DNA from: [Candidatus Thermochlorobacteriaceae] bacterium GBChlB
GTDB lineage: Bacteria; Bacteroidota; Chlorobiia; Chlorobiales; Thermochlorobacteraceae
Direction: 5' to 3'
DNA length: 64,000 nucleotides
Assembly: GCA_000724175.1 (NCBI GenBank)
Contig: JPGV01000018.1
Span: forward strand, 15,647 to 79,646
Part shown: one piece after another, positions 1 through 64,000 of the stretch
Layout: each line of letters starts with the position of its first letter
How positions within the stretch are numbered: the stretch's first letter is position 1
Made by a program: the position numbers and the translations under genes
The notes under the pieces: generated by a model
What the model saw: only the letters and a program-made list of their open reading frames with translations
Databases searched by the model: none
Told to the model about the DNA's origin: nothing

Positions 1-386
1 TTCACTGCAAGTGCCAGAAGATCTTTCATCGGCGCATCGATATGCCAAAAAGAATTGAGTGCATTCAGTACCGCTGCCGCGTCGCTCGACCCACCGCCCA
101 AACCTGCGCCGTAGGGAATGCGCTTCTCTAAAAAAATCTTAACGCCTGCATTGATGCCAAACGCCTCCTTTAAGCTTTTTGCAGCTTTCAGACAAAGGTT
201 GGTGTCGTCGCTGGGCAAGCGGTCGTCATCGCAGGTCATTTCAAGGCGGTCGGACGATTCAAACGAGAGTGTGTCGCTCCAATCAATCGGAGCGAAGATG
301 GTTTCAAGCAAGTGGTATCCATTGGGCAAGCGGTCGGTGATGAACAACGCAAGGTTGATTTTAGCGAAGGCGCGGCGTTGTAGCAT
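1..386 (-). CDS. ispE: 4-diphosphocytidyl-2-C-methyl-D-erythritol kinase (IspE), N-terminal part; the 3' end runs off the window
   Basis: Own translation of the minus strand from ATG at 386-384: MLQRRAFAKINLALFITDRLPNGYHLLETIF...EKRIPYGAGLGGGSSDAAAVLNALN. It has the GHMP-kinase P-x-GAGLGGGSSDAA motif and an IspE-type N-terminus. It is absent from the ORF track because it is open at the window edge. Confidence 0.85.
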   Translation of the reverse strand, partial: MLQRRAFAKINLALFITDRLPNGYHLLETIFAPIDWSDTLSFESSDRLEMTCDDDRLPSDDTNLCLKAAKSLKEAFGINAGVKIFLEKRIPYGAGLGGGSSDAAAVLNALNSFWHIDAPMKDLLALAV

Positions 387-555
387 AGATATTGAGCGCG
401 TGAGTCGGTCGTGTTGTTTCCGCCTAATTTTTTGTGGAATTTATCAGGGGAACTTACGAAACTTGTTTCTTATGCAAAAAAGAGATGAATCGCGTTAAAG
501 TCATTTTTTATCTCCGTCATATTACCGAAGCGGTGAGATGTGTCGCGGTTGTATG

Positions 556-1347
556 TCAATACGAATGCGCTTGTCGATACATTGACATGAAAATGCCTGC
601 TGCAACTGCCGCGTTAAGCGACTCAACGGCGCTGGCGTCGCCTGAAATTGCAAGCCGTTTATCCGACGCCTTCAGCACGCCATCGCTGACGCCGCGCCCT
701 TCATTGCCGATAACCAAACCAAGTTTTGCAGGCAGTGTTTTTGTGGTTACCGCCTCGCCGTCGAGCGCGGAAGCGCAAATGATGTAGCCGCGTTGTTTGA
801 GCAACGCGGTGTCTTGAAGAAATTGCCGGCTGCGAATGAGCGGCACAGCAAACAAACTTCCGGCGCTACTTCTGACCGCTTTCGGATTGAAAAAATCGGC
901 GGTGTCTGCATTGGCAAGTATCATATCGGCGCCGAACCATGCGGCCGTGCGGACAATCGTGCCAACATTGCCTGCGTCTTGCAGACCATTGAGCAGCACT
1001 GCCAACGATTTTTTTTTCGAGGCACGCGCATTTAACACATCGGAAAGCAACCAAACGGGTTGGCGACAGACAGCAATCACGTCTTGCGGCGCATCGGTAT
1101 TTGCCAAACGGTTAAATTCACTTTCGGGTAAGGTGAAAGTTTTATTGACGAAGTTGGCGGAAAACTCAAACGACCTGCCGTTACGCACAACAAGGGCAGT
1201 GAGAATGTCGGCGGCGTTTGGGCGCGCTAAAATCTCGGCGACCGCACGGTTGCCTTCAGCGAGAAAAAGTCCCTCCTCATCACGGTATTTTTTATCGTGC
1301 AGTTTTGCAAAGGCTTTCAACTTGGCGTTGCTGAGCAGTGTCATCAT
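556..1347 (-). CDS. TrmH/SpoU-family RNA 2'-O-methyltransferase
   Basis: 263-aa ORF with an L30e-like N-terminal part (LFLAEGNRAV) and SpoU motifs (LLNGLQDAGNVGTIVRTA, LVIGNEGRGVS, ESLNAAVAAGI). Confidence 0.8.
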   Translation of the reverse strand: MMTLLSNAKLKAFAKLHDKKYRDEEGLFLAEGNRAVAEILARPNAADILTALVVRNGRSFEFSANFVNKTFTLPESEFNRLANTDAPQDVIAVCRQPVWLLSDVLNARASKKKSLAVLLNGLQDAGNVGTIVRTAAWFGADMILANADTADFFNPKAVRSSAGSLFAVPLIRSRQFLQDTALLKQRGYIICASALDGEAVTTKTLPAKLGLVIGNEGRGVSDGVLKASDKRLAISGDASAVESLNAAVAAGIFMSMYRQAHSY

Positions 1348-1361
1348 TCAACGATGCAAAC

Positions 1362-2300
1362 TTACTGCATCTCAAAGGCAGCCGAGCGCCAGTTGTCGCA
1401 TACGTCGTTGTGTTGAACGGGAATGCCGAGGGCGTTGCAGAGTCCCGCCTGCGCATCATGCGATTGGCACTTCACGCATTTTCTTAACCCGCCGCCTTTG
1501 TGAACGCCGCGCATTCGTGCCAGCGCTCTGGGCGACATTTCCCCGTTCTGCATCGTTGAAATTTGCGCCAGAATTTCATCGCCCATAATTGGCGGCGGAC
1601 CGAGTTTGAGCGTTTCTTGGTCGTGGCCGCTCATACACCGCTTGATGTAATCGTAGAAACTAACCATATCGAGCGACGTTTGCGGATGCGACGACATGTT
1701 CTTTTCGGCTTGCGGCGGCGGATTTTTTTCCTTGTCCAAAAGTTCAGCGACCATCACGCGCACTTCGTCCCCAGAGACGCCTTTATAGCCCATGCGCTTG
1801 AGCATTTTCTCAATCGTTGCGTTATCCATGCCCCCAAGCGTTTGGCTGAGTTTCTCCATGCCGCCAAACATCGGCGCCTGTGAGATGAGCGCGGTCTGTA
1901 ATTTTTCTTTCGGCGTTGGCTCTTGTGTCTCTGAGCTGTCGTCGGTAGGCGCAATGCTTGAGGCAGCGGAAGAGAAGTGATGATTTGGTTTCGGCTGCGA
2001 AAACTCAAAGCGCTTTGGTTTCAGAAAGTCGTCGTCAATGACATAGCCATCGCGCAAGAGTTGCGCTTGGTCTTCTTTGGAACGCTTCGCCCGGCGCATC
2101 GAGACGCTCTCGACCAACGGTCGTCCCACATTCACTGACGAAAAATCAACTGCGAAAATAATTGCGGCAATGGCGAGAAACACACCGAGCGACAGCAAAA
2201 TCAATTCTAAATTCTTGCCGACAGTGGCAACCAACACCGCTTGCGAGATAAGATAAAACGCCGCGACAATCAGCAGCGCACGAGATTTACGGTTTTCCAT
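1362..2300 (-). CDS. Hypothetical membrane protein with two N-terminal TM helices and a C-terminal Cys4 motif
   Basis: 312-aa ORF with hydrophobic helices at residues ~8-27 and ~33-52. The C-terminus reads CVKC-x9-C-x12-C-x2-W. I do not recognise a family. Confidence 0.55.
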   Translation of the reverse strand: MENRKSRALLIVAAFYLISQAVLVATVGKNLELILLSLGVFLAIAAIIFAVDFSSVNVGRPLVESVSMRRAKRSKEDQAQLLRDGYVIDDDFLKPKRFEFSQPKPNHHFSSAASSIAPTDDSSETQEPTPKEKLQTALISQAPMFGGMEKLSQTLGGMDNATIEKMLKRMGYKGVSGDEVRVMVAELLDKEKNPPPQAEKNMSSHPQTSLDMVSFYDYIKRCMSGHDQETLKLGPPPIMGDEILAQISTMQNGEMSPRALARMRGVHKGGGLRKCVKCQSHDAQAGLCNALGIPVQHNDVCDNWRSAAFEMQ

Positions 2301-2418
2301 ACAGAACGCTCCTTCCCTGAAAAATTGAACCCCAACCGCAGGCCTGCAGTCGGCAAACAGTCAACTCGAATATATCGTTTGATTCAGCGAATCAGGTGGC
2401 AAACTTCTGTAAGAAGTC

Positions 2419-2688
2419 TTATGCCGTAGTCGCTTTGGACGATTTCAGCGCAGGCGGCGTTTTAATGAGTTCCGGCTTGACCTCGCGTAAAAAATCTTCC
2501 ACGTTCATCATGGCGCCGTCGGTCATGCGGCGAATCGCAGTGGCAAGCAGTGTGGCTTCTTTGACGGTAAGTTTATCGAGCGATTGGGTGGCAAGTTCAT
2601 TGAGATAGGCTTCGCTTAACCCAGTTGGTTCAACGAGCGCCGAGAGTTTGATTTTTTTTGCTTTTAGTATCTGTCCGAATTTCGTCAT
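2419..2688 (-). CDS. Small hypothetical protein, possible helix-turn-helix DNA binding
   Basis: The ORF track gives 2419..2766. I prefer the internal ATG at 2688 (MTKFGQILKAKKIKLSALVEPTGLSEAYLNELA...), which gives an HTH-like pattern. The function call is weak. Confidence 0.4.
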   Translation of the reverse strand: MTKFGQILKAKKIKLSALVEPTGLSEAYLNELATQSLDKLTVKEATLLATAIRRMTDGAMMNVEDFLREVKPELIKTPPALKSSKATTA

Positions 2689-2798
2689 AGTCGTAGCGCA
2701 GTTTTGGTTGTGAAAGTAACAAACCTTTCTGTGGTAAAATTTCGGTGTTGTGCCGCTTTTTTGCAAGCGCTTCTTTCAGCGCGCTCGTGGAGCGCAGG

Positions 2799-4229
2799 TC
2801 AGAAGCGGTCTCCGAATTGCGTTGGCGTGACGAACTCCGATTCAAATCGGACGCCGAAGTGATACGCAAAGGCTTTGACATGCGGAATTTCGCGTGCGAA
2901 ATCTTCAACGTCCTCGAGGTCGGTATGCACAGGGTCTTTGGAAACCGTGGTGTCGTGCAAAAAGAGCTCCGCGTTTGAAAACCATTCCGACGATTGAACC
3001 TCGTAAGCGGCTTTGTCTATCGAGCCGTTTTGCAGGCGCGCGTCGAGCAGGCGCTTCGAGTAGAGCGTGTCGCCAGAGACGCCGATGGTGCGCCCGTTGT
3101 AGCTCAAGCGAAATCCAATGGTAGGAATCGGGTGGTAGTTCTCTCGAATGTCAATCGTGCAACCGTGATAATTTTGAAATTTCTCGCGGTCGTTGAGGTC
3201 ATGAAAATCAATATTTCCTGTAATGTCGCCGAAGATGGGATTAAAAATCGTTTGAAGTTGGGCGTAAATCGCAGGCGTGCTGAGTAAGTTTAGCCGTTCA
3301 TCGCGGTCGAGTTTGCGTTGAAAGAGCGCGCTGAATCCCTCAATATGGTCTTCGTGGCAGTGTGTAATCATAAAGTCGGTGGCATAGTCGGGATTGACGC
3401 CGAGTTGCGCGGCTTTTTCGTAGAAGCGCGCGGGTGGGTCGACCCACACCAATCGGTTGCCATAGAAGAAAATAAAATTGCTGGTTACGCCCGGCTTCGT
3501 GCCGATGCCGTTGCCACCGACAATAAGTCCTAATTTTTCGCCATCGAACTTTAACGGCTCGACTTGCGAGAGCAGCATATCTACATAAAGCGAACCGGTT
3601 TTGCCGCCGTTGCTGACGGGATACTGTGCCGAATCGAACACTAATTTTTGCTTGTCGTAAATTTTAACGCCGTCGGGATTTGAGACATCGAGTCGGACTT
3701 GTCCAAGTTCAACCACATCAGATGAGGCATGCCATTCAAAGACGTCGTCGACCCACCGGCGCGACACAAATTTGGCTTGGCGATTGCCGAGCTCATCGTG
3801 GACGAAATCGCCATTCATCGTCAGTTCCAAGCGTTGATAGAGCGAGCGCAGGAACGGCTCTTGTCCGATGAACTTTATTTTGTGCGGACGAGCATAGTCG
3901 ATAAAGCGCGATGTCCAAAGCTCAAACTCGTAGCCCGTTTGTGTATCGCCAAGTTGAGTTACAACGGGCGCAGTCACGCAGGCAGCAACCGGCAGTTTTC
4001 TTAATTGCGGAAAATACGTTTTGAAGAGTTCGGGAACGGTATTGACCTGAATAAGCCCGGCGGAGGTTTCGACCAGATAGGCGCAGAGCGATAAATCTGA
4101 CCCGCCAACGCGATAGACGCCGTTTCCATACGTGTAGAAGTTGCTTGACACGCGCTTCGGTGCTTTTGCAACAGGGTGCATAGCGAGGTAAATCCTTTCT
4201 TCTGTGGTTAAACTGCTCATCATCGTCAA
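2799..4229 (-). CDS. MBL-fold metallo-hydrolase with a ~230-aa N-terminal extension
   Basis: 476-aa ORF. The metallo-beta-lactamase HxHxDH motif is present as ITHCHEDHIEGF, with downstream GDT and HD motifs. Confidence 0.7.
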   Translation of the reverse strand: MTMMSSLTTEERIYLAMHPVAKAPKRVSSNFYTYGNGVYRVGGSDLSLCAYLVETSAGLIQVNTVPELFKTYFPQLRKLPVAACVTAPVVTQLGDTQTGYEFELWTSRFIDYARPHKIKFIGQEPFLRSLYQRLELTMNGDFVHDELGNRQAKFVSRRWVDDVFEWHASSDVVELGQVRLDVSNPDGVKIYDKQKLVFDSAQYPVSNGGKTGSLYVDMLLSQVEPLKFDGEKLGLIVGGNGIGTKPGVTSNFIFFYGNRLVWVDPPARFYEKAAQLGVNPDYATDFMITHCHEDHIEGFSALFQRKLDRDERLNLLSTPAIYAQLQTIFNPIFGDITGNIDFHDLNDREKFQNYHGCTIDIRENYHPIPTIGFRLSYNGRTIGVSGDTLYSKRLLDARLQNGSIDKAAYEVQSSEWFSNAELFLHDTTVSKDPVHTDLEDVEDFAREIPHVKAFAYHFGVRFESEFVTPTQFGDRF

Positions 4230-4248
4230 TGCTTACTGTCAGGCGCAT

Positions 4249-4788
4249 TCAACAGCGACGCGGCTCAGAGGCTTCTTCAGCTCGGTATGCGCGGACATAG
4301 TTGATATAATTTTGCGGCGACGTGTTAACTGTTTGGCGCTCTTCGGGCGTAAGCGGGCGAATGACTTTCGCAGGAACGCCAGCGACTAACATCCCCGACG
4401 GCACAACGAAGCCCGATTTAACGACGGCGCCCGCCGCCACCAACGAATATGGCTCAACGACGCACTTGTCCAGCAAAATAGCACCCATGCCAATAAGCAC
4501 AAATGACCTAACTGTGCAGGCGTGCAGAACGGCGTTATGCCCGATGGTTACGTCGTCTTCAATGGTTAAAGGGCCAGTGTCGTGGGTAACATGCAAGGTT
4601 GCATTGTCTTGCACATTTGTCCGCTTTCCGATGCGAATCGGACACACATCGCCACGCACAACGGCGTTAAACCAAATACTGCTCAGTTCTCCAACCTCAA
4701 CATCTCCAACAATCACCGCGCCGTCGCAGACAAAGACGCTCTCGTGCAGCGCTGGAAATTTGCCTTTGTAGGGTAGCAACGTCGGCAT
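4249..4788 (-). CDS. Gamma-carbonic-anhydrase-like / hexapeptide-repeat protein (YrdA/PaaY family)
   Basis: Left-handed beta-helix hexapeptide repeats (VGDVEVGELSSIWFNAVVRGD...IGKRTNVQDNATLHVTH...IGHNAVLH). Start placed at the internal ATG (MPTLLPYKGKFP), giving the usual ~180 aa; the track ORF extends to 4890. Confidence 0.8.
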   Translation of the reverse strand: MPTLLPYKGKFPALHESVFVCDGAVIVGDVEVGELSSIWFNAVVRGDVCPIRIGKRTNVQDNATLHVTHDTGPLTIEDDVTIGHNAVLHACTVRSFVLIGMGAILLDKCVVEPYSLVAAGAVVKSGFVVPSGMLVAGVPAKVIRPLTPEERQTVNTSPQNYINYVRAYRAEEASEPRRC

Positions 4789-5041
4789 CGAAAAGAATTT
4801 ATTGAACAGAACCCACTCTTGTCGTGATGTGTCACTGCAAACTGTTTCGTGAATTAGGCGTATGTTAACCTTTTGGCGTGCAATTCCCAAATTACCTGAG
4901 CATTGCTAACTTGTTGAAAAATTGCGTCAGTAAATTTCACTCGATAATAGAAAGATGTTTTTGGAAAAATTGAAGCGGCCTTGTGGAACGTCGCATCGCA
5001 ATTGTGTCTTGCTCTAAGTTGTTCAAACTTCGCTATGTGGT

Positions 5042-5773
5042 ATGTCGATTTTACGCTCGGAACATTTGAAGAAGGTCTATAAAAAGCGCGTCGTCGTCAA
5101 AGACTCGTCGATTGATGTGCAGCAGGGAGAAATTGTCGGGCTGCTTGGTCCAAACGGCGCCGGCAAGACGACGACGTTTTACATGATGGTTGGCTTCGTT
5201 AATCCCGACGGCGGGCGCGTCTTTCTCGACGATAAAAACATCACGCGCGAACCGATGTATAAACGCGCTCGATTAGGCATTGGGTATTTGCCGCAAGAGC
5301 CGTCGGTCTTTCGAAAACTCACCGTCGAGGAAAATATCTTAGGTATTCTGGAATTTTCATCGCTCCCGAAAAAAGCGCAAAAAGAGCGCACGGAAAAATT
5401 GCTTGAAGAGTTCAACATTACCCACATCCGGAAATCGCCCGGCTATGCGCTCTCTGGCGGCGAGCGGCGACGAACCGAAATCGCCCGCGCGCTGGCGATT
5501 GAACCGAAGTTTATTTTGCTCGACGAGCCATTTGCGGGCGTCGACCCGATCGCCGTTGAGGACATTCAGCGCACTGTCGCCGACCTCAAACAACGCAACA
5601 TCGGCGTGCTCATTACTGACCATAATGTTCACGAGACGCTCTCCATTACCGACCGCGCTTACCTGATGTTTGAAGGAAAAATTTTGATGCAAGGCACTGC
5701 GCAGCAGCTCGCCGAAGACGAAGACGCGCGGAAATTGTATTTGGGCGAAAAATTCACGCTCGACCGATACTGA
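5042..5773 (+). CDS. lptB: LPS export ABC transporter ATP-binding protein LptB
   Basis: 243 aa with Walker [14 protein letters not shown], signature LSGGERRR and Walker B ILLDEP. The LptB-typical length and C-terminus ([10 protein letters not shown]) are present. Confidence 0.85.
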
Positions 5774-5846
5774 CGCTCTGCGAGCACAAAAACTTGACAA
5801 AACGTTAAACTCGAAACGACCGAAAAACTTTTATCTTTGGTCGTCC

Positions 5847-5892
5847 AGCGTTTTCCAGCGCGTAGTTTCAAGCGTTTTCCAGCACGTAGTTT
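5847..5892 (+). repeat. Two tandem copies of a 22-nt unit (agcgttttccagcRcgtagttt, period 24)
   Basis: 5847-5868 and 5871-5892 differ at one position. They lie in the lptB / sensor-phosphatase intergenic region. Confidence 0.8.
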
Positions 5893-5910
5893 TTAATCCT
5901 GATTCATTAA

Positions 5911-5940
5911 TCCTGAACAACCTTGAACAACCTTGAACAA
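5911..5940 (+). repeat. Three tandem 10-nt units (ccttgaacaa x2 plus a degenerate tcctgaacaa) ending 2 nt before the ATG at 5943
   Basis: Read directly: tcctgaacaa ccttgaacaa ccttgaacaa ca ATG. In addition, aatcctga occurs twice (5895-5902 and 5909-5916). Confidence 0.85.
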
Positions 5941-5942
5941 CA

Positions 5943-8900
5943 ATGCGTAACTTGTGCCTGACCATCTTGTTGTGCTTACATTACCTAATCCTTGCCACTG
6001 TCGCTTTTGCGCAAGACCCGAAAGATTTAAAATTCGATAAATATTCAACCGACCAAGGGCTGTCGCAAAGCAACATCACAGCCATCGTTCAAGACAAGAT
6101 GGGCTTTGTTTGGCTTGGCACAACAGACGGGCTGAACCGCTTCGACGGCTACAACTTCACCGTGTTCGTCAACGACCCGCAAGTGCCGACCTCAATTTCA
6201 AGCAACGCCATTCAAGCCTTGTGTATTGACCGAAGCGGTGTATTGTGGGTTGGCACGCAGTCTGGGCTTTGTCGCACGACCGATGGCGGACTTAGCTTCG
6301 AGCGCTTGAAAGGCGAGCAAAATGCCACACTGCACAACGACAACATCACGGCAATTTTCGAGGAGAAGTCTGGCAACATACTCATTGGCACACAAGGCGG
6401 GCTTTACAAAACAAGCGACGGCGGCAAGAGCTTCAAGCAAATCGGCAATGATGCCCGCAAAGGCGCCAGCCTCGTTAGCGACGTCATTACAGCGATTACG
6501 GCGGATAACAACGGCGTTCTTTGGGTCGGCACCTTCGGCGGCGGCGTGGCAAAATCAACCGATGGCGGACAAACTTTCACATCGTTTCAACACAATCCCG
6601 ACAACGCCAAAACCATCAGCAGCGATACGATTACGGGCATTGCTATTGACAAAAAAAACCGCGTTTGGATTACCACCTTCGGCGGCGGCTTGAACGGACT
6701 TTACCCGAACCGAAAGGACTTCGACCGGCTGCGACACAGCCTCAATCGCTCCGACGACGATATGATGACCTCGATATGCCTTGCCAACGACGAGAACCTG
6801 TGGATAGGCTCGGTCGGTCGGCTCTGGCGGTATAATCCAAACTCTAAAAAAGAGCCTTGGCGAAACTATACCGTTGCACGTGGTTTGAGCGACAATCACA
6901 TCACGGTGGTCTATCAAGACAAAGCCGGGCTTATTTGGGCAGGAACATTCGGCGGCGGCGTCAATATCACTGACCCGTATGGCTCGGCAAAATTTGACTA
7001 TGTGATTGTCAAGCGGCGCAACCCGCGCGACGACCGATTCTACAACGAAGACGTCTCTGCTGTTTGGGAAGAAGGCACAGACAAGGACGGCTATCCGATA
7101 TTGCTTGTCGGCACAACGAGCAACGGGCTGTTTCGCGTCTATAAAAATATCTTGAGCCGTCTGCCGATTGAAGAGGCAAAAGCGGCTGCGCCCGCTGCTG
7201 GCAAAGGCAAAAAATCAAAACCCGTCAAGCGCAAAGCCAAACCCGCCAAGCAAGGCAAAAAAGTTGAGGCCAAAAAAAGTGAACGCACGCTCAGCAGTAA
7301 CTCTGTATCGGTGCTCCTGCGCGATAAGTCGGGCGTGCTGTGGGTCGGCACGGATAACGGACTCAACTACTACGACACGACCGATGGCAGAGGCTTTGCC
7401 GTCTTCAAATCGACGTCGGACAATCCGAAAAGTTTGAACGACAATTTCATCACGGCGCTGTGCGAAGACAAGTCGGGCAACCTGTGGGTTGGCACGAAAA
7501 ACGGATTGCATAAGCTCGCCAAGGCGAACCGCTACGATACCACAAAGGGTGGGCAGTTTGCGCTGTTCAAGACGGCGAGCGGGCTGTCGAGCAACGACAT
7601 CACGGTGCTGTTCGAAGACAAATCGGGCGCGCTCTGGATTGGCACGCGCGACGCAGGACTTTGCCGCACCACCGACGGCGGCGCGACCTTCACCAAATTC
7701 ACTGCCAGCCCACAAGGGTTGACGAACAACACCATCACGTCGATTTGTCAGGATAAAAAAGGCGCGATTTGGGTGAGCATCTTAGGCGGCGGACTCTGTC
7801 GCACGGTCGATAACGGCGCGACCTTCACGCCGTTCCGCGAGCGCGACGGGCTTGCCAGCGATGTAGTCTTTGGCGCCGTTGCCGATGAAGACGGAAATCT
7901 CTGGCTCAAAACGCGCAAAGGCATCACGAAATTCTCGCCGCCTAACGACGTAGCTGCCAAAGACCGCAAAGGCGGCTTGTTCCGCAACTATGATAAACGC
8001 GACGGGCTTTTGGTCAGGCAGTTCGACGCCGGCGGCTACCATATTGGCGCATCAGGGGCAATTTATTTCGGCGGCTTGGGCGTTGTGCATACGTTTTACC
8101 CTGAAGATTTGAAGGACAACGATGATGCGTTTGTGCCCCCCGTTGTTATCACTGGGCTGACGAAGTTCGACGGCACACAATTTACGCGCGACAGCAGCAT
8201 TATCATCAAAAAAGACATTGAACTGGCGCCAAAAGATTATCTATTCACAGTCGAGTTCTCCGCGCTCTCGTATTACTTGCAGGAAAAAAATCAGTATCAA
8301 TACAAGCTCGAGGGCTTCGATAAAATTTGGGTCGACGCACGGAAAGGTCAGCACGAAGCCACCTATACCAATATCGAGCCCGGAAAATATGTCTTTCGCG
8401 TGAAAGCCGCTGGACCAGACGGCATTTGGAACGAAGAAGGCGCATCGCTGACGGTCGATATCGTGCCGCCATTGTGGAAACGCTTGTGGTTTCAGGTGTT
8501 GGCGTTTCTCTCTGGCGTTGGCTTGATTGTCGGCCTGACCTCGTTCACGCAGCAACAGCGCATCAAGCGTATTGAGCGTCAAAAGGAAGAACTGGAATTT
8601 CAAGTGCAGGCGCGAACCAAAGACCTCGCCGAAAGCAACCTGAAATTGGAACAAACCAACAAGAGCTTAGCCGAGAGCAAAAAGCAACTCGAGGAAAGTA
8701 ATCAGGAAATTTTGGAGAAAAATAGAGAGATTACGTCGAGCATTGAATACGCCAAAACCATTCAACTTGCGCTCCTCCCGAGCCGCGACCGCCTGAAACG
8801 TGCTTTGCTCGAATACTTTATTTTGTATCGACCAAAGGATATTGTATCGGGCGATTTTTATTGGCTGCATGAGACAACCGACAAAGTGATTTTTGTTGTA

Positions 8901-9503
8901 GCGGATTGCACAGGACACGGTGTGCCGGGCGCCTTCATGTCGATGATTGGTGAATCGCTGTTGGGTCAACTCGTTATTGAGAAGAACATCTCCAACCCTG
9001 CGCATATCCTCAATGAGATGCACAAGAATGTGCGTCAGGCGCTCAACCAAACCGATGAAATTGGAAGCGGACAAGATGGTATGGATATGGGTGTGTGCGT
9101 CATTTACAAAAGCGCAGAACTCGGCGGCACAAAGCGCGTGTGCTACGCGGGCGCGCGCCGGCCGCTCTACTACGTGAATGCGGGGAACGGCGAGTTTCAC
9201 GAAGTCAAAGGCGACAAATTTTCCATTGGCGGCTGGCAACGCGAAAGCGACCGAAAATACACCGCGCACGACCTCAATATCGAAATCGGCTCAATGCTTT
9301 ATATGACAACCGACGGCTACGCCGACCAACCCGACGCACAAATGCGCGTCTTCGCTGCCAAACGCCTGCGCGAATTTTTGAAGAACATCGCACTCGACAA
9401 AACTGAACGCCAGTTCAAACTATTGGAATCGGAACTCGAAAAGCATCAAGGGTCGGAGCCGCAGCGCGACGACATCACCGTAGTAGGAATCCGCGTCATA
9501 TAG
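5943..9503 (+). CDS. Sensor protein phosphatase (SiaA-like role): signal peptide, two beta-propeller repeat blocks, Y_Y_Y-type region, TM helix, coiled coil and SpoIIE/PP2C domain
   Basis: 1186 aa with many regulator-propeller blades (ITAIVQDKMGFVWLGTTDGLNRFDG and similar). One TM helix is present (LWFQVLAFLSGVGLIVGLTSF). The SpoIIE/PP2C motifs are SGDFYWL, VADCTGHGVPGAFMSMIG and TDGYADQ. Confidence 0.85.
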   Translation: MRNLCLTILLCLHYLILATVAFAQDPKDLKFDKYSTDQGLSQSNITAIVQDKMGFVWLGTTDGLNRFDGYNFTVFVNDPQVPTSISSNAIQALCIDRSGVLWVGTQSGLCRTTDGGLSFERLKGEQNATLHNDNITAIFEEKSGNILIGTQGGLYKTSDGGKSFKQIGNDARKGASLVSDVITAITADNNGVLWVGTFGGGVAKSTDGGQTFTSFQHNPDNAKTISSDTITGIAIDKKNRVWITTFGGGLNGLYPNRKDFDRLRHSLNRSDDDMMTSICLANDENLWIGSVGRLWRYNPNSKKEPWRNYTVARGLSDNHITVVYQDKAGLIWAGTFGGGVNITDPYGSAKFDYVIVKRRNPRDDRFYNEDVSAVWEEGTDKDGYPILLVGTTSNGLFRVYKNILSRLPIEEAKAAAPAAGKGKKSKPVKRKAKPAKQGKKVEAKKSERTLSSNSVSVLLRDKSGVLWVGTDNGLNYYDTTDGRGFAVFKSTSDNPKSLNDNFITALCEDKSGNLWVGTKNGLHKLAKANRYDTTKGGQFALFKTASGLSSNDITVLFEDKSGALWIGTRDAGLCRTTDGGATFTKFTASPQGLTNNTITSICQDKKGAIWVSILGGGLCRTVDNGATFTPFRERDGLASDVVFGAVADEDGNLWLKTRKGITKFSPPNDVAAKDRKGGLFRNYDKRDGLLVRQFDAGGYHIGASGAIYFGGLGVVHTFYPEDLKDNDDAFVPPVVITGLTKFDGTQFTRDSSIIIKKDIELAPKDYLFTVEFSALSYYLQEKNQYQYKLEGFDKIWVDARKGQHEATYTNIEPGKYVFRVKAAGPDGIWNEEGASLTVDIVPPLWKRLWFQVLAFLSGVGLIVGLTSFTQQQRIKRIERQKEELEFQVQARTKDLAESNLKLEQTNKSLAESKKQLEESNQEILEKNREITSSIEYAKTIQLALLPSRDRLKRALLEYFILYRPKDIVSGDFYWLHETTDKVIFVVADCTGHGVPGAFMSMIGESLLGQLVIEKNISNPAHILNEMHKNVRQALNQTDEIGSGQDGMDMGVCVIYKSAELGGTKRVCYAGARRPLYYVNAGNGEFHEVKGDKFSIGGWQRESDRKYTAHDLNIEIGSMLYMTTDGYADQPDAQMRVFAAKRLREFLKNIALDKTERQFKLLESELEKHQGSEPQRDDITVVGIRVI

Positions 9504-9566
9504 AATGGAGACAAGCAAAAAAAGTCTTATGTTTGCGCGATTGTCGTTAATAAAGCCGAAACCTCA

Positions 9567-10127
9567 ATGACAACGTCGGAGACAGGCAATGCCGAAATTT
9601 TTGAGCTGTATCGATACACGTCGGCAGCGCGCATTTTGATGACCTTCAAGGGCGCGTTCTCGCAGGAACTGCTCGTCGAATTGGGCGACATCATCAAAAA
9701 GCAACACGGCGATGGCAACGACGTGCGAAAAATGTTCTCTGTCTTTGTGGAAATGGCGCAGAACATTCTCTACTACTCGGCGGAAAAAGAAACGCGCCGC
9801 AGCGACGGCAAAGAGGTCGGCGTCGGCATCGTGCTTATCCGCGATATGGACAAGTATTTTTGCATTACCTCGGGCAATCAAATCGAGAAGGAGCGCGGCG
9901 AAAAAATTTACGCCCGTTGTGAAGAACTTGCTGCGCTCGGCAAAGAAGACTTAAAAGCCCTGTATCACGAGCGACGGCAGTCGCAAGCGCCAGAAGGCAG
10001 CAAAGGCGCAGGATTAGGGCTTATTGATATGATGCGCAAATCGGACGCGCCGCCGAACTTTGAACTTCGCGCCATTGACGAACACTTGTCGTTTTTCATT
10101 CTTAACATCATGATTCAAAAAGTATGA
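9567..10127 (+). CDS. SiaB-family small GHKL-type protein kinase (anti-sigma-kinase-like)
   Basis: 186 aa with an ATP-lid G-box (SKGAGLGLIDMMRKS). Its stop overlaps the next start (ATGA at 10124-10127). It sits between a PP2C gene and a DUF1987 gene. Confidence 0.7.
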   Translation: MTTSETGNAEIFELYRYTSAARILMTFKGAFSQELLVELGDIIKKQHGDGNDVRKMFSVFVEMAQNILYYSAEKETRRSDGKEVGVGIVLIRDMDKYFCITSGNQIEKERGEKIYARCEELAALGKEDLKALYHERRQSQAPEGSKGAGLGLIDMMRKSDAPPNFELRAIDEHLSFFILNIMIQKV

Positions 10128-10501
10128 ACAACCTAAGCGTTAATCCTACCAAAACCACCCCTCAAATTTCGTTCAACGCGGACAGCGGCGTGCTGGAAGT
10201 GTCTGGACAATCCTATCCTGAATCTGCCGTCGAGTTCTATCAGCCAATTATGGACTGGCTGAACCAGTTTTTCTCCAACTCCACTAAACAAGTCGAGTTG
10301 AACTTTAAGTTGAACTACTTTAACACGAGTTCTTCAAAGTGCATTCTGAACATCTTGCGGCTCTTTGAAAAAGCACATGCGGAGGGCAAGCCCGTTAAAG
10401 TCAACTGGTATCACCACGAAGCAGACGAGCAAATGCAAGAAACGGGCGAAGAGTTCGCCGAACACCTGACCATGCCGTTCAAAGTGATTTCGTTCAAATA
10501 A
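10124..10501 (+). CDS. DUF1987 (SiaC-family) partner-switch protein
   Basis: 125 aa with the pattern ISFNADSGVLEVSGQSYPE...FYQPIMDWL...LNFKLNYFNTSSSKCILNIL. Thr68 lies in the conserved FNTSS motif (codon 10325-10327). Confidence 0.75.
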   Translation: MNNLSVNPTKTTPQISFNADSGVLEVSGQSYPESAVEFYQPIMDWLNQFFSNSTKQVELNFKLNYFNTSSSKCILNILRLFEKAHAEGKPVKVNWYHHEADEQMQETGEEFAEHLTMPFKVISFK

Positions 10502-10545
10502 CAAGCCACGCTGCACGACGGCATCCGAAGTCAACACATTTGATA

Positions 10546-11376
10546 ATGAAAAAAGAAAACCTTGACCGAATGAGCGCGATGAAGCGCGTTCAAGCGCGGC
10601 TGAATCTGGACGGAAAAACCGTGATGAAAACCAACAAGAAGCAGAAACAGAGCGAAGAGTACGAAAAAATCTTCAAACATGAATTGGACGTCGCAACCCA
10701 CGCCGCCAAGATGTTAGAGGACAATACGCTTAAAAAAGATGAATGGAAATCCGAATATGAAGCGCTGCTCAAAGAGTATAAAGCGCTCCTGCGCCAAGCC
10801 ATGAAGATGACCAAAATCGGCGACGGCACGCAGCAAAAATTGCTCAAAACACAAGAAGAACTCGCGCTCGCCAACGAAAAATTAGAACGACAAGCCGTAA
10901 CCGACGCGCTGACCGGCCTCTACAACCGACGCTACTTGGACGCCAAACTCGCCGATGCCTTCGAGACCGCCAAGCGCGACCACCAGCCACTTGCAGTCTC
11001 CATTAACGACATCGACTTCTTCAAAAAAATCAACGACCGATTCTCGCATCAAACCGGAGATGATGTGCTGCGCATCGTGGCAAAACTGCTGCGCGAGAGC
11101 GTCCGCAATGGCACAACCGTCGCTCGATACGGCGGCGAAGAATTTGTCATGGTCTTTCCCAACACGGATTTACACACAGCGGTCGCTGAGTGCGAAAAAG
11201 TCCGCAAAGCCATTGAGTCTTACGACTGGAAAACAGTGCATCTCGACCTTGCAGTAACGATTAGCATGGGCGTGTGTGCTGACCTCTCGCACGCGAACAG
11301 CGAAAAGTTTCTCTCTGCGGCTGACGAAAAACTCTACGAAGCCAAACACAACGGCAGAAATCAAGTGCGGTTCTGA
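10546..11376 (+). CDS. Diguanylate cyclase (coiled coil + GGDEF; SiaD-like position)
   Basis: GGDEF domain motifs: DALTGLYNRRYL, DIDFFKKINDRFSHQTGD, RYGGEEFVMVFP and LYEAKHNGRNQV. ATG at 10546 is preferred over the TTG at 10540. Confidence 0.85.
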   Translation: MKKENLDRMSAMKRVQARLNLDGKTVMKTNKKQKQSEEYEKIFKHELDVATHAAKMLEDNTLKKDEWKSEYEALLKEYKALLRQAMKMTKIGDGTQQKLLKTQEELALANEKLERQAVTDALTGLYNRRYLDAKLADAFETAKRDHQPLAVSINDIDFFKKINDRFSHQTGDDVLRIVAKLLRESVRNGTTVARYGGEEFVMVFPNTDLHTAVAECEKVRKAIESYDWKTVHLDLAVTISMGVCADLSHANSEKFLSAADEKLYEAKHNGRNQVRF

Positions 11377-11464
11377 GCGCAGTTTGGACTTCACTCCAAA
11401 TAGATTATATTCATCGTTAGCCGAAAGTCAATCGTGGCTAAAACACATCTTGGAGTAGTGAAGT

Positions 11465-12007
11465 ATGGAATGGTTCAAGAGCCTCCTCGGAATTGCCTCC
11501 GATGTTGAAGCGGTCTATTGGATTTTGGCGATTACCTCCACCGCGCTCTTCCTTTTGAAAATTTTCTTCAACTTTGGCGATGAGCATGAAGGGGATGACG
11601 TGGTATCGCTCTCCTCAATCCTCTCATTTTTGAAAGTTGGCGCATGGATGGGGGTGTTATGTTTTCGGCTGACAGATTTTTCGGTATGGACAATCTTGTT
11701 GGTTACACTCCTCTCTGGCAGCATTGGGTTTATTGGAGCGGTCTGGATTCTGCGTCGGGTGCGCGGTCTGGAATCCTCTGGCACTCTCACGCTTGAAAAC
11801 GCTGTTGGGAAAATTGGAACCGTGTATTACAACTTACCCAAAGACAAAAACGATGTCGGGCAAATTCAAGTCGAGGTGCAGGGGCGGCTGGCGACGCTCA
11901 ATGCCAAGAGCGATGGCGTTGAAATCAAAACCGGCAGTAAAGTCTTCGTGTATGGCGTAGAGAACGGCGCTTTGCTCGTCGAGCCGCATTCGGGCGACGA
12001 AAACTAA
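11465..12007 (+). CDS. NfeD-like membrane protein (OB-fold C-terminus)
   Basis: 180 aa with N-terminal TM helices and a C-terminal beta-rich segment (GKIGTVYYNL...GQIQVEVQGRLATLNAKS...KVFVYGVENGALLVEP). It lies directly upstream of a flotillin gene, the classic NfeD-SPFH pairing. Confidence 0.65.
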   Translation: MEWFKSLLGIASDVEAVYWILAITSTALFLLKIFFNFGDEHEGDDVVSLSSILSFLKVGAWMGVLCFRLTDFSVWTILLVTLLSGSIGFIGAVWILRRVRGLESSGTLTLENAVGKIGTVYYNLPKDKNDVGQIQVEVQGRLATLNAKSDGVEIKTGSKVFVYGVENGALLVEPHSGDEN

Positions 12008-12056
12008 CTTCAAACCCAAAATTTTACACAACAACTACCCTTCAGGAGAACCACCA

Positions 12057-13613
12057 ATGGAAGCCTTTATCAAATTCCTAACGACCTCATTTGGTCTTGT
12101 TTTCGTCGCGTTTATCTTGCTGGTGGCGGCAGCGTTGCGCTACTACAAGCGGTGTCCGTCGAATAAAATTTTGGTGATTTACGGACGGGTCAGCGGCGGC
12201 AAAAGTGCAAAGTGTATTCACGGCGGCGGCAGTATTGTCATTCCGCTCATTCAGGATTCGCAGTATATGAGTTTGCAGCCAATCCCGATTGAAATAAAAC
12301 TCACCGGCGCGCTCTCTCAGCAAAATATCCGCGTTAATACACCAAGCACATTCACAGTGGCGATTTCGACCGAAGAGAACATTATGCTCAACGCTGCTGA
12401 ACGCCTGCTTGGGCTGACGACGGAGCAAATCGCCCTGCAAGCCGAAGAAATTATCTTAGGACAGTTGCGGCTCGTGATTGCCACATTGACGATTGAAGAA
12501 ATCAACCGCGACCGCGAGACCTTCTTGAAAAAAATCAACCAAAACGTTGCCACTGAGCTGCACAAAGTCGGTCTTGATTTAATCAATGTTAATATCCGCG
12601 ACATCACTGACGAGTCGGGATACATTGAAGCCATCGGAAAAAAATCGGCTGCCGAAGCCATCAACAAAGCCCGCGTCGAGGTCGCCGAGCAAGAACGCAT
12701 TGGCTCAATTGGTGTTGCCAAAGCCACGCGCGAGAAGGAAGTGCAAGTGGCGTTAGAAACTGCCGAGACCGAGAAAGGTAAGCGCGAAGCCGAAAAGAAT
12801 CAACGGATTGCGACCGCGCTGTTGGAGACCGAAGGCGCGACGGCGGAAGCAAAGTCAATGCGCGAAAAAGACGTCGAGGTTGCCAACCAACTTGCCGAAG
12901 CGGAAATCGGAAAGAAACGCGCCGAAGCGCAAAAGAGAACTGCCACTGCCGAATCAGAAGCGCTTGCGGTCGAGGGCGAAAACATCGCTAAAATTCGCGC
13001 CGCCGAATCCAATGCACTGCTCGCCGAAAAAAATGCGCTGGCGTTTCAGCGCAGCGAAGTCGCTAGAGCGCAAGCCGATACCGAAGTCTTGAAGGCGCAA
13101 CGCGAGCGTGAATCGGCAAAGTTGCAAAAAGAAGAACTCGTCAAACAGGAAATTGAGAAACTCAAAATTCAAGTCGATGCCGAAGCCGCAGCGGAGCGCA
13201 CGCGCGCGATTGCCAAAGGTGAAGCCGACGCCACTCTCGCTAAATATCAAGCCGAAGCCGAGGGCTTGAAAAAGTTGCTCGAAGCCAAAGCAGATGGATA
13301 CAAAGAAATCATCAACGCCTGCCAAAGCGACCCGAAAGTTGCCGCCACGCTGCTTATGATTGAAAAAATTGAAACGCTCGTCGAAAAACAAGTCGAGGCG
13401 ATTTCGAAAATCAAAATTGATAAAATCACCGTTTGGGATTCAGGCTCGAGCAACGGCGAGGGCAGCTCGACCTCGAATTTCATCAAGAGTTTCATCACCT
13501 CGCTGCCGCCGCTGCAAGAAATCGCCAAGCAAAGCGGCGTCGAACTGCCTGCCTATCTTGGCACCTTGGCAGAGACCAACGAAAAACCGCATATCGACAG
13601 CACCAAAAAGTAA
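12057..13613 (+). CDS. Flotillin-family SPFH/Band-7 protein (YqiK-like)
   Basis: 518 aa with an N-terminal membrane anchor and an SPFH domain. A long Ala/Glu-rich flotillin coiled coil follows (EAEKNQRIATALLETEGATAEAKS...AEAEGLKKLLEAKADGYKEII). Confidence 0.8.
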   Translation: MEAFIKFLTTSFGLVFVAFILLVAAALRYYKRCPSNKILVIYGRVSGGKSAKCIHGGGSIVIPLIQDSQYMSLQPIPIEIKLTGALSQQNIRVNTPSTFTVAISTEENIMLNAAERLLGLTTEQIALQAEEIILGQLRLVIATLTIEEINRDRETFLKKINQNVATELHKVGLDLINVNIRDITDESGYIEAIGKKSAAEAINKARVEVAEQERIGSIGVAKATREKEVQVALETAETEKGKREAEKNQRIATALLETEGATAEAKSMREKDVEVANQLAEAEIGKKRAEAQKRTATAESEALAVEGENIAKIRAAESNALLAEKNALAFQRSEVARAQADTEVLKAQRERESAKLQKEELVKQEIEKLKIQVDAEAAAERTRAIAKGEADATLAKYQAEAEGLKKLLEAKADGYKEIINACQSDPKVAATLLMIEKIETLVEKQVEAISKIKIDKITVWDSGSSNGEGSSTSNFIKSFITSLPPLQEIAKQSGVELPAYLGTLAETNEKPHIDSTKK

Positions 13614-13817
13614 GTCGGAATATCCAAAAGCGCCTGATAACATTCTTTCTTACCGCTGGCGCTAAAAACAGGAGTGTTGCAGGGAATTTCTCTGCATAAA
13701 CGCGCGTTCTTTCCTGTGGTTTCTCCGCCGCCCAAAGCACATTGAGCATTGAAAACGATGCTGGATAAACAAGCTGAGTTGAAAAAGTGTTGAAATGAAA
13801 CCACGCCAATTTTTGCT

Positions 13818-16406
13818 GTGCCGAAACGACTCTTAAATGACTTCCGACGACTGCTGCTGCTTACGCTGACGCCGCTCTTGCTCGAGCAGAGCTACGCAGG
13901 CGGCACACTGAAAGGAAAAGTCAGCGATGAAACGACCAAAGAGCCGATTGCGGGCGCGTCGCTGCGGCTGGTGGGGACAGAACTTGGCGCGATTGCAAAA
14001 GCCGACGGCTCGTTTATCATCTCCAACATTCCTGCCGGAAAATATGTCCTTCAAGTGGCTTTTGTGGGCTACAAGACGCTCTCAAAAGACATCACCATTC
14101 AAGACGGCGAGACCCAAACGCTTATACTGACGCTCAAAGAAAGCGCGATTGAAGCCGATGAGATTGAAGTTTCCGCCAGCGATTTTCGTCAGCCGAAGGA
14201 AGATGTGCGCACCAGCCTTTACAAACTTGAACCGACTCAGGTGAAAAGCTTGGCTGGCGGCGTCGAGGATGTGCTGCGGGCGTTGCAGGCGATTCCGGGC
14301 GTCTTGGCCGCAAACGATTTTTCGTCGCAATTGTTCATTCGTGGCTCAGGACCAGACCAAAACTTAATGGTCGTCGATGATATTGAAGTCTTCAACCCGT
14401 ATCGGCTCTACGGCACGATTAGCATGTTCAACCCCGAAACCATTGCCGATATTAGCCTTATCACGGGCGGCTTCCCTGCCAAATATGGCGACCGGTTGTC
14501 GGCGGTCTTGGACGTATCGAATCGGGACGGCGTGCGCGACCGCTATTTTGCCACACAAATCAACGCGAACATCACCGACGCAAATGTCGTTGCCGAAGGG
14601 AAATCCCCTTTTGGCGTCGACGGCTCGTGGCTCTTGTCGGCAAGGCGCACCTACTACGACTTAATCGTCGGGCCAATTTTGCGCAGCGCGCGGCTCGTCG
14701 ACGGCAATACAGCATTTCCAAACTTTGCTGATGTGCAACTGCGCTTGGCAATGAACCTAACGCCACAACATCGACTGCAATTTACCGGCATCATCGGCCG
14801 CGACGGTATCGATGTGATTAGTTCCGCCCGAAGCGACGAGCGACCTGATAGTGTCAATGTCGGCAATACGACCAACAACGATGTCGCTGGATTGGCGTGG
14901 CACTTCAGACCGAACTCTGCGATGTTCAATAAGCTCGTTGTCTCGTGGTATAAAAACAGCGGCACGTCGCGCTTTGCGGGAAATTTCGTCGACCGTATCA
15001 ATTACCCTAACGACAAACTCGACAGCGCGCTCAAAGCCAACCCGCTTGCGGTCATTCAATTGGCAGCCGCCACCGTGCAATCCGAAAACGCATTTGGCTT
15101 CGAGAAATGGAATTTCCGAAATGACTTCTCGCTCAAACTTGACCGACAGCTCCTCGAGATGGGCGGCGCAGTCGATGTGCTAACGACCTCAATTTTCTTT
15201 TTCTTGCGACCAAACGAACAACTGCGCTCCGTCTTTCAGGCTCAACAGGGAAGCGGGCGACTCGGCGCGCTGCCATTTGATACGACGGTAACGCAAGCCC
15301 AAACCTATCTGCGCGGTAACCTGTATGCGCAAAACCGCATCGAAGCCATTGAAGGGAAATTGTATCTCCAAATCGGCGGACGGCTGGACTACTACCAAAT
15401 CATCGACAAGTTTTACCTCTCGCCCAGAGTCAACATCTCATATTCGTTGGACGACAACACCACGCTGCGCGGCGCATGGGGACTGTATTTTCAATCGCCG
15501 GGCTACGAGAAACTCATCGACCAGCAGCAGTTCATCGACCTGCGCGACGCCGATTACATTCGCTCTCTAAGCGCAGAACGCTCGATGCACTTCGTTGCAG
15601 GAATTGACCGCTGGCTGTCTGATAAGTTGCAACTCAGAGTTGAGGCGTATTACAAAGCATTCAACGATTTGATTGTGCAGCGAAAAGAAACGCAAACGGT
15701 GTATGTCTCGCGCTTTCTTGGGGGCGATGCGTTCAACAAGGCGAATTGGTCGACGCCCGAAGCGCAAGAACGGCGCGTGCTTTCCGCAGTTCCTGCCAAT
15801 GATGGACGCGGCGACGCTTACGGCATCGAGATGATTTTGGAAAAACGCAATACATCGAAAGACGACCGCTTCAACGGCTGGATAAGCTATGCACTGGCGT
15901 TTGCAAATCGTTACCGTGACGGGCTGACCATTCCGTTCAACTTCGACCAGCGCCACACCATCAACGTCGTCGGCGGCTACAAACTCAACGACTGGCTCGA
16001 CTTGGCAGTGCGTTGGCGGTATGGAAGCGGCTTTCCCGTTACGCTTGCCATCGGTGTGCAACCGCGCGTCATTCAAAATCTGAACGGTCAATACGTGGTG
16101 CAAACGGACGCGCTCTTCGGGCGCACCATGTTTAACCTCGACTACGGCGGGGAAGAAAATCTCAATGCGGCACGGCTGCCCGCGTATCACCGTCTCGATG
16201 TGCGTCTGACCGCATCGGCACAATTCTGGGGCGCAAACTGGGGATTTTATTTGGATATGATTAACCTCTACAACCGCACGAATGTGGTCGGCTATCAACA
16301 CGACGTTGAGTGGGACGTGCCGATAGGGCAACTGCCGCAAGTGATTCGACAAGCCAATGGCATGTTGCCGCTTATTCCCACACTTGGCGTCAGCGCGGTG
16401 TTTTAG
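13818..16406 (+). CDS. TonB-dependent receptor with an N-terminal carboxypeptidase-regulatory-like domain
   Basis: 862 aa with a GTG start and a signal-like N-terminus. The CarboxypepD_reg pattern is GTLKGKVSDETTKEPIAGASLRLVGT...GKYVLQVAFVGY and the plug motif is DVLRALQAIPGV. The terminal residue is the aromatic F. Confidence 0.85.
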   Translation: MPKRLLNDFRRLLLLTLTPLLLEQSYAGGTLKGKVSDETTKEPIAGASLRLVGTELGAIAKADGSFIISNIPAGKYVLQVAFVGYKTLSKDITIQDGETQTLILTLKESAIEADEIEVSASDFRQPKEDVRTSLYKLEPTQVKSLAGGVEDVLRALQAIPGVLAANDFSSQLFIRGSGPDQNLMVVDDIEVFNPYRLYGTISMFNPETIADISLITGGFPAKYGDRLSAVLDVSNRDGVRDRYFATQINANITDANVVAEGKSPFGVDGSWLLSARRTYYDLIVGPILRSARLVDGNTAFPNFADVQLRLAMNLTPQHRLQFTGIIGRDGIDVISSARSDERPDSVNVGNTTNNDVAGLAWHFRPNSAMFNKLVVSWYKNSGTSRFAGNFVDRINYPNDKLDSALKANPLAVIQLAAATVQSENAFGFEKWNFRNDFSLKLDRQLLEMGGAVDVLTTSIFFFLRPNEQLRSVFQAQQGSGRLGALPFDTTVTQAQTYLRGNLYAQNRIEAIEGKLYLQIGGRLDYYQIIDKFYLSPRVNISYSLDDNTTLRGAWGLYFQSPGYEKLIDQQQFIDLRDADYIRSLSAERSMHFVAGIDRWLSDKLQLRVEAYYKAFNDLIVQRKETQTVYVSRFLGGDAFNKANWSTPEAQERRVLSAVPANDGRGDAYGIEMILEKRNTSKDDRFNGWISYALAFANRYRDGLTIPFNFDQRHTINVVGGYKLNDWLDLAVRWRYGSGFPVTLAIGVQPRVIQNLNGQYVVQTDALFGRTMFNLDYGGEENLNAARLPAYHRLDVRLTASAQFWGANWGFYLDMINLYNRTNVVGYQHDVEWDVPIGQLPQVIRQANGMLPLIPTLGVSAVF

Positions 16407-16452
16407 CATGGGAAAAAGACACTGTCGTCGCGCTGTCTTGCATTAAAATCCG

Positions 16453-16460
16453 TATCTTTT
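16453..16460 (+). promoter_or_regulatory. Candidate Bacteroidetes-type -7 box (TATCTTTT, compare TAnnTTTG) for the MFS gene
   Basis: The motif ccgTATCTTTT ends 18 nt upstream of ATG 16479. The same cgTATCTT core recurs upstream of four other genes in this window. Confidence 0.35.
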
Positions 16461-16478
16461 CAGGCAAATATCTCAAAA

Positions 16479-17750
16479 ATGAACACATCTGAATCTGCTT
16501 TGACCAACAACCGCGAGCGGCTGTTGCTGTTCGTGCTTGCGGTTGTTCAGTTCTCTCACATCTTGGATTTCGTCATTATGATGCCACTCGGACCGCAATT
16601 TATGCGTGTCTTTCACATCACGCCGCAGGAGTTCGGCTTGATTGTCTCGTCATACACATTCAGCGCGGCGATATTTGGATTTCTTGGCGCATTTTTCATC
16701 GACCGCTTCGACCGCCGAACTGCGCTGCTGGCGCTCTACGCTGGCTTCGTGCTTGGCACATTGGCGTGCGCGGTTGCACCGAACTACGAGTTGTTGGTTG
16801 TGGCGCGGGCGGTGGCGGGCGCGTTTGGCGGCATTTTGGGCGCGCTCATTTTTGCGATTGTCGGCGACTGCATTCCCGACGTGCGGCGCGGCGCCGCGAC
16901 AGGCGTGATTATGTCGTCGTTCTCGGTAGCGTCGGTCTTAGGTGTGCCGTTTGGGTTGTTCCTTGCCACGAGCCTGAGTTGGCACGCGCCGTTTTTTTTA
17001 CTCGCCGGACTCTCCGCGCTCGCGCTGATGCTTGCCGTCGCGGTGTTACCATCGATGAAAAAACATCTGCTCAATGCGCAACCAACTGCCGCACTTGAAA
17101 ATATGCGCACTGTTCTCTCGTCGCCGAACAACCTTCGCGCGTTTGGATTGATGGCGCTCTTGATGATTGCGGGCTTCTCGGTCATCCCGTTCATCAGTCC
17201 TTACATGGTCGCCAATGTTGGCTTGACGGAAGCGGACTTGCCTTACATTTATTTCTTCGGCGGGCTGGCGACATTTTTCACCTCGCAATGGATTGGGCAA
17301 CTCGCCGATAAATTCGGCAAGCTCGTTGTGTTTAGGATTGTTGCGGTGCTCTCAATCATTCCGATTTTGCTCATCACGAATTTGCCCGTTGTGCCGCTTG
17401 CGGTAGCGCTTGTTTGCACAACGTTGTTCATGATTTGTCTGTCAGGTCGGCTTATTCCCGCAATGGCGATTATCACATCGAGCGTCGAGCCTCGCTATCG
17501 CGGAAGTTTTATGAGCATTAATTCGGCAGTAATGCAAGTCTTTTCAGGCGCAGGGTCGTTTGCGGCGGGCTTCATCATCGGCAAAGCAACTGACGGAACC
17601 ATGACCAGCTACTGGCTGGTTGGACTTATCGCTGCGCTTGCAACCAGCGGCTGTATGATAATCGCTGGCGCCGTGAAAGCAGCGGAGGTTGCCTCGACTG
17701 CCCCTGCAATGCCGCTCACGGAACTCTCGGTATCTGAACCTGCATGTTAA
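16479..17750 (+). CDS. MFS transporter
   Basis: 423 aa with about 12 hydrophobic helices. An MFS loop motif sits after TM2 (FFIDRFDRRTAL). Confidence 0.8.
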   Translation: MNTSESALTNNRERLLLFVLAVVQFSHILDFVIMMPLGPQFMRVFHITPQEFGLIVSSYTFSAAIFGFLGAFFIDRFDRRTALLALYAGFVLGTLACAVAPNYELLVVARAVAGAFGGILGALIFAIVGDCIPDVRRGAATGVIMSSFSVASVLGVPFGLFLATSLSWHAPFFLLAGLSALALMLAVAVLPSMKKHLLNAQPTAALENMRTVLSSPNNLRAFGLMALLMIAGFSVIPFISPYMVANVGLTEADLPYIYFFGGLATFFTSQWIGQLADKFGKLVVFRIVAVLSIIPILLITNLPVVPLAVALVCTTLFMICLSGRLIPAMAIITSSVEPRYRGSFMSINSAVMQVFSGAGSFAAGFIIGKATDGTMTSYWLVGLIAALATSGCMIIAGAVKAAEVASTAPAMPLTELSVSEPAC

Positions 17751-17778
17751 GCGCGACTGTCGCTGTTGAAAAAATCGG

Positions 17779-18246
17779 CTACCACCCCCATGTGCCTTTT
17801 CCGCCCTTGAACGGTCCCTCGATATCCGACGTAATCCAGCCGCCGTAAAAATCGCCGTCTTGCGGAACGATTTTCTCATCATCGACGTAGCAAGCATCAA
17901 CGCGGCTGGCATAAAATGCAAGGTAATCTTTCAGAGCGGCGTATCGCGGCGCAGGTGCGCCATAGCTCCACGCGGCATTAAGCGATGATTTGTCGTTTGC
18001 CGATAAGTTCCAATAACTCGCTGCGCCTTTAAACTCACAGAACGACTTGTTCGTCGAAGCCGAAAGGAATTGTGTTTGAACATCGTCGGGCGGAATGTAA
18101 TATGTCGGCGGGTGGCTTGTTTCCAACAGCCGCAAGGCGCGTGTGGAATCAGCAATCACGACGCCCGCAAAGACAACGCGAATCCGACGCGTCGTCGGTT
18201 CAAGGCGCGGCGGACGCGGATAATCCCAAACAGATTCTCTTTTCAT
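17779..18246 (-). CDS. DUF427 domain protein
   Basis: 155 aa with the pattern VWDYPRPPRLEP...IRVVFAGVVIADSTRALRLLETSHPPTYYIPPDDV...CEFKGAASYW, typical of DUF427. Confidence 0.7.
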   Translation of the reverse strand: MKRESVWDYPRPPRLEPTTRRIRVVFAGVVIADSTRALRLLETSHPPTYYIPPDDVQTQFLSASTNKSFCEFKGAASYWNLSANDKSSLNAAWSYGAPAPRYAALKDYLAFYASRVDACYVDDEKIVPQDGDFYGGWITSDIEGPFKGGKGTWGW

Positions 18247-18317
18247 CTCAACGACTCGATAACAGTCTCGTTAAAAAATGTGCCGTAACTTTACGCTAAA
18301 ATTTAACTTGCCTGACA

Positions 18318-19667
18318 ATGAAAAACACATCGCTCTTGGTGGCGCTCTGTGGTGTCTTTTTCCTTGAACGCGCAGCCGCTCAAACGCCGAAAGCGGACAC
18401 CGATAAGCAACAACTCTTTCAATCGTTTTCAGTGCTCGAGAACGATGCGACAAAAATCCGCGACAAGTCCTTGCGCGAGTGGCAAGGGTTCGGCGATTCG
18501 CTCGTTAAAAAAGCAGAATCGTTAATCACCGCCGATGAAAAACGAGCGTTGCAGAAAGGCGTCAGCGACTGTGCGGCAAAACTAACATCAGTAGCCGATA
18601 TGTTTTTGAAGCGGCAATCGCGCGCGATCGACAGTGCTAGGAAAGCGTTTCAGTCGCAGCCGTTTTCGAAAATTAAAGAACCCGCCGCCGAATTTCTAGA
18701 ATCCGAGCAGGAACTCTTAGACACATTCAAGAGCGAGTTGAGCGATATGAGCGACGTCTTTTCCGACTCGCTTTACGATGTAGCGGAGGCAATGCTACTG
18801 GCGAAAACCGAAGATATTGACCCGGCGTTGCTCAACGCGGAGAAGAGTAACGCGATTGCCGCAAGCCTTGCCGATGAAATACCTGACAACGCACCGTTTC
18901 CCCAGTGGTCAATCTCAACAACCTATCAGGGACGAGCATATTGGCGCGGCATTGACCAGAACGACCAAAACGCAAGTTCATACACTGACATTGCCTATAC
19001 GCACCCGATTGGACTTTACGCCAGCATAGGCGTGACGGGACTTTTCGGACAAAGCAATTTCTTCGACCAACTCACGCTAAGCGCAGGTTACCAAAAAGCT
19101 ATCGCCGAAAAACTAACGGTCGTGCTCTCATACTCGCGGTATTTTTATGACCAGAACAGCGTGCAAGTGCGGTCAGCGTATACGGATAATCTCGGCGCGA
19201 CGGTCTCATACATCACCCCGATTGTAACGCCGTCTATCTCGTTCAACTACTTGTTTGCATCGGGCGGCGGCGATGCGTTCTTGTCGTTCCTGCTAACGCG
19301 CTCGTTTTTCATTGACGACGTGCTGGGCGGCACGATTTCAATTGACCCCAGCGCAAGTTTGGACTTTGGCACATTGCAGTCAATTACGCAACGCGCCACC
19401 GTGATTCAGCAGCGAAATCAACTGCCGCGCGTTCAGCCTACTGCCCGCATCGACAGCCGATTCGTGATTACGAACTACAATCTCTCGCTTGGTGTCTCGT
19501 ATCTCGTTGGGATTTTTGCTTTTACGCCCGAACTCTCGCTCACGGTTCCCGTCAATGTCAGCACCGTAACCATCGTTAATCCCTTGCGCCCAAGCCAAAC
19601 GCGAACAGAACGGGTGGAAACGCCGCCAGCGTTTTTTCTCACGATTAGCGCGGGCGTGATGTTTTAG
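18318..19667 (+). CDS. Hypothetical outer-membrane protein (signal peptide, helical N-domain, C-terminal beta-barrel-like half)
   Basis: 449 aa with signal peptide MKNTSLLVALCGVFFLERAAAQ. The C-terminal half shows alternating beta-strand patterns and the protein ends in F. Confidence 0.5.
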   Translation: MKNTSLLVALCGVFFLERAAAQTPKADTDKQQLFQSFSVLENDATKIRDKSLREWQGFGDSLVKKAESLITADEKRALQKGVSDCAAKLTSVADMFLKRQSRAIDSARKAFQSQPFSKIKEPAAEFLESEQELLDTFKSELSDMSDVFSDSLYDVAEAMLLAKTEDIDPALLNAEKSNAIAASLADEIPDNAPFPQWSISTTYQGRAYWRGIDQNDQNASSYTDIAYTHPIGLYASIGVTGLFGQSNFFDQLTLSAGYQKAIAEKLTVVLSYSRYFYDQNSVQVRSAYTDNLGATVSYITPIVTPSISFNYLFASGGGDAFLSFLLTRSFFIDDVLGGTISIDPSASLDFGTLQSITQRATVIQQRNQLPRVQPTARIDSRFVITNYNLSLGVSYLVGIFAFTPELSLTVPVNVSTVTIVNPLRPSQTRTERVETPPAFFLTISAGVMF

Positions 19668-19757
19668 AAACAGAGTGCATTGTGGGTCATGCAAGACTAT
19701 TGTCATTGGAATTTATTGCTAATGTAATACGGATATAACTTGAAGCAGATAGAGTTT

Positions 19758-19831
19758 GTCATTCTGACTCCCGCAAAGCGGGATGAAGAATCCAAGGATA
19801 AAGATGGATTCCTCGCGTCGCTCGGAATGAC
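19758..19831. repeat. Inverted pair of a short REP-like element (gtcattcYga ... gaRgaatcc termini)
   Basis: Arm A is 19758-19793, gtcattctgaCTCCCGCAAAGCGGGATgaagaatcc, with an internal 6-bp hairpin. Arm B is 19806-19831 and its reverse complement is gtcattccgagcgacgcgaggaatcc. Confidence 0.75.
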
Positions 19832-19951
19832 ACCGCGGTAAAATCTACTCCTCTTCTAATTATTTTGGGGTAACAACGCAATGTTCCTCCGCACAATAGC
19901 GCGACAAATCGTGTGAGGAAGAGTCGAGGGGCGTTCAGACAGGCCTTGTTC

Positions 19952-20722
19952 TTAGCGTTGAAGGCGAAGCCGAAGCTTCGCCATCTGTCGTTGTTGTTGG
20001 AGCTGTGATTGTCGCTGCAAAGAGCCTGTCTTTGGCGCGTTTTGTGGTCTTTGCAGTTTCTTTTGCATTTGTTCGCGACGCCTTTGAATGAACTTCATCC
20101 CTTTGTCGCTGTCGGTGCGGAGTGTTTTCAATCGCTCGCCGAAAGTTTTTCGCTCCGTAGCGCTGAGCAATCGGCGGAGCGGTCTGCCCTCTCGGGTAAA
20201 TCGCACGCGTTCACCGATGCCAAGTTTTTCCGTGCGGTTGTCTTTGAGCCGTGTCAGGTCGGCGATGTCGTCGTTGCGGTCGCTGGAAAAAATGCTGAGT
20301 TCGGTTTCATCGTTGCTGACTTCAAATTCGCCTTCTGTGCCTTTGATGGCGCCGACTGCCGTTGGCGAAACAAACTTGAACGGCTCGGCAGGATTGGTTT
20401 TAATGGCAAACGTCAGTTTTCCCGTTTGGACATCAGTTGCACGCGCGCCCGCGAGTTTGATTTGCGACTCGGCCTTTAAATTGAGCAGCGTTCCGTCGTT
20501 GAACCGAATCACGCATGATGAAACCGCCATGGTGCGCAGCGAAAAGCCTGCGGACAAGTCCAATCCGCGTTCTGCCTTCGTCCATGTGTTTCCGTCCGTG
20601 CTGCTTTCGACCGTGCCGACGGCTTTGACAAGCACGGCAATCGCATTGCTCGCTGATTCCTGCGCGAACCCGCTGGTAGAAATAAACGCGCTCAAAAAAC
20701 AAAGTAAACAAGTCCTTTTCAT
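19952..20722 (-). CDS. Exported FecR-domain-like protein with a Gln/Arg-rich C-terminal tail
   Basis: Start placed at the internal ATG (MKRTCLLCFLSAFISTSGFAQE signal peptide). A FecR-like segment follows (VLVKAVGTVESS...GLDLSAGFSLRTMAVSSCVIRFNDGTLLNLKAESQIKL). The domain call is tentative. Confidence 0.5.
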   Translation of the reverse strand: MKRTCLLCFLSAFISTSGFAQESASNAIAVLVKAVGTVESSTDGNTWTKAERGLDLSAGFSLRTMAVSSCVIRFNDGTLLNLKAESQIKLAGARATDVQTGKLTFAIKTNPAEPFKFVSPTAVGAIKGTEGEFEVSNDETELSIFSSDRNDDIADLTRLKDNRTEKLGIGERVRFTREGRPLRRLLSATERKTFGERLKTLRTDSDKGMKFIQRRREQMQKKLQRPQNAPKTGSLQRQSQLQQQRQMAKLRLRLQR

Positions 20723-20884
20723 TGCTGTGAAATTTTTGTGATGCTTTTTTATTTGATTTGAACGAAAGGTTTGACGCGCTGAAAACGACAAGGCTTAATG
20801 GGGCATAGGAGGGAAACATTTTAGCTGTGATAATTGTCTCTTGCTGTGAACGTCAGCACAGTTGTTCCAATCAATGACCAAGAA

Positions 20885-22144
20885 ATGAACGCAACCCGCG
20901 AGGAACTCGCTCGACGCTTTTTTGCCGTCCGACAACAGACCGAGGCGCTCTGCCAGCCGCTTTGTGTTGAAGACTACGTCGTTCAACCGATGGTTGATAT
21001 CAGCCCGCCGAAGTGGCATTTAGGACACACAAGTTGGTTTTTTGAAAAATTTTTGCTGGAGAAATTTTCCGCAAGTTACGCCCCACCGCAGCCGATTTAC
21101 AACTTTATGTTCAATTCTTACTACAATTCTATCGGCGTGCGTGTCGAGCGGCGTCAGCGCGGCGCATTGTCGCGCCCGACCGTCGAGGAGGTGTATCGGT
21201 ATCGGCACGACATCACGGCGCGGCTTGGCGAGTTGATTGAGTCCATTGACGAGTCCACGTGGAAAGACTTTCATGAATTGATGCTGCTGGGTATTCATCA
21301 CGAACAGCAGCATCAGGAATTGCTTGTTACCGACATCAAACACATTTTAGCGACGAACCCACTGCGTCCTGCTTATCACGCTGCCACACTGCCTACGCGC
21401 GCCGATACGCTGCCCGATACATTCATCAACATCGACAGCGGCGTTTATTGCATCGGCTACAACGGCAACGGGTTTTGCTTCGATAATGAACAGCCCGCGC
21501 ATAAAGTCTATGTCGATGCGTTCTCGTTGCAAAACCGTCTTGTAACCAACGGTGAATGGCTGGAGTTTATGGAGGACGGCGGATACAACGAGTTTCGGCA
21601 TTGGCTCTCCGACGGGTGGGACGCGGTGCAGCGCGAACAGTGGCGCGCGCCGCTCTATTGGGAAAACATTGACGGCGTTTGGCATGAAATGACGCTGTCA
21701 GGGTTAAGACCGATTGACCAATATGCACCCGTTTGCCACATCAGCTACTACGAAGCGGAAGCATTCGCAAGTTGGAAAGGAAAGCGGTTGCCAAGCGAAG
21801 CCGAGTGGGAAATTGCTTGTTCAGTTTTGGGCGCGAAGGCGTCGGGCGGAAATTTTTTAGAATCAGGTTACTTGCACCCAGTCGCCATCTCGGAAAACGA
21901 CCTGACGATGAAACAGCTCTTCGGCGATGTGTGGGAATGGACGGGCAGCGCGTATTTACCTTATCCGAACTACAAACACAGCTCGGACGCGCTGGGCGAA
22001 TACAATGGAAAATTTATGAGCAATCAAATGACGCTGCGCGGCGGTTCCTGTGCCACGCCCGAAAGCCACATCCGTGCAACGTATCGAAACTTTTTTCAGC
22101 CCGATAAACGCTGGCAGTTTACAGGCATGCGCCTTGCCTCATAG
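20885..22144 (+). CDS. egtB: Ergothioneine biosynthesis sulfoxide synthase EgtB (DinB-like + FGE-sulfatase domains)
   Basis: DinB-like N-domain with PKWHLGHTSWFFE and HHEQQHQELL. FGE-type C-domain with GDVWEWTGSAYLPYP and RGGSCATP. The ATG at 20885 is preferred over the TTG at 20834. Confidence 0.8.
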   Translation: MNATREELARRFFAVRQQTEALCQPLCVEDYVVQPMVDISPPKWHLGHTSWFFEKFLLEKFSASYAPPQPIYNFMFNSYYNSIGVRVERRQRGALSRPTVEEVYRYRHDITARLGELIESIDESTWKDFHELMLLGIHHEQQHQELLVTDIKHILATNPLRPAYHAATLPTRADTLPDTFINIDSGVYCIGYNGNGFCFDNEQPAHKVYVDAFSLQNRLVTNGEWLEFMEDGGYNEFRHWLSDGWDAVQREQWRAPLYWENIDGVWHEMTLSGLRPIDQYAPVCHISYYEAEAFASWKGKRLPSEAEWEIACSVLGAKASGGNFLESGYLHPVAISENDLTMKQLFGDVWEWTGSAYLPYPNYKHSSDALGEYNGKFMSNQMTLRGGSCATPESHIRATYRNFFQPDKRWQFTGMRLAS

Positions 22145-22200
22145 GGTAAAACACCGCCGTCGGCATCAGAGAACGCAACGAAGTTTAAACCAACGATGAC

Positions 22201-23250
22201 ATGATACACGAAAGCCTTAGAGCCGCAACGCTTACGCCGCCACCGACAGCGGCTATGATGGAATTTCTAAACGACGTCGTAGAAGGGCTCTCTGCAATGC
22301 CCAAGCGCATATCGAGCAAGTATTTCTACGACGATAAGGGAAGCCAATTGTTCCAAAAAATTATGGAACTGCCGGAGTATTATCTGACGCGAACCGAAGC
22401 GGAAATTTTGACTGTTCACAAGCAGGCAATTTTAGACATCATCGGAGACGAGCCGTTCAACCTTGTAGAATTAGGCGCAGGCGACGGTCAGAAAACCAGC
22501 ATCTTAATCCGGCATTTCTTGGAACGCTCCATTGAGTTTTACTTCGCGCCCATTGACATCTCCGAACACGCGCTCCTCACGCTTGCCAACGCACTTGCCA
22601 ACGAATTTCCCGACCTGCGCTTTCAGGGCATACACGATGAGTATTTCAACGGCGTTCGGCGCTTGAACAAGTTGTTTCAAAACGAGGGCAAGTCCTCAGA
22701 CAGCCGCGCGCATCGACGCAACATCGTGCTGTTTCTCGGCTCGAACATCGGCAACTTCAGCCGCGCCGACGCCATAGACTTCCTCAAACATCTACGCACA
22801 TCAATGCGCGAGGAAGATTACCTGCTCATTGGCTTCGATTTGAAGAAGGACGTGAAAGTGCTGCAAGCGGCATACGACGACGCGGCGGGCGTAACGCGGG
22901 CATTCAATATGAATGTGCTGACGCGCATGAACCGCGAACTCGGCGCTACCTTCTCCCTCGAGACATTTCAACACTACGCGACCTACAACCCGATGATTTC
23001 AGCGATGGAGAGCTACCTATTGAGCACAGAAGCGCAAAGCGTCTGGATTCAAACGGCAGGACGAGCGTTTCACTTCGATGCCTATGAGCCAATTCACACA
23101 GAATACTCGCACAAATACAGCCTACATGATATTCAAACATTTGCGTCGGAAGCAGGCTTTGAGGTCGTTTATCACTTCACCGATTCAAACAAGTATTTCG
23201 TCGATTCGCTCTGGCGCGTGAAGCCCGCCGCCAAGCCAAATTTTTCATGA
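22201..23250 (+). CDS. egtD: L-histidine N-alpha-methyltransferase EgtD
   Basis: 349 aa with SSKYFYDDKGSQLFQKIMELPEYYLTRTEAEIL and LVELGAGDGQKT (SAM-binding). The start may be the internal MM at 22255. Confidence 0.8.
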   Translation: MIHESLRAATLTPPPTAAMMEFLNDVVEGLSAMPKRISSKYFYDDKGSQLFQKIMELPEYYLTRTEAEILTVHKQAILDIIGDEPFNLVELGAGDGQKTSILIRHFLERSIEFYFAPIDISEHALLTLANALANEFPDLRFQGIHDEYFNGVRRLNKLFQNEGKSSDSRAHRRNIVLFLGSNIGNFSRADAIDFLKHLRTSMREEDYLLIGFDLKKDVKVLQAAYDDAAGVTRAFNMNVLTRMNRELGATFSLETFQHYATYNPMISAMESYLLSTEAQSVWIQTAGRAFHFDAYEPIHTEYSHKYSLHDIQTFASEAGFEVVYHFTDSNKYFVDSLWRVKPAAKPNFS

Positions 23251-23282
23251 GATTTTGCACATGAGATTTGGCGGTGCGGTGT

Positions 23283-23290
23283 TATCTTTG
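23283..23290 (+). promoter_or_regulatory. Candidate -7 box TATCTTTG (exact TAnnTTTG) for tig
   Basis: It ends 40 nt upstream of GTG 23331 and lies downstream of the track ORF start at 23268. This argues for the shorter tig start. Confidence 0.4.
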
Positions 23291-23330
23291 TCGTTCAAGT
23301 TGTCTTCAACCTTTAACTTTTTACCGCGCC

Positions 23331-24626
23331 GTGAACAACACGATTACAACACTCAGCCCGACCGAACAAGAAATGACGCTCACCTTTGAGCCGTCGGAAT
23401 TCAAGCCCGCTTTTGAAGAACAGTTCAAAGCGGCACAAGCCGTTGTCCAAATCAAAGGCTTTCGAAAAGGAAAAGTGCCGATGGACATGGTGAAGCGATT
23501 GATGGGAAAAGAAATCGAAGCAGATGTTGTTGAATCGTTGGCGGGAAAACACTTCACCGAAATCGCCACCAAAGAAAACATCAAACTTGTCGGCAAGGCG
23601 CGTGTGCGGCACTTTGAATACGTGCCAGAAGAAAAACTCTCGATTTTCGTCCAATACGAAGTGCAGCCCGAATTCGAGATAAAGCCCTACACCGAATATG
23701 AGTTCAAGAAAAGCGTTTATGAAATTACCGACGAAGATATTGAGCGCGAAGTGAAAGGACTGCTCGAAGAGCAGGGCGTTTGGGTCAGCAAAGATGGTGA
23801 AGCGGACGGAGAGGATTTGGTTATCGCCGATATGCAAAAATTAGACGCGGGCGGTATGGCAATCATCGGCGAGCGGTTCGAGAATCAAGAGTTTCACATG
23901 GCGCAATTAGTGTCAGAGTCAACGATAAAAAAAGCCTTCATCGGCGCCAAGAGCGGCGACGAGCGGCTGATTGACATAGAGATGCGCGATAAGACGGGAC
24001 AGCCGCAGCGGTCGCGGTTTAGAGCCACCGTCAAGGAAGTCAAACGGCTGGATTTGCCTGAACTCACCGATGCACTTGCCTCTGAACTGACACAAGGTAG
24101 CTTGACAACAGCGGACGCGCTCCGAGCCGACATTCGCGCCAAACTGACAGAGTACTACGAGCAAAAATCGGAGGACGACCTTGGGGAAGCCATCGCGCAG
24201 CAATTCGTCAAAGATAATGCTGTGCAGACCCCTGAATCTATGGTAAAATCGTTCGAGAATCTGCTCATTGAAAACGCCCGTCAGCGCGTCGGCGGACAGT
24301 TCCCGCGCAACTTCAACATCGACGCCTTCCGCCGCGAAATTCGTCCGAGCGCGGAACTGCAAGCAAAGTGGATGCTCATTCGCTACAAACTCGCCGAAGA
24401 AAACAACCTTAAAGTCGAAGAGCAAGATGTTCGCTCAATGGCAGAAAAAGAAGCCGCCGCAGCCGGTCAGCCCGTCGAAGCAGTCTTGCAAGCATATATG
24501 TCCGACAATGTCCGCGACTACGTGGTCGATAGAGTTATGCGCGATAAAGTGCTCAAATTCTTGAAGACGAAGGTCAAAATTACGCCCGAATCGAGACGCA
24601 TCATGGAAGTAACCGAAACGGTTTAG
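23331..24626 (+). CDS. tig: Trigger factor
   Basis: Ribosome-binding signature GFRKGKVP in the N-domain, followed by PPIase-like and C-terminal arm regions. I prefer GTG 23331 (VNNTITTLSPTEQEMTLTF); the track start is ATG 23268. Confidence 0.85.
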   Translation: MNNTITTLSPTEQEMTLTFEPSEFKPAFEEQFKAAQAVVQIKGFRKGKVPMDMVKRLMGKEIEADVVESLAGKHFTEIATKENIKLVGKARVRHFEYVPEEKLSIFVQYEVQPEFEIKPYTEYEFKKSVYEITDEDIEREVKGLLEEQGVWVSKDGEADGEDLVIADMQKLDAGGMAIIGERFENQEFHMAQLVSESTIKKAFIGAKSGDERLIDIEMRDKTGQPQRSRFRATVKEVKRLDLPELTDALASELTQGSLTTADALRADIRAKLTEYYEQKSEDDLGEAIAQQFVKDNAVQTPESMVKSFENLLIENARQRVGGQFPRNFNIDAFRREIRPSAELQAKWMLIRYKLAEENNLKVEEQDVRSMAEKEAAAAGQPVEAVLQAYMSDNVRDYVVDRVMRDKVLKFLKTKVKITPESRRIMEVTETV

Positions 24627-24660
24627 AATCTGACATAACGCGCGTTAATCAACAAATACG

Positions 24661-25068
24661 ATGTCCGCAGGCACACCAAGCGAGAAGTCGCTCAAAAAAG
24701 TTCAAAAGTTCGTTGAGCATTATTGGGAAAAATCTGGCACGTTTCCGCACCCCGATAAGGGCGTGGTCGAGGTCGTGGTGAACGGACTTGCGCAACATCT
24801 CGATGAACTCGGCAAGCCACTGTGTCCATGCAACTTTTACCCCGATAAAAAAGCCGAAGCCGAAAAACGCACGTGGATTTGCGCCTGCGAAGAAATGAAG
24901 GAATACAAGTATTGTCATTGCTTGCTCTTCGTCAATCCAGATGGACTGCCGATTACAGAATACTTGCCCGAAACTCACGAGGGACGCTTGACCTACGGAC
25001 TCGTCAAAGACCCAACGCCCAACAAAGGACGCGAGTCGACCAAAGTTACGCACCCGAATCGCGTCTGA
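24661..25068 (+). CDS. Ferredoxin:thioredoxin reductase catalytic-subunit-like protein
   Basis: 135 aa carrying the FTR-beta Cys pattern CPC...C-x-C...C-H-C (LCPCNFY, WICACEEM, YCHCLLF). Confidence 0.7.
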   Translation: MSAGTPSEKSLKKVQKFVEHYWEKSGTFPHPDKGVVEVVVNGLAQHLDELGKPLCPCNFYPDKKAEAEKRTWICACEEMKEYKYCHCLLFVNPDGLPITEYLPETHEGRLTYGLVKDPTPNKGRESTKVTHPNRV

Positions 25069-25170
25069 ATCAACCTGCCACGTGAAAACGAACAACCGCT
25101 TTGCGTCGTTGAGATAGGCTGAGGAAGTATGTTTGCAAACCGACCGCAGTAGAAGTAGGGTCATAAACCG

Positions 25171-25410
25171 ATGGAGAAACACATGGCTGAGAGCAACAAG
25201 AAAAACGACAATCGCACCGAAGTGCGTAAAATGCCCGACACGGTTCGCACCGCTGGTTCGGAGACCGTGCGCGACACTGATATGGGCACGATCCTGACGA
25301 AACCCAAAGTAACTGGCGAGGTCAAGAAAACCGTTGTCAAGGGCGGCAAGAAAATCCCTGATACAGTTCGCACCGCTGGGTCGGACGACATCATGGCGAC
25401 GGATAACTAA
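25171..25410 (+). CDS. Small Lys-rich hypothetical protein with a duplicated PDTVRTAGS motif
   Basis: 79 aa. The 27-nt repeats at 25234-25260 and 25357-25383 differ at 4 positions, and all four are synonymous third-codon positions (ccc/cct, gac/gat, acg/aca, ggt/ggg). This supports real coding. Confidence 0.6.
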   Translation: MEKHMAESNKKNDNRTEVRKMPDTVRTAGSETVRDTDMGTILTKPKVTGEVKKTVVKGGKKIPDTVRTAGSDDIMATDN

Positions 25411-25438
25411 CCGCGTTGGCTGGAAGCAATCGGGCGGC

Positions 25439-26218
25439 TCAACGGCTCTGCTTACTTAACCGCCCGATTTCATCTTCAATCTCAACATCGTGATAAGAAT
25501 TGCGGTCGACGAAGTTTCGGATGAGCGAATCTTTTGTGGCGGCAAGTTCATCGGGCGTTCCGAGAAAGTAGACTTTCCCGTCGTGCATCATAGCGACACG
25601 GTCAGCAACTTTATAGACGCTTTGCATATCGTGCGTAACGACGACCGATGTAACGCGCAACTGCTTGGCTAAGTCTCGAATCAATGTATCAATCGAGTCG
25701 GACATAATTGGGTCGAGTCCCGTCGTCGGCTCGTCATAGAAAATATAGCTCGGATTTGTCGCCAATGCCCGCGCCAGCCCAACGCGCTTGCGCATTCCGC
25801 CCGACAGTTCCGACGGCTTCAAGCGCTCAATGTTCGGCAGTCCAACCATCTCTAATTTTTCAGCGACGGTTTTAGCAATGTCTTTTTCAGACATCTGTCG
25901 ATTTTCGCGCAGCGCAATGCCGACATTCTCGCCCACCGACATTGAATCGAACAGCGCCGCACCTTGAAACAGCAAGCCAAATTTTAACCGCAACGCATAG
26001 AGGTCTTTCTCGGAGAGCCGCGAAATGATTTGACCATCGACAGCGACCTCGCCCTCGTCGGGCACAAGCAAGCCGACGATGTGTTTGAGCAAGACAGATT
26101 TCCCGCACCCGCTTCTGCCAATCACCACCATAGTTTCGCCCGTGCGAATGTCTAATGAGACGCCTTGCAAGACGCGCTTTTCGCGAAACGACTTTTTAAG
26201 ATTTGAAATGGTAATCAT
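25439..26218 (-). CDS. ABC transporter ATP-binding protein, MlaF/Ttg2A-like
   Basis: Walker A GRSGCGKS, signature LSGGMRKRVGLARAL and Walker B IFYDEPTTGLDP. Start placed at the internal ATG (MITISNLKKSF). Confidence 0.8.
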   Translation of the reverse strand: MITISNLKKSFREKRVLQGVSLDIRTGETMVVIGRSGCGKSVLLKHIVGLLVPDEGEVAVDGQIISRLSEKDLYALRLKFGLLFQGAALFDSMSVGENVGIALRENRQMSEKDIAKTVAEKLEMVGLPNIERLKPSELSGGMRKRVGLARALATNPSYIFYDEPTTGLDPIMSDSIDTLIRDLAKQLRVTSVVVTHDMQSVYKVADRVAMMHDGKVYFLGTPDELAATKDSLIRNFVDRNSYHDVEIEDEIGRLSKQSR

Positions 26219-26346
26219 AGGTCGTGTATCAACGTTGTGTTGGCGGTGAACCGCTGCCATCCAGCCCCAAAATAGATTGCGTCGCTACGCTCGCAATGAC
26301 TGTCGCGGGTTCTCTTTCGAAGTAGAAAGTAAGGCATGGGTGCGTC

Positions 26347-27585
26347 TTACGAATATCTCACCCACTTGACGATTTCGGCGAGCGATGGTTTTTTTCCATA
26401 CATCAACACCCCGATACGATAAATTTTGGAGCCAAGCAGCAGGACGAGGTAGAATGTTCCTATCATCAATGCCCAACTTATCGCAACTTGCCAGAACGGC
26501 ACTTCCGCGCTCGCAGTGCGTGCCATCATCAAAATCGGCGCGAAGAACGGCACCATTGAGAGCGCCACTGAAATCGGCGCGTCGGGCTTATTCAAGACCA
26601 GCTGTAGCGTAACCATCGGCACGATTACGAGCAATGTAATCGGCGTGGTGAGCGACTGCGCGTCTTGCTGGCTTTCAAATGCGGAGCCGACGGCGGCATA
26701 CAGCGTTGAATAAATTAAATAGCCTAAAACAAAATACACGACGAAATACACAAGCAGATGCGGCGCAATGTCGAAGCTCACCTGCGCCGTCGAGCTTGCA
26801 CGAAACGACGCTCCCGAAAACGCCAGTGAGACAACAATCCAAATGGCATACTGCGTCAGCGCAACAAGACCGATGCCGATGATTTTTCCAAGCATCAAGT
26901 CAAACGGCTTCACCGATGAAATCACGACCTCCATGACTTTGCTCGATTTTTCCTCAATGACAGACATCATCACAAACGCGCCGTAGGAGAGCATCGTGCC
27001 GTAAATCAGCATCACCATGACGATGGAGAGCAAATACTGGCTCAAGCCCGAATCATTTTTTTCTTTTTCGCCGGAAAGTTTTTGTGTCTGAAAGTCGATT
27101 GGTCTTTCAATCGCCGTGATTTCCGCGTCGGCAAAGCCTTTTTCTTTGAGCGTGAATCGATTGACCGCATTGCGCAGGGCGCGCGCGAGAGTGCTATTCA
27201 AGGTGAAGTCGGTTACGGTGCGTGAGGTGTAGGTCGCGATGTATTTACCTGCGGAATCCTGTTTGACGATAATGTAGCCAGTCAGTTTGCCTGCGTCTGT
27301 GTCTTTAATCAGAACTTGTCGGTCATTCTCGTCGGCAAAGGTTGCCGCAACCAGTTTGATGTTTGAACTTGAATCGAGCGCGTCGAGAATATAGCGTTGA
27401 AGTTTGCCTGTTTGGTCAATGACGGCGATGCGGGAATCGGATTTTGCGGTAAAAAACTGAATCGCCACCGGCACAATCACGAAACTCGAGAGCAACACAG
27501 GGATTAACACTGTGGCAATGATGAAGCCCACGCTTCGCACACGCTCCAAGTATTCCTTGCGAATGACAATCCAGACTTTGTTCAT
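26347..27585 (-). CDS. ABC-2 family transporter permease (NatB/YhaP-like)
   Basis: 412 aa with one N-terminal TM helix, a large extracytoplasmic loop and then 5 TM helices. The N-terminus IRKEYLERVRS is typical. Confidence 0.7.
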   Translation of the reverse strand: MNKVWIVIRKEYLERVRSVGFIIATVLIPVLLSSFVIVPVAIQFFTAKSDSRIAVIDQTGKLQRYILDALDSSSNIKLVAATFADENDRQVLIKDTDAGKLTGYIIVKQDSAGKYIATYTSRTVTDFTLNSTLARALRNAVNRFTLKEKGFADAEITAIERPIDFQTQKLSGEKEKNDSGLSQYLLSIVMVMLIYGTMLSYGAFVMMSVIEEKSSKVMEVVISSVKPFDLMLGKIIGIGLVALTQYAIWIVVSLAFSGASFRASSTAQVSFDIAPHLLVYFVVYFVLGYLIYSTLYAAVGSAFESQQDAQSLTTPITLLVIVPMVTLQLVLNKPDAPISVALSMVPFFAPILMMARTASAEVPFWQVAISWALMIGTFYLVLLLGSKIYRIGVLMYGKKPSLAEIVKWVRYS

Positions 27586-27652
27586 TGATGATGTGTTTGT
27601 ATTCGGTGTTGCCTGCCCGATTGAGCAGTTTTATGCGCAGGTTTTCCGCTGT

Positions 27653-28324
27653 TCAGTCGGGCTTGTAATTCAAAAAATCAATGAGCGGTTTCATCGCTTG
27701 AAACGCTTTCACGGCTTGCTTGACGAGCGTCTTTGCCTGTAAATCCTCATCAGTAAAGGCGGTTTCGGCGATAAATGATTTCATTTTCAAATACGCAATC
27801 GCGGGATTGTCGCCCGTGTAGCCTTTGGGCGGACGCGAGAGCGCGTTCTCGTCGCGCATGCCGTTTGGAAAGTTTTTTCTGAACGCGCGGCTTTCAACAA
27901 TATCTTGCCACTCGTCAAAGTTATCGGAGATGTCTTTGCGAATCCGTGCAAGCGTTGATGACATTGGCATATACAGTCCGCCGGCGGCGAAACTGGCACC
28001 GGGCTCGACATGAAAATAAAATCCCGCATTCTCACTCATATCTTTTCCGTTGCTGCTGATGGCGCAGGCGAGATTGGTTTTATACGGCGATTTATCTTTG
28101 GAAAACCGCACATCACGATTGATGCGAAATGTGCAATTTTTAACCTGCAGATTGGCGGCGGCGATGCTCTCATCAACCGCAGAAATGCCGTTAATGAGGT
28201 GTTGCACGAAGTTGTGAAAATCGGCTCTGGCATCGTCGTAACGCGCACGGTTTGCCTCAAACCACGCTTTGTCGTTGTGCTTTTTGAGGTCTTTGAGAAA
28301 TTTTAACGTCGACGATTGAAGCAT
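27653..28324 (-). CDS. DUF2461 (TIGR02453) family protein
   Basis: 223 aa with LKFLKDLKKHNDKAWFEANRARY and FRINRDVRFSKDKSPYKT. Confidence 0.75.
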   Translation of the reverse strand: MLQSSTLKFLKDLKKHNDKAWFEANRARYDDARADFHNFVQHLINGISAVDESIAAANLQVKNCTFRINRDVRFSKDKSPYKTNLACAISSNGKDMSENAGFYFHVEPGASFAAGGLYMPMSSTLARIRKDISDNFDEWQDIVESRAFRKNFPNGMRDENALSRPPKGYTGDNPAIAYLKMKSFIAETAFTDEDLQAKTLVKQAVKAFQAMKPLIDFLNYKPD

Positions 28325-28361
28325 CAGTTAAGCCAATGAAGCAAAATGGTCTCGCAAGTGA

Positions 28362-29825
28362 TTATCCGGCAATCATTCGGAAGAGCAAAAATAAACCGCC
28401 CGACAGCACAACGCACACGGGCAAGGTCAATACCCATGCCAGTGCAATTTTTTTCACGATGTCCAACTGCACCCCCGACTTTTGCGCGACCATTGTGCCT
28501 GCCACGCCCGACGACAAGACATGCGTCGTGCTGACGGGCAGCCCGGAGGCTGCTGCGATGCCAATCGTGCTGGCTGCAACAAGTTCCGCCGCCGCGCCTT
28601 GGGCATAAGTCAAATGCGCTTTGCCGATTTTTTCACCGACCGTTACGACGATGCGTTTCCAGCCGACCATTGTGCCAATGCCGAGCGATAAAGCCACTGC
28701 GACAAGCACCCACACGGGCGCGTAGTCTGTCATACTGCGCAGTTGCGCTCGATAGGTTTTCAAGAGCGTTGCCGATTCTGGCGATAGTTTCAACTTTTCT
28801 TCTTTTTGCAATTTCGAGAGCTGGTTATCGGCAAGCAAAATTCTTTTGCGAACCTCGAAGCGCTTGTCTTCGGGCAAGTCGCGCAGCGACGAGATGCCTT
28901 TAAGATAGCCGCGCACTTCCGAGAGTTCTTTTTGAATCAGCGCGATAACAGACAAATTTTGCGCGCCCGTCGAGACAGGCTGCACAAATGTTTGCGAATT
29001 ATCTTGAAGCATCAACTCGATTTGTTCGGCGGCAAGCACAGCTTCGGCGGTTTGTGCAGGCGTGCTGTCCAAATTGAGCGCGAAACTCGCTGGCAAGATG
29101 CCAATGAGAATGAGCATAATAAGCCCAACGCCTTTTTGTCCGTCGTTTGAACCATGTGCAAAACTGACGCCTGTGCAGGTGAGAATGAGCAACGCGCGCA
29201 CCCAAAATGGCGGCGGCGTCTCGCCTTCGGGCGCTTTGAAAAGTTCGGGATTTTTATCGAGAACGATTTTGGCAAGGAGCAACAGTCCCGCCGCAAGCGA
29301 GAAGCCGACGAGCGGCGAGACAAGTAGCGACAGTCCGATTTCGCCGGCTTTATTCCAATTAACGCCGCTTCCGAAGACATTGCCCGGCAGCATAGAGTTG
29401 GCAATACCAACACCCAAAATGGCGCCAATGAGCGTATGCGAACTGGATGCAGGAATGCCAAAATACCACGTGCCTAAGTTCCAAATCGCTGCCGAGAGCA
29501 AGAGCGCCATCACCATCGATAAACCAGCGCCGATGCCGCTCGCGACAAGCAAGTCAACGGGCAAAAGATTGATGATGCCGATTGCCACTGCAATCCCGCC
29601 CATAAAGACGCCGATAAAATTCCAGATGCCTGACCAGACGACGGATGGCACAGGCTTGAGCGACTTGGTGTAAATCACGGTTGCGACAGCATTTGCCGTA
29701 TCGTGAAAGCCGTTGATGAACTCAAAGGCACACGCAACGAGTAAGGCAAGAAACAAGATAACCAGCGTCCCAGCAGCAAGAGAACTGTTGAAAATGGCGT
29801 CCATAAAAATTGTCTCAGTTAACAT
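28362..29825 (-). CDS. Inorganic phosphate transporter, PiT family
   Basis: 487 aa with the PiT signature FINGFHDTANAVAT near the N-terminus and the symmetric GSNDGQK motif. A long central hydrophilic loop is present. Confidence 0.85.
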   Translation of the reverse strand: MLTETIFMDAIFNSSLAAGTLVILFLALLVACAFEFINGFHDTANAVATVIYTKSLKPVPSVVWSGIWNFIGVFMGGIAVAIGIINLLPVDLLVASGIGAGLSMVMALLLSAAIWNLGTWYFGIPASSSHTLIGAILGVGIANSMLPGNVFGSGVNWNKAGEIGLSLLVSPLVGFSLAAGLLLLAKIVLDKNPELFKAPEGETPPPFWVRALLILTCTGVSFAHGSNDGQKGVGLIMLILIGILPASFALNLDSTPAQTAEAVLAAEQIELMLQDNSQTFVQPVSTGAQNLSVIALIQKELSEVRGYLKGISSLRDLPEDKRFEVRKRILLADNQLSKLQKEEKLKLSPESATLLKTYRAQLRSMTDYAPVWVLVAVALSLGIGTMVGWKRIVVTVGEKIGKAHLTYAQGAAAELVAASTIGIAAASGLPVSTTHVLSSGVAGTMVAQKSGVQLDIVKKIALAWVLTLPVCVVLSGGLFLLFRMIAG

Positions 29826-29951
29826 GTGCGGCGAAACTAAACCGTCTAAGCGGTAAAAACGAATTTCAAATATACAGCGCGGGCGTGAAGAAAACGTGCG
29901 CTTAACAGTTCGATAAAATTGACGCTGCGTGCACAGAGTCCGACAGAAACG

Positions 29952-29975
29952 AAAAAGGCGCCTCGTCGGACGCCC
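29952..29975 (-). terminator. Rho-independent terminator after the STAS gene
   Basis: The minus strand reads GGCGTC-CGACGA-GGCGCC (6-bp stem including one G-U) followed by TTTTT. It lies 18 nt after the stop at 29993. Confidence 0.55.
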
Positions 29976-29992
29976 TTTGTTTCAAGGCGGGC

Positions 29993-30331
29993 TCAATTAA
30001 AACTGGCGACTGCGGCGTCAAGCGAGTCAAAGGTTTGGAAGACCTGCACAAGTTTTGTAATCACGAGCAGGCTCTTGATGCGTTCTGCTGGATTCGCCAA
30101 GCGCAGGTCGCCGCCGCCGTTTTTGATGCTGGTCAGCGCAGACGTCATCATCCCCAAGCCTGACGAGTTCATATACTCGACTTTGGCAAGGTCAATGATA
30201 AAGCGTTTATTTCCGTCGGCGAGCAAGGCGCGAAGTCGGTTGTGAAGTTCGTTGGCGTCGGGCCCGCCAAGCACATCGCCGCGCAGTTCAATGACCGTTG
30301 TCGAGCCGATTTTTTTTTCCGAATAGTCCAT
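29993..30331 (-). CDS. STAS-domain anti-sigma-factor antagonist
   Basis: Start at the internal ATG (MDYSEKKIGSTTVIELRGDV...). It has the SpoIIAA-like phospho-serine motif YMNSSGLGMM. Confidence 0.75.
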   Translation of the reverse strand: MDYSEKKIGSTTVIELRGDVLGGPDANELHNRLRALLADGNKRFIIDLAKVEYMNSSGLGMMTSALTSIKNGGGDLRLANPAERIKSLLVITKLVQVFQTFDSLDAAVASFN

Positions 30332-30354
30332 AGTGGTTTTTGCAGATATGAATG

Positions 30355-31278
30355 TTACCCTCTCAACTTGAATTTCGCGTTGGAGCGCAGTTGCCAATCC
30401 AACACAACCGAGGCTGCCACGAAAATAGACGAATAGGTGCCAATGACGATGCCGATGCCAATGCCGAAGGCAAAACTACGAATCGTCGGTCCTGCAAAAA
30501 TGAACAACACGACGACCGTGAGCAGCGTCGTCAGCGCGGTGATAATCGTGCGGCTGAGCGTTTCATTGATGCTGTCGTTGAAGATTTTCTCGTAGCTGTC
30601 GTTGCGCCGCACTTTGATGTTTTCTCTGATGCGGTCATAGACGACGACCGTGTCGGTAATCGAGTAACCGACAATCGTAAGGAAAGCAGCGATGGTGCTT
30701 TGGTCGACTTCGAGCGGCATAAAACTAAACGCGCCGCCAAGCAAACTAAACAAGCCGGCAACCACCAAGACATCGTGAAAAATTGCCATGACACCTGCCG
30801 CCGCGAACTTGAACTCGAAACGAATGCCGACGTAAATCAAAATCATGGCGAGCGCGCCAAACACGGCTTGCAACGCCGACCACTTCAAATCGTCAGCAAT
30901 GCTTGGACCAACAGCATCAATGCGCAGGATTTCGTGCGGGTTATCGGTAAAGTCGCGCGTCAGCACACGCGAGAGCGAGGCTTGAAGCTCGTTGAGGTCG
31001 CCGCTAAAATCCGTGGTTAAGATAATTTCGCGCGGGCTGCCGTATTCCTTAATTTGTCCGCTAATGTTTTGCGAGGCGACCGCACTGCGAACTTTGGCAA
31101 CATCGACCGGCGACTGAAAGCCGACCACAATTTCCGTGCCACCTTTGAAATCGACACCCAAGTTGAATTGACGCACAATCATTGACGCCAGACCGACAAC
31201 AAGCAGTGTAACCGAGATGATATAGGCGGTCTTGCGCTTGCCGATAAAATCAAAATTTGAATTTTCTAAAAAACGCAT
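30355..31278 (-). CDS. secF: Protein translocase subunit SecF
   Basis: 307 aa with FDFIGKRKTAYIISV, GVDFKGGTEI and the six-TM SecDF C-domain. It lies directly downstream of secD. Confidence 0.9.
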   Translation of the reverse strand: MRFLENSNFDFIGKRKTAYIISVTLLVVGLASMIVRQFNLGVDFKGGTEIVVGFQSPVDVAKVRSAVASQNISGQIKEYGSPREIILTTDFSGDLNELQASLSRVLTRDFTDNPHEILRIDAVGPSIADDLKWSALQAVFGALAMILIYVGIRFEFKFAAAGVMAIFHDVLVVAGLFSLLGGAFSFMPLEVDQSTIAAFLTIVGYSITDTVVVYDRIRENIKVRRNDSYEKIFNDSINETLSRTIITALTTLLTVVVLFIFAGPTIRSFAFGIGIGIVIGTYSSIFVAASVVLDWQLRSNAKFKLRG

Positions 31279-31311
31279 GTTTCGAAAAATTGACGATTGA
31301 TAAGAGACCCA

Positions 31312-33177
31312 TCAGCCGAAACTGACTTCGCTAACTTTGTTTTGTTCCAGCATCCAATCGAAGACGACTTTGGTGATAACAATTGCGGTAAAGAGGCTTG
31401 CTGCAATGCCAATCATCAGCGTTACGGCGAAGCCTTGAATCGGACCGATGCCGAAGGTGTAGAGCAACGCGGCTGCGCCGAAGGTGGTAACGTGCGAATC
31501 CAAAATCGCAGAGAAAGCGCGGTTGTAGCCAAGTTCAAGTGCGAGTTTTGGAAGTTTGCCGCGCGACGACTCTTCACGAATGCGCTCGAAAATCAGCACG
31601 TTGGCATCAACCGCCATACCAATGGTCAGCACAAGTCCCGCAATGCCGGGCAGCGTGAGTGTTGCGCTGAACCCCGCCAAAAACGCAATGACGAAAATGA
31701 TGTTGAAGAGGAGCGCGAAATCAGCAATAAATCCAGCCGTGCGGTAATAGACAATCATAAATAGCGCCACAGTTGTAAAGCCAAACAGCACCGAGAACAA
31801 TCCCGCGCGAATGGAGTCTGCGCCGAGCGACGGTCCAACGGTGCGCTCTTCGGTAATTTGAACTGGTGCAGGCAACGCGCCTGCCTTCAAGACAATTTCC
31901 AAATCCTGCGCTTCTTCAATGCTCGACAGCCCGTTGATGACCGAACTGCCGTTGGGGATTTTTGATTGCACAACAGGCGCAGAGAACACAGAACCGTCCA
32001 ACACAATCGCAATTTGTTTGTCAATGTTCGCGCCCGTTACGCGCGCCCATGTTTTCGTGCCGATGTCGTTCATTTTCATCGTTACCTCAGGACGCGAGGC
32101 GTCGGCACTAAAAGTGGCGCGGGCATCGGTAATCACACCGCCTTCCAACTCTGCTTCGCGCTTCAAGGGATAGAGACGAAAAATTTTTCCGCCCTCGGTT
32201 TCCATAGCGCGTACATCGAGCAGAAATTCCAAATCGCTCGGCATTTTTGCACGCACGTCCGCTCGGCTGAAAATCGATTGAATTTTTGGCTTGGCAACCT
32301 CGCTTACATAAAAGATGCCAGAGCGTGGGTCGACGATAATGCCGTCGTCGCTGTCGCCGATGGCAAAGAGCGGATTCTCTTTCTTCAATTGCTCTTGGGA
32401 TTTGAGCGAATCGGGCAGCGCAGCGAGCGAGTCCGCTCTGGCAATAGAGGCAGAGTCGGTGCCAATGTCTTTCAAGCGTTCCTGACGAGCTAAGTATTTA
32501 TTCACCTCTTGCAATGCTTTAAAGCCAACATCAGCGTCGCGCACAAGTTTAAATTCCAACTTCGCCGTGCCTTTAAGCAATTTGCGCACCCGCTCTTTGT
32601 CGGAGACGCCGGGCAGCTCGACGATGATACGGCGACCGCCCTTCGTAGTGATAGACGGCTCGGCGACGCCGAACTGGTCGACGCGATTGCGGATAATTTC
32701 TTTGGCGCGTGTTACTGCGTCTTCCGCTTCCTTGTTGAGCCGCTTGACAATCTCCTCGTCAGTGTCGCGCAGGTCGTAGAAATACCGCCCCATTCGAATA
32801 TCCTGTCTCTTAAACTCTTTTGCCATCAGCACCGGAATTGGCTCGCTCGATGTTTTGGCTTGCTCACGCACGACGGCGATGGCTTTGTCAAACGCCTCGT
32901 CCCGGCTGCGGGCTTTGGCTTCCAAAAGTCCCAGTACATCGACCTCCAAAACGGTGTGAATGCCGCCTTGCAAGTCAAGACCAAGTTTCAGGCGCTTTTC
33001 TTGCGCTTTCTCAATACTCTTGCGATTTTCTTTGACAAAGGCAAGGCTGTCTTCAGGCGACCCAATGGCTCTGAGGCGCTGGGCGAAATTGTAATCTTGA
33101 TACGTCGGAAACAAAAACCAGCCAGAGAGGGCGATGAACGCGACGATGAGAATGATGCGAGATTGATTGTTTTTCAT
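31312..33177 (-). CDS. secD: Protein translocase subunit SecD
   Basis: 621 aa with LGLDLQGGIHTVLEV, IAIVLDGSVFSAPVV and GPSLGADSI, plus the TM bundle. Confidence 0.9.
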   Translation of the reverse strand: MKNNQSRIILIVAFIALSGWFLFPTYQDYNFAQRLRAIGSPEDSLAFVKENRKSIEKAQEKRLKLGLDLQGGIHTVLEVDVLGLLEAKARSRDEAFDKAIAVVREQAKTSSEPIPVLMAKEFKRQDIRMGRYFYDLRDTDEEIVKRLNKEAEDAVTRAKEIIRNRVDQFGVAEPSITTKGGRRIIVELPGVSDKERVRKLLKGTAKLEFKLVRDADVGFKALQEVNKYLARQERLKDIGTDSASIARADSLAALPDSLKSQEQLKKENPLFAIGDSDDGIIVDPRSGIFYVSEVAKPKIQSIFSRADVRAKMPSDLEFLLDVRAMETEGGKIFRLYPLKREAELEGGVITDARATFSADASRPEVTMKMNDIGTKTWARVTGANIDKQIAIVLDGSVFSAPVVQSKIPNGSSVINGLSSIEEAQDLEIVLKAGALPAPVQITEERTVGPSLGADSIRAGLFSVLFGFTTVALFMIVYYRTAGFIADFALLFNIIFVIAFLAGFSATLTLPGIAGLVLTIGMAVDANVLIFERIREESSRGKLPKLALELGYNRAFSAILDSHVTTFGAAALLYTFGIGPIQGFAVTLMIGIAASLFTAIVITKVVFDWMLEQNKVSEVSFG

Positions 33178-33379
33178 TGATGAACATGCTCAAAAAGTAA
33201 ATTCCACGCGCTGCCGAACAAACCCCTGCAACGGCGACAGGCTGAAAAAAATTGAGCCGCGAATATACAAAACGACGTTCTTTCACCAAAGCCCAAGCTG
33301 TATGGGTTTTAATCGCTCGGTTGCCGTCAATCAATGCCGCTCGATGACACCGAATGTTGAAAAAGCGAGGCGCTGTTTT

Positions 33380-34141
33380 TCAATGACACGCCTTGTTGTA
33401 TTTGCGCAGTTTGAAGTAGTTGTAGGGAAGCGGCACCGCAAACCCCGCCGCAAGCGAGGCAGCAAGTGCGCCCCAGAAATACGGCTCGTGTGGCATCGCT
33501 GTTCCGCCCGTCAAAAAGTAATCTGTTGCGTTTTCCGCAAGTTCCATAGCCAGCATCGACAGAAAACTCATCGAGAGGGCCGTGTGGAGCGCAGTCGTCC
33601 AATCAAATTTTTCGCGCAGTTTGAGCAACACGGTCTCGAGCATGACCGACGTCGTTAAGCCGCAAAGCATAGCAACGCCCATAATCGCCACCATTGACCA
33701 CGGCAAGCGTGCTGCCTGCGCATAGATGATAAACCCGAAATCGCCAATCGAGCAGCCGATTAAACAGTTCAATGTGTTAAGCGCCGCGCGTTTCCACACG
33801 GCAGTGTCTTGCCAAAATTCAGCGTCAATGACGCGCGGCGTTTTTGTTGCAGGCGATTCAAGAACGGGCAACGCTAAGTGAAACAGCGGTAACTCGCCCG
33901 TCCATTCCGAGACACGGTAATCCCCGACTTTTTCAAGCATAGCATTGAGGGTTGAGATGTCAATCGGTTTTGAGGTGATGAGCACCGCTTGCGGCGGCGA
34001 CAGCGTTACGCTGGCGGATTCAACACCGTCAAGGGTCGACAAAACTTGCGTTACGCTTTGGACGCATCCATTGCAGTGCATTCCCGAGACGCGCAACTTC
34101 CATTCATCTACACGAGGAGCGATGCGTTCCGTTGTGTGCAT
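33380..34141 (-). CDS. Heavy-metal-associated (HMA) domain fused to a DUF4396 membrane domain
   Basis: N-terminal HMA with the GMHCNGC metal site. The C-terminal polytopic part contains NCLIGCSIGDFG. Confidence 0.65.
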   Translation of the reverse strand: MHTTERIAPRVDEWKLRVSGMHCNGCVQSVTQVLSTLDGVESASVTLSPPQAVLITSKPIDISTLNAMLEKVGDYRVSEWTGELPLFHLALPVLESPATKTPRVIDAEFWQDTAVWKRAALNTLNCLIGCSIGDFGFIIYAQAARLPWSMVAIMGVAMLCGLTTSVMLETVLLKLREKFDWTTALHTALSMSFLSMLAMELAENATDYFLTGGTAMPHEPYFWGALAASLAAGFAVPLPYNYFKLRKYNKACH

Positions 34142-34158
34142 AAGTTCTCCGTTTAACT

Positions 34159-34596
34159 CTATTTTGAAATGACTTCGACGCGGACTTTGGCGACCCCCTG
34201 CGCGACCAACTCAATCTCGCGCGCGGCGGCAAGCGAGAGGTCTATGATGCGCCCCTTGTTGTTCGGTGGCATTCGGTCGTTGATGCGTACCGTGATGCTT
34301 TTGTTGTTAGAAAGGTTCGTTACGCGCACCACTGTTCCAAACGGCAAACTGATGTGTGCCGCCGAGGGCTTATTCATATCGAAAATTTCGCCGTTGCTTG
34401 TCTTTCGTCCGTGAAAGTCGGCAGCGTAGTAAGTCGCCAGTCCCTCCTGGCTGTATTCAGCGGGCGGCGTTGCAACGGGCGTGGAGTCTTTTTTCGGCAT
34501 CGCGGGTTTCGCCTCCGACGATGTAAATCGCGCCACCGAGCGACACGCCGACACGCTCGCGGCAACGATAAGGAAAAATGCAACTGAACGACTCAT
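34159..34596 (-). CDS. rlpA: Septal-ring lytic transglycosylase RlpA-family lipoprotein (DPBB domain)
   Basis: Lipobox-like VSAC. The DPBB motif is [22 protein letters not shown]...[16 protein letters not shown]...VRINDRMP. Start at the internal ATG 34596; the track start is 34620. Confidence 0.75.
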
Positions 34597-34669
34597 CTCT
34601 AAATGGCATTTGGTGAACATACAAAAATTTTTGTGCCTGCTTGACTTTGAATCCCAAATGCAAAATCCG

Positions 34670-34677
34670 TATCTTCA
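34670..34677 (+). promoter_or_regulatory. Candidate -7 box (TATCTTCA) for bioY
   Basis: The 14-mer aaaatccgtatctt (34662-34675) is identical to 16445-16458 upstream of the MFS gene. A TTTG lies at 34646-34649, and ATG 34710 is 32 nt downstream. Confidence 0.35.
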
Positions 34678-34709
34678 GTTTTGGCTCAATCAATAAAAAA
34701 AGATACACA

Positions 34710-35261
34710 ATGCAAGCCGCGCTTTCGCAAACGATTTCTTCACCCATAGTTCGCCAAACGCTGTTCGTGATGCTCTTCGCGGCGCTTACCGCGCTCGCCG
34801 CTCAGATTGAAATCCTGCTGACGCCCGTGCCGATTACGATGCAAACGGCGGCAGTCTTGGCGTCGGGAGCGCTGCTCGGCGCACGGCTTGGCGCATACAG
34901 CCAAATCGCGTATCTCGTTGCGGGATTGTTTCTGCCTGTCTATTCAGGCGGCGGTATGGGCATGGAAAAACTCTTCGGCGTAACAGGCGGATATTTATTT
35001 TCATTTCCCATCGCTGCGTTTGTGTGCGGATTACTCGTCCATCGCGCATCGTCGTTCCTGATGCAATTCGTAATGGTTTTCCTATCGAGCCTTGTTACAT
35101 TTGCCTTGGGAATGACATGGCTGAAAGTCGCGCTGTCGCTCTCTTGGGAAGCAGCATTTATGCAGGGCGTCGCGCCGCATCTGTTGGGCGATGTGATTAA
35201 GTGCGGCATTGTAACCACGCTCTGCGCGGCAACTCATCGATTCGGCGCTATCAAGTCGTAA
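34710..35261 (+). CDS. bioY: Biotin transporter BioY
   Basis: Start at the internal ATG. The BioY pattern is TPVPITMQTAAVLASGALLGARLG...GGYLFSFP...HLLGDVIK. Confidence 0.8.
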   Translation: MQAALSQTISSPIVRQTLFVMLFAALTALAAQIEILLTPVPITMQTAAVLASGALLGARLGAYSQIAYLVAGLFLPVYSGGGMGMEKLFGVTGGYLFSFPIAAFVCGLLVHRASSFLMQFVMVFLSSLVTFALGMTWLKVALSLSWEAAFMQGVAPHLLGDVIKCGIVTTLCAATHRFGAIKS

Positions 35262-35339
35262 GGCAACGATTGGCGCGCGCGATGCGTTTAGAAGTTTGAA
35301 ACAACACTAACTTTAATCTTTAATCAGGAGGATTCAGAT

Positions 35340-35705
35340 ATGACAGAAGTAATGGCTCCGGTCGCTGAGACAATGCCCGCCGTTGTGAATTTGACGGAAA
35401 GCGCGGCAAAAGAAGTGCGCCGCATTATCGCGGACAATAAAATTCCCGAAGGCTTCGTGCTGCGCGTAGGTGTTACTGGCGGCGGTTGCTCTGGGATGAG
35501 CTATGCACTTGGCTTCGACCAACCGAAGGAAAACGACGATCGCTTTGTGTCGCAGGGCGTTGAAATCATCGTCGACCGTCGTCATCAAATGTATTTGGCG
35601 GGAACACAGATTGATTTCATGGACGGCTTGCAAGGTCGCGGATTTACATTCAGCAACCCGAATGCGACGAAGACATGCGGTTGCGGCAGTTCGTTCTCGG
35701 CATAA
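35340..35705 (+). CDS. Iron-sulfur cluster insertion/assembly protein (IscA/HesB/ErpA family)
   Basis: 121 aa with GGCSGMSY and a C-terminal CGCGSSF. The Shine-Dalgarno sequence aggagg lies upstream. Confidence 0.85.
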   Translation: MTEVMAPVAETMPAVVNLTESAAKEVRRIIADNKIPEGFVLRVGVTGGGCSGMSYALGFDQPKENDDRFVSQGVEIIVDRRHQMYLAGTQIDFMDGLQGRGFTFSNPNATKTCGCGSSFSA

Positions 35706-35731
35706 CGCAAGTTGTTTTTTCTGACATGGTG

Positions 35732-35764
35732 AAGCGTCGGGGGCAGAAACCTCGGCGCTTTTTT
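35732..35764 (+). terminator. Rho-independent terminator after the IscA-like gene
   Basis: GCGTCGGGG-gcagaaa-CCTCGGCGC forms a 9-bp stem with two G-U pairs, followed by TTTTTT. It overlaps the stop of the convergent DUF2721 gene. Confidence 0.6.
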
Positions 35765-36233
35765 ATTTCTTCTGCATACTTTCCGCCTCGCGCTCGATGA
35801 CGCCCAGTTGCAAACTTCTTATTGCCAAAAAAATCTCCCGTAGAAATAATAACAAGCCAGCAATGACTGCCAACGTCGCCAAAATGAACAGTGAGGCAAT
35901 CGTATTTGAAAAGTCGCGGTCGATAAAGCCGCCGATGAAGAGAAACGCGATGACGAGGCAAATCAGCAACGCACCGCCCGTGCAAAAGGCAATCGCTCGT
36001 TGAATCAACTTTGCGCGCACAACCAACACATCGAGTTCTTTAATCAGCCGTTGCGTTTCTTTAAACGGTGCGTCCATCAAGCCATCTTCGATTTTGCGAG
36101 CGCGGTCAACGATGCGTCCAAGTCGCGTGCTCAACACGCCAAGCAGCGAGGCAATGCCAGTGAGCAAAAATACAGGCGCAACGGCATACTGAATCTCGCG
36201 GGCGATGTAAAATACTTTAGGTTCGGGCGGCAT
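35763..36233 (-). CDS. DUF2721 domain membrane protein
   Basis: TM-amphipathic-TM-TM layout (APVFLLTGIASLLGVLSTRLGRIVDRAR...). Start uncertain: internal ATG 36233 is preferred and the track start is 36374. Confidence 0.55.
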   Translation of the reverse strand: MPPEPKVFYIAREIQYAVAPVFLLTGIASLLGVLSTRLGRIVDRARKIEDGLMDAPFKETQRLIKELDVLVVRAKLIQRAIAFCTGGALLICLVIAFLFIGGFIDRDFSNTIASLFILATLAVIAGLLLFLREIFLAIRSLQLGVIEREAESMQKK

Positions 36234-36377
36234 CTCTACAAGCGACAGCAGTGGATTGGATAGTTCATCGGGACAACGCCCCCAGCGCCTGTTGCTCTGC
36301 CCAAGTGCTGGAACGGCGCTGCACGCATCATTGAAACGCATTAGGCGCGGGATAGTCTCTTTAAGAAAACACACTGT

Positions 36378-37523
36378 TTATGTTGCCGATTCTTTTCGAC
36401 CGACGAACTCAATCACCTGTTCGCTGATGTAAGCAATTTGCTCTTCGTCCAACTCGGTGTGCATCGGCAGCGAGAGAACCCGCTCGGCGATGGATTCGGC
36501 AATCGGCAAAGCGCCTTTCGGGTAGCGCTCGTCGCGGAACGCGGTTTGCAAGTGCAAGGCAATCGGGTAATGCACTGAACTCGGCACGCCGCGCGACGAT
36601 AAAAACTGTTGCAGCTTATCGCGCATTCCCGCTTTCGGCAACAAAACGGTGTATTGATGAAAAATATGCGTTGCGTTGATGTCTCGATACGGTGTTTGAA
36701 GATTCGCTTGCGAGAGGTAATGGTCGTAGAGCGCGGCAGCAGCTTGACGCGCCTTGTTGAACTCGTCCAAGTATTTCAATTTGACGTTCAGCACAGCAGC
36801 TTGAATCGTATCGAGCCGAGAATTGACGCCGAGCAGTTCATGCGTGTATCGAACTTTTGCGCCGTGCTGCGCAATCATTTTGAGTTTCCAAAAGAGGTCT
36901 TCTTCGTGCGTGAAAAGAGCGCCCGCGTCGCCGAATGCGCCGAGATTTTTCGCGGGAAAAAAACTTGTCGTGCTGACCCTGCCGAATGACCCAACCTTTT
37001 TGCCTTTGTATTCTGCGCCAAACGATTGCGCGTTATCCTCGATGAGGTCGAGTCCGTGATGACAGGCAATATGCGTGATGCGCTCGATTTCCGCAGGCTG
37101 ACCGTAAAGATGAACCGGCATAATCGCCTTTGTGTTTGGTGTAATGGCGGCCTCGAGCAAGTCGGCGTCCATGTTAAAGGTTTGTTCATCGATATCAACG
37201 TAGCGTGGTGTTGCGCCGACAAGCACAATTGCCTCGACTGTTGCAGCAAATGTGAACGGTGTTGTAATCACTTCATCGCCTTTGCCGATGCCCAGCGCCA
37301 TGAGTGCAATTTGCAGCGCGTCTGTTCCGTTGGCGCATCCAAGCGCATATTTAACGCCGAGATATTTAGACAATGCGCATTCCAACTCGCCGACCGGCGC
37401 GCCGTTGATAAAGCTGGCGCTCGCGATGACTTTCTCGATTTCTGCGTCAAGTTCGGGCTTCAAGCGGTCGTGCAGCGAGACAAGATCGACCAAGTGAATT
37501 TTTTTTGTCAACGTTTGGGTCAT
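36378..37523 (-). CDS. DegT/DnrJ/EryC1/StrS-family sugar aminotransferase
   Basis: 381 aa with CANGTDALQIALMALG and the PLP-lysine region FFPAKNLGAFGDAG. Confidence 0.85.
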   Translation of the reverse strand: MTQTLTKKIHLVDLVSLHDRLKPELDAEIEKVIASASFINGAPVGELECALSKYLGVKYALGCANGTDALQIALMALGIGKGDEVITTPFTFAATVEAIVLVGATPRYVDIDEQTFNMDADLLEAAITPNTKAIMPVHLYGQPAEIERITHIACHHGLDLIEDNAQSFGAEYKGKKVGSFGRVSTTSFFPAKNLGAFGDAGALFTHEEDLFWKLKMIAQHGAKVRYTHELLGVNSRLDTIQAAVLNVKLKYLDEFNKARQAAAALYDHYLSQANLQTPYRDINATHIFHQYTVLLPKAGMRDKLQQFLSSRGVPSSVHYPIALHLQTAFRDERYPKGALPIAESIAERVLSLPMHTELDEEQIAYISEQVIEFVGRKESAT

Positions 37524-37526
37524 GCT

Positions 37527-38813
37527 TTAATCTGGTAACATAAGTTGTTCAAATTCTCTGGCGAGTTGTTCGGTCAAGTTGCGTCGATTGTATCGCTCGA
37601 CCATCTCGGGCGGCGGAACGGGCAGCGACTGTGTTTTCCATAAACGGTAAAGTTCTAAAATTTTCTCCGCAATTTCCCATGGACTATTTGGGTGCGCGGT
37701 AAGCCCGTTGGCATCGAGAATAAAATTTTTCGAGGCGCCCTCTGGCACAATGCCGAATAGCGTTTTACCTGCGGCAATATATTCAAACAATTTCGCGGCG
37801 GTAATGTTTCCCATGCCGCGCATGTCAGCGAGCGTCGCCCAAAGCACATCGCCTTTCAAAATTTCTTTCACGGCCTCGAGGTGCGGACGATAGCCTTTGG
37901 ATTCAACCAGAAATTGCAGCCCGAACGATTCGGCAAGTTTCATATACTCTTTTGGAAAGACACCGACAAACACAGCTTCGACTTTCTCGCGCAGTTCAGG
38001 CTGTTGGTCAACAGCGAGCTTCAAGCCGTGAAAAAACGGCTTCGGTGAACTGTTGTAAAATCTGCCTGAATAGACAAAGCGAAGTTTTCGAGCGATTCGC
38101 TTATCGGGATTCGCCAACGCAAAATCCTCAGGGTCAAATCCATGCGGAATAATGCTGACGTCTTTGTGTGTGAGTTTGCCGAAGTAGCGTTTAATCCAAT
38201 CTTCTTTCAAAGCGCGATTGACCGCAATGATTCTATCTGCCTTCATCAACACGGATTCTTCGAGTGCAAGATGTCGTCGCTTGTGAAACGGCGACCAATA
38301 CAAATGCGATGGGTTGTTCACCCAAGGGTCACGAAAATCGACGACAAGTGGCAGTTGATATTTGCTGCGCAGTTCCAGACCGACAAGGTGCGCTGTAAAG
38401 GGCGGCGCCGTCGAGAAAATCACATCGATGTGCTCTCGCTCAATAATTTCCGACGCTTTGGCGAGCGCAAATTTTTTCCAGCCGATTTTATTATCGGGAA
38501 TGAACACCAATTGTGAAAGCGCGCTTAAAAATCTCCTTGACGATTCGGCAGGCATAGTAAGGTCGCGCGTGCCAGACGTTTGCGCTGCGGCTTTGGTGAT
38601 GTCCCTTGTATCAGTGCGGATAATTTCAACATCTCGACGTTTTAACTCGTCGAGCAGCGTCTCATCAAATGCGTAGTAAGCCGTTGGGTTAATCGTCAGC
38701 ACAAAGGGTTTCCAGCCGAAGTCAGGCAGATACTTGACGAACTTGGCGGTGCGCTGCACGCCTGAAAGTCCCATCGGCGGAAAGTAGTAGGCAATGACTA
38801 ACACTTTTTTCAT
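37527..38813 (-). CDS. Glycosyltransferase (GT-B fold), paralog A
   Basis: MKKVLVIAYYFPPMGLSGVQRTAKFVKYL...FIPDNKIGW...FRDPW. It is clearly homologous to the next gene. Start at ATG 38813; the track TTG start is 38858. Confidence 0.7.
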   Translation of the reverse strand: MKKVLVIAYYFPPMGLSGVQRTAKFVKYLPDFGWKPFVLTINPTAYYAFDETLLDELKRRDVEIIRTDTRDITKAAAQTSGTRDLTMPAESSRRFLSALSQLVFIPDNKIGWKKFALAKASEIIEREHIDVIFSTAPPFTAHLVGLELRSKYQLPLVVDFRDPWVNNPSHLYWSPFHKRRHLALEESVLMKADRIIAVNRALKEDWIKRYFGKLTHKDVSIIPHGFDPEDFALANPDKRIARKLRFVYSGRFYNSSPKPFFHGLKLAVDQQPELREKVEAVFVGVFPKEYMKLAESFGLQFLVESKGYRPHLEAVKEILKGDVLWATLADMRGMGNITAAKLFEYIAAGKTLFGIVPEGASKNFILDANGLTAHPNSPWEIAEKILELYRLWKTQSLPVPPPEMVERYNRRNLTEQLAREFEQLMLPD

Positions 38814-38854
38814 AGCGTAATCTGGCGCAATAGAAGCAAGTTGACTTAACCGGT

Positions 38855-40189
38855 TCAACGCGAGAGCGAGTTGATATGCAACGGCGTTAAATCATGAACA
38901 AGCGATGCTAATTTTTTCGATGCTTCACGCCGCGTATATTTTTGAATGACCTCGCTTCGCCCGTCCCACAAGGGTTTGCGGGCGATGAACAAGTTATAGT
39001 AGTTTAAAAACGCATCAGCGATTTCGGCTTCGCTTCGAAAATACGCAACCGTTCCCGCATTCGTCTCACGAATCAGCGTGGCAATTGCGCCCTCGGGCGC
39101 CAGCGTGATAACCGGGCGCGACGTGCCGATATATTCATATACTTTGCCCGGCACAATTTCATCGCTGCCGTCCGCATCATCGACCACCAGCAAGAGCGCG
39201 TCCGATTTGAGCAACTCCAACACGCTGTCGCTATGCGGCATGTATGACTTTACGACAATAGATTGTTTCAGTGTCGGTTCGTCGAAGAGCGGCATAATGT
39301 TCGAGCCAAAGCGACCGATGAATTTTAACTCGATGTTGTCGGCGTCAACTTTGCCCTCCACAACGAGCCGTTTGACGGCGGCAAGAAAGTGTTCTGGTGA
39401 GCGCTTGCCATACATAGACCCTGTATAGCACACCGTAAATTTGTCGTTGCGCGGAAACGCTATTTTTGGAATGTCAGCATCGTCGAAGCCATTTTCAATG
39501 TGAATAATTTTTGCGGCGTCAATGTCGGGATATTTTTTTTGAAAGTCTTTAGCAATGCCGCGCCACGCAACCTCGAGTCGGCTGCACTCTGCATAGACGC
39601 TGCGTTCCAAATGCGCATCAATTTTTTTAGCGAGTCCGTATCGCGTCGGCGTTGAGAGAAATCCCGTCCAAGGATCTCGGAAGCCTGCAATCCATGGCAG
39701 TCCAGTGTGGCGTTTCAATGCTCGCGCAATAAGCGCGGACGTGTAGGGCGGCGACGATGAATACAAACAGTCAATCTGTTCATCATGAATAATTTTTTCG
39801 CCAAGTGAAACGGCATATCGTAACCAACCGATTCGCGCGTCGGGAATAAAAAAATTGCTTCGCACAAACTCGGCGAGTGTTTCCGCAAGCGAACGTGTTT
39901 CGCCCGGCTTCGGAATGTTGTTAACATCGACTGGTGCGTCGTCAGGCTTCCCAGTGAGCTTGCGATAGAGTTTGTATGGCTCAAAAATTTTGGAGCGGTA
40001 GACTCTGACGTCGTCGGGAATTTCGTGCATCAGGCTGTCGTCGCGCACCGGGAAGTCGCCGTTCTCGACCGTCAGAACAACCGGACGCACCTCGAACTCG
40101 CGCAGGTATTTGACGAATTTCAAAACGCGCTGCACACCCGGACCACCCGATGGCGGAAAGTAGTATGAAATAACAAGCAGATGTTTCAT
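38855..40189 (-). CDS. Glycosyltransferase (GT-B fold), paralog B
   Basis: MKHLLVISYYFPPSGGPGVQRVLKFVKYL...FIPDARIGW...FRDPW. The ATG at 40189 overlaps the upstream stop (ATGA). Confidence 0.7.
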   Translation of the reverse strand: MKHLLVISYYFPPSGGPGVQRVLKFVKYLREFEVRPVVLTVENGDFPVRDDSLMHEIPDDVRVYRSKIFEPYKLYRKLTGKPDDAPVDVNNIPKPGETRSLAETLAEFVRSNFFIPDARIGWLRYAVSLGEKIIHDEQIDCLYSSSPPYTSALIARALKRHTGLPWIAGFRDPWTGFLSTPTRYGLAKKIDAHLERSVYAECSRLEVAWRGIAKDFQKKYPDIDAAKIIHIENGFDDADIPKIAFPRNDKFTVCYTGSMYGKRSPEHFLAAVKRLVVEGKVDADNIELKFIGRFGSNIMPLFDEPTLKQSIVVKSYMPHSDSVLELLKSDALLLVVDDADGSDEIVPGKVYEYIGTSRPVITLAPEGAIATLIRETNAGTVAYFRSEAEIADAFLNYYNLFIARKPLWDGRSEVIQKYTRREASKKLASLVHDLTPLHINSLSR

Positions 40190-41331
40190 GAGCGTAATTT
40201 GGAGTCTAATCGCTCGACGGCTTCGGCGAAAGCGTCCCATGAATACTGCTTCTTTTCCGCACGAATGTTCGCCGTAAAATCGATGTCATGTCGAGACTCA
40301 TAAAACATTTTGACGCCGTCAACAATCGCGTCCGAGTTATTTGGCTCAACAACAAAGCCCGTTTTCCCGTCAATCACCACCTCTGAAAGCCCGCCAACGT
40401 TGGTTACAACGGACGGCAGGTCGAAGTGATAAGCAATTTGCACGATGCCCGACTGTGTCGCCGAGCGATACGGCAGAACTGCACAATCTGCTGCGCAAAA
40501 GTAAGTTGAGACGTCATCATTCGGAATGTAGTCGGTGGCGAGCAAGAGATGATTTGAAATACCTAACGATGAAATTTTGTCTCGATAGAGTTGTTCATTG
40601 CTGTAAAATTCGCCGGCAATAATGAGCGTCAAGTCGGGAAATGCTTTCGTGAGTTCAGGCATAGCGTCGAGCAAAAGGTCGAGCCCTTTGTATGAGCGAA
40701 TGTATCCAAAAAAGAGAATCACTTTTTGCGATTCAGACAGCCCTAATTTTTGCCGCGCTTCAGTTTTTGAAATCGCATTGCCGAAGATGTTGTAAATCGG
40801 GTGCGATGATTTTTCATACCTCGCCGTCGGAAATTCTTTCTTCAAGTCGGACTCGACTTTATCGGACATCGCTACATATCCGTCGACGAGGCGTGTGGCA
40901 AGCCAGAGCAAAATGACGTCGCCAACACGTGTTTCATGCGGCTTGAAATTATCGAGAATGTAAATCACTTTGGTTTTGGAGCGCAGTTTGGCGATGAGCG
41001 AAATCACAAAATAGGCGGGCGCAAAAAACGGAATCCAATACTTGAACAATACCACGTCGGGCGCAAGGTCATAGACGCGCAAGCCGACTTGAATCCACGA
41101 AAGCGGATTGACGGAATCGAGCAAGACTTCTGCATTGGTTTTGTAGAGGTCGTCTTCCGTGCCTTGTTCTGCTTGTGTCTTGCCCGGAAAAAAAAGTTTG
41201 GGATACTGCCGAGAAAATGTGATTGCCGTTACCCTATGTCCGCGCTCAGTTAATTTCTGATACAGCAACGTGTTGAAGTGCGCAATGCCGCCTCGGAGCG
41301 GATAAAATGTGCTGACGAAAGCGATATTCAC
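40186..41331 (-). CDS. Glycosyltransferase family 4 (GT1/GT4-type)
   Basis: 381 aa with a GTG start. N-terminus FVSTFYPLRGGIAHF, and a C-domain with the E-x7-E-like region SATQSGIVQIAYHFDLPSVVTNVGGLSEVV. Confidence 0.75.
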   Translation of the reverse strand: MNIAFVSTFYPLRGGIAHFNTLLYQKLTERGHRVTAITFSRQYPKLFFPGKTQAEQGTEDDLYKTNAEVLLDSVNPLSWIQVGLRVYDLAPDVVLFKYWIPFFAPAYFVISLIAKLRSKTKVIYILDNFKPHETRVGDVILLWLATRLVDGYVAMSDKVESDLKKEFPTARYEKSSHPIYNIFGNAISKTEARQKLGLSESQKVILFFGYIRSYKGLDLLLDAMPELTKAFPDLTLIIAGEFYSNEQLYRDKISSLGISNHLLLATDYIPNDDVSTYFCAADCAVLPYRSATQSGIVQIAYHFDLPSVVTNVGGLSEVVIDGKTGFVVEPNNSDAIVDGVKMFYESRHDIDFTANIRAEKKQYSWDAFAEAVERLDSKLRS

Positions 41332-41550
41332 AACAGAGCAATTTTTTTTTCACCCGAGCGGCTACCTTTGAGAATGGAACTGCCGCGTTCAGGGCGTTCA
41401 GGATTGATGATACTTGTTTGTTGGCGTAGGTCAATCAAGACATCTACTTCTGTTAAATCGTCGCTACTTGTCAGTTCAATATCTGTAGATGTGATTCCCA
41501 TCAATTTGTCGTTTGGCGTTCATTAAACGAGTGCGCCGGAAAGATACGCA

Positions 41551-41751
41551 TTACATGGTTGAGCCTTTCCAAGTTCCACCGTATTGATAATGCGGATTGC
41601 CGTCGCTGAACTTTTTCCAGCACTCGTCGCAGACGAAATCCCACCGTTTGGTTTGGTCGTAGCGAATCCGATACAAGCGTGATTGATGTTGTTTGCACGA
41701 AAAGCACGATTTCAACTTCGGCGAAAATTTACCAGTCTTAGGAGTGTTCAT
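41551..41751 (-). CDS. Small zinc-ribbon protein (2 x CxxC)
   Basis: 66 aa with C16-x2-C19 and C41-x2-C44 (CFSCKQ ... CDECW). It lies immediately downstream of the GT9 gene on the same strand. Confidence 0.5.
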   Translation of the reverse strand: MNTPKTGKFSPKLKSCFSCKQHQSRLYRIRYDQTKRWDFVCDECWKKFSDGNPHYQYGGTWKGSTM

Positions 41752-41777
41752 GGTTCAAACCATCAATGGCGATTCAA

Positions 41778-42869
41778 TCAGTGTTTTCGGGCTTCTGCAA
41801 GGCGTCGCATCACGGCGTTAAAAACGGTGTCGGGCGAAATATCTTTCATGCAGTGGACGCCGCCGTTTTTTTCTCGCAAACATTTCGGCGCGTAGTAACA
41901 GTCGCAGCCTGTCGGTGGCTCGATAATTTCGCCGCGCCCATAGAGTTCAAACTCGTGTTTGTTGAAAATGTTGTTGAGCAAGACGAGTTGTTTTTTTCTG
42001 CCTAAGGCAAGGTGCATCGCCATGGTAACTTGCGAGACGACCGCATCGCATTGGTCAATGAGGTCGATGAATGTTTTGAGCGAAAAAAAACCGAAATATG
42101 TCGCGCCTGTTGTGTCGGCATAGACCAGATTTTTTTGATGCTCTTGTTCGCCGCCAAGCAAGACGACCTCGCAGCCTTGTTCAATGAGTTTTTTAGCAAG
42201 TGCGGTCCAATTCTCGTCTGCCCAAAGGCGCGTTGTCCAACGACCGCCGCACCCGGTATTCAATCCGACAATCGGTTTAGTGCGGTCAAGTTTCCAAATG
42301 TGTTGCCCTGCCTCGTGGTTATCGAGCGCGTATTCTTCGCCGTGAAACTTAAACCCAGCAATCTCAAAAATTTCCTGCGGATAGGATGCCGTATTGGCTT
42401 TGCTGACATCGTCGAAGACGCCAGTGTAAAACTTATGCTTGGCATCAGCGTCAATGGGTGCGCATTTGCCATCTTTGAGCATAAAGCCTTTTTTGACGGC
42501 TGCATGAACACGGTTCATCAGTGCGCACGCTTCGCGGTCTTTATCAAGATTAACGGCGAAGTCGAACTCTGTCGATTCAATCGTCAGCAAGTTTTGCAGC
42601 GTGAAATCCAACTTCACATCGACGCTCTCGGGAAGTACATCGGGCGAGTATGTCAGCCAGTAGATCAGCGCGTTAGGATGTTGTGCTTTCAGCGGAGAGA
42701 GAAGCGGCGTTGTTCGAATGACGTCGCCAATCGCGCCGAGTTTGATGATGAGAAGACGTTGGTCAGCTTTGTCGTAGTAGGCACAGCCATCGCAGTGGAC
42801 GCCATGCTGTTTATGTGGCTTGCAAGGAAGGTCGCCGCGAAAATGTCGGCAGTCGGTGTGAAGAATCAC
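41778..42869 (-). CDS. Glycosyltransferase family 9 (heptosyltransferase-like) with Cys-rich termini
   Basis: GT9 N-motif LLIIKLGAIGDVIRTTPLL and C-domain GLNTGCGGRW...VVLLGGEQE. There are extra Cys clusters at residues 7/16/26/29 and 322/324/330/340. Confidence 0.75.
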   Translation of the reverse strand: MILHTDCRHFRGDLPCKPHKQHGVHCDGCAYYDKADQRLLIIKLGAIGDVIRTTPLLSPLKAQHPNALIYWLTYSPDVLPESVDVKLDFTLQNLLTIESTEFDFAVNLDKDREACALMNRVHAAVKKGFMLKDGKCAPIDADAKHKFYTGVFDDVSKANTASYPQEIFEIAGFKFHGEEYALDNHEAGQHIWKLDRTKPIVGLNTGCGGRWTTRLWADENWTALAKKLIEQGCEVVLLGGEQEHQKNLVYADTTGATYFGFFSLKTFIDLIDQCDAVVSQVTMAMHLALGRKKQLVLLNNIFNKHEFELYGRGEIIEPPTGCDCYYAPKCLREKNGGVHCMKDISPDTVFNAVMRRLAEARKH

Positions 42870-42911
42870 GGGTATGAACAGAGTTTAGCGTTATTTTGCT
42901 TCTGGCGCGGA

Positions 42912-43178
42912 TTAAGTTTCGCCGAAGCCGTCTTCAAAGAGTTTCGTGATTTCGGCGGCAGCCTCTTTTTCGTCTGCGCCCTTGAACTTCAGCTTCAATT
43001 TCGAGCCTTTGGGCGCGGCAAGCGTCATAACGCTGATGATTGACTTCGCGTTGATTTCAACGCCATCTTTCTCAATGAAAAAATCTGCTTTGTATTTTGC
43101 GGCAAGTTTGACAATCGCCGCCGCCGGCCGCGTGTGCAAGCCCGCTTTGTTTTTAATTATGACGTCTTTGGTAATCAT
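42912..43178 (-). CDS. HPr-family phosphocarrier protein
   Basis: 88 aa with the His15 site GLHTRPAA and the Ser46 region NAKSIISVMTL. Confidence 0.85.
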   Translation of the reverse strand: MITKDVIIKNKAGLHTRPAAAIVKLAAKYKADFFIEKDGVEINAKSIISVMTLAAPKGSKLKLKFKGADEKEAAAEITKLFEDGFGET

Positions 43179-43186
43179 ATCGCAAA

Positions 43187-44194
<1,008 letters not shown>

Positions 44195-44224
44195 TTACGC
44201 CGCGAATTGTTCTGCAAAAAATCA

Positions 44225-44860
44225 TTATTGGTGTCGCGAAAACCGTTGTTCAAGGTCAGCGATTTTTTGAAGTCGCGCCAAATGCCGCCCGCCTTCAAAC
44301 GGCGTATCGAGAAACGCTGCGACGATGCTTTTCAAACTCTCGATGCCAAGCGTCTTTGCGCCGAGCGTAAGCACGTTGGCGTCGCCGTGGGCGCGGGCAA
44401 TGCGCGCCGAAAATTCGTTGTAACAACATGCCGCGCGAATCGACGGCAGCTTGTTCAAGACAACCGCCGACGCCGTGCCAACGCCGTCGAGCATAAGTCC
44501 AAACGTTGCCCGACCAGAGCGCACCGTGTCGCCGACCAACAGCGCAAAATCAGGATAGTCGCAACTTTGTTCCGACATCGTTCCGACGTCAATCACCCGA
44601 TACTGTTTTTCTGCCAAAAATTTTTTCAGTTCCGCCTTTGCTGCAACGCCCGAGTGGTCGCTGCCGATAACGACATCAACCATAGCCGACTGAACTGCCG
44701 CCGACTGACTGCTCGAGGCGTCGACAAATCGGACGCCCAATATTTTTGCTGTATCTCGCGCAAGCGGCGTAATCAACGCACGCGGCTCGATAACTATCTC
44801 GCGCTTGCCAGCGCGGGCGGCAGCAATCACATCACTTTCAGCGATAAGCTGACGACGCAC
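44225..44860 (-). CDS. rpiB: Ribose-5-phosphate isomerase B (RpiB/LacAB family) with an N-terminal extension
   Basis: The core is VVIGSDHSGVAAKAELKKFL...DYPDF...LMLDGVGTASAVVLNKLPSIRAA...RAHGDANVLTLG. Start uncertain: GTG 44860 is preferred, with TTG 44875 or the track GTG 44932 as alternatives. Confidence 0.75.
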   Translation of the reverse strand: MRRQLIAESDVIAAARAGKREIVIEPRALITPLARDTAKILGVRFVDASSSQSAAVQSAMVDVVIGSDHSGVAAKAELKKFLAEKQYRVIDVGTMSEQSCDYPDFALLVGDTVRSGRATFGLMLDGVGTASAVVLNKLPSIRAACCYNEFSARIARAHGDANVLTLGAKTLGIESLKSIVAAFLDTPFEGGRHLARLQKIADLEQRFSRHQ

Positions 44861-44937
44861 GACTTGAGTTGACAAAATTGATTCACAGAAGTTCGTTGTA
44901 TTTTCGAGGGTAAAATTTACGCCAAAAAACACGGCTT

Positions 44938-45267
44938 ATGGCAAAGAAAAAAGCAACCGATAGCCTCTCGCCCGAAAAAGCGTCGAGCAAAAAAACACTT
45001 GAAGAGCTTATTTCGCGCTTGGAGGAAATTTCTCGCCTAATTCAAGACGGCGACATTGGCTTGGAAGACTCTATTGAACTTTACGATGAAGGCAAACGCA
45101 TTGCCAAAGAATGTTCAGAACGGCTGACGGCGGCGCAACAAAAATTGCAACTCATCGATCCGAACTTAATTGACACAAATTCAAGTGCGCCCGACGCCGC
45201 GCCTGACAAAGACGACGATTTCAACGACACGCTGCCAAACAACAGCGCCAATGGGCTTTTTGCCTAA
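44938..45267 (+). CDS. xseB: Exodeoxyribonuclease VII small subunit
   Basis: LEELISRLEEISRLIQDGDIGLEDSIELYDEGKRIAKECSERL is the XseB helical-hairpin signature. An acidic C-terminal tail is present. Confidence 0.8.
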   Translation: MAKKKATDSLSPEKASSKKTLEELISRLEEISRLIQDGDIGLEDSIELYDEGKRIAKECSERLTAAQQKLQLIDPNLIDTNSSAPDAAPDKDDDFNDTLPNNSANGLFA

Positions 45268-45322
45268 GATGGTTGGCGCAAATGGAGATGTCTTGATTGA
45301 CACATCGAGATAACATCGAAAC

Positions 45323-45353
45323 AAAAAAGTCCCGATGATGCGCGGGACTTTTT
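45323..45353. terminator. Bidirectional rho-independent terminator between xseB and tRNA-Asn
   Basis: AAAAAA-GTCCCG-atgatgcg-CGGGAC-TTTTT. The 7-bp stem AGTCCCG/CGGGACT is flanked by an A-run and a T-run. Confidence 0.7.
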
Positions 45354-45360
45354 CGGGTTG

Positions 45361-45432
45361 CTCCGCGAGCAGGATTCGAACCTGCGACCCATCGGTTAAC
45401 AGCCGATTGCTCTACCGCTGAGCTATCGCGGA
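45361..45432 (-). tRNA. tRNA-Asn (anticodon GTT)
   Basis: The minus strand reads TCCGCGATAGCTCAGCGGTAGAGCAATCGGCTGTTAACCGATGGGTCGCAGGTTCGAATCCTGCTCGCGGAG. The 7-bp acceptor stem, D arm, anticodon arm (CT-GTT-AA loop) and T arm (GTTCGAATC) all pair. CCA is not encoded. Confidence 0.95.
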
Positions 45433-45449
45433 ATGTTACATAAGGGCTG

Positions 45450-45457
45450 CAAAAATA
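45450..45457 (-). promoter_or_regulatory. Candidate -7 box TATTTTTG (exact TAnnTTTG) for tRNA-Asn
   Basis: The minus strand reads ccgTATTTTTGcagc. The box ends 17 nt upstream of the mature tRNA 5' end. Confidence 0.4.
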
Positions 45458-45497
45458 CGGCGACGCTTTCACATCTGCAATGCTTTTAGAATTTTTT

Positions 45498-45516
45498 TTC
45501 GAATTCGAGATTCGAA
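45498..45516. promoter_or_regulatory. Cluster of TTCGAA palindromes (TTCGAATTCGAGATTCGAA) in a divergent promoter region
   Basis: Read directly. TTCGAATTCGA is part of a 12-nt near-perfect palindrome. It lies immediately upstream of the yceD -7 box and is a possible operator. Confidence 0.3.
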
Positions 45517-45519
45517 CCC

Positions 45520-45527
45520 TATATTTG
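45520..45527 (+). promoter_or_regulatory. Candidate -7 box TATATTTG (exact TAnnTTTG) for the yceD-rpmF-pls/fab operon
   Basis: It ends 24 nt upstream of ATG 45552. Confidence 0.4.
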
Positions 45528-45551
45528 CGCTCTTTTTGTTGAGGGCAAGTT

Positions 45552-46091
45552 ATGGCAGAGCAAGAGCCTTTGGTGAAGATTAAGACGTCGAGCCTGGCAG
45601 TTGGAACGCACAAGTTTCTCTTTCAGTGCAGCGCCGCCGACTTTCACGATGCTGAAATCACCACTGCGCGATTTCCGAATCCGATTACCGTGCGCGTGCT
45701 TTTGACGAAAACCGCTTCGGAGTTACTCGCTGAGTTTTCCGTCGAGACTACGGCCGTCTTTGAGTGCGACCGATGTTTAAAGCCGCTTCAAAAAGACATT
45801 GTGGGAAAATTCCGCGTGCTCTTTACGCCGAAAGCCGTGCATCATCACGGCAAAGCGGACGCTGCGCTGGTCGAGGACGAGACGCGCACCATTGGCCGAA
45901 ACGATACAGAGATTGACCTGACGAATGATGTGCGCGATACAGTAGTGCTTGCTGTGCCAATAAAAAATGTATGCGACCCTGAATGTGAGGCGAGTGTCGC
46001 GCAGAAGGAATTTTTGCACCGCGTTGTTCCAGAAGAAAGCGAGTGGCAACGCAAGTTGCGCGAACTCAATCAAAAATTTCAATCAAACTAA
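45552..46091 (+). CDS. yceD: DUF177/YceD-family protein (large-subunit rRNA accumulation protein)
   Basis: 179 aa with a CDRCL...C-x-x-x-C Cys pattern ([13 protein letters not shown]). It sits in the conserved position upstream of rpmF. Confidence 0.75.
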
Positions 46092-46117
46092 CTGCGCTGC
46101 TTATAGCGCCTTGGACT

Positions 46118-46318
46118 ATGCCGAATCCGAAACGCAAGATGTCGAAAACGCGCCGCGACAAACGCCGCGCCCAATTCAACGCCAGAACGGTCGCTGCAAC
46201 GATGACGGTCTGCCCGAACTGCGGCACAACCACTATGATGCACCGTGCCTGCCACAACTGCGGATACTATCGTGGCAGAATCGTGCTGAAAAAAGAAGAG
46301 AAGCCCGCCGCTGAATAA
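46118..46318 (+). CDS. rpmF: 50S ribosomal protein L32
   Basis: [19 protein letters not shown]...CPNCG...CHNCGYY. Start at the internal ATG 46118. Confidence 0.9.
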
Positions 46319-46483
46319 CTTGGTTTGACTGGGCAACGAAATTTTTTTCGCCAAAGCGCGTTCATAGTCCGTGTCTTGTCGTAAATTTGCTCCGCCGATG
46401 CAAGCCGCTCATGACGTCGAGCAAGCACCTGCGGCGATAAAATCAACGGAATCTCTTAGCAAAACCATAACTATTTGCGTGAT

Positions 46484-47512
46484 ATGAGAATCGTTCTCGA
46501 TGCGATGGGCGGCGATTTTGCGCCTAAAAACCAAGTGGAAGGGGCTGTTATGGCGGCGCGTAACAACTCCGACTTACAACTAACTCTCATTGGGCAGCTT
46601 GAAAAAATTGAGCCGATACTCGCACAGCATAATACCACAGGGCTGAACATCACACTGGTCGACGCGCCTGAGGTCATTGATATGCACGACTCTGGTGCGA
46701 CGGCTGTTAAGTCCAAACCAAATTCCTCTATTGTGCGTGGGCTTTCAATGTGCAAGGAGGGCGCAGCGGATGCCTTTGTCAGTCAAGGCAATACAGGTGC
46801 GGTTATGGCGGCGTCGCTCTTGATTTTAGGACGAGTCGAAGGCGTGCAGCGCCCGTGCATCGGCGCATATTTCCCCAGCCTGAAAAACCAAGTGATGGTC
46901 TTCGATACTGGTGCAAATCTGGATTCCAAACCCGAACAGCTTGTGCAGTTCGCCGAAATGGCAACGATTTTCGAGCGCTATATGCTTGGCGTCCAAACCC
47001 CAACGGTCGGCTTGCTCAACGTCGGCGAAGAAGAAACCAAAGGCAACGACACGCTCAAACAAACGCATAAACTTTTGCGCGATGCTGACGCAAGAGGGCA
47101 AATCAAATTCATCGGTAACATTGAGGGCAGAGATGTTTTCATCGGCGACACCAACATCGTTCTGTGCGACGGACTCATCGGAAACGTGGTTCTCAAACTC
47201 GGCGAAAGCATTCCAAATATCGTAGGCACGCTGATTATGCACGCGCTCAATAAACGGGTAGCGGATGGCAAACTTGCGCCCGATTCGGCAAAGCAGTTTA
47301 GCGGCATCTTGAAGGAGATTTTTCACGGGTTCAGCGACGAGCCACATGGCGGCGTGCCACTCTTGGGTGTCAACGGCATTTCTATCATTGGACACGGCAA
47401 CTCGTCGCCCGTCGCTGTGATGAACGCCATTTTCGCAGCCAAAAATATGTTCGAGAAGCGCGTGAACGACCATATCGCCGAGATGCTCAAAGCCGACGAA
47501 GTCAAGAACTAA
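46484..47512 (+). CDS. plsX: Phosphate acyltransferase PlsX
   Basis: MRIVLDAMGGDFAP...VSQGNTGAVMA...LLGVNGISIIGHGNSS. Confidence 0.9.
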   Translation: MRIVLDAMGGDFAPKNQVEGAVMAARNNSDLQLTLIGQLEKIEPILAQHNTTGLNITLVDAPEVIDMHDSGATAVKSKPNSSIVRGLSMCKEGAADAFVSQGNTGAVMAASLLILGRVEGVQRPCIGAYFPSLKNQVMVFDTGANLDSKPEQLVQFAEMATIFERYMLGVQTPTVGLLNVGEEETKGNDTLKQTHKLLRDADARGQIKFIGNIEGRDVFIGDTNIVLCDGLIGNVVLKLGESIPNIVGTLIMHALNKRVADGKLAPDSAKQFSGILKEIFHGFSDEPHGGVPLLGVNGISIIGHGNSSPVAVMNAIFAAKNMFEKRVNDHIAEMLKADEVKN

Positions 47513-47548
47513 CTCAATCGCGCTGCTCGACATAACACACAACAACGG

Positions 47549-48541
47549 ATGAAAGCTGCCATCACCGCAACTGGAAAATATCTCCCGCCCGATAAACTCA
47601 CGAACAAGGATTTCGAGAAAATCATTGACACTACCGACGAGTGGATTCAGTCGCGCACAGGCATCCGCGAGCGGCGCATTCTGAAAGACCCAACCAAAGC
47701 CACGGCATTCATGTGCGCGGAAGCCGCGAAAGAGGTTCTTGAGCGGCGTGGCGTCAGCGCAGAAGACATTGATTTAATCATCGTCGCCACCATTTCGCCC
47801 GATATGTTTTTTCCGTCGACGGCCTGTTTGGTGCAAGACCTCATCGGCGCGAAAAATGCGTGGGGATTCGACCTGTCGGGCGCATGTTCGGGGTTTCTAT
47901 ATGCGCTCGTTACGGGCGCAAAGTTTATTGAGACCGGCATGCACCAAAAAATTCTCGTTCTCGGCGGCGACAAAATGTCGACGATTGTCGATTATTCCGA
48001 CCGTAACAACTGCATTCTCTTCGGCGATGCGGCGGCAGGCGTCCTGCTCGAACCCGCCAAAGACGGCTACGGCGTGTTAGACGCGCGGCTTTACTCCGAT
48101 GGAACCGCCGGAAAAAACCACTTGTATATGCTCGGAAGCGGCAGTCTCAACCCGCCGACACACGACACGGTCGATAAAAAAATGCATTACCTTTTTCAGG
48201 ACGGCAAAGTTGTCTTTAAATCGGCAGTGATTGGCATGGCGGACGTGGCAGCAGAAATGATGACCCGAAACAGCCTGACCGCTGTTGATGTCGCTTACCT
48301 TGTCCCGCATCAAGCCAATTTGCGCATCATTGCCGCGACCGCAGAACGCATGGGCATCGGAATGGACAAAGTGGCGGTCAACATCGATAAATACGGCAAC
48401 ACGACCGCTGCCACTCTGCCGCTCTGTCTCGATGAACTCAATTTGGAGGGGAATCTCGCCGACGGTGATAACCTCATTCTCGTCAGCTACGGCGCTGGAT
48501 ACACTTGGGGCGGCGTTTTCGTAAAGTGGCAGTCGATTTGA
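47549..48541 (+). CDS. fabH: 3-oxoacyl-ACP synthase III
   Basis: Active-site ACSGF, plus HQAN and GNTTAATLP. Confidence 0.9.
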
Positions 48542-48780
48542 ACTTTTGGGATAAAAAATCGTAAATTGCAGTCCGCCTTGTTCTTTGATAGTCCCTGTGT
48601 TCTTTTGATGACCGTATGAAACCGATGGATGAACATGAATATGATGCACGATGAACAGGCGTTCCTGCGCTCCCAAACTTTAACGCCGCAGCAGTTTTGA
48701 GCGATGAATTTTACTTGTTTAACCGCCGAGACCGTTAATTAAACCAAGTTCACCTCGGAATCGGCAAAACAAATAAAATT

Positions 48781-49719
48781 ATGAAGAAGACCGCTCTCGT
48801 ATTTCCGGGACAAGGTTCTCAGTACTCTGGCATGGCTAAAGACCTGTGCCAATACCATACCGACTGCGCCGCACTGGCGCGTCAAGCCGACGAAATTCTC
48901 GGCTATTCCCTCACCAGCGTAATGTTTGACGGCGACGACGCCGTGCTGCGCCAAACGCGCTACACGCAGCCCGCCATCTTTTTGCACAGCATGCTTGCTG
49001 CACAGTTTATCGACCGCAGCGACGTGGCAATAACCGCTGGACACAGCCTGGGTGAATTTTCCGCTTTATGCTATTCAGGCGTTCTCTCATTTGAAGACGC
49101 ACTTTGTTTGGTCGCTAAACGCGGCGACTTAATGCAGCGCGCAGGCGAAACTGTTTCTGGCTCAATGGCCGCCATCGTCGGACTCGATGAGCCGCGCCTG
49201 AATGCGTTGCTCGCTGACGTCTCCGAGTTCGGGCTTATCCAAGCTGCTAACTTTAACAGCCCGGGACAAATTGTCATTTCGGGCGAGGTTGCGCCAATCA
49301 AGAAAGCCGTTGAGCTTGCAAAGAAACATGGCGCCAAACTCGCCAAAGAGTTATCCGTTTCAGGAGCATTCCACTCGCCATTGATGAAAGCCGCCGAAGC
49401 CGAATTTGCCGAAGCTATCGAGCGCGTCTCAATCCAAGACGCCGACATTCCCGTCTGTATGAACGTCAATGCGCAATTGACCGTCCGCGCCGATGACATC
49501 AAACGCAATATCGTTCTGCAACTGACGCGGCCAGTGCTCTGGCAGCAATCCATTGAAGCCATGATTGCCGCCGGCGTCAATGATTTTATTGAAGCGGGAC
49601 CGCAAAAAGTCTTACAAGGCTTGATTAAACGCATCAACGCTAGCGTGACGCTCGCAGGCATTGATACCGCCGCCGACGCAGAGCAAGTCGCCGATGCGTC
49701 AATGGAGAAAGCTGCGTAA
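48781..49719 (+). CDS. fabD: Malonyl-CoA:ACP transacylase
   Basis: [21 protein letters not shown] and SGAFHSPLM. Confidence 0.9.
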
Positions 49720-49721
49720 CG

Positions 49722-50471
49722 ATGACCATTGACCTTAGCGGAAAGGTTGCTTTGGTAACGGGCGGCACGCGCGGCATTGGCAGAGCCATCTGCAAAAAAC
49801 TCGCCGAAGCGAATTGCGCGGTCGCCTTTACCTACAAATCATCGGAAGATAAAGCTGTGGCACTTACAACTGAACTCGACGCGCTGGGACGAAAATCGCT
49901 CTCGATTCGCGCCGATGCAGCAAATTTCGCCGATGCACAGCGCGCCGTCGACCAAACCTTAGCAGCGTTTACACGGCTCGATATTTTGGTCAACAATGCG
50001 GGCATCACACGCGACACATTGCTGTTACGAATGAGTGAAGCGCAGTGGGACGATGTGATGCTGAACAACCTTAAAAGCGTTTTCAACTACACGAAGGCGG
50101 CGACAAAGCCGATGCTCTCGCAACGAAGCGGACGCATCATCAACATCACCTCGGTGATTGGACTGACAGGCAATGCGGGACAAGCCAACTACGCAGCCTC
50201 GAAAGCTGGTATGATTGGTTTTACAAAGTCCGCCGCTAAAGAACTTGCCTCGCGCAACATTCTGGTCAACGCTATTGCGCCCGGTTGGATTGACACGGAA
50301 ATGACCGACGCCTTAAATGATGAACAAAAAAAATCAATGGAGGCGCTCATTCCGCTCAAGCGAAGCGGAACAGCAGAAGACGTCGCCGATGCAGTGCTGT
50401 TTTTCAGCAGCAGTCTATCGGGATACATCACGGGTGAGACACTGCGCGTCGATGGCGGCATGGCGATGTAA
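49722..50471 (+). CDS. fabG: 3-oxoacyl-ACP reductase
   Basis: SDR motifs TGGTRGIG, NNAG and YAASKAG. Positioned between fabD and acpP. Confidence 0.9.
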   Translation: MTIDLSGKVALVTGGTRGIGRAICKKLAEANCAVAFTYKSSEDKAVALTTELDALGRKSLSIRADAANFADAQRAVDQTLAAFTRLDILVNNAGITRDTLLLRMSEAQWDDVMLNNLKSVFNYTKAATKPMLSQRSGRIINITSVIGLTGNAGQANYAASKAGMIGFTKSAAKELASRNILVNAIAPGWIDTEMTDALNDEQKKSMEALIPLKRSGTAEDVADAVLFFSSSLSGYITGETLRVDGGMAM

Positions 50472-50623
50472 CGCCGCCGGTGCATTTGGGCAAGAAAGAA
50501 TGCCTTGCGTATATTCGCCAAATTTTCTCGAATAGAGAATTTAAATCGCCAGGTGTTTTCGGAGCAATTCGAAACGATTTTTAAACTCAACTAACTTAAA
50601 AAACTCTTTTCTGAGGGGGAACA

Positions 50624-50866
50624 ATGTCGGCAGACGAAGTCAAAGACAAAGTATACAACATTATTGTCAGCAAGATGGGCGTCGCCCGCGAACAAATTAA
50701 AGACGAGGCGAAATTCACCGACGACTTGGGCGCGGATTCGCTCGATACGGTCGAGCTTGTGATGGAATTTGAGAACCAATTTGGCATTCAAATTCCCGAT
50801 GAAGACGCGGAAAAAATCGCAACGGTCAAGAACGCTGTCGATTACATTCTGGCCAAGAAAGCCTAA
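50624..50866 (+). CDS. acpP: Acyl carrier protein
   Basis: 80 aa with the phosphopantetheine site [13 protein letters not shown]. Confidence 0.95.
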
Positions 50867-51010
50867 CGGTTTTGTTTATTCATCTGTTTTATTGGCAAAC
50901 CCAATTTTGACAACTGCTGAAAGCGCGGGCGACAAAGTTGGGTTCTGTTTTTCACAGACGCGGGTTTTTTGACGGGAAAATTTGAAACAACCATTTTTAG
51001 AGGCAACAAC

Positions 51011-52264
51011 GTGGCAGCGAGACAAAAACAGCGCATCGTCGTTACGGGCATTGGCGCACTTACACCGATAGGCATTGGCAAAGAGGCATTTTGGAACGCC
51101 ATGATGGAAGGCAAAAGCGGTGCCGCGCGCATCACGCTTTACAACGCGGACGAGTGCGAGACGAAGTTTGCCTGCGAAGTAAAAAACTTCGACGCGGCGC
51201 AATTTATGGACAAAAAAAGTTCGCTGCGCATGGACAGGTTTTGTCAGTTTGGCGTAGCGGCGTCGGAACAAGCTATCAAAGATTCGGGCATTGCGCTTGA
51301 TAAAATCAATCGCGGGCGGTTCGGCGTAGTTTATGGGTCGGGCGTCGGCGGCATGATGATTTACGACAATCAATTCAGAACCTATATGAATGGCGGTGCT
51401 GACCGCATCAGCCCGTTCTTCATTCCAATGATGATTCCCGACATTGTCGCCGGGCACATCTCGATTCGAAACGGACTGCGCGGTCCGAACTACGCGACGG
51501 TTTCGGCGTGCGCCACATCGCTCAACGCGATTATCGATGCGTATATGATTTTGCAAATGGGCTACGCAGATATAATGGTCTGTGGTGGCTCGGAAGCCTC
51601 GGTAACGCCGATGGGCATCGGCGGGTTTAATGCCGCTCGCGCACTCTCGGTTAGAAACGATTCGCCTGAAACGGCATCGCGCCCTTACGATAAAGACCGC
51701 GACGGTTTCGTGATGGGCGAGGGCGCAGGCGCGCTGATTTTAGAGACGCTGCACTCTGCTGAATCGCGCGGCGCACACATCTACGGCGAACTCGTTGGTG
51801 TGGGAATGAGCGCGGACGCTTATCACATCACCGCGCCGCACCCCGACGGCGACGGCGTTACGCTCGTGATGAACAACGCGCTGCAAGATGCTGGCATCGC
51901 ACCTGAACAAATCGACTATATCAATACGCATGGCACATCAACGCCGCTCGGCGACGTCGCTGAACTGAACGCGGTGAAAAAAGTCTTCGGCGAACATACG
52001 CACAAGCTCAGCATTAGCTCGACGAAATCAATGGTAGGGCATTTGCTCGGCGCGGCTGGCGCAGTAGAGTCGGTCGCATGTTTGCTTGCGCTCGAGCATC
52101 AAATCGTGCCGCCGACGATTAACGTGTTCAATCAAGACGATGCAGTCGATGTCGATGTTACTGCAAATAAACCGAAGCCACGGAAAATCGAGTATGTCAT
52201 GAACAACGGCTTCGGCTTTGGCGGACACAATGCATCAATTATCTTTAAAAAATTTTCTGCTTAA
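51011..52264 (+). CDS. fabF: 3-oxoacyl-ACP synthase II
   Basis: [14 protein letters not shown], active-site SACATS, HGTSTP and GFGGHN. GTG 51011 is preferred; the track TTG start is 50969. Confidence 0.9.
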
Positions 52265-52313
52265 AATCCATATGAGTTGACACTAAAAACCAACCATAAT
52301 TTTTGGGCGAGCG

Positions 52314-53117
52314 ATGATAATTTGGAAAAAGATTTACGATGTGCTGCTTAAATTTTTTAAGCCGAGGGTCTCGACTACGCCGCTTGATGAGGTATTGTCT
52401 TCGCTCAAAGCCAAGCTCGACAAGCTCACTGCCTATCCCATTCAAAACATTCTGCTATTTTCCATTGCACTCACGCATCGCTCTGCCGTTGATTTTATTG
52501 ATAAAGACGTGTTTCAATCTAACGAGCGGCTGGAATTTTTAGGCGACGCGGTTCTCGATTTGGTTGTCGCCGAGCATCTCTTTACACACTATCCCGATTT
52601 TGACGAGGGCAAGCTGACGAAACTGCGCTCACAAATTGTGAATGCAAAGACGCTCGCAGGACATGCACGCAGTCTTGGTATCGGCGGATTGATGATTGTG
52701 AGCGACTCGGCTGAGGCGATGGGCGTGCGGGAGAGCGATACAACGCTTTCTGATGCACTGGAAGCCCTGATTGGCGCGGTATATCTCGACGGCGGCTACG
52801 ACCGCGTCAAAACATTTATTCAAATACATCTGCTCGTCAAAACCAATTTTGAAGAACTGCTCAACACGGAACAAAATTACAAGAGCGTTTTGCTTGAATA
52901 CGCGCAGGCGAACCGAGTGGCGTTGCCAGTGTATAGCATTGTTTCGGAAGATGGTCCGTCGCACAAAAAAACGTTCACCGTATCAGTTCGTTTGGGCGAT
53001 GACGTGTTGGGGCAAGGGGTCGGCAAGAGCAAGAAAGTTGCCGAACAATCCGCCGCGCGCGAAGCCGTCGAGAAGTTACGCCTGCTCCGAAAAGCCCAAA
53101 CGACCGCTTCTATGTAG
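52314..53117 (+). CDS. rnc: Ribonuclease III
   Basis: Signature ERLEFLGDAVLDLVV and a C-terminal dsRBD (SHKKTFTVSVRLGDDVLGQGVGKSKKVAEQSAAREAV). It has a ~45-aa N-terminal extension, so the start may be later. Confidence 0.85.
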   Translation: MIIWKKIYDVLLKFFKPRVSTTPLDEVLSSLKAKLDKLTAYPIQNILLFSIALTHRSAVDFIDKDVFQSNERLEFLGDAVLDLVVAEHLFTHYPDFDEGKLTKLRSQIVNAKTLAGHARSLGIGGLMIVSDSAEAMGVRESDTTLSDALEALIGAVYLDGGYDRVKTFIQIHLLVKTNFEELLNTEQNYKSVLLEYAQANRVALPVYSIVSEDGPSHKKTFTVSVRLGDDVLGQGVGKSKKVAEQSAAREAVEKLRLLRKAQTTASM

Positions 53118-53327
53118 CGATAGTCGGGAATCTCGCTTTTATTTTTCGCGTGATTGCTTTAAACTCCCCGAAGCTATTAACAACGCGATTGAACAACAAC
53201 TATCGTTACGACGCTCACAGGTGATGGAACTATGCAACGCGCTGAAAAGCTGCCGAGAAAACCGTCGCCGATGAAAGCTGTCGTAACGCCATAATCGTGC
53301 TTACGCAATTTCCAAATAAGAACTTCA

Positions 53328-54671
53328 ATGTTGAAAAAATACACTACCCACGTTCTCTCCGTCGCGCTTTTCTCGACAGCCGCTCTTTGCCCGCCGATGC
53401 TTGCATTTACGAGCGACGACGATGCTCGCGCCCTTGAAAAACTTCGTGCCGAAGTGGATAAACGCGCTGCCGCCATTGAAAAAAAAGTAATCGCGTGGCG
53501 ACGCGACTTGCACGCGAACCCCGAACTCGGCAATCGAGAGTTTCGCACGGCGAAACTTGTAGCAGAGCATTTGAAGTCGCTTGGCTTAGAGGTAAGAACG
53601 GGCGTCGCGCATACAGGCGTCGTGGCGATTTTGAAAGGCGGAAAGCCCGGCGCCGTGGTTGCACTTCGCGCCGATATGGACGGCTTGCCTGTAACCGAAG
53701 AAACCGATGTGCCGTTTGCCTCGAAGGTTCGCACCAAATACAACGGGTTCGATGTCGGCACGATGCACGCTTGCGGACATGATTGCCACGTCTCGATTCT
53801 AATGGGCGTCGCGGAAATTTTGGCAGAAATGAAATCGGAACTGAGAGGCACGGTTAAATTCATCTTTCAACCTGCCGAAGAAGGCGCGCCCGAGGGCGAG
53901 GAAGGTGGCGCTGCCTTGATGCTCAAGGAAGGTGCATTTGAAAATCCAAAGCCAGAAGCCGTCTTCGGCTTGCATGTTTTTTCAGGGATTGAAACGGGGA
54001 AAATCTCCTATCGACCGGGCGCGCTGATGGCAAGTAGCGACTTCCTGCGCATTCTCGTGCGCGGGCGACAAACGCACGGCGCGCGTCCGTGGGGCGGCGT
54101 CGACCCGATTGTCCTAAGTTCACAAGTCGTGATGGGATTGCAAACCATTGAAAGCCGACAAGTCGATGTAACCAAAGAGCCGTCGATTGTAACCGTCGCC
54201 ACAATTCACGGCGGCGTGCGGAACAACATCATTCCCGATAGCGTCGAGATGACCGGCACCATTCGGGCGTTTGACGATAACATGCAAAATGACATTCACG
54301 AGCGCATCAAAACAACGGCAGAGAACATCGCCAAGAGCGGCGGTGGCAGCGCAATAGTTCAAATTAAACGCGGCTATCCTGTTACGGTCAATGATGCTGC
54401 ACTCGCTGAAAAAATGTTACCGACCTTGAAACGTGTGGCGGGTGACGCCAACGTGATGTATCCGGGACAAAAGACGACCGGCGCGGAAGATTTCTCGTAT
54501 TTTCAGCGTCAGGTTCCCGGGCTTTTCTTCTTTTTGGGCGTAACGCCGAAAGAAAATTTATCGACCGCCGCATCAAATCACTCGCCGAAATTTTATGTCG
54601 ATGAGTCAGCGCTTATCGTCGGCGTTAAGGCGCTGACAAACCTTGCCATTGATTACTTGGAGAAAAAGTGA
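53328..54671 (+). CDS. M20-family amidohydrolase (aminoacylase/hippurate-hydrolase type), exported
   Basis: Signal peptide, then WRRDLHANPELGNREF, RADMDGLP, MHACGHD and GAEDF. Confidence 0.8.
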   Translation: MLKKYTTHVLSVALFSTAALCPPMLAFTSDDDARALEKLRAEVDKRAAAIEKKVIAWRRDLHANPELGNREFRTAKLVAEHLKSLGLEVRTGVAHTGVVAILKGGKPGAVVALRADMDGLPVTEETDVPFASKVRTKYNGFDVGTMHACGHDCHVSILMGVAEILAEMKSELRGTVKFIFQPAEEGAPEGEEGGAALMLKEGAFENPKPEAVFGLHVFSGIETGKISYRPGALMASSDFLRILVRGRQTHGARPWGGVDPIVLSSQVVMGLQTIESRQVDVTKEPSIVTVATIHGGVRNNIIPDSVEMTGTIRAFDDNMQNDIHERIKTTAENIAKSGGGSAIVQIKRGYPVTVNDAALAEKMLPTLKRVAGDANVMYPGQKTTGAEDFSYFQRQVPGLFFFLGVTPKENLSTAASNHSPKFYVDESALIVGVKALTNLAIDYLEKK

Positions 54672-54682
54672 TGGGCAATGGG

Positions 54683-55534
54683 TCATCGCCGCTGTTTCAA
54701 GACACGCTCTAATTCCGAGTTCAGCCAGCGTGGGTCGTCGTCGAGAAAGTGCGAAGAGCGAAGGCGCGCACGCTTGACGAGATTGAAATCTATGACGGCA
54801 TCGAGCGCGGTTTCTTCAAAGCAAGGCGCTTTGCAAATCACTGCGCCATCGGGTGAGATAAGTTCCGAGCCGCCCCAATACGATAGCCCGTCCTCATTGC
54901 CCGTGCGATTGATAAACGCGACATAGACACTAAGAAGCATAGCGTAAGTGCGCGACATCATCGACCAGCCTTCGGCGATTTTGAGCTCGCCGCTTGTGAA
55001 ATCAATGCGAAGCGGGCTGTTCGACATGGAGAATATCACCTTTGCGCCCTGCGCCGCCAAAAGATACGGCACGCCTAAATGCCAATTGTCCTCGCAAATC
55101 GCGACGCCGACGCTGCCCAACCGTCTCGAGACAAACGGCTTTGCTTCAATGCCAGCGGAAAAATATCTCAGCTCTTCGAACATGCCGTAAGTTGGCAAAT
55201 AGATTTTTCGGTGGACGGACGTGCCGTTGCCGTCCTCGAAAAAAAATGCAGCGTTGTAGACACCGTAATCGTCGGAGAGTTCGACTGCACCGCAGAGAAT
55301 TGAAATATGGTTGCTCAGGTCTCGCAAGGGCTGTAGCGAAGGGTCGTGGATATGGACGGCAATGTCTTGCGCAGCGTCTTGAAGATTATATCCCGCAAGC
55401 GAGAGTTCTGGAAAAGCAATAAACTCAATGCCGTCGCGAATGGCTTGTTCAATGTACGCCACGTGCTTTTGCAGATTTTTGTCAAAATTGGCAAGCGTGC
55501 AATCGTGCTGTGCGAGTCGGAGTGTAACGCTCAT
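54683..55534 (-). CDS. Carbon-nitrogen hydrolase (nitrilase superfamily)
   Basis: Elements of the E-K-C catalytic triad are present: FPELSLAGY and VAICEDNWH. Confidence 0.75.
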   Translation of the reverse strand: MSVTLRLAQHDCTLANFDKNLQKHVAYIEQAIRDGIEFIAFPELSLAGYNLQDAAQDIAVHIHDPSLQPLRDLSNHISILCGAVELSDDYGVYNAAFFFEDGNGTSVHRKIYLPTYGMFEELRYFSAGIEAKPFVSRRLGSVGVAICEDNWHLGVPYLLAAQGAKVIFSMSNSPLRIDFTSGELKIAEGWSMMSRTYAMLLSVYVAFINRTGNEDGLSYWGGSELISPDGAVICKAPCFEETALDAVIDFNLVKRARLRSSHFLDDDPRWLNSELERVLKQRR

Positions 55535-55759
55535 TCAGTTGTTGTTGGCTGTTGAAGATTGGCAGCAAAGATACGAAAGTCCATACTCAATCGCTGCTAA
55601 CCTTGCTCGTCGCCTGTCGATCGTGCCGACTATCGTTGAAATTTTCCAAACAGCGTTTTCTGTTCTCCGCCAATAAGGGTATGTGACGGCATTGCTGGTG
55701 CGATTGTCATGCACTTCACGCAATAGATTGGCGTCCATCTTGGCAACGCAGAAAGCCGA

Positions 55760-57559
55760 TTAGCTCAAATCGAACTGCAACTCGGAGAGATTGCGATAGA
55801 CGCCGTTCTCGAGTTCCATGAGTTCTGAGTGCGTGCCTTGCTCGACGGCTTGACCGTCTTTGACGACGACGATTTTATCTGCCGTGCGCACTGTGGATAA
55901 GCGGTGTGCGATGATAAACGACGTTCGTCCTTCCATCAAGTGGTCGAGCGCGTCCTGCACAAGCTTTTCCGATTCGGAATCGAGCGAGCTTGTGGCTTCG
56001 TCCAAAATCAGAATGGCGGGATTTTTCAGAATGGCTCTGGCGATAGCAACGCGCTGGCGCTGTCCGCCCGAAAGTTTTATGCCGCGCTCGCCGACGACAG
56101 TGTTGTAGCCTTCGGGAAACCCTGAAATAAATTCGTGCGCGTTGGCTTTTTTGGCGGCGTCAATAATTTCCGCTTCGCTTGCAGTTGGTTTGCCATAAGC
56201 GATGTTTTCCAAAATGCTGCCACCGAAGAGCAAGACGTCTTGCGGCACAATCGACATTTGCGCACGCAGTTCCGAGAGCGGGTAGTCGCGCGACTCGCGC
56301 CCGTCAATTAAAATGCGCCCTTTGTCTGGTTCATAGAACCGCAAAATGAGCGAGACAATCGTCGATTTGCCTGCGCCCGACGGACCGACGAAGGCGACGC
56401 GCTCGCCCGACTTTGCCGAGAACGAAATCCCTTTCAAGACTTTCACTTCTTTGCGCGAGGGATAGCTAAACTCTACGTCTTGAAACTCGACGTCGCCGCA
56501 GCAGCGTGGCAGCATAGCTGGCGCACTGTGGATGCCGACGGCTTCGCCTGTCTCGCGCAGAATTTCGCGCACGCGCTCGGTTGCGCCGACCGCCTTTTGA
56601 ATTTGGCTGTAAAGTTCCGCGAAACTGCCCATTGCTGCGCCGACGAAGGTGGTGTAGAGAATAAACGACGTCAGTTCGCCAATCGTCAACTCGCCGCTTC
56701 GAACAAAACGGCTGCCGACCCACAGCACCAAAATAATCGCGCCGAACAGCCCGAAGATGATGAACGAAAAAAACGCGGCACGAAACTGTGCATTCTTCAA
56801 GACGGTGCCAAGGTATGTAGAAATGCTTCTGCCATAGCGCGTAATTTCAAACTGTTCGTTTGAAAAAGCTTTGACGTTCGCAATGCCCTGCAAGGTCTCT
56901 TCAATGACGGTGCTGCTATCGGCGAGCTTGTCTTGTGCTTCGCGCGAGAGTTGTCGAATTTTTCGACCAAAGTAAACGGCAAGTGCAACGAGCAGCGGCA
57001 CGGCGGAGAGCATGACGAGCGTCAGTTGTGGCGATGTGTAAAAAATCAATCCTAAGCCGCCGATAAGTATCATGGTTTGGCGCAAGAGTTGCGCCAGCGT
57101 GAAGGTAAGCGTCTCTTGAATCTGCGAGAGGTCGGCAGAAAGGCGGCTGGTCAATTCGCCGACGCGACGCTGCGCAAAGAACGACATCGGCAGCGTGATA
57201 AGCTTAGCGTAAGACGTTTTGCGAAGGTCGACCAAACTGTTCTCGCCGACTTGCACAAACCAAATCGATTGATAGTATCCGAACACGGATTGCGCTGCCA
57301 ATGCAACGAAAAGCACCAGCGCGATGGCATCAATATCGCCGAGCCAGCCGTCGGATTTTCCCGCGAGCGCGCCGTCAATCAATTTGCCCGTTACAGCTGG
57401 AAAGACAAGTCCCAACAGACTTGATACCGCCAGCGCAACCAGTGCAGCAATAAATTTCCACTTGTAAGGCAGAACATATTTGAAGAGTTCAACCGCCTCT
57501 CTGAGCGATTCCTTAGTAAGTTTTGCCGCTGGAACATCGGGCTTTTGTTCTTTCGCCAT
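55760..57559 (-). CDS. ABC exporter, fused permease/ATPase (MsbA/multidrug type)
   Basis: 599 aa with six N-terminal TM helices, Walker A GPSGAGKST, signature LSGGQRQR and Walker B LILDEATS. Confidence 0.85.
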   Translation of the reverse strand: MAKEQKPDVPAAKLTKESLREAVELFKYVLPYKWKFIAALVALAVSSLLGLVFPAVTGKLIDGALAGKSDGWLGDIDAIALVLFVALAAQSVFGYYQSIWFVQVGENSLVDLRKTSYAKLITLPMSFFAQRRVGELTSRLSADLSQIQETLTFTLAQLLRQTMILIGGLGLIFYTSPQLTLVMLSAVPLLVALAVYFGRKIRQLSREAQDKLADSSTVIEETLQGIANVKAFSNEQFEITRYGRSISTYLGTVLKNAQFRAAFFSFIIFGLFGAIILVLWVGSRFVRSGELTIGELTSFILYTTFVGAAMGSFAELYSQIQKAVGATERVREILRETGEAVGIHSAPAMLPRCCGDVEFQDVEFSYPSRKEVKVLKGISFSAKSGERVAFVGPSGAGKSTIVSLILRFYEPDKGRILIDGRESRDYPLSELRAQMSIVPQDVLLFGGSILENIAYGKPTASEAEIIDAAKKANAHEFISGFPEGYNTVVGERGIKLSGGQRQRVAIARAILKNPAILILDEATSSLDSESEKLVQDALDHLMEGRTSFIIAHRLSTVRTADKIVVVKDGQAVEQGTHSELMELENGVYRNLSELQFDLS

Positions 57560-57653
57560 AATTGCAGACGTGTTTGTATCGGTGAAAATCGTTCAGGAAG
57601 GATTGTTCAACACAGCAAACGCGAAGTTACGGAATTTGTTGCTTAAAAGGACG

Positions 57654-57661
57654 TATCTTTA
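57654..57661 (+). promoter_or_regulatory. Candidate -7 box (TATCTTTA) for the GNAT gene
   Basis: The motif acgTATCTTTA ends 26 nt upstream of ATG 57688. Confidence 0.3.
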
Positions 57662-57687
57662 ATACCGAAATTGTATTTGCCACCGCC

Positions 57688-58311
57688 ATGTTCAACCGTA
57701 TCAAGCAACGGCGCTTTCGTTTTCCAGCCATGCCGCGCTCAAGGCGCTTACGCTTTAAGCGTGTCGCGAAAAAAGACGGTGATGCAATTTTCAACGCATT
57801 TTGCCGCGACGACAACCCCTTCGTTTCCATTGAGTTCAAAGACCGCGAGAAAGCCAACGATTGGGCAGACTATTCAGCGACGGGCGCGTTTCGCAGCAAA
57901 CACGCTGGCTGCGACTGGCTGATGTATGACGATAACAACCGCCTCGTCGGACTCTTGCACTACTACGACCTTTCGCGTGAGACGTTCAACAACAATCACA
58001 AGCGCTGTTCCATCGGCATTACAATTGCCGCGCCTTTCCGTCGGCAAGGATACGGCGAAGAAGCAGTTGTTGCGCTGTTGAGATATATTCTCACCAAACA
58101 GCCCAACATTGACCATATCTTAGCATACACCGATAAACGCAATACCGCAAGCGCGTCGCTCTTTCGCAACCTCGGTTTCTCGGAAAACGTAACGGACTAT
58201 CTTCGGCACGACGATTTTTACTACTTCACGCTCACGCGCTTGGAACTCTCTGCTCGATTTAACCAAACTGAACGTTCTGCGCCGCTCGTCTCACGAATTT
58301 TTCAACGCTAA
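57688..58311 (+). CDS. GNAT-family N-acetyltransferase (RimJ/RimL-like)
   Basis: 207 aa with the acetyl-CoA binding region IAAPFRRQGYGEEAVVALLRY. Confidence 0.7.
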   Translation: MFNRIKQRRFRFPAMPRSRRLRFKRVAKKDGDAIFNAFCRDDNPFVSIEFKDREKANDWADYSATGAFRSKHAGCDWLMYDDNNRLVGLLHYYDLSRETFNNNHKRCSIGITIAAPFRRQGYGEEAVVALLRYILTKQPNIDHILAYTDKRNTASASLFRNLGFSENVTDYLRHDDFYYFTLTRLELSARFNQTERSAPLVSRIFQR

Positions 58312-58421
58312 CCCTTAAACGACAGCGACGGAAAAAGATTTTTTCATCAGAAACGTTTTCGAGAAATTTAACTTTTTCTTAAACTGAAAGAATCTTGACA
58401 CATGCTGCTGCACATATCGCT

Positions 58422-59210
58422 ATGACCAAAGAAGATGTTTTACAACGAGTGCCGCCGCTAAGACTGCCGCCTGTGCAAGACCTTGCCGTTGGCAGAACCT
58501 TAGTGGTCATTCCAACATACAACGAAGCCGAAAACATTCCACTCGTCGTTGAAATGCTGACGAGTTTGGAAATTCCCTCGCTCGAGATTCTCATCATTGA
58601 CGACAACTCGCCCGACGGCACGGCGCTCATTGTTGAAGCGTTGATGCAGAAAAATAAACGTCTGCACCTCATCAAGCGCGAAGGCAAGTTAGGACTCGGA
58701 ACGGCTTACGTGCGTGGCTTTAAGTTCGCGTTAGAAAAAAAATTCGACTTTGTGATGGAAATGGACGCCGACCTATCGCACGACCCGCGTATGATTCCAC
58801 ATTTTTTGGTGGCAATCAAAGACGCGGATTTGGTCATTGGCTCGCGCTATATGGGCGAAGTGGCGAATGTCGTCAACTGGCCGCTGTCTCGCTTAATCCT
58901 TTCCAAAGGCGCAAGCATCTATACACGCACAATTACAGGCATGCCGATTCAAGACCCGACGGGCGGATTCAAATGCTTTCGTAAAGAAGTCTTACAATCG
59001 CTCAACCTCGACGAAATTCGCTCTGGCGGATACTCTTTCCAAATTGAGATGAATTTCAAAACGTGGTGCAAGGGTTTCCGCATCAAAGAAATCCCGATTG
59101 TGTTCGTCGATCGCACCGTTGGCAAATCGAAAATGTCGCGCAAAATTGTCTACGAGGCAATTCGCATGGTGTGGGTGTTGAAGTTCAAGCAGCTTTTCGG
59201 GAGGCTGTAA
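58422..59210 (+). CDS. Polyprenol-phosphate mannose synthase-like GT2 glycosyltransferase
   Basis: VVIPTYNEAENI, IIDDNSPDGT and MDADLSHDP. ATG 58422 is preferred over the TTG at 58395. Confidence 0.8.
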   Translation: MTKEDVLQRVPPLRLPPVQDLAVGRTLVVIPTYNEAENIPLVVEMLTSLEIPSLEILIIDDNSPDGTALIVEALMQKNKRLHLIKREGKLGLGTAYVRGFKFALEKKFDFVMEMDADLSHDPRMIPHFLVAIKDADLVIGSRYMGEVANVVNWPLSRLILSKGASIYTRTITGMPIQDPTGGFKCFRKEVLQSLNLDEIRSGGYSFQIEMNFKTWCKGFRIKEIPIVFVDRTVGKSKMSRKIVYEAIRMVWVLKFKQLFGRL

Positions 59211-59291
59211 CTGCGCGCGCTTAACGCCCTCAGCCAATTCTGCCAACGACTCCGTCTGCGACGACGCGACGCAAAAGCGCGGCGAGTTTCG

Positions 59292-59299
59292 TATCTTTG
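59292..59299 (+). promoter_or_regulatory. Candidate -7 box TATCTTTG (exact TAnnTTTG) for the bi-domain oxidoreductase
   Basis: The motif tcgTATCTTTGcgg ends 30 nt upstream of ATG 59330. It overlaps the track ORF start at 59297, which argues for the ATG 59330 start. Confidence 0.4.
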
Positions 59300-59329
59300 C
59301 GGCTCACAAAAATTCAATGTGCAACCGCT

Positions 59330-61486
59330 ATGCAGCAACTTGTTCAAAACTCCCGTTCTGGCGTCATTAAAATCAATACTGTTCCACCGCCCGCCTTGAA
59401 GCGCGGCATGGTCTTGGTTCGAAATCGGTTCAGCCTGATTTCGGCAGGCACGGAACGCTCGAAAGTCGAGATGGGCAAAAAATCGCTTCTGGGCAAAGCG
59501 ATGGCGCGTCCCGATTTAGTCAAACTCGTGTTGAAACAAGTCAAAGAGCAAGGCTTACTCGATACCGCTGCGCGCGTGATGAATAAACTCGGCACTGATT
59601 CGGCGATGGGCTATTCGTCGGCGGGCGTCGTGATGGAAATATCCGACGATGTATCGGAATTCCGCGTCGGCGAGCGGGTCGCGTGCGCAGGCGGCGGCTA
59701 TGCCTCCCATGCCGAGTTTATCGTTGTGCCGAAAAATCTCGTCGCTAAAATTCCCGACAATGTTTCGTTTCAAGACGCTGCTTATACCACGCTTGGCGCG
59801 ATTGCGATGCAAGGCTTACGACAAGCCAATCCGACGCTCGGCGAAACCATCGTCGTCATCGGGCTTGGCTTGCTGGGACAAATTTTAATTCAACTCTTGA
59901 AAGCCAACGGATGCCGCGTCGTCGGCGTCGACATCAATCCCGACGCAATCGCCTTAGCGGCGCAGCACGGCAGCGACCTTGCCATTTCGCGCAACGAAGA
60001 GACGATTAAAGAACAAATTAAAGCCTTCACAAACGGACACGGCGCAGACGCGGTCATCATCACTGCATCGACCTCTGCCAACGACCCAGTTGAATTTGCC
60101 GCCGATGTGATGCGCGATAGAGGCAGAGTGGTGATGGTTGGCGTTACAGGCATGAACTTGCCGCGCACGCCCTACTACATGAAAGAATTAGAATTTAAAC
60201 TCTCACGCTCCTACGGTGCAGGACGCTACGACGCAACCTACGAAGAAAAAGGGATTGATTATCCGATTGGCTACGTGCGTTGGACCGAAAATCGAAATAT
60301 GCAAACCTTCTTGCAACTGCTTGCCGAAAAAAAACTCAACCTCGAAAAACTCACCACGCACGTCTTTCCGATTGCGCAAGGCGAAGAAGCCTACAAACTC
60401 ATTAGCGGCGAGCGTCAAGAACGCTACATCGGCATCTTGCTCGACTACGGCGAGATACGCGATGACGGCCACACAGCGCATAAGCCGACAGCACTAAAAA
60501 CAAACGGAACAATTTCGAGCGGAAAGGCGAATGCGAAAAACATCGCGTTCATTGGCGCTGGCAGTTTTGCCACGGGCTACCTGATTCCAAACTTGAAATC
60601 CATCGACGGCGTCTCGCTCGATATGGTCTGCAATTCAACGGGGATGACAGCAGAAAGCGTGCGGGCACAGTTCGGATTTAAACGCGCCTCGTCCAACATC
60701 GACGATGTGTTCTCGGACGAGAGCATCGGCACGGTGTTCATCGCCACGCGGCACAATTTGCACGCAGAACTGGTCGTTAGGGCGTTGGAGTCAGGAAAGC
60801 ACGTGTTCGTCGAAAAACCGCTCTCGATTGATGAAGACGGCTTGAACAAAATCATCGCTGCGGCGGAGAGGCATCCGCATCTGCAAGTATTGACGGGCTT
60901 TAACAGGCGATTTAGTGAGCCTGTAAAATTGCTTCGTCAGTATTTTATGCGACTGCAAGAGCCGATTTCCGTCAGCTATCGCGTCAATGCCGGCGCGTTG
61001 CCACCCGACCATTGGACGCAAGATTTGAACGAAGGCGGCGGCAGGCTCATCGGCGAAGGCTGCCACTTCATCGACACCATTCAATACCTCGTCGGCTCTG
61101 AACCCGTGCGTGTTTTTGCGGAAATGCTGCCAACAACAGTGCGCGAAAATTTACTCATCACGATTCGCTTTCAGAACGGCAGCGTCGGCACGATTCAGTA
61201 TCTCTGCAACGGCGATAAACTTTATCCAAAAGAGCGCATTGAAATTTTCGGTGGCAATCGAATCGCCGTGATGGAAAATTTCAAAACTGTGATGCTCTCG
61301 GAGCAAGGCGCGCAGCGCGTCCGCGAGTTCGGCGGTGGCAAAGGTCATAAAGAGGAACTTGCTGCGTTCATGGCGTCGGTCGAGAGCGGCGTTCCAGCGA
61401 TTGAGTTTCGAAGCCAAGTCTTGACCACGCTTGCTACGTTCCGCATCAACGACAGTTTAAACACAGGTTTCGCGGAAGAGATGTAA
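59330..61486 (+). CDS. Bi-domain oxidoreductase (zinc-type alcohol dehydrogenase/MDR + Gfo/Idh/MocA)
   Basis: N-terminal half is MDR with the Rossmann motif VIGLGLLGQ. C-terminal half is Gfo/Idh/MocA with IAFIGAGSFA and VFVEKPL. Confidence 0.8.
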   Translation: MQQLVQNSRSGVIKINTVPPPALKRGMVLVRNRFSLISAGTERSKVEMGKKSLLGKAMARPDLVKLVLKQVKEQGLLDTAARVMNKLGTDSAMGYSSAGVVMEISDDVSEFRVGERVACAGGGYASHAEFIVVPKNLVAKIPDNVSFQDAAYTTLGAIAMQGLRQANPTLGETIVVIGLGLLGQILIQLLKANGCRVVGVDINPDAIALAAQHGSDLAISRNEETIKEQIKAFTNGHGADAVIITASTSANDPVEFAADVMRDRGRVVMVGVTGMNLPRTPYYMKELEFKLSRSYGAGRYDATYEEKGIDYPIGYVRWTENRNMQTFLQLLAEKKLNLEKLTTHVFPIAQGEEAYKLISGERQERYIGILLDYGEIRDDGHTAHKPTALKTNGTISSGKANAKNIAFIGAGSFATGYLIPNLKSIDGVSLDMVCNSTGMTAESVRAQFGFKRASSNIDDVFSDESIGTVFIATRHNLHAELVVRALESGKHVFVEKPLSIDEDGLNKIIAAAERHPHLQVLTGFNRRFSEPVKLLRQYFMRLQEPISVSYRVNAGALPPDHWTQDLNEGGGRLIGEGCHFIDTIQYLVGSEPVRVFAEMLPTTVRENLLITIRFQNGSVGTIQYLCNGDKLYPKERIEIFGGNRIAVMENFKTVMLSEQGAQRVREFGGGKGHKEELAAFMASVESGVPAIEFRSQVLTTLATFRINDSLNTGFAEEM

Positions 61487-61497
61487 CCTTCAGTCTT

Positions 61498-62013
61498 TCA
61501 AAATTTTTGACGAGGAAGCGACTCCTGCTTATCAGAAACGCACAAGGCAATGCTGTTCCACCTTTCTTCAAACGCACTTGCCCGATACCTCAATCGTCCA
61601 ACGCTTGGGTCAATCAACAAAACCGATTCGGCTTCAACGGATTCTACAACGACAAAGTGATTGTCGTTGATGTGCGCGATTGCAGGCAATCCGAGTTTCA
61701 TCAGGTCGTTCAGAGTCGTTTTATAGCCTGTGCAATGCAAGCCTTGTTTGCTCAACGCAGCTTTAATATCGAGTAAGGTTACGCCGCTGTCGCTCGGTTT
61801 CAGGAGCGTGTCTATTGCATCAGGATTTTTGTTGAACGCCATCAATACATTTTTCGCCGCCGCAATGCCGCAATCGTTCCTGTTTTTTTGTCTAATCACA
61901 GTTTCCGTATCCAATACTTCGGTTTTGAACGTTTGACTAATCGCATATCCGGATATCGCTCCAAATACGACGACAAGCGATATGACAAGCAACTGACGAA
62001 ACCTGATGTTCAT
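61498..62013 (-). CDS. Stand-alone C39-family cysteine peptidase domain with an N-terminal membrane anchor or signal
   Basis: 171 aa with N-terminus MNIRFRQ + LLVISLVVVFGAISGYAI. The catalytic set is Q42 (QKNRND), C48 (DCGIAA), H119 (NHFVVV) and D135 (LIDP). The Q-to-C spacing is 6 and the H-to-D spacing is 16, as in bacteriocin-processing C39 domains. The start overlaps the TPR gene stop (ATGA). Confidence 0.75.
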   Translation of the reverse strand: MNIRFRQLLVISLVVVFGAISGYAISQTFKTEVLDTETVIRQKNRNDCGIAAAKNVLMAFNKNPDAIDTLLKPSDSGVTLLDIKAALSKQGLHCTGYKTTLNDLMKLGLPAIAHINDNHFVVVESVEAESVLLIDPSVGRLRYRASAFEERWNSIALCVSDKQESLPRQKF

Positions 62014-63236
62014 TTTTTCTCCGTTGATTTAGTGTTCAGCGCAACCAAATACTCTTGTAACTCTTCCATGAACGTTTGAATCTCCATCAATGAAAGGCTC
62101 ATATCTGCAAGAAATCTCTGTTTTTCATTAAACGCTTGTCCAGAATTATTCGTGTCTGCGGCTGTAAAATTGTTGCCTAACTTTACAAGCAAAGATTTAA
62201 AGTCTTGAAGTTTACGAAACAACTTTTCATTGTTGGTTCTCCGTGCAAGTTCTTCTAAACGAGACCCTATCTCGTTGATTGCCTCTGCCGTGCGCCGGAG
62301 AGCACCGTCAGGATTGACATTGATATTTGTTTGAGCGATGTTTAGTGAGAGACGTTGCTGTCTTGTTATTTCAACCATTTTGACGACGGATTTCTCCACA
62401 TCAAGCGGCAAGGCTTCCACCACAATTTCAGGCGTGTTGTAAAAACGCAACGTGTCGCTTCCAGCTTCCTGCTCATATTTCGCCAGAAACTTTTCCGCAG
62501 CATCGCTGCCTAAACTTCGTGCCTTGACCATATCCAGGTATCCTGCAACTCTCTCGCCCGTCGCCATCCTCACGCTGCCGCGCTCAAAGTATGCTTCGGC
62601 GCTTGCTCTTATCTTGATTGATTCAGTTAGCTCCGTTTCGGCGCGCTCGTATTTTTTTTGCTTCTTGTAAATGAGCGCACGGCGAAGATAGGCTTCGGCG
62701 GTTCTCTCAATCTGTAACGCTTTCGTGAAGTCTTCCAATGCCAGTGAGTCCAAATTTTGCTTGTCGTAACAGATGCCGCGATAAAGCAAACAGTTATACT
62801 GACTATACACCGTCGTGTCTTTTTCGAGTGTAACTGTAAAGTCATTCACTGCATCTGGGTATTCAGCAAGTTGAAGCCGGACAACAGCCCGTCCGAAATA
62901 CAAGTCGGCAAGATTGGAATTAAGAAAAATGGCTTTGGTGAAATCGGCATTGGCGCGCGCGTAATCCTTCAATTGCTTGCGTAGCATTGCGCGATGATGG
63001 TAGCCGTCGATGCTGTCGGGTGCTATCGCAATTGCTTTACTGAAATCTTCCAACGCGCCAAGCGTGTCGTGCGTCAGTTGTTTAAGTTGACCGCGTGCGA
63101 TAAACAACTCTAATGTCGGCGATTTGTTAATTTGCTTATCTATTGAATTCATTTGTTCTTTCAAGAACTGCGCCTCAGTAGTCAATGCAAAGCATATGTA
63201 AGAAACGCCTATTGTAACTTTGAGCCATTGTTTCAT
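62010..63236 (-). CDS. Exported TPR-repeat protein with a C-terminal helical module
   Basis: Start at ATG 63236 (signal-like MKQWLKVTIGVSYICFALTTEAQ). It has several TPR-like 34-mers (ALEDFSKAIAIAPDS..., ANADFTKAIFLNSN..., AVNDFTVTLEKD..., ALEDFTKALQIE...). The track TTG start is 63329. Confidence 0.7.
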   Translation of the reverse strand: MKQWLKVTIGVSYICFALTTEAQFLKEQMNSIDKQINKSPTLELFIARGQLKQLTHDTLGALEDFSKAIAIAPDSIDGYHHRAMLRKQLKDYARANADFTKAIFLNSNLADLYFGRAVVRLQLAEYPDAVNDFTVTLEKDTTVYSQYNCLLYRGICYDKQNLDSLALEDFTKALQIERTAEAYLRRALIYKKQKKYERAETELTESIKIRASAEAYFERGSVRMATGERVAGYLDMVKARSLGSDAAEKFLAKYEQEAGSDTLRFYNTPEIVVEALPLDVEKSVVKMVEITRQQRLSLNIAQTNINVNPDGALRRTAEAINEIGSRLEELARRTNNEKLFRKLQDFKSLLVKLGNNFTAADTNNSGQAFNEKQRFLADMSLSLMEIQTFMEELQEYLVALNTKSTEKK

Positions 63237-63267
63237 CTTATTTCTGCTTGACAAGTTGATTACATTT

Positions 63268-63291
63268 AGAGAGGGAGATGACTCCCTCTCT
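63268..63291 (-). promoter_or_regulatory. Perfect 9-bp stem-loop (AGAGAGGGA-gtcatc-TCCCTCTCT) between the short peptide ORF and the TPR gene
   Basis: Read directly. No U-tract follows, so it is not a canonical terminator. It could be a transcript-stabilising or attenuating hairpin. Confidence 0.5.
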
Positions 63292-63303
63292 AAGACGACT
63301 GCT

Positions 63304-63450
63304 TCAAAGAGGTCCGTTCCCCCAAGCAAACCAGCACCATTCGCCCCACGAAGTTAGTTCGCAACACCAATAGACGCCGGTTCGCCCAAATTGAGTACAA
63401 CTTGGTTCTCTCCCACTTACCCCATCGAGTTGTTCATCGCTGAGTTGCAC
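63304..63450 (-). CDS. Candidate double-glycine-type precursor peptide (48 codons, GTG start), Cys/Trp-rich core
   Basis: Own translation: (V/M)QLSDEQLDGVSG-REPSCTQFGRTGVYWCCELTSWGEWCWFAWGNGPL*. It is below the 60-aa track cutoff. The leader resembles LSxEELxxVxGG and it lies 67 nt upstream of the TPR/C39 genes. The frame stays open upstream of the GTG. Confidence 0.4.
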   Translation of the reverse strand: MQLSDEQLDGVSGREPSCTQFGRTGVYWCCELTSWGEWCWFAWGNGPL

Positions 63451-63554
63451 GGTTTGCGCGACGGTTGCGGTTGTGCGGTGCGGTTCGGAATCACGGTTGC
63501 CGCGCTGCCGCCAAGCAACAGCACGAGCATTGCCAAAGACATGAGCTTTTTCAT
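63417..63554 (-). CDS. Short ORF encoding a Sec-type signal peptide (45 codons), overlapping the precursor ORF in another frame
   Basis: Own translation: MKKLMSLAMLVLLLGGSAATVIPNRTAQPQPSRKPCNSAMNNSMG*. The ATG lies 10 nt after the upstream stop. This may be the true 5' end of the precursor gene if there is a 1-nt indel or a -1 frameshift. Confidence 0.3.
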   Translation of the reverse strand: MKKLMSLAMLVLLLGGSAATVIPNRTAQPQPSRKPCNSAMNNSMG

Positions 63555-63566
63555 TTGTTGGAAAGT

Positions 63567-64000
63567 TTATTTTTTGGAAGCTGTTTGTTCCCGTTCCGCC
63601 AAGCGTTCCTGAAATTCGAAAAATAACTGCTCAATTTTCAATTGTAGTTTGGCAAGTTCCTCGTTGTTGGTAGAAGCTCCCGAATTCTTAAGTCCGAGAT
63701 ACAGTTCTGCAAAGTCATCGGCAAGCGGCTCAATTCTGTTCGCAATCTCCAATAACATTCCGTCTTTAATTGTCAGAGCTTGTTGTTTAAGCAACAAGGC
63801 TATGCAACGCATATTCAATGAACTTGTCCGGCGGGTTGATACTTCCGCTTCGCTACAATTCGAAGGTGAGAGTTCCAAGAATGATGCATTGATTTGCATT
63901 TGCGGTTTGACTGCCGCGCCAAATGTTGGCAAAATTGCGACAGCAGGCTTTTGAACTACCATCATATTGAGTTTGGCGCGCTGCATCAGCATTTTCGACG
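63567..64000 (-). CDS. Hypothetical helical protein, probably 5'-truncated by the window edge
   Basis: The track ORF is 63567..63992 and the frame stays open to position 64000. The C-terminal 92 aa resemble the C-terminal module of the TPR protein. Confidence 0.45.
   Translation of the reverse strand, partial: SKMLMQRAKLNMMVVQKPAVAILPTFGAAVKPQMQINASFLELSPSNCSEAEVSTRRTSSLNMRCIALLLKQQALTIKDGMLLEIANRIEPLADDFAELYLGLKNSGASTNNEELAKLQLKIEQLFFEFQERLAEREQTASKK

Follow-up and report, generated by a model that had tools for sequence, protein, structure and literature searches.

A candidate SiaABCD-type partner switch with a Bacteroides-type periplasmic sensor in a hot-spring, green-sulfur-type bacterium

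INTRODUCTION

Do four adjacent genes of a hot-spring, green-sulfur-type bacterium, each resembling one part of the Pseudomonas aeruginosa SiaABCD system, make up a single signaling operon, and what does its first gene add to the known scheme? The genes occupy positions 5943 to 11376 on the plus strand of the window (the whole stretch of DNA analyzed, 64,000 nucleotides long). Comparisons with characterized proteins and related loci make it quite likely that genes 1 to 4 constitute one SiaABCD-type module, a Ser/Thr-phosphorylation partner switch that would set c-di-GMP synthesis.

RESULTS

All four open reading frames are intact and co-directional, and the ORF listing reproduced the coordinates and strand given in the initial annotation of this DNA. 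The sequence also bears out the 63-nt gap between genes 1 and 2 and the -4-nt junction of genes 2 and 3 (an ATGA overlap) reported there. Every domain call for genes 1 to 4 exceeds the curated Pfam or NCBIfam threshold, and solved-structure homologs exist for SiaC, SiaB, SiaA-PP2C and HTCS sensors. The gene-for-gene match to SiaA/B/C/D proposed initially is supported. Against the NCBIfam equivalog models for SiaA, SiaB, SiaC and SiaD, all four proteins score below the cutoff, and pairwise identity to the real P. aeruginosa siaABCD locus (L088) is 30 to 36% for SiaB, SiaC, SiaD and the PP2C part of SiaA. The genes are a divergent relative and do not form a set of orthologs.

Gene 1 (5943 to 9503, plus strand) encodes a membrane-anchored sensor Ser/Thr phosphatase of 1186 aa, and by homology it joins an output half resembling SiaA to a periplasmic sensor of the HTCS type. 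Pfam assigns Reg_prop (184 bits, 8 stretches), Y_Y_Y (68 bits) and SpoIIE (71 bits, aa 980 to 1185). A signal peptide is predicted at aa 1 to 23 (5943 to 6011) from a hydropathy peak at aa 2 to 24 and an AxA motif, with putative cleavage between VAFA and QD. Blade motifs form two blocks (56 to 331 and 466 to 564), from which two beta-propellers with approximate boundaries were drawn: the first at about aa 30 to 400 (6030 to 7142), with Reg_prop repeats and [LIV]W[LIV]G[TS] at aa 56, 101, 193, 286 and 331, and the second at about aa 455 to 770 (7305 to 8252), with motifs at aa 466, 514 and 564. Between them lies a Lys/Ala-rich low-complexity insert (aa 405 to 452, 7155 to 7298; 13 Lys in 48 residues); a Lys-rich insert of other sequence occupies the equivalent place in orthologs L002 and L008. 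An Ig-like Y_Y_Y domain follows at aa 776 to 840 (8268 to 8462; PF07495, 68.4 bits, profile positions 1 to 64 of 65), and then a single transmembrane helix at aa 850 to 870 (8490 to 8552; FQVLAFLSGVGLIVGLTSF); no other internal hydropathy peak exceeds 1.6. The portion on the periplasmic side shares homology with Bacteroides hybrid two-component sensor structures (4a2l, E 2e-89; 3v9f; 3ott), with the best alignment pairing aa 494 to 847 with residues 446 to 786 of the BT4663 sensor chain. The architecture described initially, from signal peptide through propellers, Y_Y_Y, single helix and coiled coil to PP2C, thus stands, as does its HTCS-type input. A glycan ligand, raised initially as a possibility, has nothing beyond domain homology in its favor. 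Databases contain many proteins with this propeller/Y_Y_Y-PP2C architecture; it is not peculiar to the GBChlB locus.

On the cytoplasmic side, a heptad scan places a coiled-coil linker at aa 872 to 945 (8556 to 8777), with IKVLLLLIIAL at the 'a' positions and mostly polar residues at the 'd' positions; it contains no HAMP domain. These heptads fit a published model in which the linker controls a PPM dimer (PMC12143880), and the final ~45 linker residues (aa ~909 onward) match the pre-PP2C helix of the SiaA crystal construct in the alignment. The PP2C/SpoIIE domain (aa 946 to 1186, 8778 to 9500) aligns end to end with SiaA-PP2C (PDB 6k4e, E 6e-39). The homology takes in the preceding coiled coil, and the catalytic and metal-binding motifs are retained: GDFY, DCTGHGVPGA, TDGYADQ and RDDITV correspond to SiaA D457, D474/G477, D600/G601 and D653. 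The NCBIfam SiaA model covers only aa 912 to 1185 (E 2e-60; 204.8 bits against a 700-bit equivalog cutoff).

The input halves differ. P. aeruginosa SiaA had been credited initially with a small HAMP-type input, but its input is larger than that: ahead of the HAMP domain, two hydrophobic segments enclose a stretch of ~290 residues, and this sensor domain is reported to sense membrane perturbation (PMC12834913). Gene 1 instead has a double propeller, Y_Y_Y, one transmembrane helix and a coiled coil without HAMP. It shares the propeller/Y_Y_Y input with Bacteroides hybrid two-component sensors, whereas its output is PP2C.

Gene 2 (9567 to 10127, plus strand) encodes a GHKL-like protein of 186 aa that falls in the SiaB Ser/Thr kinase family (131 bits for Pfam DUF6272; 169.8 bits for NCBIfam SiaB_fam_kinase, where the cutoff is 85; PDB 6kko_A, SiaB, E 6e-20). 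It retains the GAGLGL box, and its Glu62, in EMAQNI, is the counterpart of the SiaB residue that PMC7647112 names Glu61. Gene 3 (10124 to 10501, plus strand), whose start overlaps the gene 2 stop, encodes a SiaC-family phosphoprotein of 125 aa (Pfam SiaC, formerly DUF1987, 159 bits) that aligns with P. aeruginosa SiaC without gaps over residues 1 to 121 (PDB 6kko_C/6k4f, E 5e-26). Both family assignments had been made initially, and Thr68 (codon ACG, 10325 to 10327; in YFNTSSSK) had been linked by its residue number to the SiaC phospho-site; the alignment places it on P. aeruginosa Thr68, and it is the predicted phospho-acceptor. That Thr68 is the experimentally mapped phospho-site, with an established kinase/phosphatase pair (PMC7647112). 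Other SiaC proteins, reached independently by starting from the phosphatase, likewise have Thr or Ser at this position.

Gene 4 (10624 to 11376, plus strand) encodes a stalked diguanylate cyclase of 250 aa (Pfam GGDEF, 148 bits) with 33% identity to SiaD (aa 47 to 250 against SiaD 63 to 259). Alternative starts are ATG 10546 (276 aa) and TTG 10540, the latter from the ORF listing. The start is most likely ATG 10624, not 10546, because that is where the alignment with orthologs L002 (248 aa) and L008 (247 aa) sets in (the cyclase alignment, A2, begins at its Met) and the public annotation of a 99%-identical contig also gives 250 aa. The gap after gene 3 is then 122 nt, not the 44 nt given initially, and a gap of this size speaks against the single module. 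As annotated, the cyclase has an intact GGEEF (aa 170 to 174, 11131 to 11145), invariant in A2 together with DxD/K/N/D, K241 and G244. The I-site is degenerate: RNGT (11104 to 11115) replaces the RxxD that orthologs and SiaD retain (RSSD, RAKD, RAGD, RKQD, REYD), indicating that regulation of the cyclase differs in detail.

How would SiaC recognize this cyclase? In P. aeruginosa, T68 of SiaC slots in between the stalk helices of SiaD, where residues R80 to Q86 contact it and S82/Q86 are touched, and phosphorylation prevents binding (PMC8457831). The gene 4 stalk carries a putative docking motif, KIGDGTQQKL (aa 64 to 73 in the 250-aa numbering, 10813 to 10842), which aligns with RISDRYQQMM of SiaD and specifically with R80-I81-S82-D83-R84-Y85-Q86. 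Its D67 and Q70 are invariant across six SiaC-linked cyclases, in which the motif lies 21, 28, 28, 28, 35 and 42 residues from the GGDEF domain, all multiples of seven; in gene 4 it is 28 residues ahead of DxLTG, and in other lineages 21, 35 and 42. By our own estimate, the chance that three independent lineages all lie whole heptads off P. aeruginosa is ~(1/7)^3. Gene 3 retains the contact residues Y31, Y65, N67, T68, S69 and E110. Other features count against the module: at the periphery, several salt-bridge residues are changed in SiaC (D79R, R103Q, D114H) and in SiaD (R74Q). Unlike SiaD, with two docking motifs per stalk, gene 4 has one; the T68-contacting Ser82 is Gly, and the stalk is one heptad longer. 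The stalk alone gave no significant similarity to SiaD, and the model that AlphaFold built for gene 4 from its sequence alone was too poor for use (pLDDT 46.5).

The order A-B-C-D also occurs in L001 (99% identity) and in the Candidatus Thermochlorobacter loci L002 and L008 (sensor ~50% identical, SiaC 73%), in line with the co-conservation expected initially. Genes downstream differ in L002 and L008, so the module is bounded. Bacteroidota and Chlorobiota contain many propeller-PP2C proteins and many SiaB-SiaC pairs; the two generally lie apart, and in some cases they occur in arrays with several phosphatases. In a survey anchored on SiaC (80 loci, 54 of them well-flanked, mostly Bacteroidota), SiaB lies directly upstream in 73, yet only 3 of the 54 have a GGDEF neighbor and one has all four genes. 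The survey of propeller-PP2C neighborhoods proposed initially found SiaB and/or SiaC adjacent in 6 of 80 loci and GGDEF in none of the 80. The complete four-gene set is thus uncommon and confined to particular lineages.

These counts lend something to a different reading of the same parts, in which SiaB/SiaC is a general Bacteroidota/Chlorobiota hub controlling an output other than c-di-GMP and the GGDEF gene is a secondary or incidental neighbor. The Bacteroidales pair, amid housekeeping genes (guaA, S41 peptidase, pnuC, rlmL, ABC transporter) and no obvious output gene, points the same way, and GGDEF linkage this sparse indicates that proteins of this SiaC clade do not generally act on a cyclase. 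We nevertheless regard this reading as unlikely for the present operon: GGDEF stands beside SiaB/SiaC in three independent lineages with three gene orders (the clade of the window and Thermochlorobacter, Chloracidobacterium L011, and L025), and the cyclases of all three have a stalk motif of the SiaD type whose distance from the GGDEF domain keeps the heptad register, which would make little sense if SiaC did not dock at that site.

DISCUSSION

In the SiaABCD-type module that we favor, the gene 2 kinase would phosphorylate Thr68 of the gene 3 protein and the gene 1 PP2C phosphatase would remove the phosphate. Unphosphorylated SiaC could then dock its NTSS loop on KIGDGTQQKL of the gene 4 coiled-coil stalk, stabilizing the active GGDEF dimer and raising c-di-GMP, while phospho-SiaC would be unable to dock and the cyclase would be off. 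The phosphatase would be controlled by the periplasmic double beta-propeller and Y_Y_Y through one transmembrane helix and a ~70-residue coiled coil without HAMP; a bound ligand or a rearranged sensor dimer probably alters the dimer state of the coiled coil and PP2C, and thereby phosphatase activity. We infer the direction of each reaction, the role of SiaC as activator and not inhibitor of the cyclase, a SiaC2:cyclase2 stoichiometry with a single motif on each stalk where SiaD has two, and the sign of the sensor's effect on the phosphatase.

The logic might also be reversed or different, with SiaC or phospho-SiaC inhibiting the cyclase, or the ligand shutting the phosphatase off, so that the signal lowers c-di-GMP. 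The single motif on a lengthened stalk and the lost I-site are compatible with this, and the computed results leave the sign of every step unfixed. We think it rather improbable, since the elements behind the phosphorylation-sensitive docking in P. aeruginosa, namely the T68/NTSS loop and the stalk's D and Q residues, are retained; by analogy, the same polarity would be the simplest expectation.

That gene 1 is instead an unrelated envelope or glycan sensor, placed here by coincidence and acting through PP2C on a different target, for example a STAS anti-sigma antagonist encoded elsewhere, is very hard to credit even though 74 of the 80 propeller/Y_Y_Y-PP2C genes and L004 to L007 have no SiaB/SiaC neighbor and often form tandem paralog arrays, because SiaA is both the best solved-structure match of the PP2C domain and gene 1's top-scoring NCBIfam model, the gene is co-directional across the short gap with its order kept at ~50% sensor identity, such adjacency to SiaB/SiaC recurs in ~12 other, independent loci (L003, L018, L046, L054, L061, L096, L109, L122, L147, L156, L157), and no STAS/RsbW-type genes appear among the Pfam-annotated neighbors in loci where these are listed. 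In L109, one SiaB-SiaC pair is surrounded by four phosphatases.

For the SiaABCD-type module, sequence comparison shows that every part is homologous, that the phospho-site, the catalytic motifs and the docking motif with its heptad register are conserved, and that the operon is kept in two lineages. It is credible that this operon, with its Bacteroides-type periplasmic propeller input, represents a variant of the known Pseudomonas SiaABCD biofilm switch.

Organization and conservation of the four-gene operon

The initial annotation had described a SiaABCD-like operon with a propeller/Y_Y_Y input at 5943-11376, and all four co-directional ORFs are present there on the forward strand of the window: gene 1 (5943-9503, 1186 aa) encodes a sensor phosphatase, gene 2 (9567-10127, 186 aa) a SiaB-family kinase, gene 3 (10124-10501, 125 aa) a SiaC-family protein, and gene 4 (10546-11376, 276 aa) a GGDEF cyclase. 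The 63-nt gap between genes 1 and 2 and the ATGA overlap between genes 2 and 3 can be read directly in the sequence. The ORF of gene 4 stands as described, but its proposed start at ATG 10546, with a 44-nt gap to gene 3, is probably wrong: the alignment of gene 4 with SiaC-linked relatives points to ATG 10624 (250 aa), as does the public annotation of a 99%-identical contig, and the gap between genes 3 and 4 would then be 122 nt. Every domain assigned to the four proteins was upheld by the curated profile libraries Pfam and NCBIfam, with E values far below chance.

A contig (L001) of the NCBI metagenome-assembled genome (MAG) GCA_053496335.1 matches the window at 99% identity, and among named organisms the nearest relative is Ca. 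Thermochlorobacter aerophilum (L008). The four genes are co-conserved in related genomes, lying co-directionally and in the order A-B-C-D in the window, L001, L008, and a metagenomic contig (L002), which were compared with the Pseudomonas aeruginosa siaABCD locus (L088). Compared with L002 and L008, the window is ~50% identical in the sensor phosphatase, 58% in B, 73% in C, and 60% in D; these two loci are 83% identical to each other and are therefore counted as one lineage. Upstream, a gene for an LptB-like ABC ATPase is common to the window and L002, the locus with neighbor annotation. Downstream, the window carries NfeD/flotillin genes whereas L002 and L008 carry other genes, indicating that the module is bounded at four genes. 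Sequencing runs containing the locus are exclusively DNA metagenomes from hot springs and microbial mats; no RNA run containing it was found in the search of sequencing runs. None of the four genes has a paralog elsewhere in the 64-kb window.

The downstream neighbors (11465-13613, co-directional) encode a 180-aa membrane protein resembling NfeD and a 518-aa member of the flotillin/SPFH family (FloT-like, 146 bits), and were ruled out as module members because they are missing downstream in L002 and L008. Their position is curious given the membrane-perturbation sensing reported for P. aeruginosa SiaA; the linkage is not conserved. About 1.7 kb upstream of the operon, on the reverse strand (~2831-4213), lies a gene for a 460-aa metallo-beta-lactamase-fold protein matching Pfam Anti-Pycsar_Apyc1 and Lactamase_B_2, a family of cyclic-nucleotide phosphodiesterases; the gene keeps this position in L002, and L008 has an equally long ORF there. 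Two tandem repeats span 5844-5941, directly 5' of the gene 1 ATG: one, at 5847-5892, has 1.9 copies of a 24-bp unit (AGCGTTTTCCAGCACGTAGTTTCA, 95% match), and the other, at 5914-5941, has 2.8 perfect copies of a 10-bp unit (TGAACAACCT) and ends at the start codon. By eye, no comparable repeats precede the L002 and L008 orthologs, and those of the window may represent a regulatory site or replication slippage. No c-di-GMP riboswitch was found in the window by an Rfam scan, a tRNA-Asn (GTT) at 45360-45432 on the reverse strand being the sole Rfam/ARAGORN match. A promoter and terminator scan gave matches no commoner than in shuffled sequence, with no forward-strand terminator between the four genes or directly 3' of gene 4; such a scan is uninformative for an organism that does not follow the sigma-70 consensus.

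The kinase and its predicted phosphoprotein substrate

Gene 2 belongs to Pfam DUF6272 and, as had been proposed, to the SiaB-type kinase family: it scores 169.8 bits against the SiaB-family kinase model NF038262 (cutoff, 85) and matches the SiaB structure 6kko_A with an E value of 6e-20. Against the SiaB equivalog NF038264 it reaches 112.9 bits, below the cutoff of 225, meaning that gene 2 is a family member with no ortholog-grade match. Both the GAGLGL box and the Glu of the EMxQNI motif, described as the catalytic Glu61 in SiaB (PMC7647112), are kept.

The assignment of gene 3 to the DUF1987 family is confirmed by a match of 159 bits to Pfam SiaC PF09345 (formerly DUF1987), while its score against the SiaC equivalog NF038265 (123.9 bits) falls short of the cutoff of 150. 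Gene 3 aligns with the SiaC structures 6kko/6k4f at an E value of 5e-26, without a gap over residues 1-121 and with the NTSS loop kept. Its Thr68 (YFNTSSSK) is thus the positional homolog of SiaC Thr68 (YLNTSSIK), so that the shared residue number noted initially reflects true homology. In P. aeruginosa, Thr68 was identified as the phospho-site of SiaC by mass spectrometry, with SiaB phosphorylating and the PP2C domain of SiaA dephosphorylating it (PMC7647112). The SiaC contact residues Y31, Y65, N67, T68, S69, and E110 are kept in gene 3, and peripheral charged contacts are altered on both partners (D79R, R103Q, and D114H in SiaC; R74Q in SiaD).

A SiaA-type phosphatase with a different periplasmic input

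Gene 1 is homologous over its last 280 residues to the crystallized SiaA-PP2C construct (6k4e; E value, 6e-39); the alignment runs from end to end and takes in the helix that precedes the domain. In this alignment gene 1 keeps GDFY, DCTGHG, TDG, and RDDIT, motifs that cover the conserved SiaA active-site residues; the metal-binding residues of SiaA are D457, D474, G477, D600, G601, and D653 (PMC7647112). Gene 1 therefore encodes a SiaA-type PP2C catalytic domain with its metal-binding residues. Similarity to the NCBIfam SiaA equivalog NF038263 is confined to aa 912-1185 (model positions 393-657), and the score of 204.8 bits lies below the cutoff of 700. No HAMP domain was detected in gene 1 by Pfam.

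The remainder of the protein is built differently. An N-terminal signal peptide (VAFA/QD junction) is followed by Reg_prop repeats (184 bits in 8 stretches), whose propeller blade motifs fall into two blocks (aa 56-331 and 466-564), then by a Y_Y_Y domain (aa 776-840), a single internal transmembrane (TM) helix (aa 850-870), and finally the SpoIIE/PP2C domain (aa 980-1185). This order of propeller repeats, Y_Y_Y, and TM helix is that of the glycan sensors of Bacteroides hybrid two-component systems (HTCS), and the periplasmic part of gene 1 matches their solved sensor domains (BT4663, 4a2l/4a2m; 3v9f; 3ott/3va6) with E values from 2e-89 (4a2l) to 1e-34. The periplasmic double-propeller/Y_Y_Y input of HTCS type recognized by the initial annotation is thus borne out by both domain profiles and structures. 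HisKA, HATPase_c, receiver (REC), and AraC-type HTH domains were all absent from gene 1 in the Pfam search, and the cytoplasmic part consists of a coiled coil and the SpoIIE/PP2C domain. Only the sensor module is shared with HTCS, and the gene 1 protein is therefore not an HTCS: its output is a PP2C phosphatase, and it carries an insert between the propellers.

This insert (window 7155-7298; aa 405-452) is a Lys/Ala-rich low-complexity segment with 13 Lys among 48 residues, located between the two periplasmic propellers. Lys-rich inserts of different sequence occur at the same place in the L002 and L008 orthologs. Such an insert might bind an anionic polymer or serve as a flexible hinge.

An extracytoplasmic, possibly glycan ligand had been predicted for this sensor. 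A glycan is possible by homology to HTCS, but no SusC/SusD-type polysaccharide utilization locus adjoins gene 1 in the stretch examined; with equal reason, the Lys-rich insert might suggest an anionic polymer of the envelope or matrix as ligand.

Between the TM helix and the catalytic domain, the linker (aa 872-945) is heptad periodic and runs into the PP2C domain. A heptad scan showed that its "a" positions are uniformly hydrophobic and its "d" positions mostly polar, a pattern that resembles the marginally stable linkers described for PPM phosphatases (PMC12143880).

A single, heptad-locked putative docking motif in the cyclase stalk

Gene 4 encodes a GGDEF domain protein with GGEEF at aa 170-174. 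Its active-site residues D129, D131, K134, N137, D138, R168, K241, and G244 are invariant in the alignment with SiaC-linked relatives, and the sequence thus has the GG(D/E)EF motif together with the substrate- and metal-binding residues of an active cyclase. Against the SiaD equivalog NF038266 it scores 172 bits (cutoff, 290). The allosteric I-site, RxxD, lies five residues upstream of GGDEF; it is optional in the family and present in SiaD. In gene 4 the corresponding residues (aa 161-164; window 11104-11115) are RNGT, a degenerate I-site lacking the Asp, whereas RxxD is kept in the relatives (RSSD, RAKD, RAGD, RKQD, and REYD), comprising the Thermochlorobacter orthologs, two other SiaC-linked cyclases, and P. 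aeruginosa SiaD. Product feedback inhibition may have been lost in the lineage of the window.

Upstream of the catalytic domain, a PDB search with the stalk of gene 4 (aa 1-130) gave no significant match to SiaD, and the docking motif was recognized only after the actual P. aeruginosa siaABCD locus had been fetched for direct alignment. A single-sequence AlphaFold model of gene 4 (pLDDT 46.5, pTM 0.30) was set aside. The P. aeruginosa SiaD stalk contains two near-identical motifs, RLERIARISDGFQSM and RLEKVARISDRYQQM, with the SiaC-binding pairs S50/Q54 and S82/Q86; in the crystal complex, S82 and Q86 of the second motif hydrogen-bond SiaC T68 (PMC8457831). The stalk of gene 4 is one heptad longer and has one docking-type motif, KIGDGTQQKL, with Gly in place of Ser82 and the second motif absent. 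The presence of one motif instead of two predicts a SiaC2:cyclase2 complex.

Six SiaC-linked cyclases were aligned: those of the window, L002, L008, an unclassified MAG (L025), a Chloracidobacterium MAG (L011), and P. aeruginosa SiaD. The Asp and Gln of the motif are invariant in all six, D67 and Q70 of the window corresponding to D83 and Q86 of SiaD. The motif and the DxLTG that opens the GGDEF domain are 21 residues apart in P. aeruginosa, 28 in the window, L002, and L008, 35 in L025, and 42 in L011. All of these distances are multiples of seven, indicating that the helical phase between docking site and catalytic domain is preserved while the length varies; by our own estimate, the probability that the heptad register would arise by chance in three independent lineages is ~(1/7)^3. 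The inferred docking of SiaC on the gene 4 cyclase draws its main new support from the motif, its register, and the kept SiaC contacts.

Gene order in the two MAGs differs from that of the window: it is SiaC-GGDEF-SiaB in L011 (9806-11861) and GGDEF-SiaB-SiaC in L025 (8672-10372), neither with an adjacent phosphatase, and both cyclases carry the stalk motif.

Proposed mechanism and relation to known partner switches

In the mechanism that we propose, the gene 2 kinase would phosphorylate T68 of the gene 3 protein and the PP2C domain of gene 1 would remove this phosphate. Unphosphorylated SiaC would then dock on the gene 4 stalk and stabilize the active cyclase dimer, raising c-di-GMP. The periplasmic propeller/Y_Y_Y module would control the phosphatase through the TM helix and the coiled coil, which is in line with the linker-mediated dimer model of PPM phosphatases and with the modular exchange of sensors proposed for them (PMC12143880). 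The parts are homologous to those of SiaABCD, the catalytic and acceptor residues are intact, and the docking motif, its register, and the operon are conserved. With the corrections made here, these features support the SiaABCD-like reading, and we consider a mechanism of this kind quite probable for the four-gene module.

P. aeruginosa SiaABCD (PA0172-PA0169) is encoded co-directionally in the same A-B-C-D order as in the window, and the identities to its proteins are 32% for SiaA (PP2C plus linker), 30% for SiaB, 36% for SiaC, and 33% for SiaD. Both systems have the catalytic motifs of the PP2C domain and T68 and the NTSS loop of SiaC, and the cyclase stalk of the window has a putative docking motif of the SiaD type. 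They differ in the input, which in the window comprises a signal peptide, two propellers, Y_Y_Y, one TM helix, and a long coiled coil. P. aeruginosa SiaA instead has a TM helix, ~290 extracytoplasmic residues, a second TM helix, and HAMP, so that the "small HAMP-type input" ascribed to it by the initial annotation was a misdescription. The sensor domain of SiaA is reported to respond to membrane perturbation (PMC12834913), and the signal at the input of the window is presumably different. Further differences are the degenerate I-site, scores of all four proteins below the NCBIfam SiaA-D equivalog cutoffs, and the host, a Chlorobiota-type hot-spring bacterium rather than a proteobacterium.

The STAS partner switches, such as P. 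aeruginosa HptB-HsbR-HsbA-HsbD, Sinorhizobium BgrSTUWV-BgrR, and RsbU/RsbV/RsbW, follow the same logic of a PP2C phosphatase and a GHKL-type kinase that set the phosphorylation of a small alpha/beta protein, whose binding partners are then switched. In the HsbD and BgrR systems the partner is a cyclase (discussed in PMC8457831), and coiled-coil-linker control of PPM phosphatases (PMC12143880) is likewise common to these switches and the window. In contrast, the switch protein in the window is SiaC/DUF1987 and not a canonical Pfam STAS protein, and the kinase is of the DUF6272/SiaB type and not the RsbW type. The same wiring has been predicted for modules in Campylobacterota, composed of a periplasmic-sensor PP2C, a kinase, a STAS protein, and a c-di-GMP enzyme, which have been likened to SiaABCD (PMC9239204). 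In these modules, too, the phosphatase carries an extracytoplasmic sensor and the output is a c-di-GMP enzyme; they are likewise supported by gene neighborhood only, but they differ in phylum, sensor domain, and switch-protein family, and a propeller/Y_Y_Y input is not described for them (PMC9239204).

DUF1987 is widespread and has been suggested to modulate adjacent proteins (PMC8457831), and the swapping of sensor domains has been put forward as a general principle for PPM phosphatases (PMC12143880). In our full-text literature searches, neither the pairing of a propeller/Y_Y_Y-PP2C with SiaB/SiaC nor such a module in Chlorobiota or Bacteroidota was found to have been described. Judged from sequence, the SiaABCD-like working and the families of B, C, D, and the catalytic half of A would be the known part, and the input module and the simplified stalk the new one.

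Distribution of SiaB-SiaC pairs and propeller phosphatases

Beyond the window, the association of Y_Y_Y-SpoIIE phosphatases with SiaB, SiaC, and GGDEF genes holds in part: linkage to SiaB/SiaC recurs, but linkage to GGDEF is rare. At least 592 SiaC-encoding stretches were found in a scan of one genome per species, and the best 80 of these come almost all from Bacteroidota, with Chlorobiota, Ignavibacteriota, Kapaibacteria, and one Chloracidobacterium. SiaB lies directly 5' of SiaC in 73 of the best 80 loci. Among the 54 of them that are well flanked (>=5 kb upstream and >=3 kb downstream), a PP2C gene occurs in 7, a propeller-PP2C gene in 5, a GGDEF gene in 3, and all four genes in 1 (L008). 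Approached from the other side, the propeller/Y_Y_Y/SpoIIE architecture is very common, with dozens of examples among the top 120 matches; JGI names such proteins "ligand-binding sensor domain / serine phosphatase RsbU." SiaB and/or SiaC is adjacent in 6 of 80 metagenomic propeller-PP2C loci and GGDEF in none, all fractions of these surveys being indicative only, since they rest on the 80 most query-similar matches, pattern-based retrieval, and truncated contigs. The SiaC proteins found from the phosphatase side, and hence free of the bias of the NTSS search pattern, have Thr or Ser at the position equivalent to 68.

Several survey loci (L109, L007, L003, and L018) contain arrays of two to four SpoIIE phosphatase paralogs with propeller/Y_Y_Y sensors, with or without PAS/GAF. 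L007 has at least four in tandem, two adjoin a divergent SiaB-SiaC pair in L003, and in L109 (2-16289) four co-directional SpoIIE phosphatases, three of them with Reg_prop/Y_Y_Y, surround one SiaB-SiaC pair. The arrays of L109, L003, and L018 each flank a single SiaB-SiaC pair, which suggests that several sensors converge on one switch protein.

The context of SiaB-SiaC in Bacteroidales (L026, L027, L064, and ~45 other loci) consists of conserved housekeeping genes: guaA, an S41 peptidase gene, pnuC, an AAA_28 gene, and rlmL or a hexapeptide transferase gene upstream, and a convergent ABC-ABC2 fusion of ~1030 aa downstream. As housekeeping genes, these neighbors were rejected as SiaC outputs, and their synteny reflects shared ancestry. 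No phosphatase or cyclase was found near the Bacteroidales pairs, and no output is apparent among the conserved neighbors.

Variations in copy number and gene structure were also seen. L058 has two SiaB-SiaC pairs, and a further SiaC lies ~4-5 kb away in both L072 and L077. In L046 (9992-11351), the open frame after a SiaC gene matches SiaB as well as SiaC; either a fusion or a stop-to-stop artifact could account for this.

Implications

Activation of a diguanylate cyclase by a SiaC/DUF1987 phosphoprotein has, to our knowledge, been dissected experimentally only in SiaABCD, a system known from Pseudomonas alone. The locus described here places the SiaABCD core outside Proteobacteria, with a wholly different and structurally well-understood periplasmic sensor. 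For the question of how extracytoplasmic sensors act on PPM phosphatases via coiled-coil linkers, it offers a domain swap made by nature; the sensor swap as such will not astonish the specialist. The single-motif stalk offers a simpler system for the activation of a cyclase by SiaC, and the heptad-locked docking motif is a concrete structural prediction. Practical importance is modest pending a ligand and a phenotype.

The abundance of SiaB-SiaC pairs and propeller-PP2C phosphatases in Bacteroidota, mostly without a nearby cyclase, raises the question of what SiaC targets there. The output is written into the operon in the lineage of the window, making it the easiest entry point to this question and a clean entry into an apparently large network of SiaB/SiaC proteins and propeller phosphatases across the FCB group. 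A broader idea, which we offer tentatively and do not regard as the probable outcome, is a partner-switch network of Bacteroidota and Chlorobiota in which many propeller/Y_Y_Y (with or without PAS/GAF) PP2Cs, arrayed or scattered and each with its own extracytoplasmic cue, would act on one SiaB/SiaC hub, driving a cyclase in the Chlorobiota-type lineage and another target in the GGDEF-poor Bacteroidales. If true, such a network would constitute a second signaling route parallel to HTCS that uses the same sensor fold.

Follow-up and report, generated by a model that had tools for sequence, protein, structure and literature searches.

A C39 peptidase gene that stands alone raises the question of what the enzyme cleaves and on which side of the membrane it does so. 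In the literature account, it is the exporting ABC transporter that takes off double-glycine (GG) leaders, through its own peptidase domain and on the cytoplasmic face of the membrane. A stand-alone C39 gene lies near one edge of the window analyzed here, a stretch of 64,000 nucleotides, among the following features (with the evidence for each in parentheses).

61498-62013, minus strand: C39 cysteine peptidase gene, 171 aa (Pfam, PDB sequence matches, AF2 model, catalytic columns)
62010-63236, minus strand: exported TPR protein, 408 aa (Pfam TPR_1/TPR_2, AF2 model)
63266-63293, minus strand: perfect 12-bp hairpin with a 4-nt loop (fold energy)
63304-63554, minus strand: precursor peptide gene, broken (DNA alignment with L001, L002 and L003)
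63304-63450, minus strand: GG-leader and Cys/Trp core half of the precursor, a 48-codon ORF (ORF list and homologues)
63409-63414, minus strand: codons GGG AGA, Gly(-2) Arg(-1) at the double-glycine site (alignment with relatives)
63417-63554, minus strand: signal-peptide half of the precursor, a 45-codon ORF (ORF list and homologues)
63567-64000, running off the window edge, minus strand: 3' part of a second TPR-family gene, C-terminal helical domain (BLASTP)

The 171-aa protein is a true C39 peptidase with a papain-like fold. It matched Pfam PF03412 with 98.1 bits (cut-off 22; E = 4.6e-28) over residues 38-163, and Q42, C48, H119 and D135 occupy invariant columns in the alignment of its family and in a 31-sequence alignment of distant relatives. 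Sequence matches to the PDB included LahT150, PCAT1 and ComA, and the catalytic residues were in register with the first two of these. The best Foldseek match of the AF2 model (pLDDT 83.7) was 6mpz (LahT150; E = 5e-11, rmsd 1.8 Å), and PCAT1 and ComA were also recovered. An earlier note, made from the sequence alone, had proposed a peptidase with the full catalytic set, separate from any ABC transporter and with a single hydrophobic helix behind the N-tail MNIRFRQ. The profile search and the catalytic alignment bear out the first point; the ORF stops at 171 aa, without ABC transmembrane or ATPase domains; and hydropathy places the helix at about residues 3-28, ahead of the C39 domain. The NCBIfam PCAT models aligned to the protein over just their first ~130 positions, and the members of its own family were 154-182 aa long, except for one 120-aa fragment. 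The models of FapD (NF058616) and FilB (NF050078) gave 44.4 bits (cut-off 330) and 44.6 bits (cut-off 475), respectively, and the best match of these two models to 31 related stand-alone C39 proteins (E = 3.6e-17) was also far under the cut-offs. By its family, the enzyme would be expected to cleave its substrate after Gly-Gly.

The candidate substrate is encoded by the two small ORFs, into which a 1-nt deletion has divided a single gene. Compared with CAACCGGCAACC in the related loci L001 and L002, one base is missing in the window between 63469 and 63468 (CAACC-GCAACC), and in both relatives the intact precursor is a single 83-aa ORF spanning both window ORFs (MKKLVSLAMLVLLLGGSAATVIPNSTAQPATVAQTVQLSDEQLDGVQGG followed by QPSCTQFGRTGVYWCCEYTGWTEWCWFAWGNGPL). 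The two ORFs exist as the earlier note described them, but not as separate genes, and its view that the precursor joins an export signal to a GG propeptide is supported: the 83-aa homologue consists of a Sec-type signal peptide, a spacer, an LSDEQLDGVxGG leader and a 4-Cys core, and the fusion of the two ORFs in the homologues gives this view direct sequence support. A rare assembly error might explain the frameshift, but there are just 3-4 gap openings in all across the 9.9 kb flank, and every flanking ORF is intact.

By inspection, the putative signal peptide has MKK as its basic n-region, LMSLAMLVLLLGG as its hydrophobic h-region and small residues at -3/-1 (SAA before a T), with Kyte-Doolittle hydropathy of up to 2.2-2.3. 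In all intact precursors the leader is preceded by a hydrophobic segment of ~20 aa and a spacer of ~15 aa, and in none of them does the GG leader lie at the extreme N-terminus, as it does in class II bacteriocin-type precursors. The copy in L005 and the second copy in L002 begin inside the hydrophobic segment, without the MKK n-region. Curated precursor models matched the homologues below threshold (CTB NF038167, E = 4.7e-4; Bacteriocin_IIc PF10439, E = 9.5e-4; TIGR03949, 6.7e-3), and the same three models had no matches to the window ORFs.

The consensus of GG leaders calls for hydrophobic residues at -12, -7 and -4 and for G-G/A/S at -2/-1 (PMC10885120). In the window leader, LSDEQLDGVSGR, the residues L(-12), L(-7) and V(-4) match the canonical pattern, as does the Gly at -2; position -1 is Arg. 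The homologue leaders agree with the consensus (for example, LSDEQLDGVQGG), most relatives having GGG GGA at the site, with Gly-Gly in five of the six compared and E-G in the decayed copy of L003. Read against these relatives, the G-R site of the window is a mutated GG; the leader does resemble the double-glycine type, as had been noted. The core contains the 4 Cys and 5 Trp previously counted. Being frameshifted and carrying Arg at P1, the window copy is probably not processed, and the window cassette is most likely inactivated; the TPR and peptidase genes next to it are both intact.

The TPR protein comprises a signal peptide (MKQWLKVTIGVSYICFALTTEA before Q), ~6-7 TPR repeats (residues ~25-255) and, at its C-terminus, a variable domain built of four long helices. 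TPR_1 (E = 4.5e-18) and TPR_2 matched it, and the AF2 model has pLDDT >90 in the TPR region, with low confidence in the C-terminal helices. Its stop codon overlaps the C39 start as ATGA, and the earlier description of a signal-peptide-bearing TPR gene joined to the peptidase in this way holds. Identity with the TPR protein of L001 is 85%, limited to residues 1-291. The "helical protein" previously placed at 63567 is indeed helical and can now be identified as the C-terminal domain of a paralogous TPR protein: it shares 92% identity over 143 aa (BLASTP) with the C-terminal end of the TPR protein encoded after precursor "K" in L102, and it also matches the 515-aa TPR protein of L005 (E = 1e-11). 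By synteny, this edge gene would pair with another precursor cassette lying upstream. Between the precursor and the TPR gene, 11 nt past the precursor stop codon, begins a hairpin (-21.6 kcal/mol, z = -4.6) whose stem, previously given as 9 bp, folds as a perfect 12-bp helix with no U-run after it. Hairpins with different stem sequences occupy the same position in L001, L004 and L005, and the element is probably an intercistronic attenuator or mRNA stabilizer.

In every related locus a short precursor gene is kept beside the TPR and C39 genes, so the peptide gene passes the check on its conservation in this position. Nine precursor copies in seven loci have an invariant signal-peptide and leader region and hypervariable cores (seven copies aligned); at least four unrelated core types occur, with 4 Cys in each of the three full-length types. 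Related loci carry tandem precursor-TPR pairs, and a TPR gene follows every precursor gene with readable downstream sequence. The TPR type tracks the core type: F-type cores go with TPR proteins that are 76-90% mutually identical, and W-type cores with another type. This pairing weakly suggests that the TPR protein binds the core with which it is paired, whether for immunity or to hold it. Pointing the other way, one TPR C-terminal module is common to the window and L004, whose cores differ, and the more distant C39 loci have no TPR gene at all.

Directly upstream in L001, L002 and L102 lie genes for a membrane-anchored thioredoxin (Thioredoxin_2, E = 1.4e-8, CGHC motif) and for MauE (E = 4e-16, CxC loop), a pair that is also present in L006; from L102, the same pair may be expected upstream of position 64000 in the window's genome. 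Genomes that are 97.2-97.7% identical in the flanking DNA either show 88.6% identity in the cassette or cannot be aligned there, and breakpoints fall within the C39 gene and within the leader. No PCAT was found within the 10 kb flank of the syntenic relatives L001 and L003, which settles for these loci whether an ordinary bacteriocin transporter lies just upstream. The sole nearby ABC gene encodes an MsbA-like exporter (55760-57559; MsbA-related, 631 bits) without a peptidase domain, 4 kb off and past three oppositely oriented genes, and it belongs to the conserved flank rather than to the variable island.

The C39 protein, the precursor, the thioredoxin and the TPR protein all start with a short N-tail, basic in most of them, and a hydrophobic helix. 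Based on hydropathy, charge bias and fusion partners, the C39 domain is predicted to face the periplasm. We have pieced together a gene order from the window and near-identical genomes: membrane-anchored thioredoxin, MauE, at least one pair of precursor and cognate exported TPR protein, and membrane-anchored C39. The precursor would carry a bipartite N-terminal extension (Sec-type signal, ~15-aa spacer, GG leader) before a hypervariable 4-Cys core of ~35 aa. It would be exported by Sec, its signal peptide being cut after SAA or kept as a temporary anchor; thioredoxin and MauE would then form two disulfides in the periplasm, or hold the peptidase thiol reduced; the C39 domain on the outer face of the inner membrane would cut after Gly-Gly and free the mature peptide; and the TPR protein would bind the cognate core. 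C39 cleavage would thereby be uncoupled from ABC export and placed on the other side of the membrane. Taken as a whole, this explanation, Sec export followed by C39 cleavage outside the cytoplasm, is in our judgment likely to be right, as is its combination with the view that the region forms the last, downstream part of a bacteriocin-like peptide locus with several cassettes, in an uncultured diderm of the FCB-group type.

The same plan appears among more distant proteins. In a C39 search of 185,579 species representatives, from which the window's own genome was apparently absent, 42 of the best 80 matches were examined, and all were ordinary PCATs (450-1070 aa) or PCAT-like fragments cut by contig ends, with at most 36% identity over the C39 domain. 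In a search of 1.84 billion proteins, 119 of the best 160 representatives were no longer than 260 aa, and 89 of these 119 had an N-terminal anchor, flanked on average by 3.3 K/R residues on its N-terminal side and 1.8 on its C-terminal side. In at least four clusters a thioredoxin-like domain is fused to C39, three of the four scoring as AhpC-TSA/Redoxin. Among the distant anchored C39 proteins (47-49% identity or less), those of L006, L090, L097, L100 and L101 each adjoin one to four precursors with signal peptide and GG leader and with cores of at least 2 Cys; the 3.4 kb context of L099 contained no precursor. Partner genes in the distant loci encode Yip1-like proteins, thioredoxin/MauE and ABC ATPases. 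These relatives suggest a sizeable class of such cassettes. Whether the route is widespread, with oxidative folding by thioredoxin/MauE and release by an anchored outer-face C39 in at least ~90 clusters at 50% identity, is a proposal to which we assign roughly even chances; since the peptidase would act alone on the outer face, no PCAT would be needed in it.

The same export and cleavage might instead serve a signaling-peptide (pherotype) system, with the Cys-rich mature peptide as a quorum or kin signal and the periplasmic TPR protein as its receptor or binder. A hypervariable peptide with a co-varying partner gene fits the pherotype pattern known from ComC/ComD and AgrD/AgrC, RRNPP receptors bind their peptides through TPR domains, and regulators do occur at such loci (a LytTR regulator at the head of L006-type loci; sigma-54 activators near L001 and directly upstream in L100). 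We nevertheless consider this reading unlikely, given that profile searches revealed neither a sensor kinase nor a DNA-binding domain in the TPR protein and that different cassettes in tandem in one genome are usual for bacteriocin arsenals; moreover, distant loci have genes for ABC ATPases and polytopic membrane proteins of the kind that typically protects bacteriocin producers from their own product, and distant cores are Gly/Ala-rich like class IIb bacteriocins.

It is very unlikely that the substrate of C39 is some larger protein of the envelope, for instance the translationally coupled TPR protein, and that the small peptides are incidental or membrane glycine-zipper proteins. FapD, a periplasmic C39 that targets another Fap protein (PMC5557850), would be the model for such a role, to which the ATGA overlap, the inheritance of the TPR C-terminal module and the C39 N-terminus as one block and a weak likeness of some distant cores to glycine-zipper lipoproteins also lend themselves. 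The motif LSxxELxxVxGG (hydrophobic at -4, -7 and -12), however, lies in the small precursors of the examined precursor-bearing loci and was not noticed in the TPR protein, the precursors are kept in distant loci without a TPR gene, and the FapD and FilB scores are low. Conventional cytoplasmic processing, with the 48-codon ORF (GTG at 63450) as the precursor, an unrelated signal ORF, a cytoplasm-facing C39 and an unlinked ABC exporter such as the MsbA-like one, can appeal to the two separate ORFs of the window and to an ABC exporter 4 kb away, but is highly improbable in view of the single ORFs, signal peptide included, of intact homologues, the recurrence of the signal-peptide and GG plan in five lineages that diverged independently, the outward-facing domain predicted from the basic N-tails of the C39 anchors, the C39 fusions with TlpA-like thioredoxins, which point to an extracytoplasmic site, and the MsbA relationship and conserved-flank position of that exporter, which has no C39 domain.

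If the Sec and C39 route is correct, export and leader removal are separate steps, and the periplasmic C39 class gains candidate substrates with a canonical leader. According to a review of RiPP proteases, stand-alone GG-leader peptidases would widen the catalogue (PMC10885120), and natural ones would offer tools for leader removal. Genome mining keyed on PCATs misses such loci, and the anchored C39 peptidases at present carry the wrong label, "ABC-type bacteriocin exporter." The strain-to-strain shuffling of cassettes in 97.5%-identical genomes is a compact natural case of an uncultured lineage diversifying its bacteriocin-type peptides.

Several known systems share parts of this arrangement. 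MauD and MauE (Pfam PF07291) function in methylamine dehydrogenase maturation, where, as here, a MauE-family membrane protein and a thioredoxin-like protein adjoin a small exported Cys-rich polypeptide. Our loci have neither mau structural genes nor MauG and would have a 34-aa peptide as client, and the pair was seen in L001, L002, L102 and L006 and not inside the window. Sec-dependent class II bacteriocins of the enterocin P type likewise have an N-terminal Sec signal peptide, only disulfides as modification and no dedicated ABC transporter; they are mature after signal peptidase, whereas here a GG propeptide is left and a second dedicated protease is encoded.

The earlier note knew of no described system of this kind. 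As an arrangement it does appear undescribed, in that we found no account in the literature of anchored C39 with Sec/GG precursors, but a periplasmic C39 has a precedent, the only one found: FapD, which belongs to the Fap amyloid system in Pseudomonas and is a stand-alone C39 bearing a Sec signal and a catalytic Cys, whose demonstrated periplasmic activity proves that C39 can work in that compartment (PMC5557850). The window locus differs in having no fap operon context and a model score far below the FapD cut-off; Fap proteins are without canonical GG leaders, whereas candidate substrates with canonical leaders adjoin the window C39. With the PCAT/AMS transporters (LahT, ComA, PCAT1, CvaB), the locus shares the C39 family and fold, the Gln/Cys/His/Asp set, the substrate motif and the combination of conserved leader and variable core. 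It differs from them in that a single N-terminal anchor helix takes the place of the ABC transmembrane and ATPase domains, with the peptidase predicted to face the periplasm, and in that the substrate bears an extra Sec-type signal peptide before the GG leader.

The features read on the minus strand near the right edge of the window are as follows, from upstream to downstream.

Beyond 64000 to 63567 (stop), minus strand: ORF entering from outside the window (ORF reading)
63417-63554, minus strand: 45-codon ORF, MKKLMSLAMLVLLLGGSAA... (ORF reading)
63304-63450, minus strand: 48-codon ORF, (M)QLSDEQLDGVSGREPSC...WGNGPL, with 4 Cys and 5 Trp, overlapping the 45-codon ORF
63266-63293, minus strand: hairpin with a perfect 12-bp stem and a UCAU loop, beginning 11 nt past the peptide stop codon
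63236 (ATG; MKQWLKV...) to 62010 (stop), minus strand: gene of the exported TPR protein, the start being chosen as biologically sensible
61498-62013, minus strand: 171-codon C39 peptidase gene, whose ATG overlaps the TPR stop codon as ATGA

According to our analysis, the 171-aa protein is a C39 peptidase with the full catalytic set, as the earlier note had claimed. It matched Pfam Peptidase_C39 over residues 38-163 (98.1 bits, E = 4.6e-28; cut-off 22), and Gln42, Cys48, His119 and Asp135 were in register with the solved structures matched by sequence, namely LahT150 (6mpz), PCAT1 and the ComA peptidase domain. The same four residues were invariant in the ten closest relatives and also when 31 distant stand-alone C39s were aligned. 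In the AlphaFold2 model (mean pLDDT 83.7), a single N-terminal helix (residues 3-28) precedes the C39 fold; the top Foldseek match in the PDB was leader-bound LahT150 (E = 5e-11, rmsd 1.8 A, target TM-score 0.79), followed by PCAT1 and ComA. The source annotations of these peptidases read "ABC-type bacteriocin/lantibiotic exporter." No ABC domains were found in the 171-aa protein, which is indeed unfused to a transporter, and the NCBIfam models of PCATs (C39 peptidases fused to ABC exporters) aligned only up to about position 130. With the curated models of the stand-alone families FapD and FilB, the score was 44 bits, where 330 and 475 are required.

The closest C39 relatives led to syntenic metagenome and MAG contigs (L001-L005 and, later, L102). 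The order of genes in an intact locus is a membrane-anchored thioredoxin-like protein (Pfam Thioredoxin_2, E = 1.4e-8; CGHC motif), MauE (PF07291, E = 4e-16; CxC loop), the precursor, the exported TPR protein and the C39 peptidase. Two precursor-TPR-C39 units were found in L002 and two differing precursor-TPR units in L102, while L005 carries TPR-Yip1-C39 and then precursor-TPR-C39. The duplication in L002 is a tandem one (L002:1168-5388) with TPR proteins 100% identical; the second precursor begins within the hydrophobic segment (MLVLLLGG...), right after the first C39 stop codon, and the start in L005 is truncated likewise. Directly 5' of the thioredoxin gene lies a gene (L001:6575-7273 and L003:7537-8196) for a conserved hypothetical protein, 219-232 aa long and without a family match; part of this protein looks HTH-like by eye, and it could be a regulator of the locus. 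The lack of a PCAT, HlyD-type adaptor, lanthionine synthetase or radical-SAM enzyme, previously remarked on for the 2.5 kb at the window edge, extends to the 10 kb around the loci of L001 and L003. The ABC gene at 55760-57559 of the window is MsbA-related (631 bits to TIGR02204), has no peptidase domain and is part of the conserved flank. The window-edge ORF, noticed before as a helical protein, shares 92% identity with the C-terminal part of the TPR protein encoded first in L102. The window therefore very likely holds the downstream part of a cassette array, and from L102 we infer that another precursor, MauE and the thioredoxin lie past 64000.

The site of both small ORFs of the window is taken up in L001 and L002 by one 83-aa gene, MKKLVSLAMLVLLLGGSAATVIPNSTAQPATVAQTVQLSDEQLDGVQGG QPSCTQFGRTGVYWCCEYTGWTEWCWFAWGNGPL. 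The signal-peptide ORF and the double-glycine peptide ORF of the earlier note are thus both present, but not as separate genes. Exactly one base is missing from the window in the DNA alignment, between 63469 and 63468, where it reads CAACC-GCAACC versus CAACCGGCAACC in L001 and L002 and CAACCCGCAACC in L003. Programmed frameshifting at the break was rejected on inspection, since ACC GCA CAA CCG CAA contains no slippery heptamer and the homologues are plainly in frame. An isolated assembly error is possible; the alignment of the flanks to L001-L003 (9.9 kb) had only 3-4 gap openings, with all flanking ORFs intact, which argues against an indel-prone assembly, and the frameshift is therefore probably real. 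The resemblance to a double-glycine leader also held in part. GG-leader peptidases are described in PMC10885120 as requiring a hydrophobic -12/-7/-4 pattern and Gly at -2, and the window leader, L(-12)SDEQL(-7)DGV(-4)SG(-2)R(-1), retains these positions and has lost the P1 Gly/Ala/Ser: the window has GGG AGA (Gly-Arg) where L001, L002, L004, L005 and L102 encode Gly-Gly. Taken together, the sequence suggests that the cassette of the window is probably inactive. Scans of the precursors against curated families gave no family at threshold, and a protein database search with the precursor minus its signal peptide returned three proteins only.

Among seven distinct precursors, LLGGSAATVIP...VQLSDEQLxGV is essentially invariant, and the sequence past the cleavage site is unalignable. 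At least four core types can be distinguished, three of them full-length with 4 Cys each; the fourth ("K," from L102) is short, has one Cys and is possibly truncated. Wherever the sequence 3' of a precursor gene could be read, a TPR gene follows, and the type of TPR protein tracks the type of core. The three F-type cores are accompanied by TPR proteins 76-90% identical among themselves, and the W-type cores by a second TPR type, about 30-35% identical to the F-type partner; the match is imperfect, as a C-terminal TPR module is common to the window and L004 despite their differing cores. Only one true full-length homologue of the TPR C-terminal domain was found in the protein database, and the AF2 model of this domain had a pLDDT of ~55-60.

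The nucleotide comparison with L001-L003 showed a mosaic structure. The flank is 97.2-97.7% identical from 61878 (within the C39 gene) outward, and the cassette at 62425-63560 is 88.6% identical; the segment between them (61878-62425; C39 N-terminus and TPR C-terminus) does not resemble L001 at the nucleotide level and is 88.7% identical to L004. The G+C content is 42-48% across the cassette (61500-64000) versus 50-55% in the flank (54000-61500). The gene converging on the C39 gene (59297-61486, plus strand) is a 729-aa ORF with a zinc alcohol-dehydrogenase-like domain and a Gfo/Idh/MocA oxidoreductase domain, kept in all sister genomes.

In four loci, a stable hairpin lies 3' of the stop codon of the precursor gene, and three stem sequences occur among the four. 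That of the window, earlier given a 9-bp stem, has one of 12 bp and a fold energy of -21.6 kcal/mol (z = -4.6 versus shuffles). The recurrence of the position with differing stems suggests a conserved role in tuning the level of the precursor transcript relative to the downstream genes. Scanning the region for promoters and terminators gave no more matches than shuffled sequence did.

Decay does occur in the sister-genome population. In L003, the thioredoxin, MauE and the precursor signal peptide have been lost via a deletion, the cleavage site reads E-G, and the C-terminus of the C39 is frameshifted. Three sequences, from three NCBI contigs, make up the protein cluster of this frameshifted C39; two are full-length (182 aa) and one is a 126-aa fragment. 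In L003 itself (L003:8177-8580 and L003:10001-10549), the deletion fuses the N-terminal anchor of the thioredoxin out of frame to the precursor signal peptide and removes MauE, and the C39 has 182 aa.

Elsewhere in the window, SusC/RagA-like and PorZ-like matches point to an FCB-group-like diderm. The 1186-aa protein encoded at 5943-9503 (plus strand) has a beta-propeller/Y_Y_Y-like region that weakly matches PorZ, and it ends in a SiaA-like PP2C phosphatase domain whose match stayed below the cut-off (E = 2.4e-60). The sole Rfam or ARAGORN match in the 64 kb is a tRNA-Asn (GTT) at 45360-45432 (minus strand).

The close C39 family is rare: two clusters at E<1e-30 among 1.84 billion representative proteins, and 8 loci in the metagenome scan. 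No member was found in the 185,579 species-representative genomes scanned by C39 alignment, where 80 loci had at most 36% identity (best segment) and all 42 frames checked were ordinary PCATs or contig-truncated PCAT fragments. Below the two close clusters, the best 150 matches were mostly stand-alone C39s, not PCATs. Of 160 C39 sequences examined, 119 were 260 aa or shorter, and 89 of these had a strongly hydrophobic N-terminal 17-mer, with a mean of 3.3 Lys/Arg before it versus 1.8 after. None of 31 stand-alone members scanned scored close to a curated NCBIfam cut-off.

Five diverged lineages offered enough flanking sequence to examine the context, and each carries, along with the C39, 1-4 small genes of the same bipartite design, all with at least two Cys in the core. 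They are listed here with the expected cleavage site marked by a slash; no precursor gene was seen in the 3.4-kb context of contig L099.

Precursors beside diverged C39 peptidases
L006/L007: C39 49% identical; precursors ...VQMDDIQLQAINGG/WDGWC... and ...MLSDNDLVCVSGG/EMTKEKTC...
L090/L094: C39 47% identical; four precursors
L097/L098: thioredoxin-C39 fusion; precursor ...MEESEMAIWHGG/SLWKC...
L100: precursor ...MSQIEGA/WSWKC...
L101: precursor ...LSDKNSREIVGG/ECSP...

Recurring companions in these lineages are a Yip1-like membrane protein, a thioredoxin/MauE or TlpA-like redoxin, and polytopic membrane proteins with an ABC ATPase; L006 also has a LytTR regulator. TPR genes are confined to the C39 family of the window. 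A polytopic Yip1-domain (PF04893) protein lies beside the anchored C39, usually adjacent, in almost every locus examined (L005:1574-2257, L006:9282-10004, L097:6189-6893, L100:4246-4968, L101:2535-3188); the gene in L006, without a Pfam match of its own, was assigned because it occupies the same place as the Yip1 gene in the related L099. Four independent clusters (P0031, P0063, P0075 and P0093; locus L097:8001-9014) consist of single proteins that unite a thioredoxin-like and a C39 domain with an N-terminal anchor, an architecture of which we located no description in the open-access literature. Three of the four score as AhpC-TSA/Redoxin (Pfam), and the assignment of P0031 relies on a CPSC motif plus a single ResA-type NCBIfam match in its set. 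Another database protein, P0087 (469 aa), joins an N-terminal C39 to a C-terminal Tox-REase-7 nuclease toxin domain, apparently a case of C39 serving in a polymorphic toxin and without relation to the locus of the window.

The proteins of the locus share an N-terminal design: MNIRFRQ and a helix in the peptidase, MKK, a hydrophobic segment and SAA/T in the precursor, MNNFRLQK and a helix in the thioredoxin, and MKQWLK, a hydrophobic segment and TEA/Q in the TPR protein. Under the positive-inside rule, this basic tail and helix would place the following regions of all four outside the cytoplasm, and if the rule did not apply, enzyme and substrate would nevertheless share one side of the membrane. 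TlpA/ResA-type thioredoxin-like domains with an N-terminal anchor are extracytoplasmic, and such a thioredoxin-like domain is fused directly to the C39 domain in at least four independent clusters. Experimental activity of a C39 in the periplasm is described for FapD (PMC5557850).

From the parts list, its conservation and the co-variation of its components, we infer every biochemical step of the following scheme, which is the reading with the best support. The precursor would be exported by Sec and would acquire periplasmic disulfides via the thioredoxin and MauE, which may alternatively protect the peptidase thiol; the anchored C39 would then cleave after Gly-Gly, with the TPR protein as a putative core-specific partner. 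The product might be a signal; a bacteriocin is favoured, due to the tandem cassettes, the class IIb-like cores and the ABC genes in the distant loci.

Overall, the window contains one cassette of this system, which is probably defective. No description of precursors combining a signal peptide with a GG leader and an extracytoplasmic C39 was found in the open-access full-text literature, an absence of evidence; FapD was the only characterised periplasmic C39 found, with no defined substrate (PMC5557850). The system resembles PCAT-dependent GG-leader systems in its chemistry, but the defining fusion to an ABC exporter is absent from the C39 of the window, and the GG leader is not N-terminal. 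It is similar to Sec-dependent bacteriocins in its proposed export, but differs from them in the predicted need for a second protease after Sec export. On these grounds, it is a member of neither the PCAT-dependent nor the Sec-dependent class.

What the first reader, a model, noticed from the sequence alone, without database searches (positions are those of the whole stretch)
63304..63554. Candidate precursor is split across two overlapping frames: signal peptide in one, GG-type leader plus core in the other
Frame A (ATG 63554 to TAA 63417) encodes a textbook Sec signal (n-region KK, h-region LMSLAMLVLLL, c-region GGSAA) followed by 25 unremarkable residues. Frame B (-1 relative to A) has no stop across this region, but its only start codon is GTG 63450, with no Shine-Dalgarno sequence. 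It encodes the leader-like LSDEQLDGVSG and the Cys/Trp-rich core, ending at 63304. The frames overlap by 34 nt.

A single missing base in the assembly, or a -1 ribosomal frameshift, anywhere between about 63494 and 63448 would fuse them. The product would be one ~80-aa pre-pro-peptide: Sec signal, then GG-type propeptide, then core. That is exactly what a periplasm-facing C39 peptidase would need as a substrate. The candidate shift zone is repetitive (gaaccgcaccgcacaaccgcaaccgtcgcgcaaaccg), but I see no canonical X-XXY-YYZ slippery heptamer. The alternative is two independent mini-ORFs.
Basis: inference. Interest (0 to 1): 0.7.

Follow-up and report, generated by a model that had tools for sequence, protein, structure and literature searches.

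The report
Frameshifted secreted-peptide precursor gene remnant
The two overlapping mini-ORFs are the halves of one small secreted-peptide precursor gene that has lost a single G, and it is most likely a decaying spare copy; intact relatives show an unusual design in which an export signal, a double-glycine propeptide and a Cys/Trp-rich peptide sit beside a membrane-anchored C39 protease predicted to face the periplasm.

Summary
On the minus strand, frame A (63554-63417) encodes a Sec-type signal. Frame B (open upstream, first start GTG 63450, stop 63304) encodes TVQLSDEQLDGVSG plus a Cys/Trp-rich core.

The two frames are one gene. A syntenic locus in a near-identical genome (L001) carries a continuous 83-aa ORF with the same signal, propeptide and core. 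The window differs by exactly one missing G (CAACCGGCAACC to CAACCGCAACC, between 63468 and 63467). All six other leader copies retrieved are in frame there.

No slippery heptamer, homopolymer or downstream RNA structure supports programmed frameshifting.

The window copy has two further lesions. The invariant Gly-Gly is Gly-Arg (AGA 63411-63409). The conserved 5' region with AAGGAG is deleted. No other frame-breaking indel occurs in about 7-8 kb of aligned flanking genes.

I therefore read it as a real pseudogene (about 0.7). An assembly error is the main rival (about 0.2).

The family is tiny: nine proteins among billions searched, apparently one hot-spring Chlorobi lineage. Its copies are often damaged. 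The architecture recurs in a distant cluster (L008): Sec signal, GG propeptide, TM-anchored C39, thioredoxin/MauE. I found no description of it in the literature I searched.

The parts
63304..63554 (-). Whole remnant of the precursor gene: signal, propeptide and core, interrupted by a 1-nt deletion.
   Evidence: It is 91% identical in DNA to the continuous 252-nt gene of L001 (10001-10252), with one gap. The fused translation matches P0001 at E = 9e-42.
63417..63554 (-). Frame A ORF (45 aa). Residues 1-29 are the genuine signal and the start of the propeptide (MKK / LMSLAMLVLLL / GGSAA, then TVIPNRTAQP). Residues 30-45 are an out-of-frame reading of the propeptide.
   Evidence: tblastn of the family leader matches 63554-63468 in this frame at 93% identity.
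63304..63467 (-). Frame B segment homologous to the rest of the propeptide (ATVAQTVQLSDEQLDGVSG-R) and the Cys/Trp-rich core (EPSC...WGNGPL), with stop TGA at 63306-63304. GTG 63450 is only the first possible start in this frame.
63467..63468 (.). Site of the missing G. The window reads CAACCG|CAACCG. L001 has CAACCGGCAACCG and L002 and L006 have CAACCCGCAACCG.
   Evidence: It is the only gap in the 1,137-nt alignment to L001.
63409..63411 (-). AGA (Arg) codon at the position of the second Gly of the invariant Gly-Gly cleavage motif (GGA in L001).
   Evidence: All six other leader copies retrieved as DNA have GG codons, and P0007 and P0008 show GG in protein. The only other exception is the dead fusion copy in L010, which has EG.
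63555..63566 (-). A 12-nt junction (ACTTTCCAACAA) between the stop of the upstream TPR gene and the precursor ATG. The conserved 5' region found in front of other copies (ATGTAYTTATTCAACAATTTTAATTTACAAAAGGAGCAACAA) is absent.
   Evidence: alignment A3. The left half matches what follows TPR#1 in L002 and the right half matches the last bases before the precursor start. This is consistent with a deletion between AAATG microhomologies.
63266..63293 (-). Hairpin with a 12-bp perfect stem, starting 11 nt after the precursor stop and lying before the TPR gene.
   Evidence: -21.6 kcal/mol, z = -4.69, 0 of 200 shuffles fold as well. The other six copies have hairpins of different sequence at the same place (z = -3.0 to -5.1).
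62010..63236 (-). TPR protein #2 (408 aa) with an N-terminal signal-like segment. It is the cassette partner of the precursor. The real start is ATG 63236, not the TTG 63329 that the ORF listing reports.
   Evidence: Pfam TPR_1 and TPR_2 at E = 1e-17 to 1e-18. The first 275-290 residues are 85-88% identical to the L001 TPR.
61498..62013 (-). Stand-alone C39 cysteine peptidase (171 aa) with an N-terminal transmembrane anchor (MNIRFR-QLLVISLVVVFGAISGYAI). The catalytic Gln, Cys, His and Asp are all present.
   Evidence: Pfam PF03412 at E = 4.6e-28. The alignment to the LahT peptidase domain 6mpz has Q, C, H and D aligned. There are below-threshold matches to FapD and FilB.
63567..64000 (-). C-terminal 143 codons of another TPR protein (TPR#1), running off the end of the window. 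It belongs to the preceding cassette.
   Evidence: It is 91.6% identical to residues 225-367 of TPR#1 in L002, which follows precursor P0004.

Best explanation
The region is a single gene for a small pre-pro-peptide that has been inactivated.

**How the intact family is predicted to work (inferred)**
1. An N-terminal Sec-type signal (MKK, hydrophobic core, GGSAA) takes the peptide across the inner membrane.
2. A conserved propeptide of about 28 residues ends in QLSDEQLDGVxGG.
3. That propeptide is recognised and removed after Gly-Gly by the neighbouring C39 cysteine peptidase. This enzyme is membrane-anchored and predicted to face the periplasm.
4. A thioredoxin-like protein and a MauE/DoxX-like membrane protein, encoded beside the intact copies, oxidise the Cys-rich core.
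5. Each precursor is followed by a hairpin and by a TPR protein with a signal-like N-terminus. That TPR protein is probably a cognate binding or immunity-like partner.

**What has happened to the window copy (shown)**
- One G is missing between 63468 and 63467. Translation from ATG 63554 therefore runs out of frame after ...TAQP and stops at 63417.
- The second Gly of the cleavage motif is Arg.
- The gene's own conserved 5' region is deleted.

**Conclusion (inferred)**
It is a degenerating second cassette. The C39 peptidase and the TPR genes remain intact. They probably serve an intact paralogue, P0002, which I infer lies just beyond the end of the window. The cleavage, topology and activity steps above are also inferred.
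For: **The two frames are one gene**
- P0001 is a continuous 83-aa ORF with the same signal, propeptide and core.
- It sits in a syntenic locus, L001: Trx-like, MauE, precursor, TPR, C39, then the same oxidoreductase, GT2, acetyltransferase and ABC genes as in the window.
- The DNA alignment shows exactly one gap, the missing G.
- All six other leader copies are in frame at that site.

**The lesion is probably real rather than random error**
- The flanks are 97.5% (6.1 kb, L001) and 96.7% (8.4 kb, L006) identical to the window. They contain no frame-breaking indel inside any coding region.
- GG has become GR in the window, while every intact copy keeps GG.
- The conserved 5' region with AAGGAG is lost.
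- If the window is the GBChlB contig, as contig length indicates, the data are Illumina MiSeq PE300.

**Decay is common in this island**
- L006: chimeric precursor, with an extra G that shifts its core out of frame, and a 1-nt deletion in C39.
- L010: out-of-frame fusion, GG changed to EG, and a shifted C39 C-terminus.
- L002: in-frame TGA in P0004.
- L003 and L004: N-terminally truncated copies.

**The design is real**
- The C39 has its catalytic Q, C, H and D and an N-terminal TM segment.
- A distant cluster, L008 (C39 49% identical), has two precursors with textbook signals (AGA|, VRA|). Each is followed by a ...GG motif. The cluster also encodes Trx-like, MauE and a TM-anchored C39.

**No recoding signals**
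- There is no slippery heptamer.
- The downstream fold has z = -0.57.
Against: - The reads were not available, so a consensus error at this position cannot be excluded. The leader is a near-identical repeat within the genome and the source is a metagenome bin, both of which raise local error risk.
- Frame B is still free of stops and the core is well conserved against L001. If the deletion is real, it is recent.
- Arg at position -1 has not been tested on this class of C39, so GR might still be cleavable.
- Export, cleavage, disulfide formation and any activity of the family are all inferred. No experiment exists.
- The source and the position of the intact paralogue P0002 are inferred from matching contig length (99,065) and from synteny with L002. 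They were not read directly.
Confidence: 0.7

Rival explanations
1. Assembly or consensus error. The organism carries CCGG, and the gene is a continuous 83-codon ORF in vivo.
For: - The change is a 1-nt deletion in a GG dinucleotide, and it restores the frame perfectly.
- The source appears to be a metagenome bin assembled with CLC.
- The leader is nearly identical between paralogues, which can confuse assembly or polishing.
- Frame B has no stop and the core is conserved.
Against: - Illumina data have low indel rates.
- No other frame-breaking indel occurs in about 7-8 kb of aligned coding flank.
- The same copy carries two independent lesions that an indel error would not explain: GG to GR, and loss of the 5' region.
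- Independent assemblies of related strains show comparable damage confined to this island.
Confidence: 0.2
2. Programmed -1 ribosomal frameshift or transcriptional slippage joins frame A to frame B to make the full pre-pro-peptide.
For: Only that the two frames overlap and that frame B is open upstream. The shift zone contains a short tandem repeat, CAACCG x2.
Against: - There is no X-XXY-YYZ heptamer and no homopolymer longer than 3 in 63494-63448.
- tRNA-Pro on CCG cannot re-pair at -1 on ACC.
- The downstream RNA is no more structured than shuffles (z = -0.57).
- All six other copies are in frame at this site, so the arrangement is not conserved.
- The product would carry GR instead of GG.
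Confidence: 0.03
3. Two independent functional mini-ORFs. One would be a 45-aa secreted peptide from frame A. The other would be a 48-aa cytoplasmic GG-leader peptide from GTG 63450.
For: Both ORFs exist formally.
Against: - The tail of frame A is just the out-of-frame reading of the conserved propeptide DNA. In relatives the same alternative reading is part of no gene.
- GTG 63450 has no Shine-Dalgarno sequence. It lies inside the conserved propeptide codons (TVQLSDE), and in relatives it is an internal Val.
- A product from GTG would lack the signal needed to reach a C39 that faces the periplasm.
Confidence: 0.03

Closest known systems
Double-glycine (GG) leader peptides of class II bacteriocins, microcins and Nif11/NHLP-type RiPP precursors. 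These are cleaved by the C39 peptidase domain of PCAT ABC exporters such as LahT, ComA, CvaB and PCAT1.
   Same: - The propeptide ends in QLSDEQLDGVxGG. This is the same motif as the C-terminal end of Nif11-type leaders; P0013, for example, has ELSDEQLDGVSGG.
- The cores are small, variable and Cys-rich.
- The neighbouring protease is a true C39 with Q, C, H and D. Its best solved relatives are the LahT and PCAT1 peptidase domains.
- The L008 cores weakly resemble class IIb bacteriocins.
   Different: - A Sec-type signal precedes the GG propeptide.
- The C39 is a stand-alone protein of 160-175 aa with one N-terminal TM helix. It is not the cytoplasmic domain of an ABC exporter. No PCAT gene is in the island.
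- Cleavage is therefore predicted to occur outside the cytoplasm.
- No curated leader model (TIGR01847, Nif11, NHLP, CTB) reaches its threshold on these precursors.
FapD, the periplasmic C39 peptidase of the Pseudomonas Fap functional-amyloid system (PMC5557850). The NCBIfam models for FapD and for FilB, a putative pilus-system C39, are related.
   Same: It is a C39 protease that acts outside the cytoplasm on Sec-exported substrates. The window enzyme gives weak matches to both models (E about 1e-11).
   Different: - The scores are far below the family cut-offs (44 bits against 330 and 475).
- FapD's substrate is unknown, and Fap proteins lack a canonical GG leader.
- Here the presumed substrates carry a canonical GG motif.
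- No amyloid or pilus genes are in the locus.
Sec-dependent class II bacteriocins, for example enterocin P and lactococcin 972 (from my own knowledge).
   Same: They are small secreted peptides that use a Sec signal rather than a dedicated ABC exporter.
   Different: Those have no GG propeptide and no C39 processing step. They come from Gram-positive bacteria.
MauE/MauD of methylamine dehydrogenase maturation (from my own knowledge, plus Pfam PF07291).
   Same: A MauE-like membrane protein paired with a thioredoxin-like protein lies next to a Cys/Trp-rich periplasmic substrate.
   Different: No mau genes are present. The substrate is a small peptide. In the window these two genes are not within the 64 kb read.
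Programmed -1 frameshift sites, such as dnaX and IS3-family transposases.
   Same: There are two overlapping frames whose fusion gives the full product.
   Different: There is no slippery heptamer, no stimulatory structure and no conservation of the arrangement.

Membership tests
Double-glycine leader peptide (substrate of a C39 peptidase) | Leader ends in the consensus L-S-x-x-E-L-x-x-[IVL]-x-G-[GAS] | tested here: not met
   The family meets it: QLSDEQLDGV[QSK]GG in P0001-P0009. The window copy has LSDEQLDGVSG-R, with Arg at -1. The window copy itself therefore fails the last position.
Double-glycine leader peptide (substrate of a C39 peptidase) | A C39 peptidase is encoded nearby | tested here: met
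   C39 gene at 61498-62013, PF03412 at E = 4.6e-28. The same holds in L001, L003, L004 and L008.
Double-glycine leader peptide (substrate of a C39 peptidase) | The leader is the extreme N-terminus, and export is by a peptidase-containing ABC transporter (PCAT) | tested here: not met
   A Sec-type signal precedes the propeptide. The C39 is stand-alone with a TM anchor. There is no PCAT in the island.
Double-glycine leader peptide (substrate of a C39 peptidase) | Actual cleavage after Gly-Gly | not testable with these tools
   This needs mass spectrometry of processed peptide or an in vitro assay.
Sec-type signal peptide | Positively charged n-region, hydrophobic h-region of 7-15 residues, and a c-region with small residues at -3 and -1 | tested here: met
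   By inspection: MKK / LMSLAMLVLLL / GGSAA|T, with S at -3 and A at -1. The L008 precursors show AGA| and VRA|. No SignalP-type predictor was available.
Peptidase C39 (active enzyme, not an inactive C39-like domain) | Pfam PF03412 above its gathering score, and catalytic Gln, Cys, His and Asp present | tested here: met
   98.1 bits against a cut-off of 22. Q, C, H and D align with those of the LahT peptidase domain 6mpz. Spacing is Q-x5-C and H-x15-D.
FapD / FilB families (NCBIfam NF058616, NF050078) | Score above the curated cut-off | tested here: not met
   44.4 bits against 330, and 44.6 bits against 475.
Programmed -1 ribosomal frameshift | Slippery heptamer X-XXY-YYZ in the zero frame at the shift site | tested here: not met
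   Codon-by-codon reading of 63494-63448 finds none.
Programmed -1 ribosomal frameshift | Stimulatory RNA structure 5-9 nt downstream | tested here: not met
   Fold of 63480-63380: z = -0.57, and 53 of 200 shuffles fold at least as well.
Programmed -1 ribosomal frameshift | The two-frame arrangement is conserved in orthologues | tested here: not met
   All six other copies are in frame at the site.
Pseudogene | Frame disruption relative to intact orthologues | tested here: met
   There is one 1-nt gap against L001 and L006.
Pseudogene | Additional inactivating changes, or loss of expression signals | tested here: met
   GG changed to GR. The conserved 5' region with AAGGAG is deleted.
Pseudogene | The lesion is present in the organism and not only in the assembly | not testable with these tools
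The indirect argument comes from the clean flanks and the Illumina chemistry.

The most novel reading that the evidence does not exclude
The family to which this broken copy belongs may be an undescribed maturation route for class II-bacteriocin-like peptides in diderm bacteria.

- The precursor would be exported by Sec.
- Its double-glycine propeptide would be removed in the periplasm by a membrane-anchored stand-alone C39 protease.
- Its core would be oxidised by a thioredoxin/MauE pair.
- No PCAT exporter would be involved.
- A cassette-specific periplasmic TPR protein would act as a cognate immunity-like partner. It is retained even where the precursor and protease decay.

If so, this would be the first periplasm-facing C39 (FapD-like class) with an obvious canonical substrate.
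Probability: 0.5. Interest if true: 0.6.

Novelty: new variant of a known kind. Interest (0 to 1): 0.42.

Why it matters
The split ORF itself is ordinary. It is a one-base lesion in a spare gene copy, and it should be annotated as a frameshifted pseudogene, not as two small proteins or a recoding site.

The family it reveals has more value. C39 peptidases are textbook cytoplasmic domains of bacteriocin ABC exporters. The one studied periplasmic member, FapD, still has no known substrate (PMC5557850).

Here, intact relatives pair a periplasm-facing C39 with precursors that carry both a Sec signal and a canonical GG motif. That gives a directly testable substrate-enzyme pair for this class. It also suggests that GG-leader peptides can be matured outside the cytoplasm.

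The island is also a compact example of cassette turnover. Precursor and protease genes are repeatedly broken, while the TPR partner stays intact.

Tried and rejected
- **Wider scans for the family.** The search for related loci with the C39 protein and with the precursor alignment found nothing in genome contigs. In metagenome contigs it found only the contig already in hand. No further independent copy of the window sequence could be obtained to test the deletion.
- **Exact-sequence look-ups.** The look-up of encoding contigs for the window's own C39 and TPR proteins, and for P0002, returned nothing on record.
- **Curated family models on the precursors.** Pfam and NCBIfam gave no significant family, only sub-threshold matches to Lactococcin, CTB and class IIb models.
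- **Exhaustive profile search.** A search of 1.84 billion representatives added nothing beyond P0001-P0009.
- **Literature.** Searches for Sec plus double-glycine, for periplasmic C39, and for MauE with C39 found only the FapD work. One search was wasted on terms that were too broad.
- **AlphaFold of P0001.** With a 5-row alignment it gave mean pLDDT 64 and pTM 0.33. That is too weak, so no fold search was run.
- **Ideas rejected.**
  - Programmed frameshift: no signals.
  - Phase variation: the repeat is only CAACCG x2.
  - Initiation at GTG 63450: it is an internal Val codon in all relatives.
  - The first GG in the signal (LLLGG) as a cleavage motif: there is no leader-like context.

Full report
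**1. The observation**

On the minus strand, ATG 63554 opens a 45-codon ORF that ends at TAA 63417. It encodes MKKLMSLAMLVLLLGGSAATVIPNRTAQPQPSRKPCNSAMNNSMG.

The -1 frame is open for at least 99 codons upstream of its stop at 63304. Its first ATG/GTG/TTG is GTG 63450. It reads ...TTATVAQTVQLSDEQLDGVSGREPSCTQFGRTGVYWCCELTSWGEWCWFAWGNGPL. The overlap is 34 nt.

**2. The two frames are one gene**

I fused the frames in silico and searched the 5.8-billion-protein collection. The best hit, P0001, is a continuous 83-aa protein. It matches at E = 9e-42, with 86% identity and 100% coverage:

MKKLVSLAMLVLLLGGSAATVIPNSTAQPATVAQTVQLSDEQLDGVQGGQPSCTQFGRTGVYWCCEYTGWTEWCWFAWGNGPL

Five further proteins share the signal and the propeptide but carry unrelated Cys-rich cores.

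P0001's contig (locus L001) is syntenic with the window. Its gene order is Trx-like, MauE, precursor, TPR protein, C39 peptidase. The same convergent oxidoreductase, GT2, acetyltransferase and ABC-transporter genes follow, as at window 55760-61486.

The DNA alignment of the two precursor genes has exactly one gap. L001 reads CAACCGGCAACC and the window reads CAACCGCAACC. The missing G falls between 63468 and 63467. With that base restored, the window encodes an 83-aa protein that is 90% identical to P0001.

I recovered six other leader copies from five loci. Each has either the L001 length or is 3 nt shorter at this place. None shares the window's frame break.

**3. Programmed frameshift is not supported**

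- Frame A codons between 63494 and 63448 contain no X-XXY-YYZ heptamer and no run longer than AAA.
- A -1 slip of tRNA-Pro from CCG to ACC is not possible by pairing (established knowledge).
- The 100 nt from the site onward fold no better than shuffles (z = -0.57).
- The arrangement is not conserved in relatives.

**4. A real lesion is more likely than an assembly error**

The window and L001 are 97.5% identical over 6.1 kb of flanking genes. The window and a third strain (L006) are 96.7% identical over 8.4 kb.

The only gaps in those alignments fall outside the window's coding frames:
- one is a compensating 2+2 pair;
- several are intergenic;
- one lies just after a stop codon;
- one is a 1-nt deletion in L006's own C39 gene.

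So the window has no other frame-breaking indel in about 7-8 kb of coding sequence.

The window's own C39 protein is listed on a contig of 99,065 bases. That is the same length as the contig carrying P0002, from Candidatus Thermochlorobacteriaceae bacterium GBChlB. P0002 also shares the window-specific residues (LM, NRTAQ). The window is therefore very probably from that bin. It was sequenced with Illumina MiSeq PE300 and assembled with CLC from a hot-spring metagenome (PMC4161750).

Two further lesions affect the same copy:
- The invariant Gly-Gly is Gly-Arg, AGA at 63411-63409 against GGA in L001. Among all copies seen, only this one and a clearly dead fusion copy in L010 (Glu-Gly) lack GG.
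- The conserved 5' region that precedes other copies is absent. That region reads ...TTTAATTTACAAAAGGAGCAACAA[A/C]TG and is found in L001, twice in L002, and in P0002 and P0007. In the window, the precursor ATG sits 12 nt after the stop of an upstream TPR gene. The junction looks like a deletion between AAATG microhomologies.

An indel error in the assembly would explain neither of these. I put a real pseudogene at about 0.7 and an assembly error at about 0.2. Only the reads can settle it.

**5. The island and its turnover**

The precursor and the 5' part of the TPR gene are only 88.6% identical between the window and L001. The 3' part of the TPR gene and the 5' part of the C39 gene do not align at all at DNA level, although the flanks are near-identical.

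The ORF upstream of the window's precursor (63567 to beyond 64000) is the C-terminal part of another TPR protein. It is 91.6% identical to TPR#1 of L002, which follows precursor P0004, the orthologue of P0002. The window therefore shows the second unit of a tandem array (precursor-TPR)n-C39. The intact P0002 probably lies just beyond the window (inference).

Damage is frequent across the family:

| Locus | Lesion |
|---|---|
| L002 (P0004) | TGA where P0002 has Trp |
| L002 (both copies) | CTG in place of ATG |
| L003, L004 | Copies lack the MKKLVSLA N-terminus |
| L006 | Precursor is a chimera of fragments of three upstream genes |
| L006 | Extra G in the GGGGGG run at the GG codons throws an ICF-type core into the +1 frame |
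| L006 | C39 gene has a 1-nt deletion |
| L010 | Precursor joined out of frame to a Trx-like N-terminus |
| L010 | C39 has a shifted C-terminus |

TPR genes are full length in every locus. TPR type tracks core type in three groups, with L003 as an exception.

**6. How the intact system most likely works**

*Shown*
- The precursors have an n/h/c signal architecture.
- The propeptide ends in a motif identical to the end of Nif11-type GG leaders.
- The neighbouring protease is a bona fide C39 with its catalytic Q, C, H and D. Its closest solved relatives are the LahT and PCAT1 peptidase domains.
- All homologues of this protease have one N-terminal hydrophobic segment preceded by positive charges.
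- Intact loci encode a thioredoxin-like protein and a MauE/DoxX-like membrane protein just upstream.
- Each precursor is followed by a strong hairpin of variable sequence.
- A much more distant cluster (L008, C39 49% identical) has the same logic:
  - a LytTR regulator, Trx-like and MauE;
  - two precursors with textbook signals, GG motifs and hydrophobic Cys-pair cores;
  - several membrane proteins, a TM-anchored C39 and an ABC ATPase.
  - One of its cores is weakly similar to class IIb bacteriocins.

*Inferred*
- Sec export.
- Removal of the signal.
- Removal of the propeptide after Gly-Gly by the periplasm-facing C39.
- Oxidative folding by Trx/MauE.
- A bacteriocin-like or signalling role for the mature peptide.
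- A cognate binding or immunity-like role for the TPR protein.
- The hairpin setting the ratio of precursor to downstream transcripts.

How the mature peptide would cross the outer membrane is unknown.

**7. Comparison with what is known**

The system works like a GG-leader bacteriocin or RiPP precursor with its C39 protease. It fails the membership criteria that the leader be N-terminal and that export be by a PCAT.

It resembles FapD in having a C39 outside the cytoplasm. Its scores are far below the FapD and FilB cut-offs. FapD's substrate is unknown and non-canonical.

Full-text searches found no description of precursors with a Sec signal and a GG propeptide, or of MauE/Trx combined with C39. 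That is absence in the searchable library, not proof of novelty.

The family is very small. Nine proteins reach E below 1e-10 in both the word-indexed search and the exhaustive search.

**8. Verdict**

The recoding option is not supported. The most likely state is a pseudogenised spare cassette.

As a split ORF it is ordinary. As a pointer to a Sec-dependent GG-propeptide system with a periplasm-facing C39, it is a moderately interesting new variant of a known kind.

Noticed in passing
window 63266-63293 (-); L001 10265-10292, L002 about 4369-4395, L003 about 313-343, L004 about 3014-3035, L006 about 10594-10621, L010 about 6594-6624: Every precursor copy is followed within about 10-25 nt of its stop by a strong GA/CT-rich hairpin. 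The sequence differs between cassettes (z = -3.0 to -5.1). Some hairpins have a T-run after them and some, including the window's, do not. This is likely an attenuator, terminator or stability element between the precursor and the TPR gene.
   Followed up: partly
L006 10461-10580: This is a second case of leader in one frame and core in another. An extra G in the GGGGGG run that encodes Gly-Gly puts a 4-Cys core (KICFGTTIFGGFLCYQRCIDPYGGEDYVLIEFGGC) into the +1 frame. The same locus has a 1-nt deletion in its C39 gene (L006 12331). Its precursor N-terminus is a chimera of fragments of three upstream genes.
   Followed up: partly
L010 6150-6600 and 8001-8549: The precursor is joined out of frame to the N-terminus of a Trx-like gene, and its GG has mutated to EG. 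The C39 (P0026) has a frameshifted C-terminus that reads into the opposite-strand gene.
   Followed up: partly
L002 4033-4360: P0004 has an in-frame TGA exactly where its orthologue P0002 has Trp (AQYY*QQS against AQYYWQQS). The rest of the core is conserved in frame. Both L002 copies have CTG where the others have the ATG start.
   Followed up: no
window 61878 to beyond 64000, against the flanks 53440-61875: This is a hypervariable island. The flanking genes are 97-98% identical between strains. The precursor and the 5' part of the TPR gene are about 88% identical. The 3' part of the TPR gene and the 5' part of the C39 gene cannot be aligned at DNA level. Island gene content differs in each of four strains (window, L001, L006, L010).
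   Followed up: partly
all loci: window 62010-63236, L001 10320-11585, L002 4569-5672 and 6318-7631, L004 3132-4355, L006 10604-11947, L010 6682-7974: TPR genes are intact in every locus, even where the precursor or C39 is broken. TPR type co-varies with core type in three groups, with L003 as an exception. This fits a cognate or immunity-like partner kept under selection.
   Followed up: partly
L008 1105-9198: This is a distant cluster with the same logic: LytTR regulator, Trx-like, MauE, two Sec-signal and GG precursors with hydrophobic Cys-pair cores, four membrane proteins of about 240 aa, a TM-anchored C39, another membrane protein and an ABC ATPase. There is no TPR protein here.
   Followed up: partly
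window about 55609-55752, against L001 17869-20112: L001 carries a 747-aa TPR/histidine-kinase gene between the ABC transporter and the CN-hydrolase gene. The window, L006 and L010 lack it.
   Followed up: no
window 63237-63329 (-): The TTG 63329 start that the ORF listing gives for the TPR ORF overlaps the 3' end of the precursor and is an artefact. By homology with L001, the start is ATG 63236, followed by a signal-like segment (MKQWLKVTIGVSYICFALTTEAQ).
   Followed up: yes
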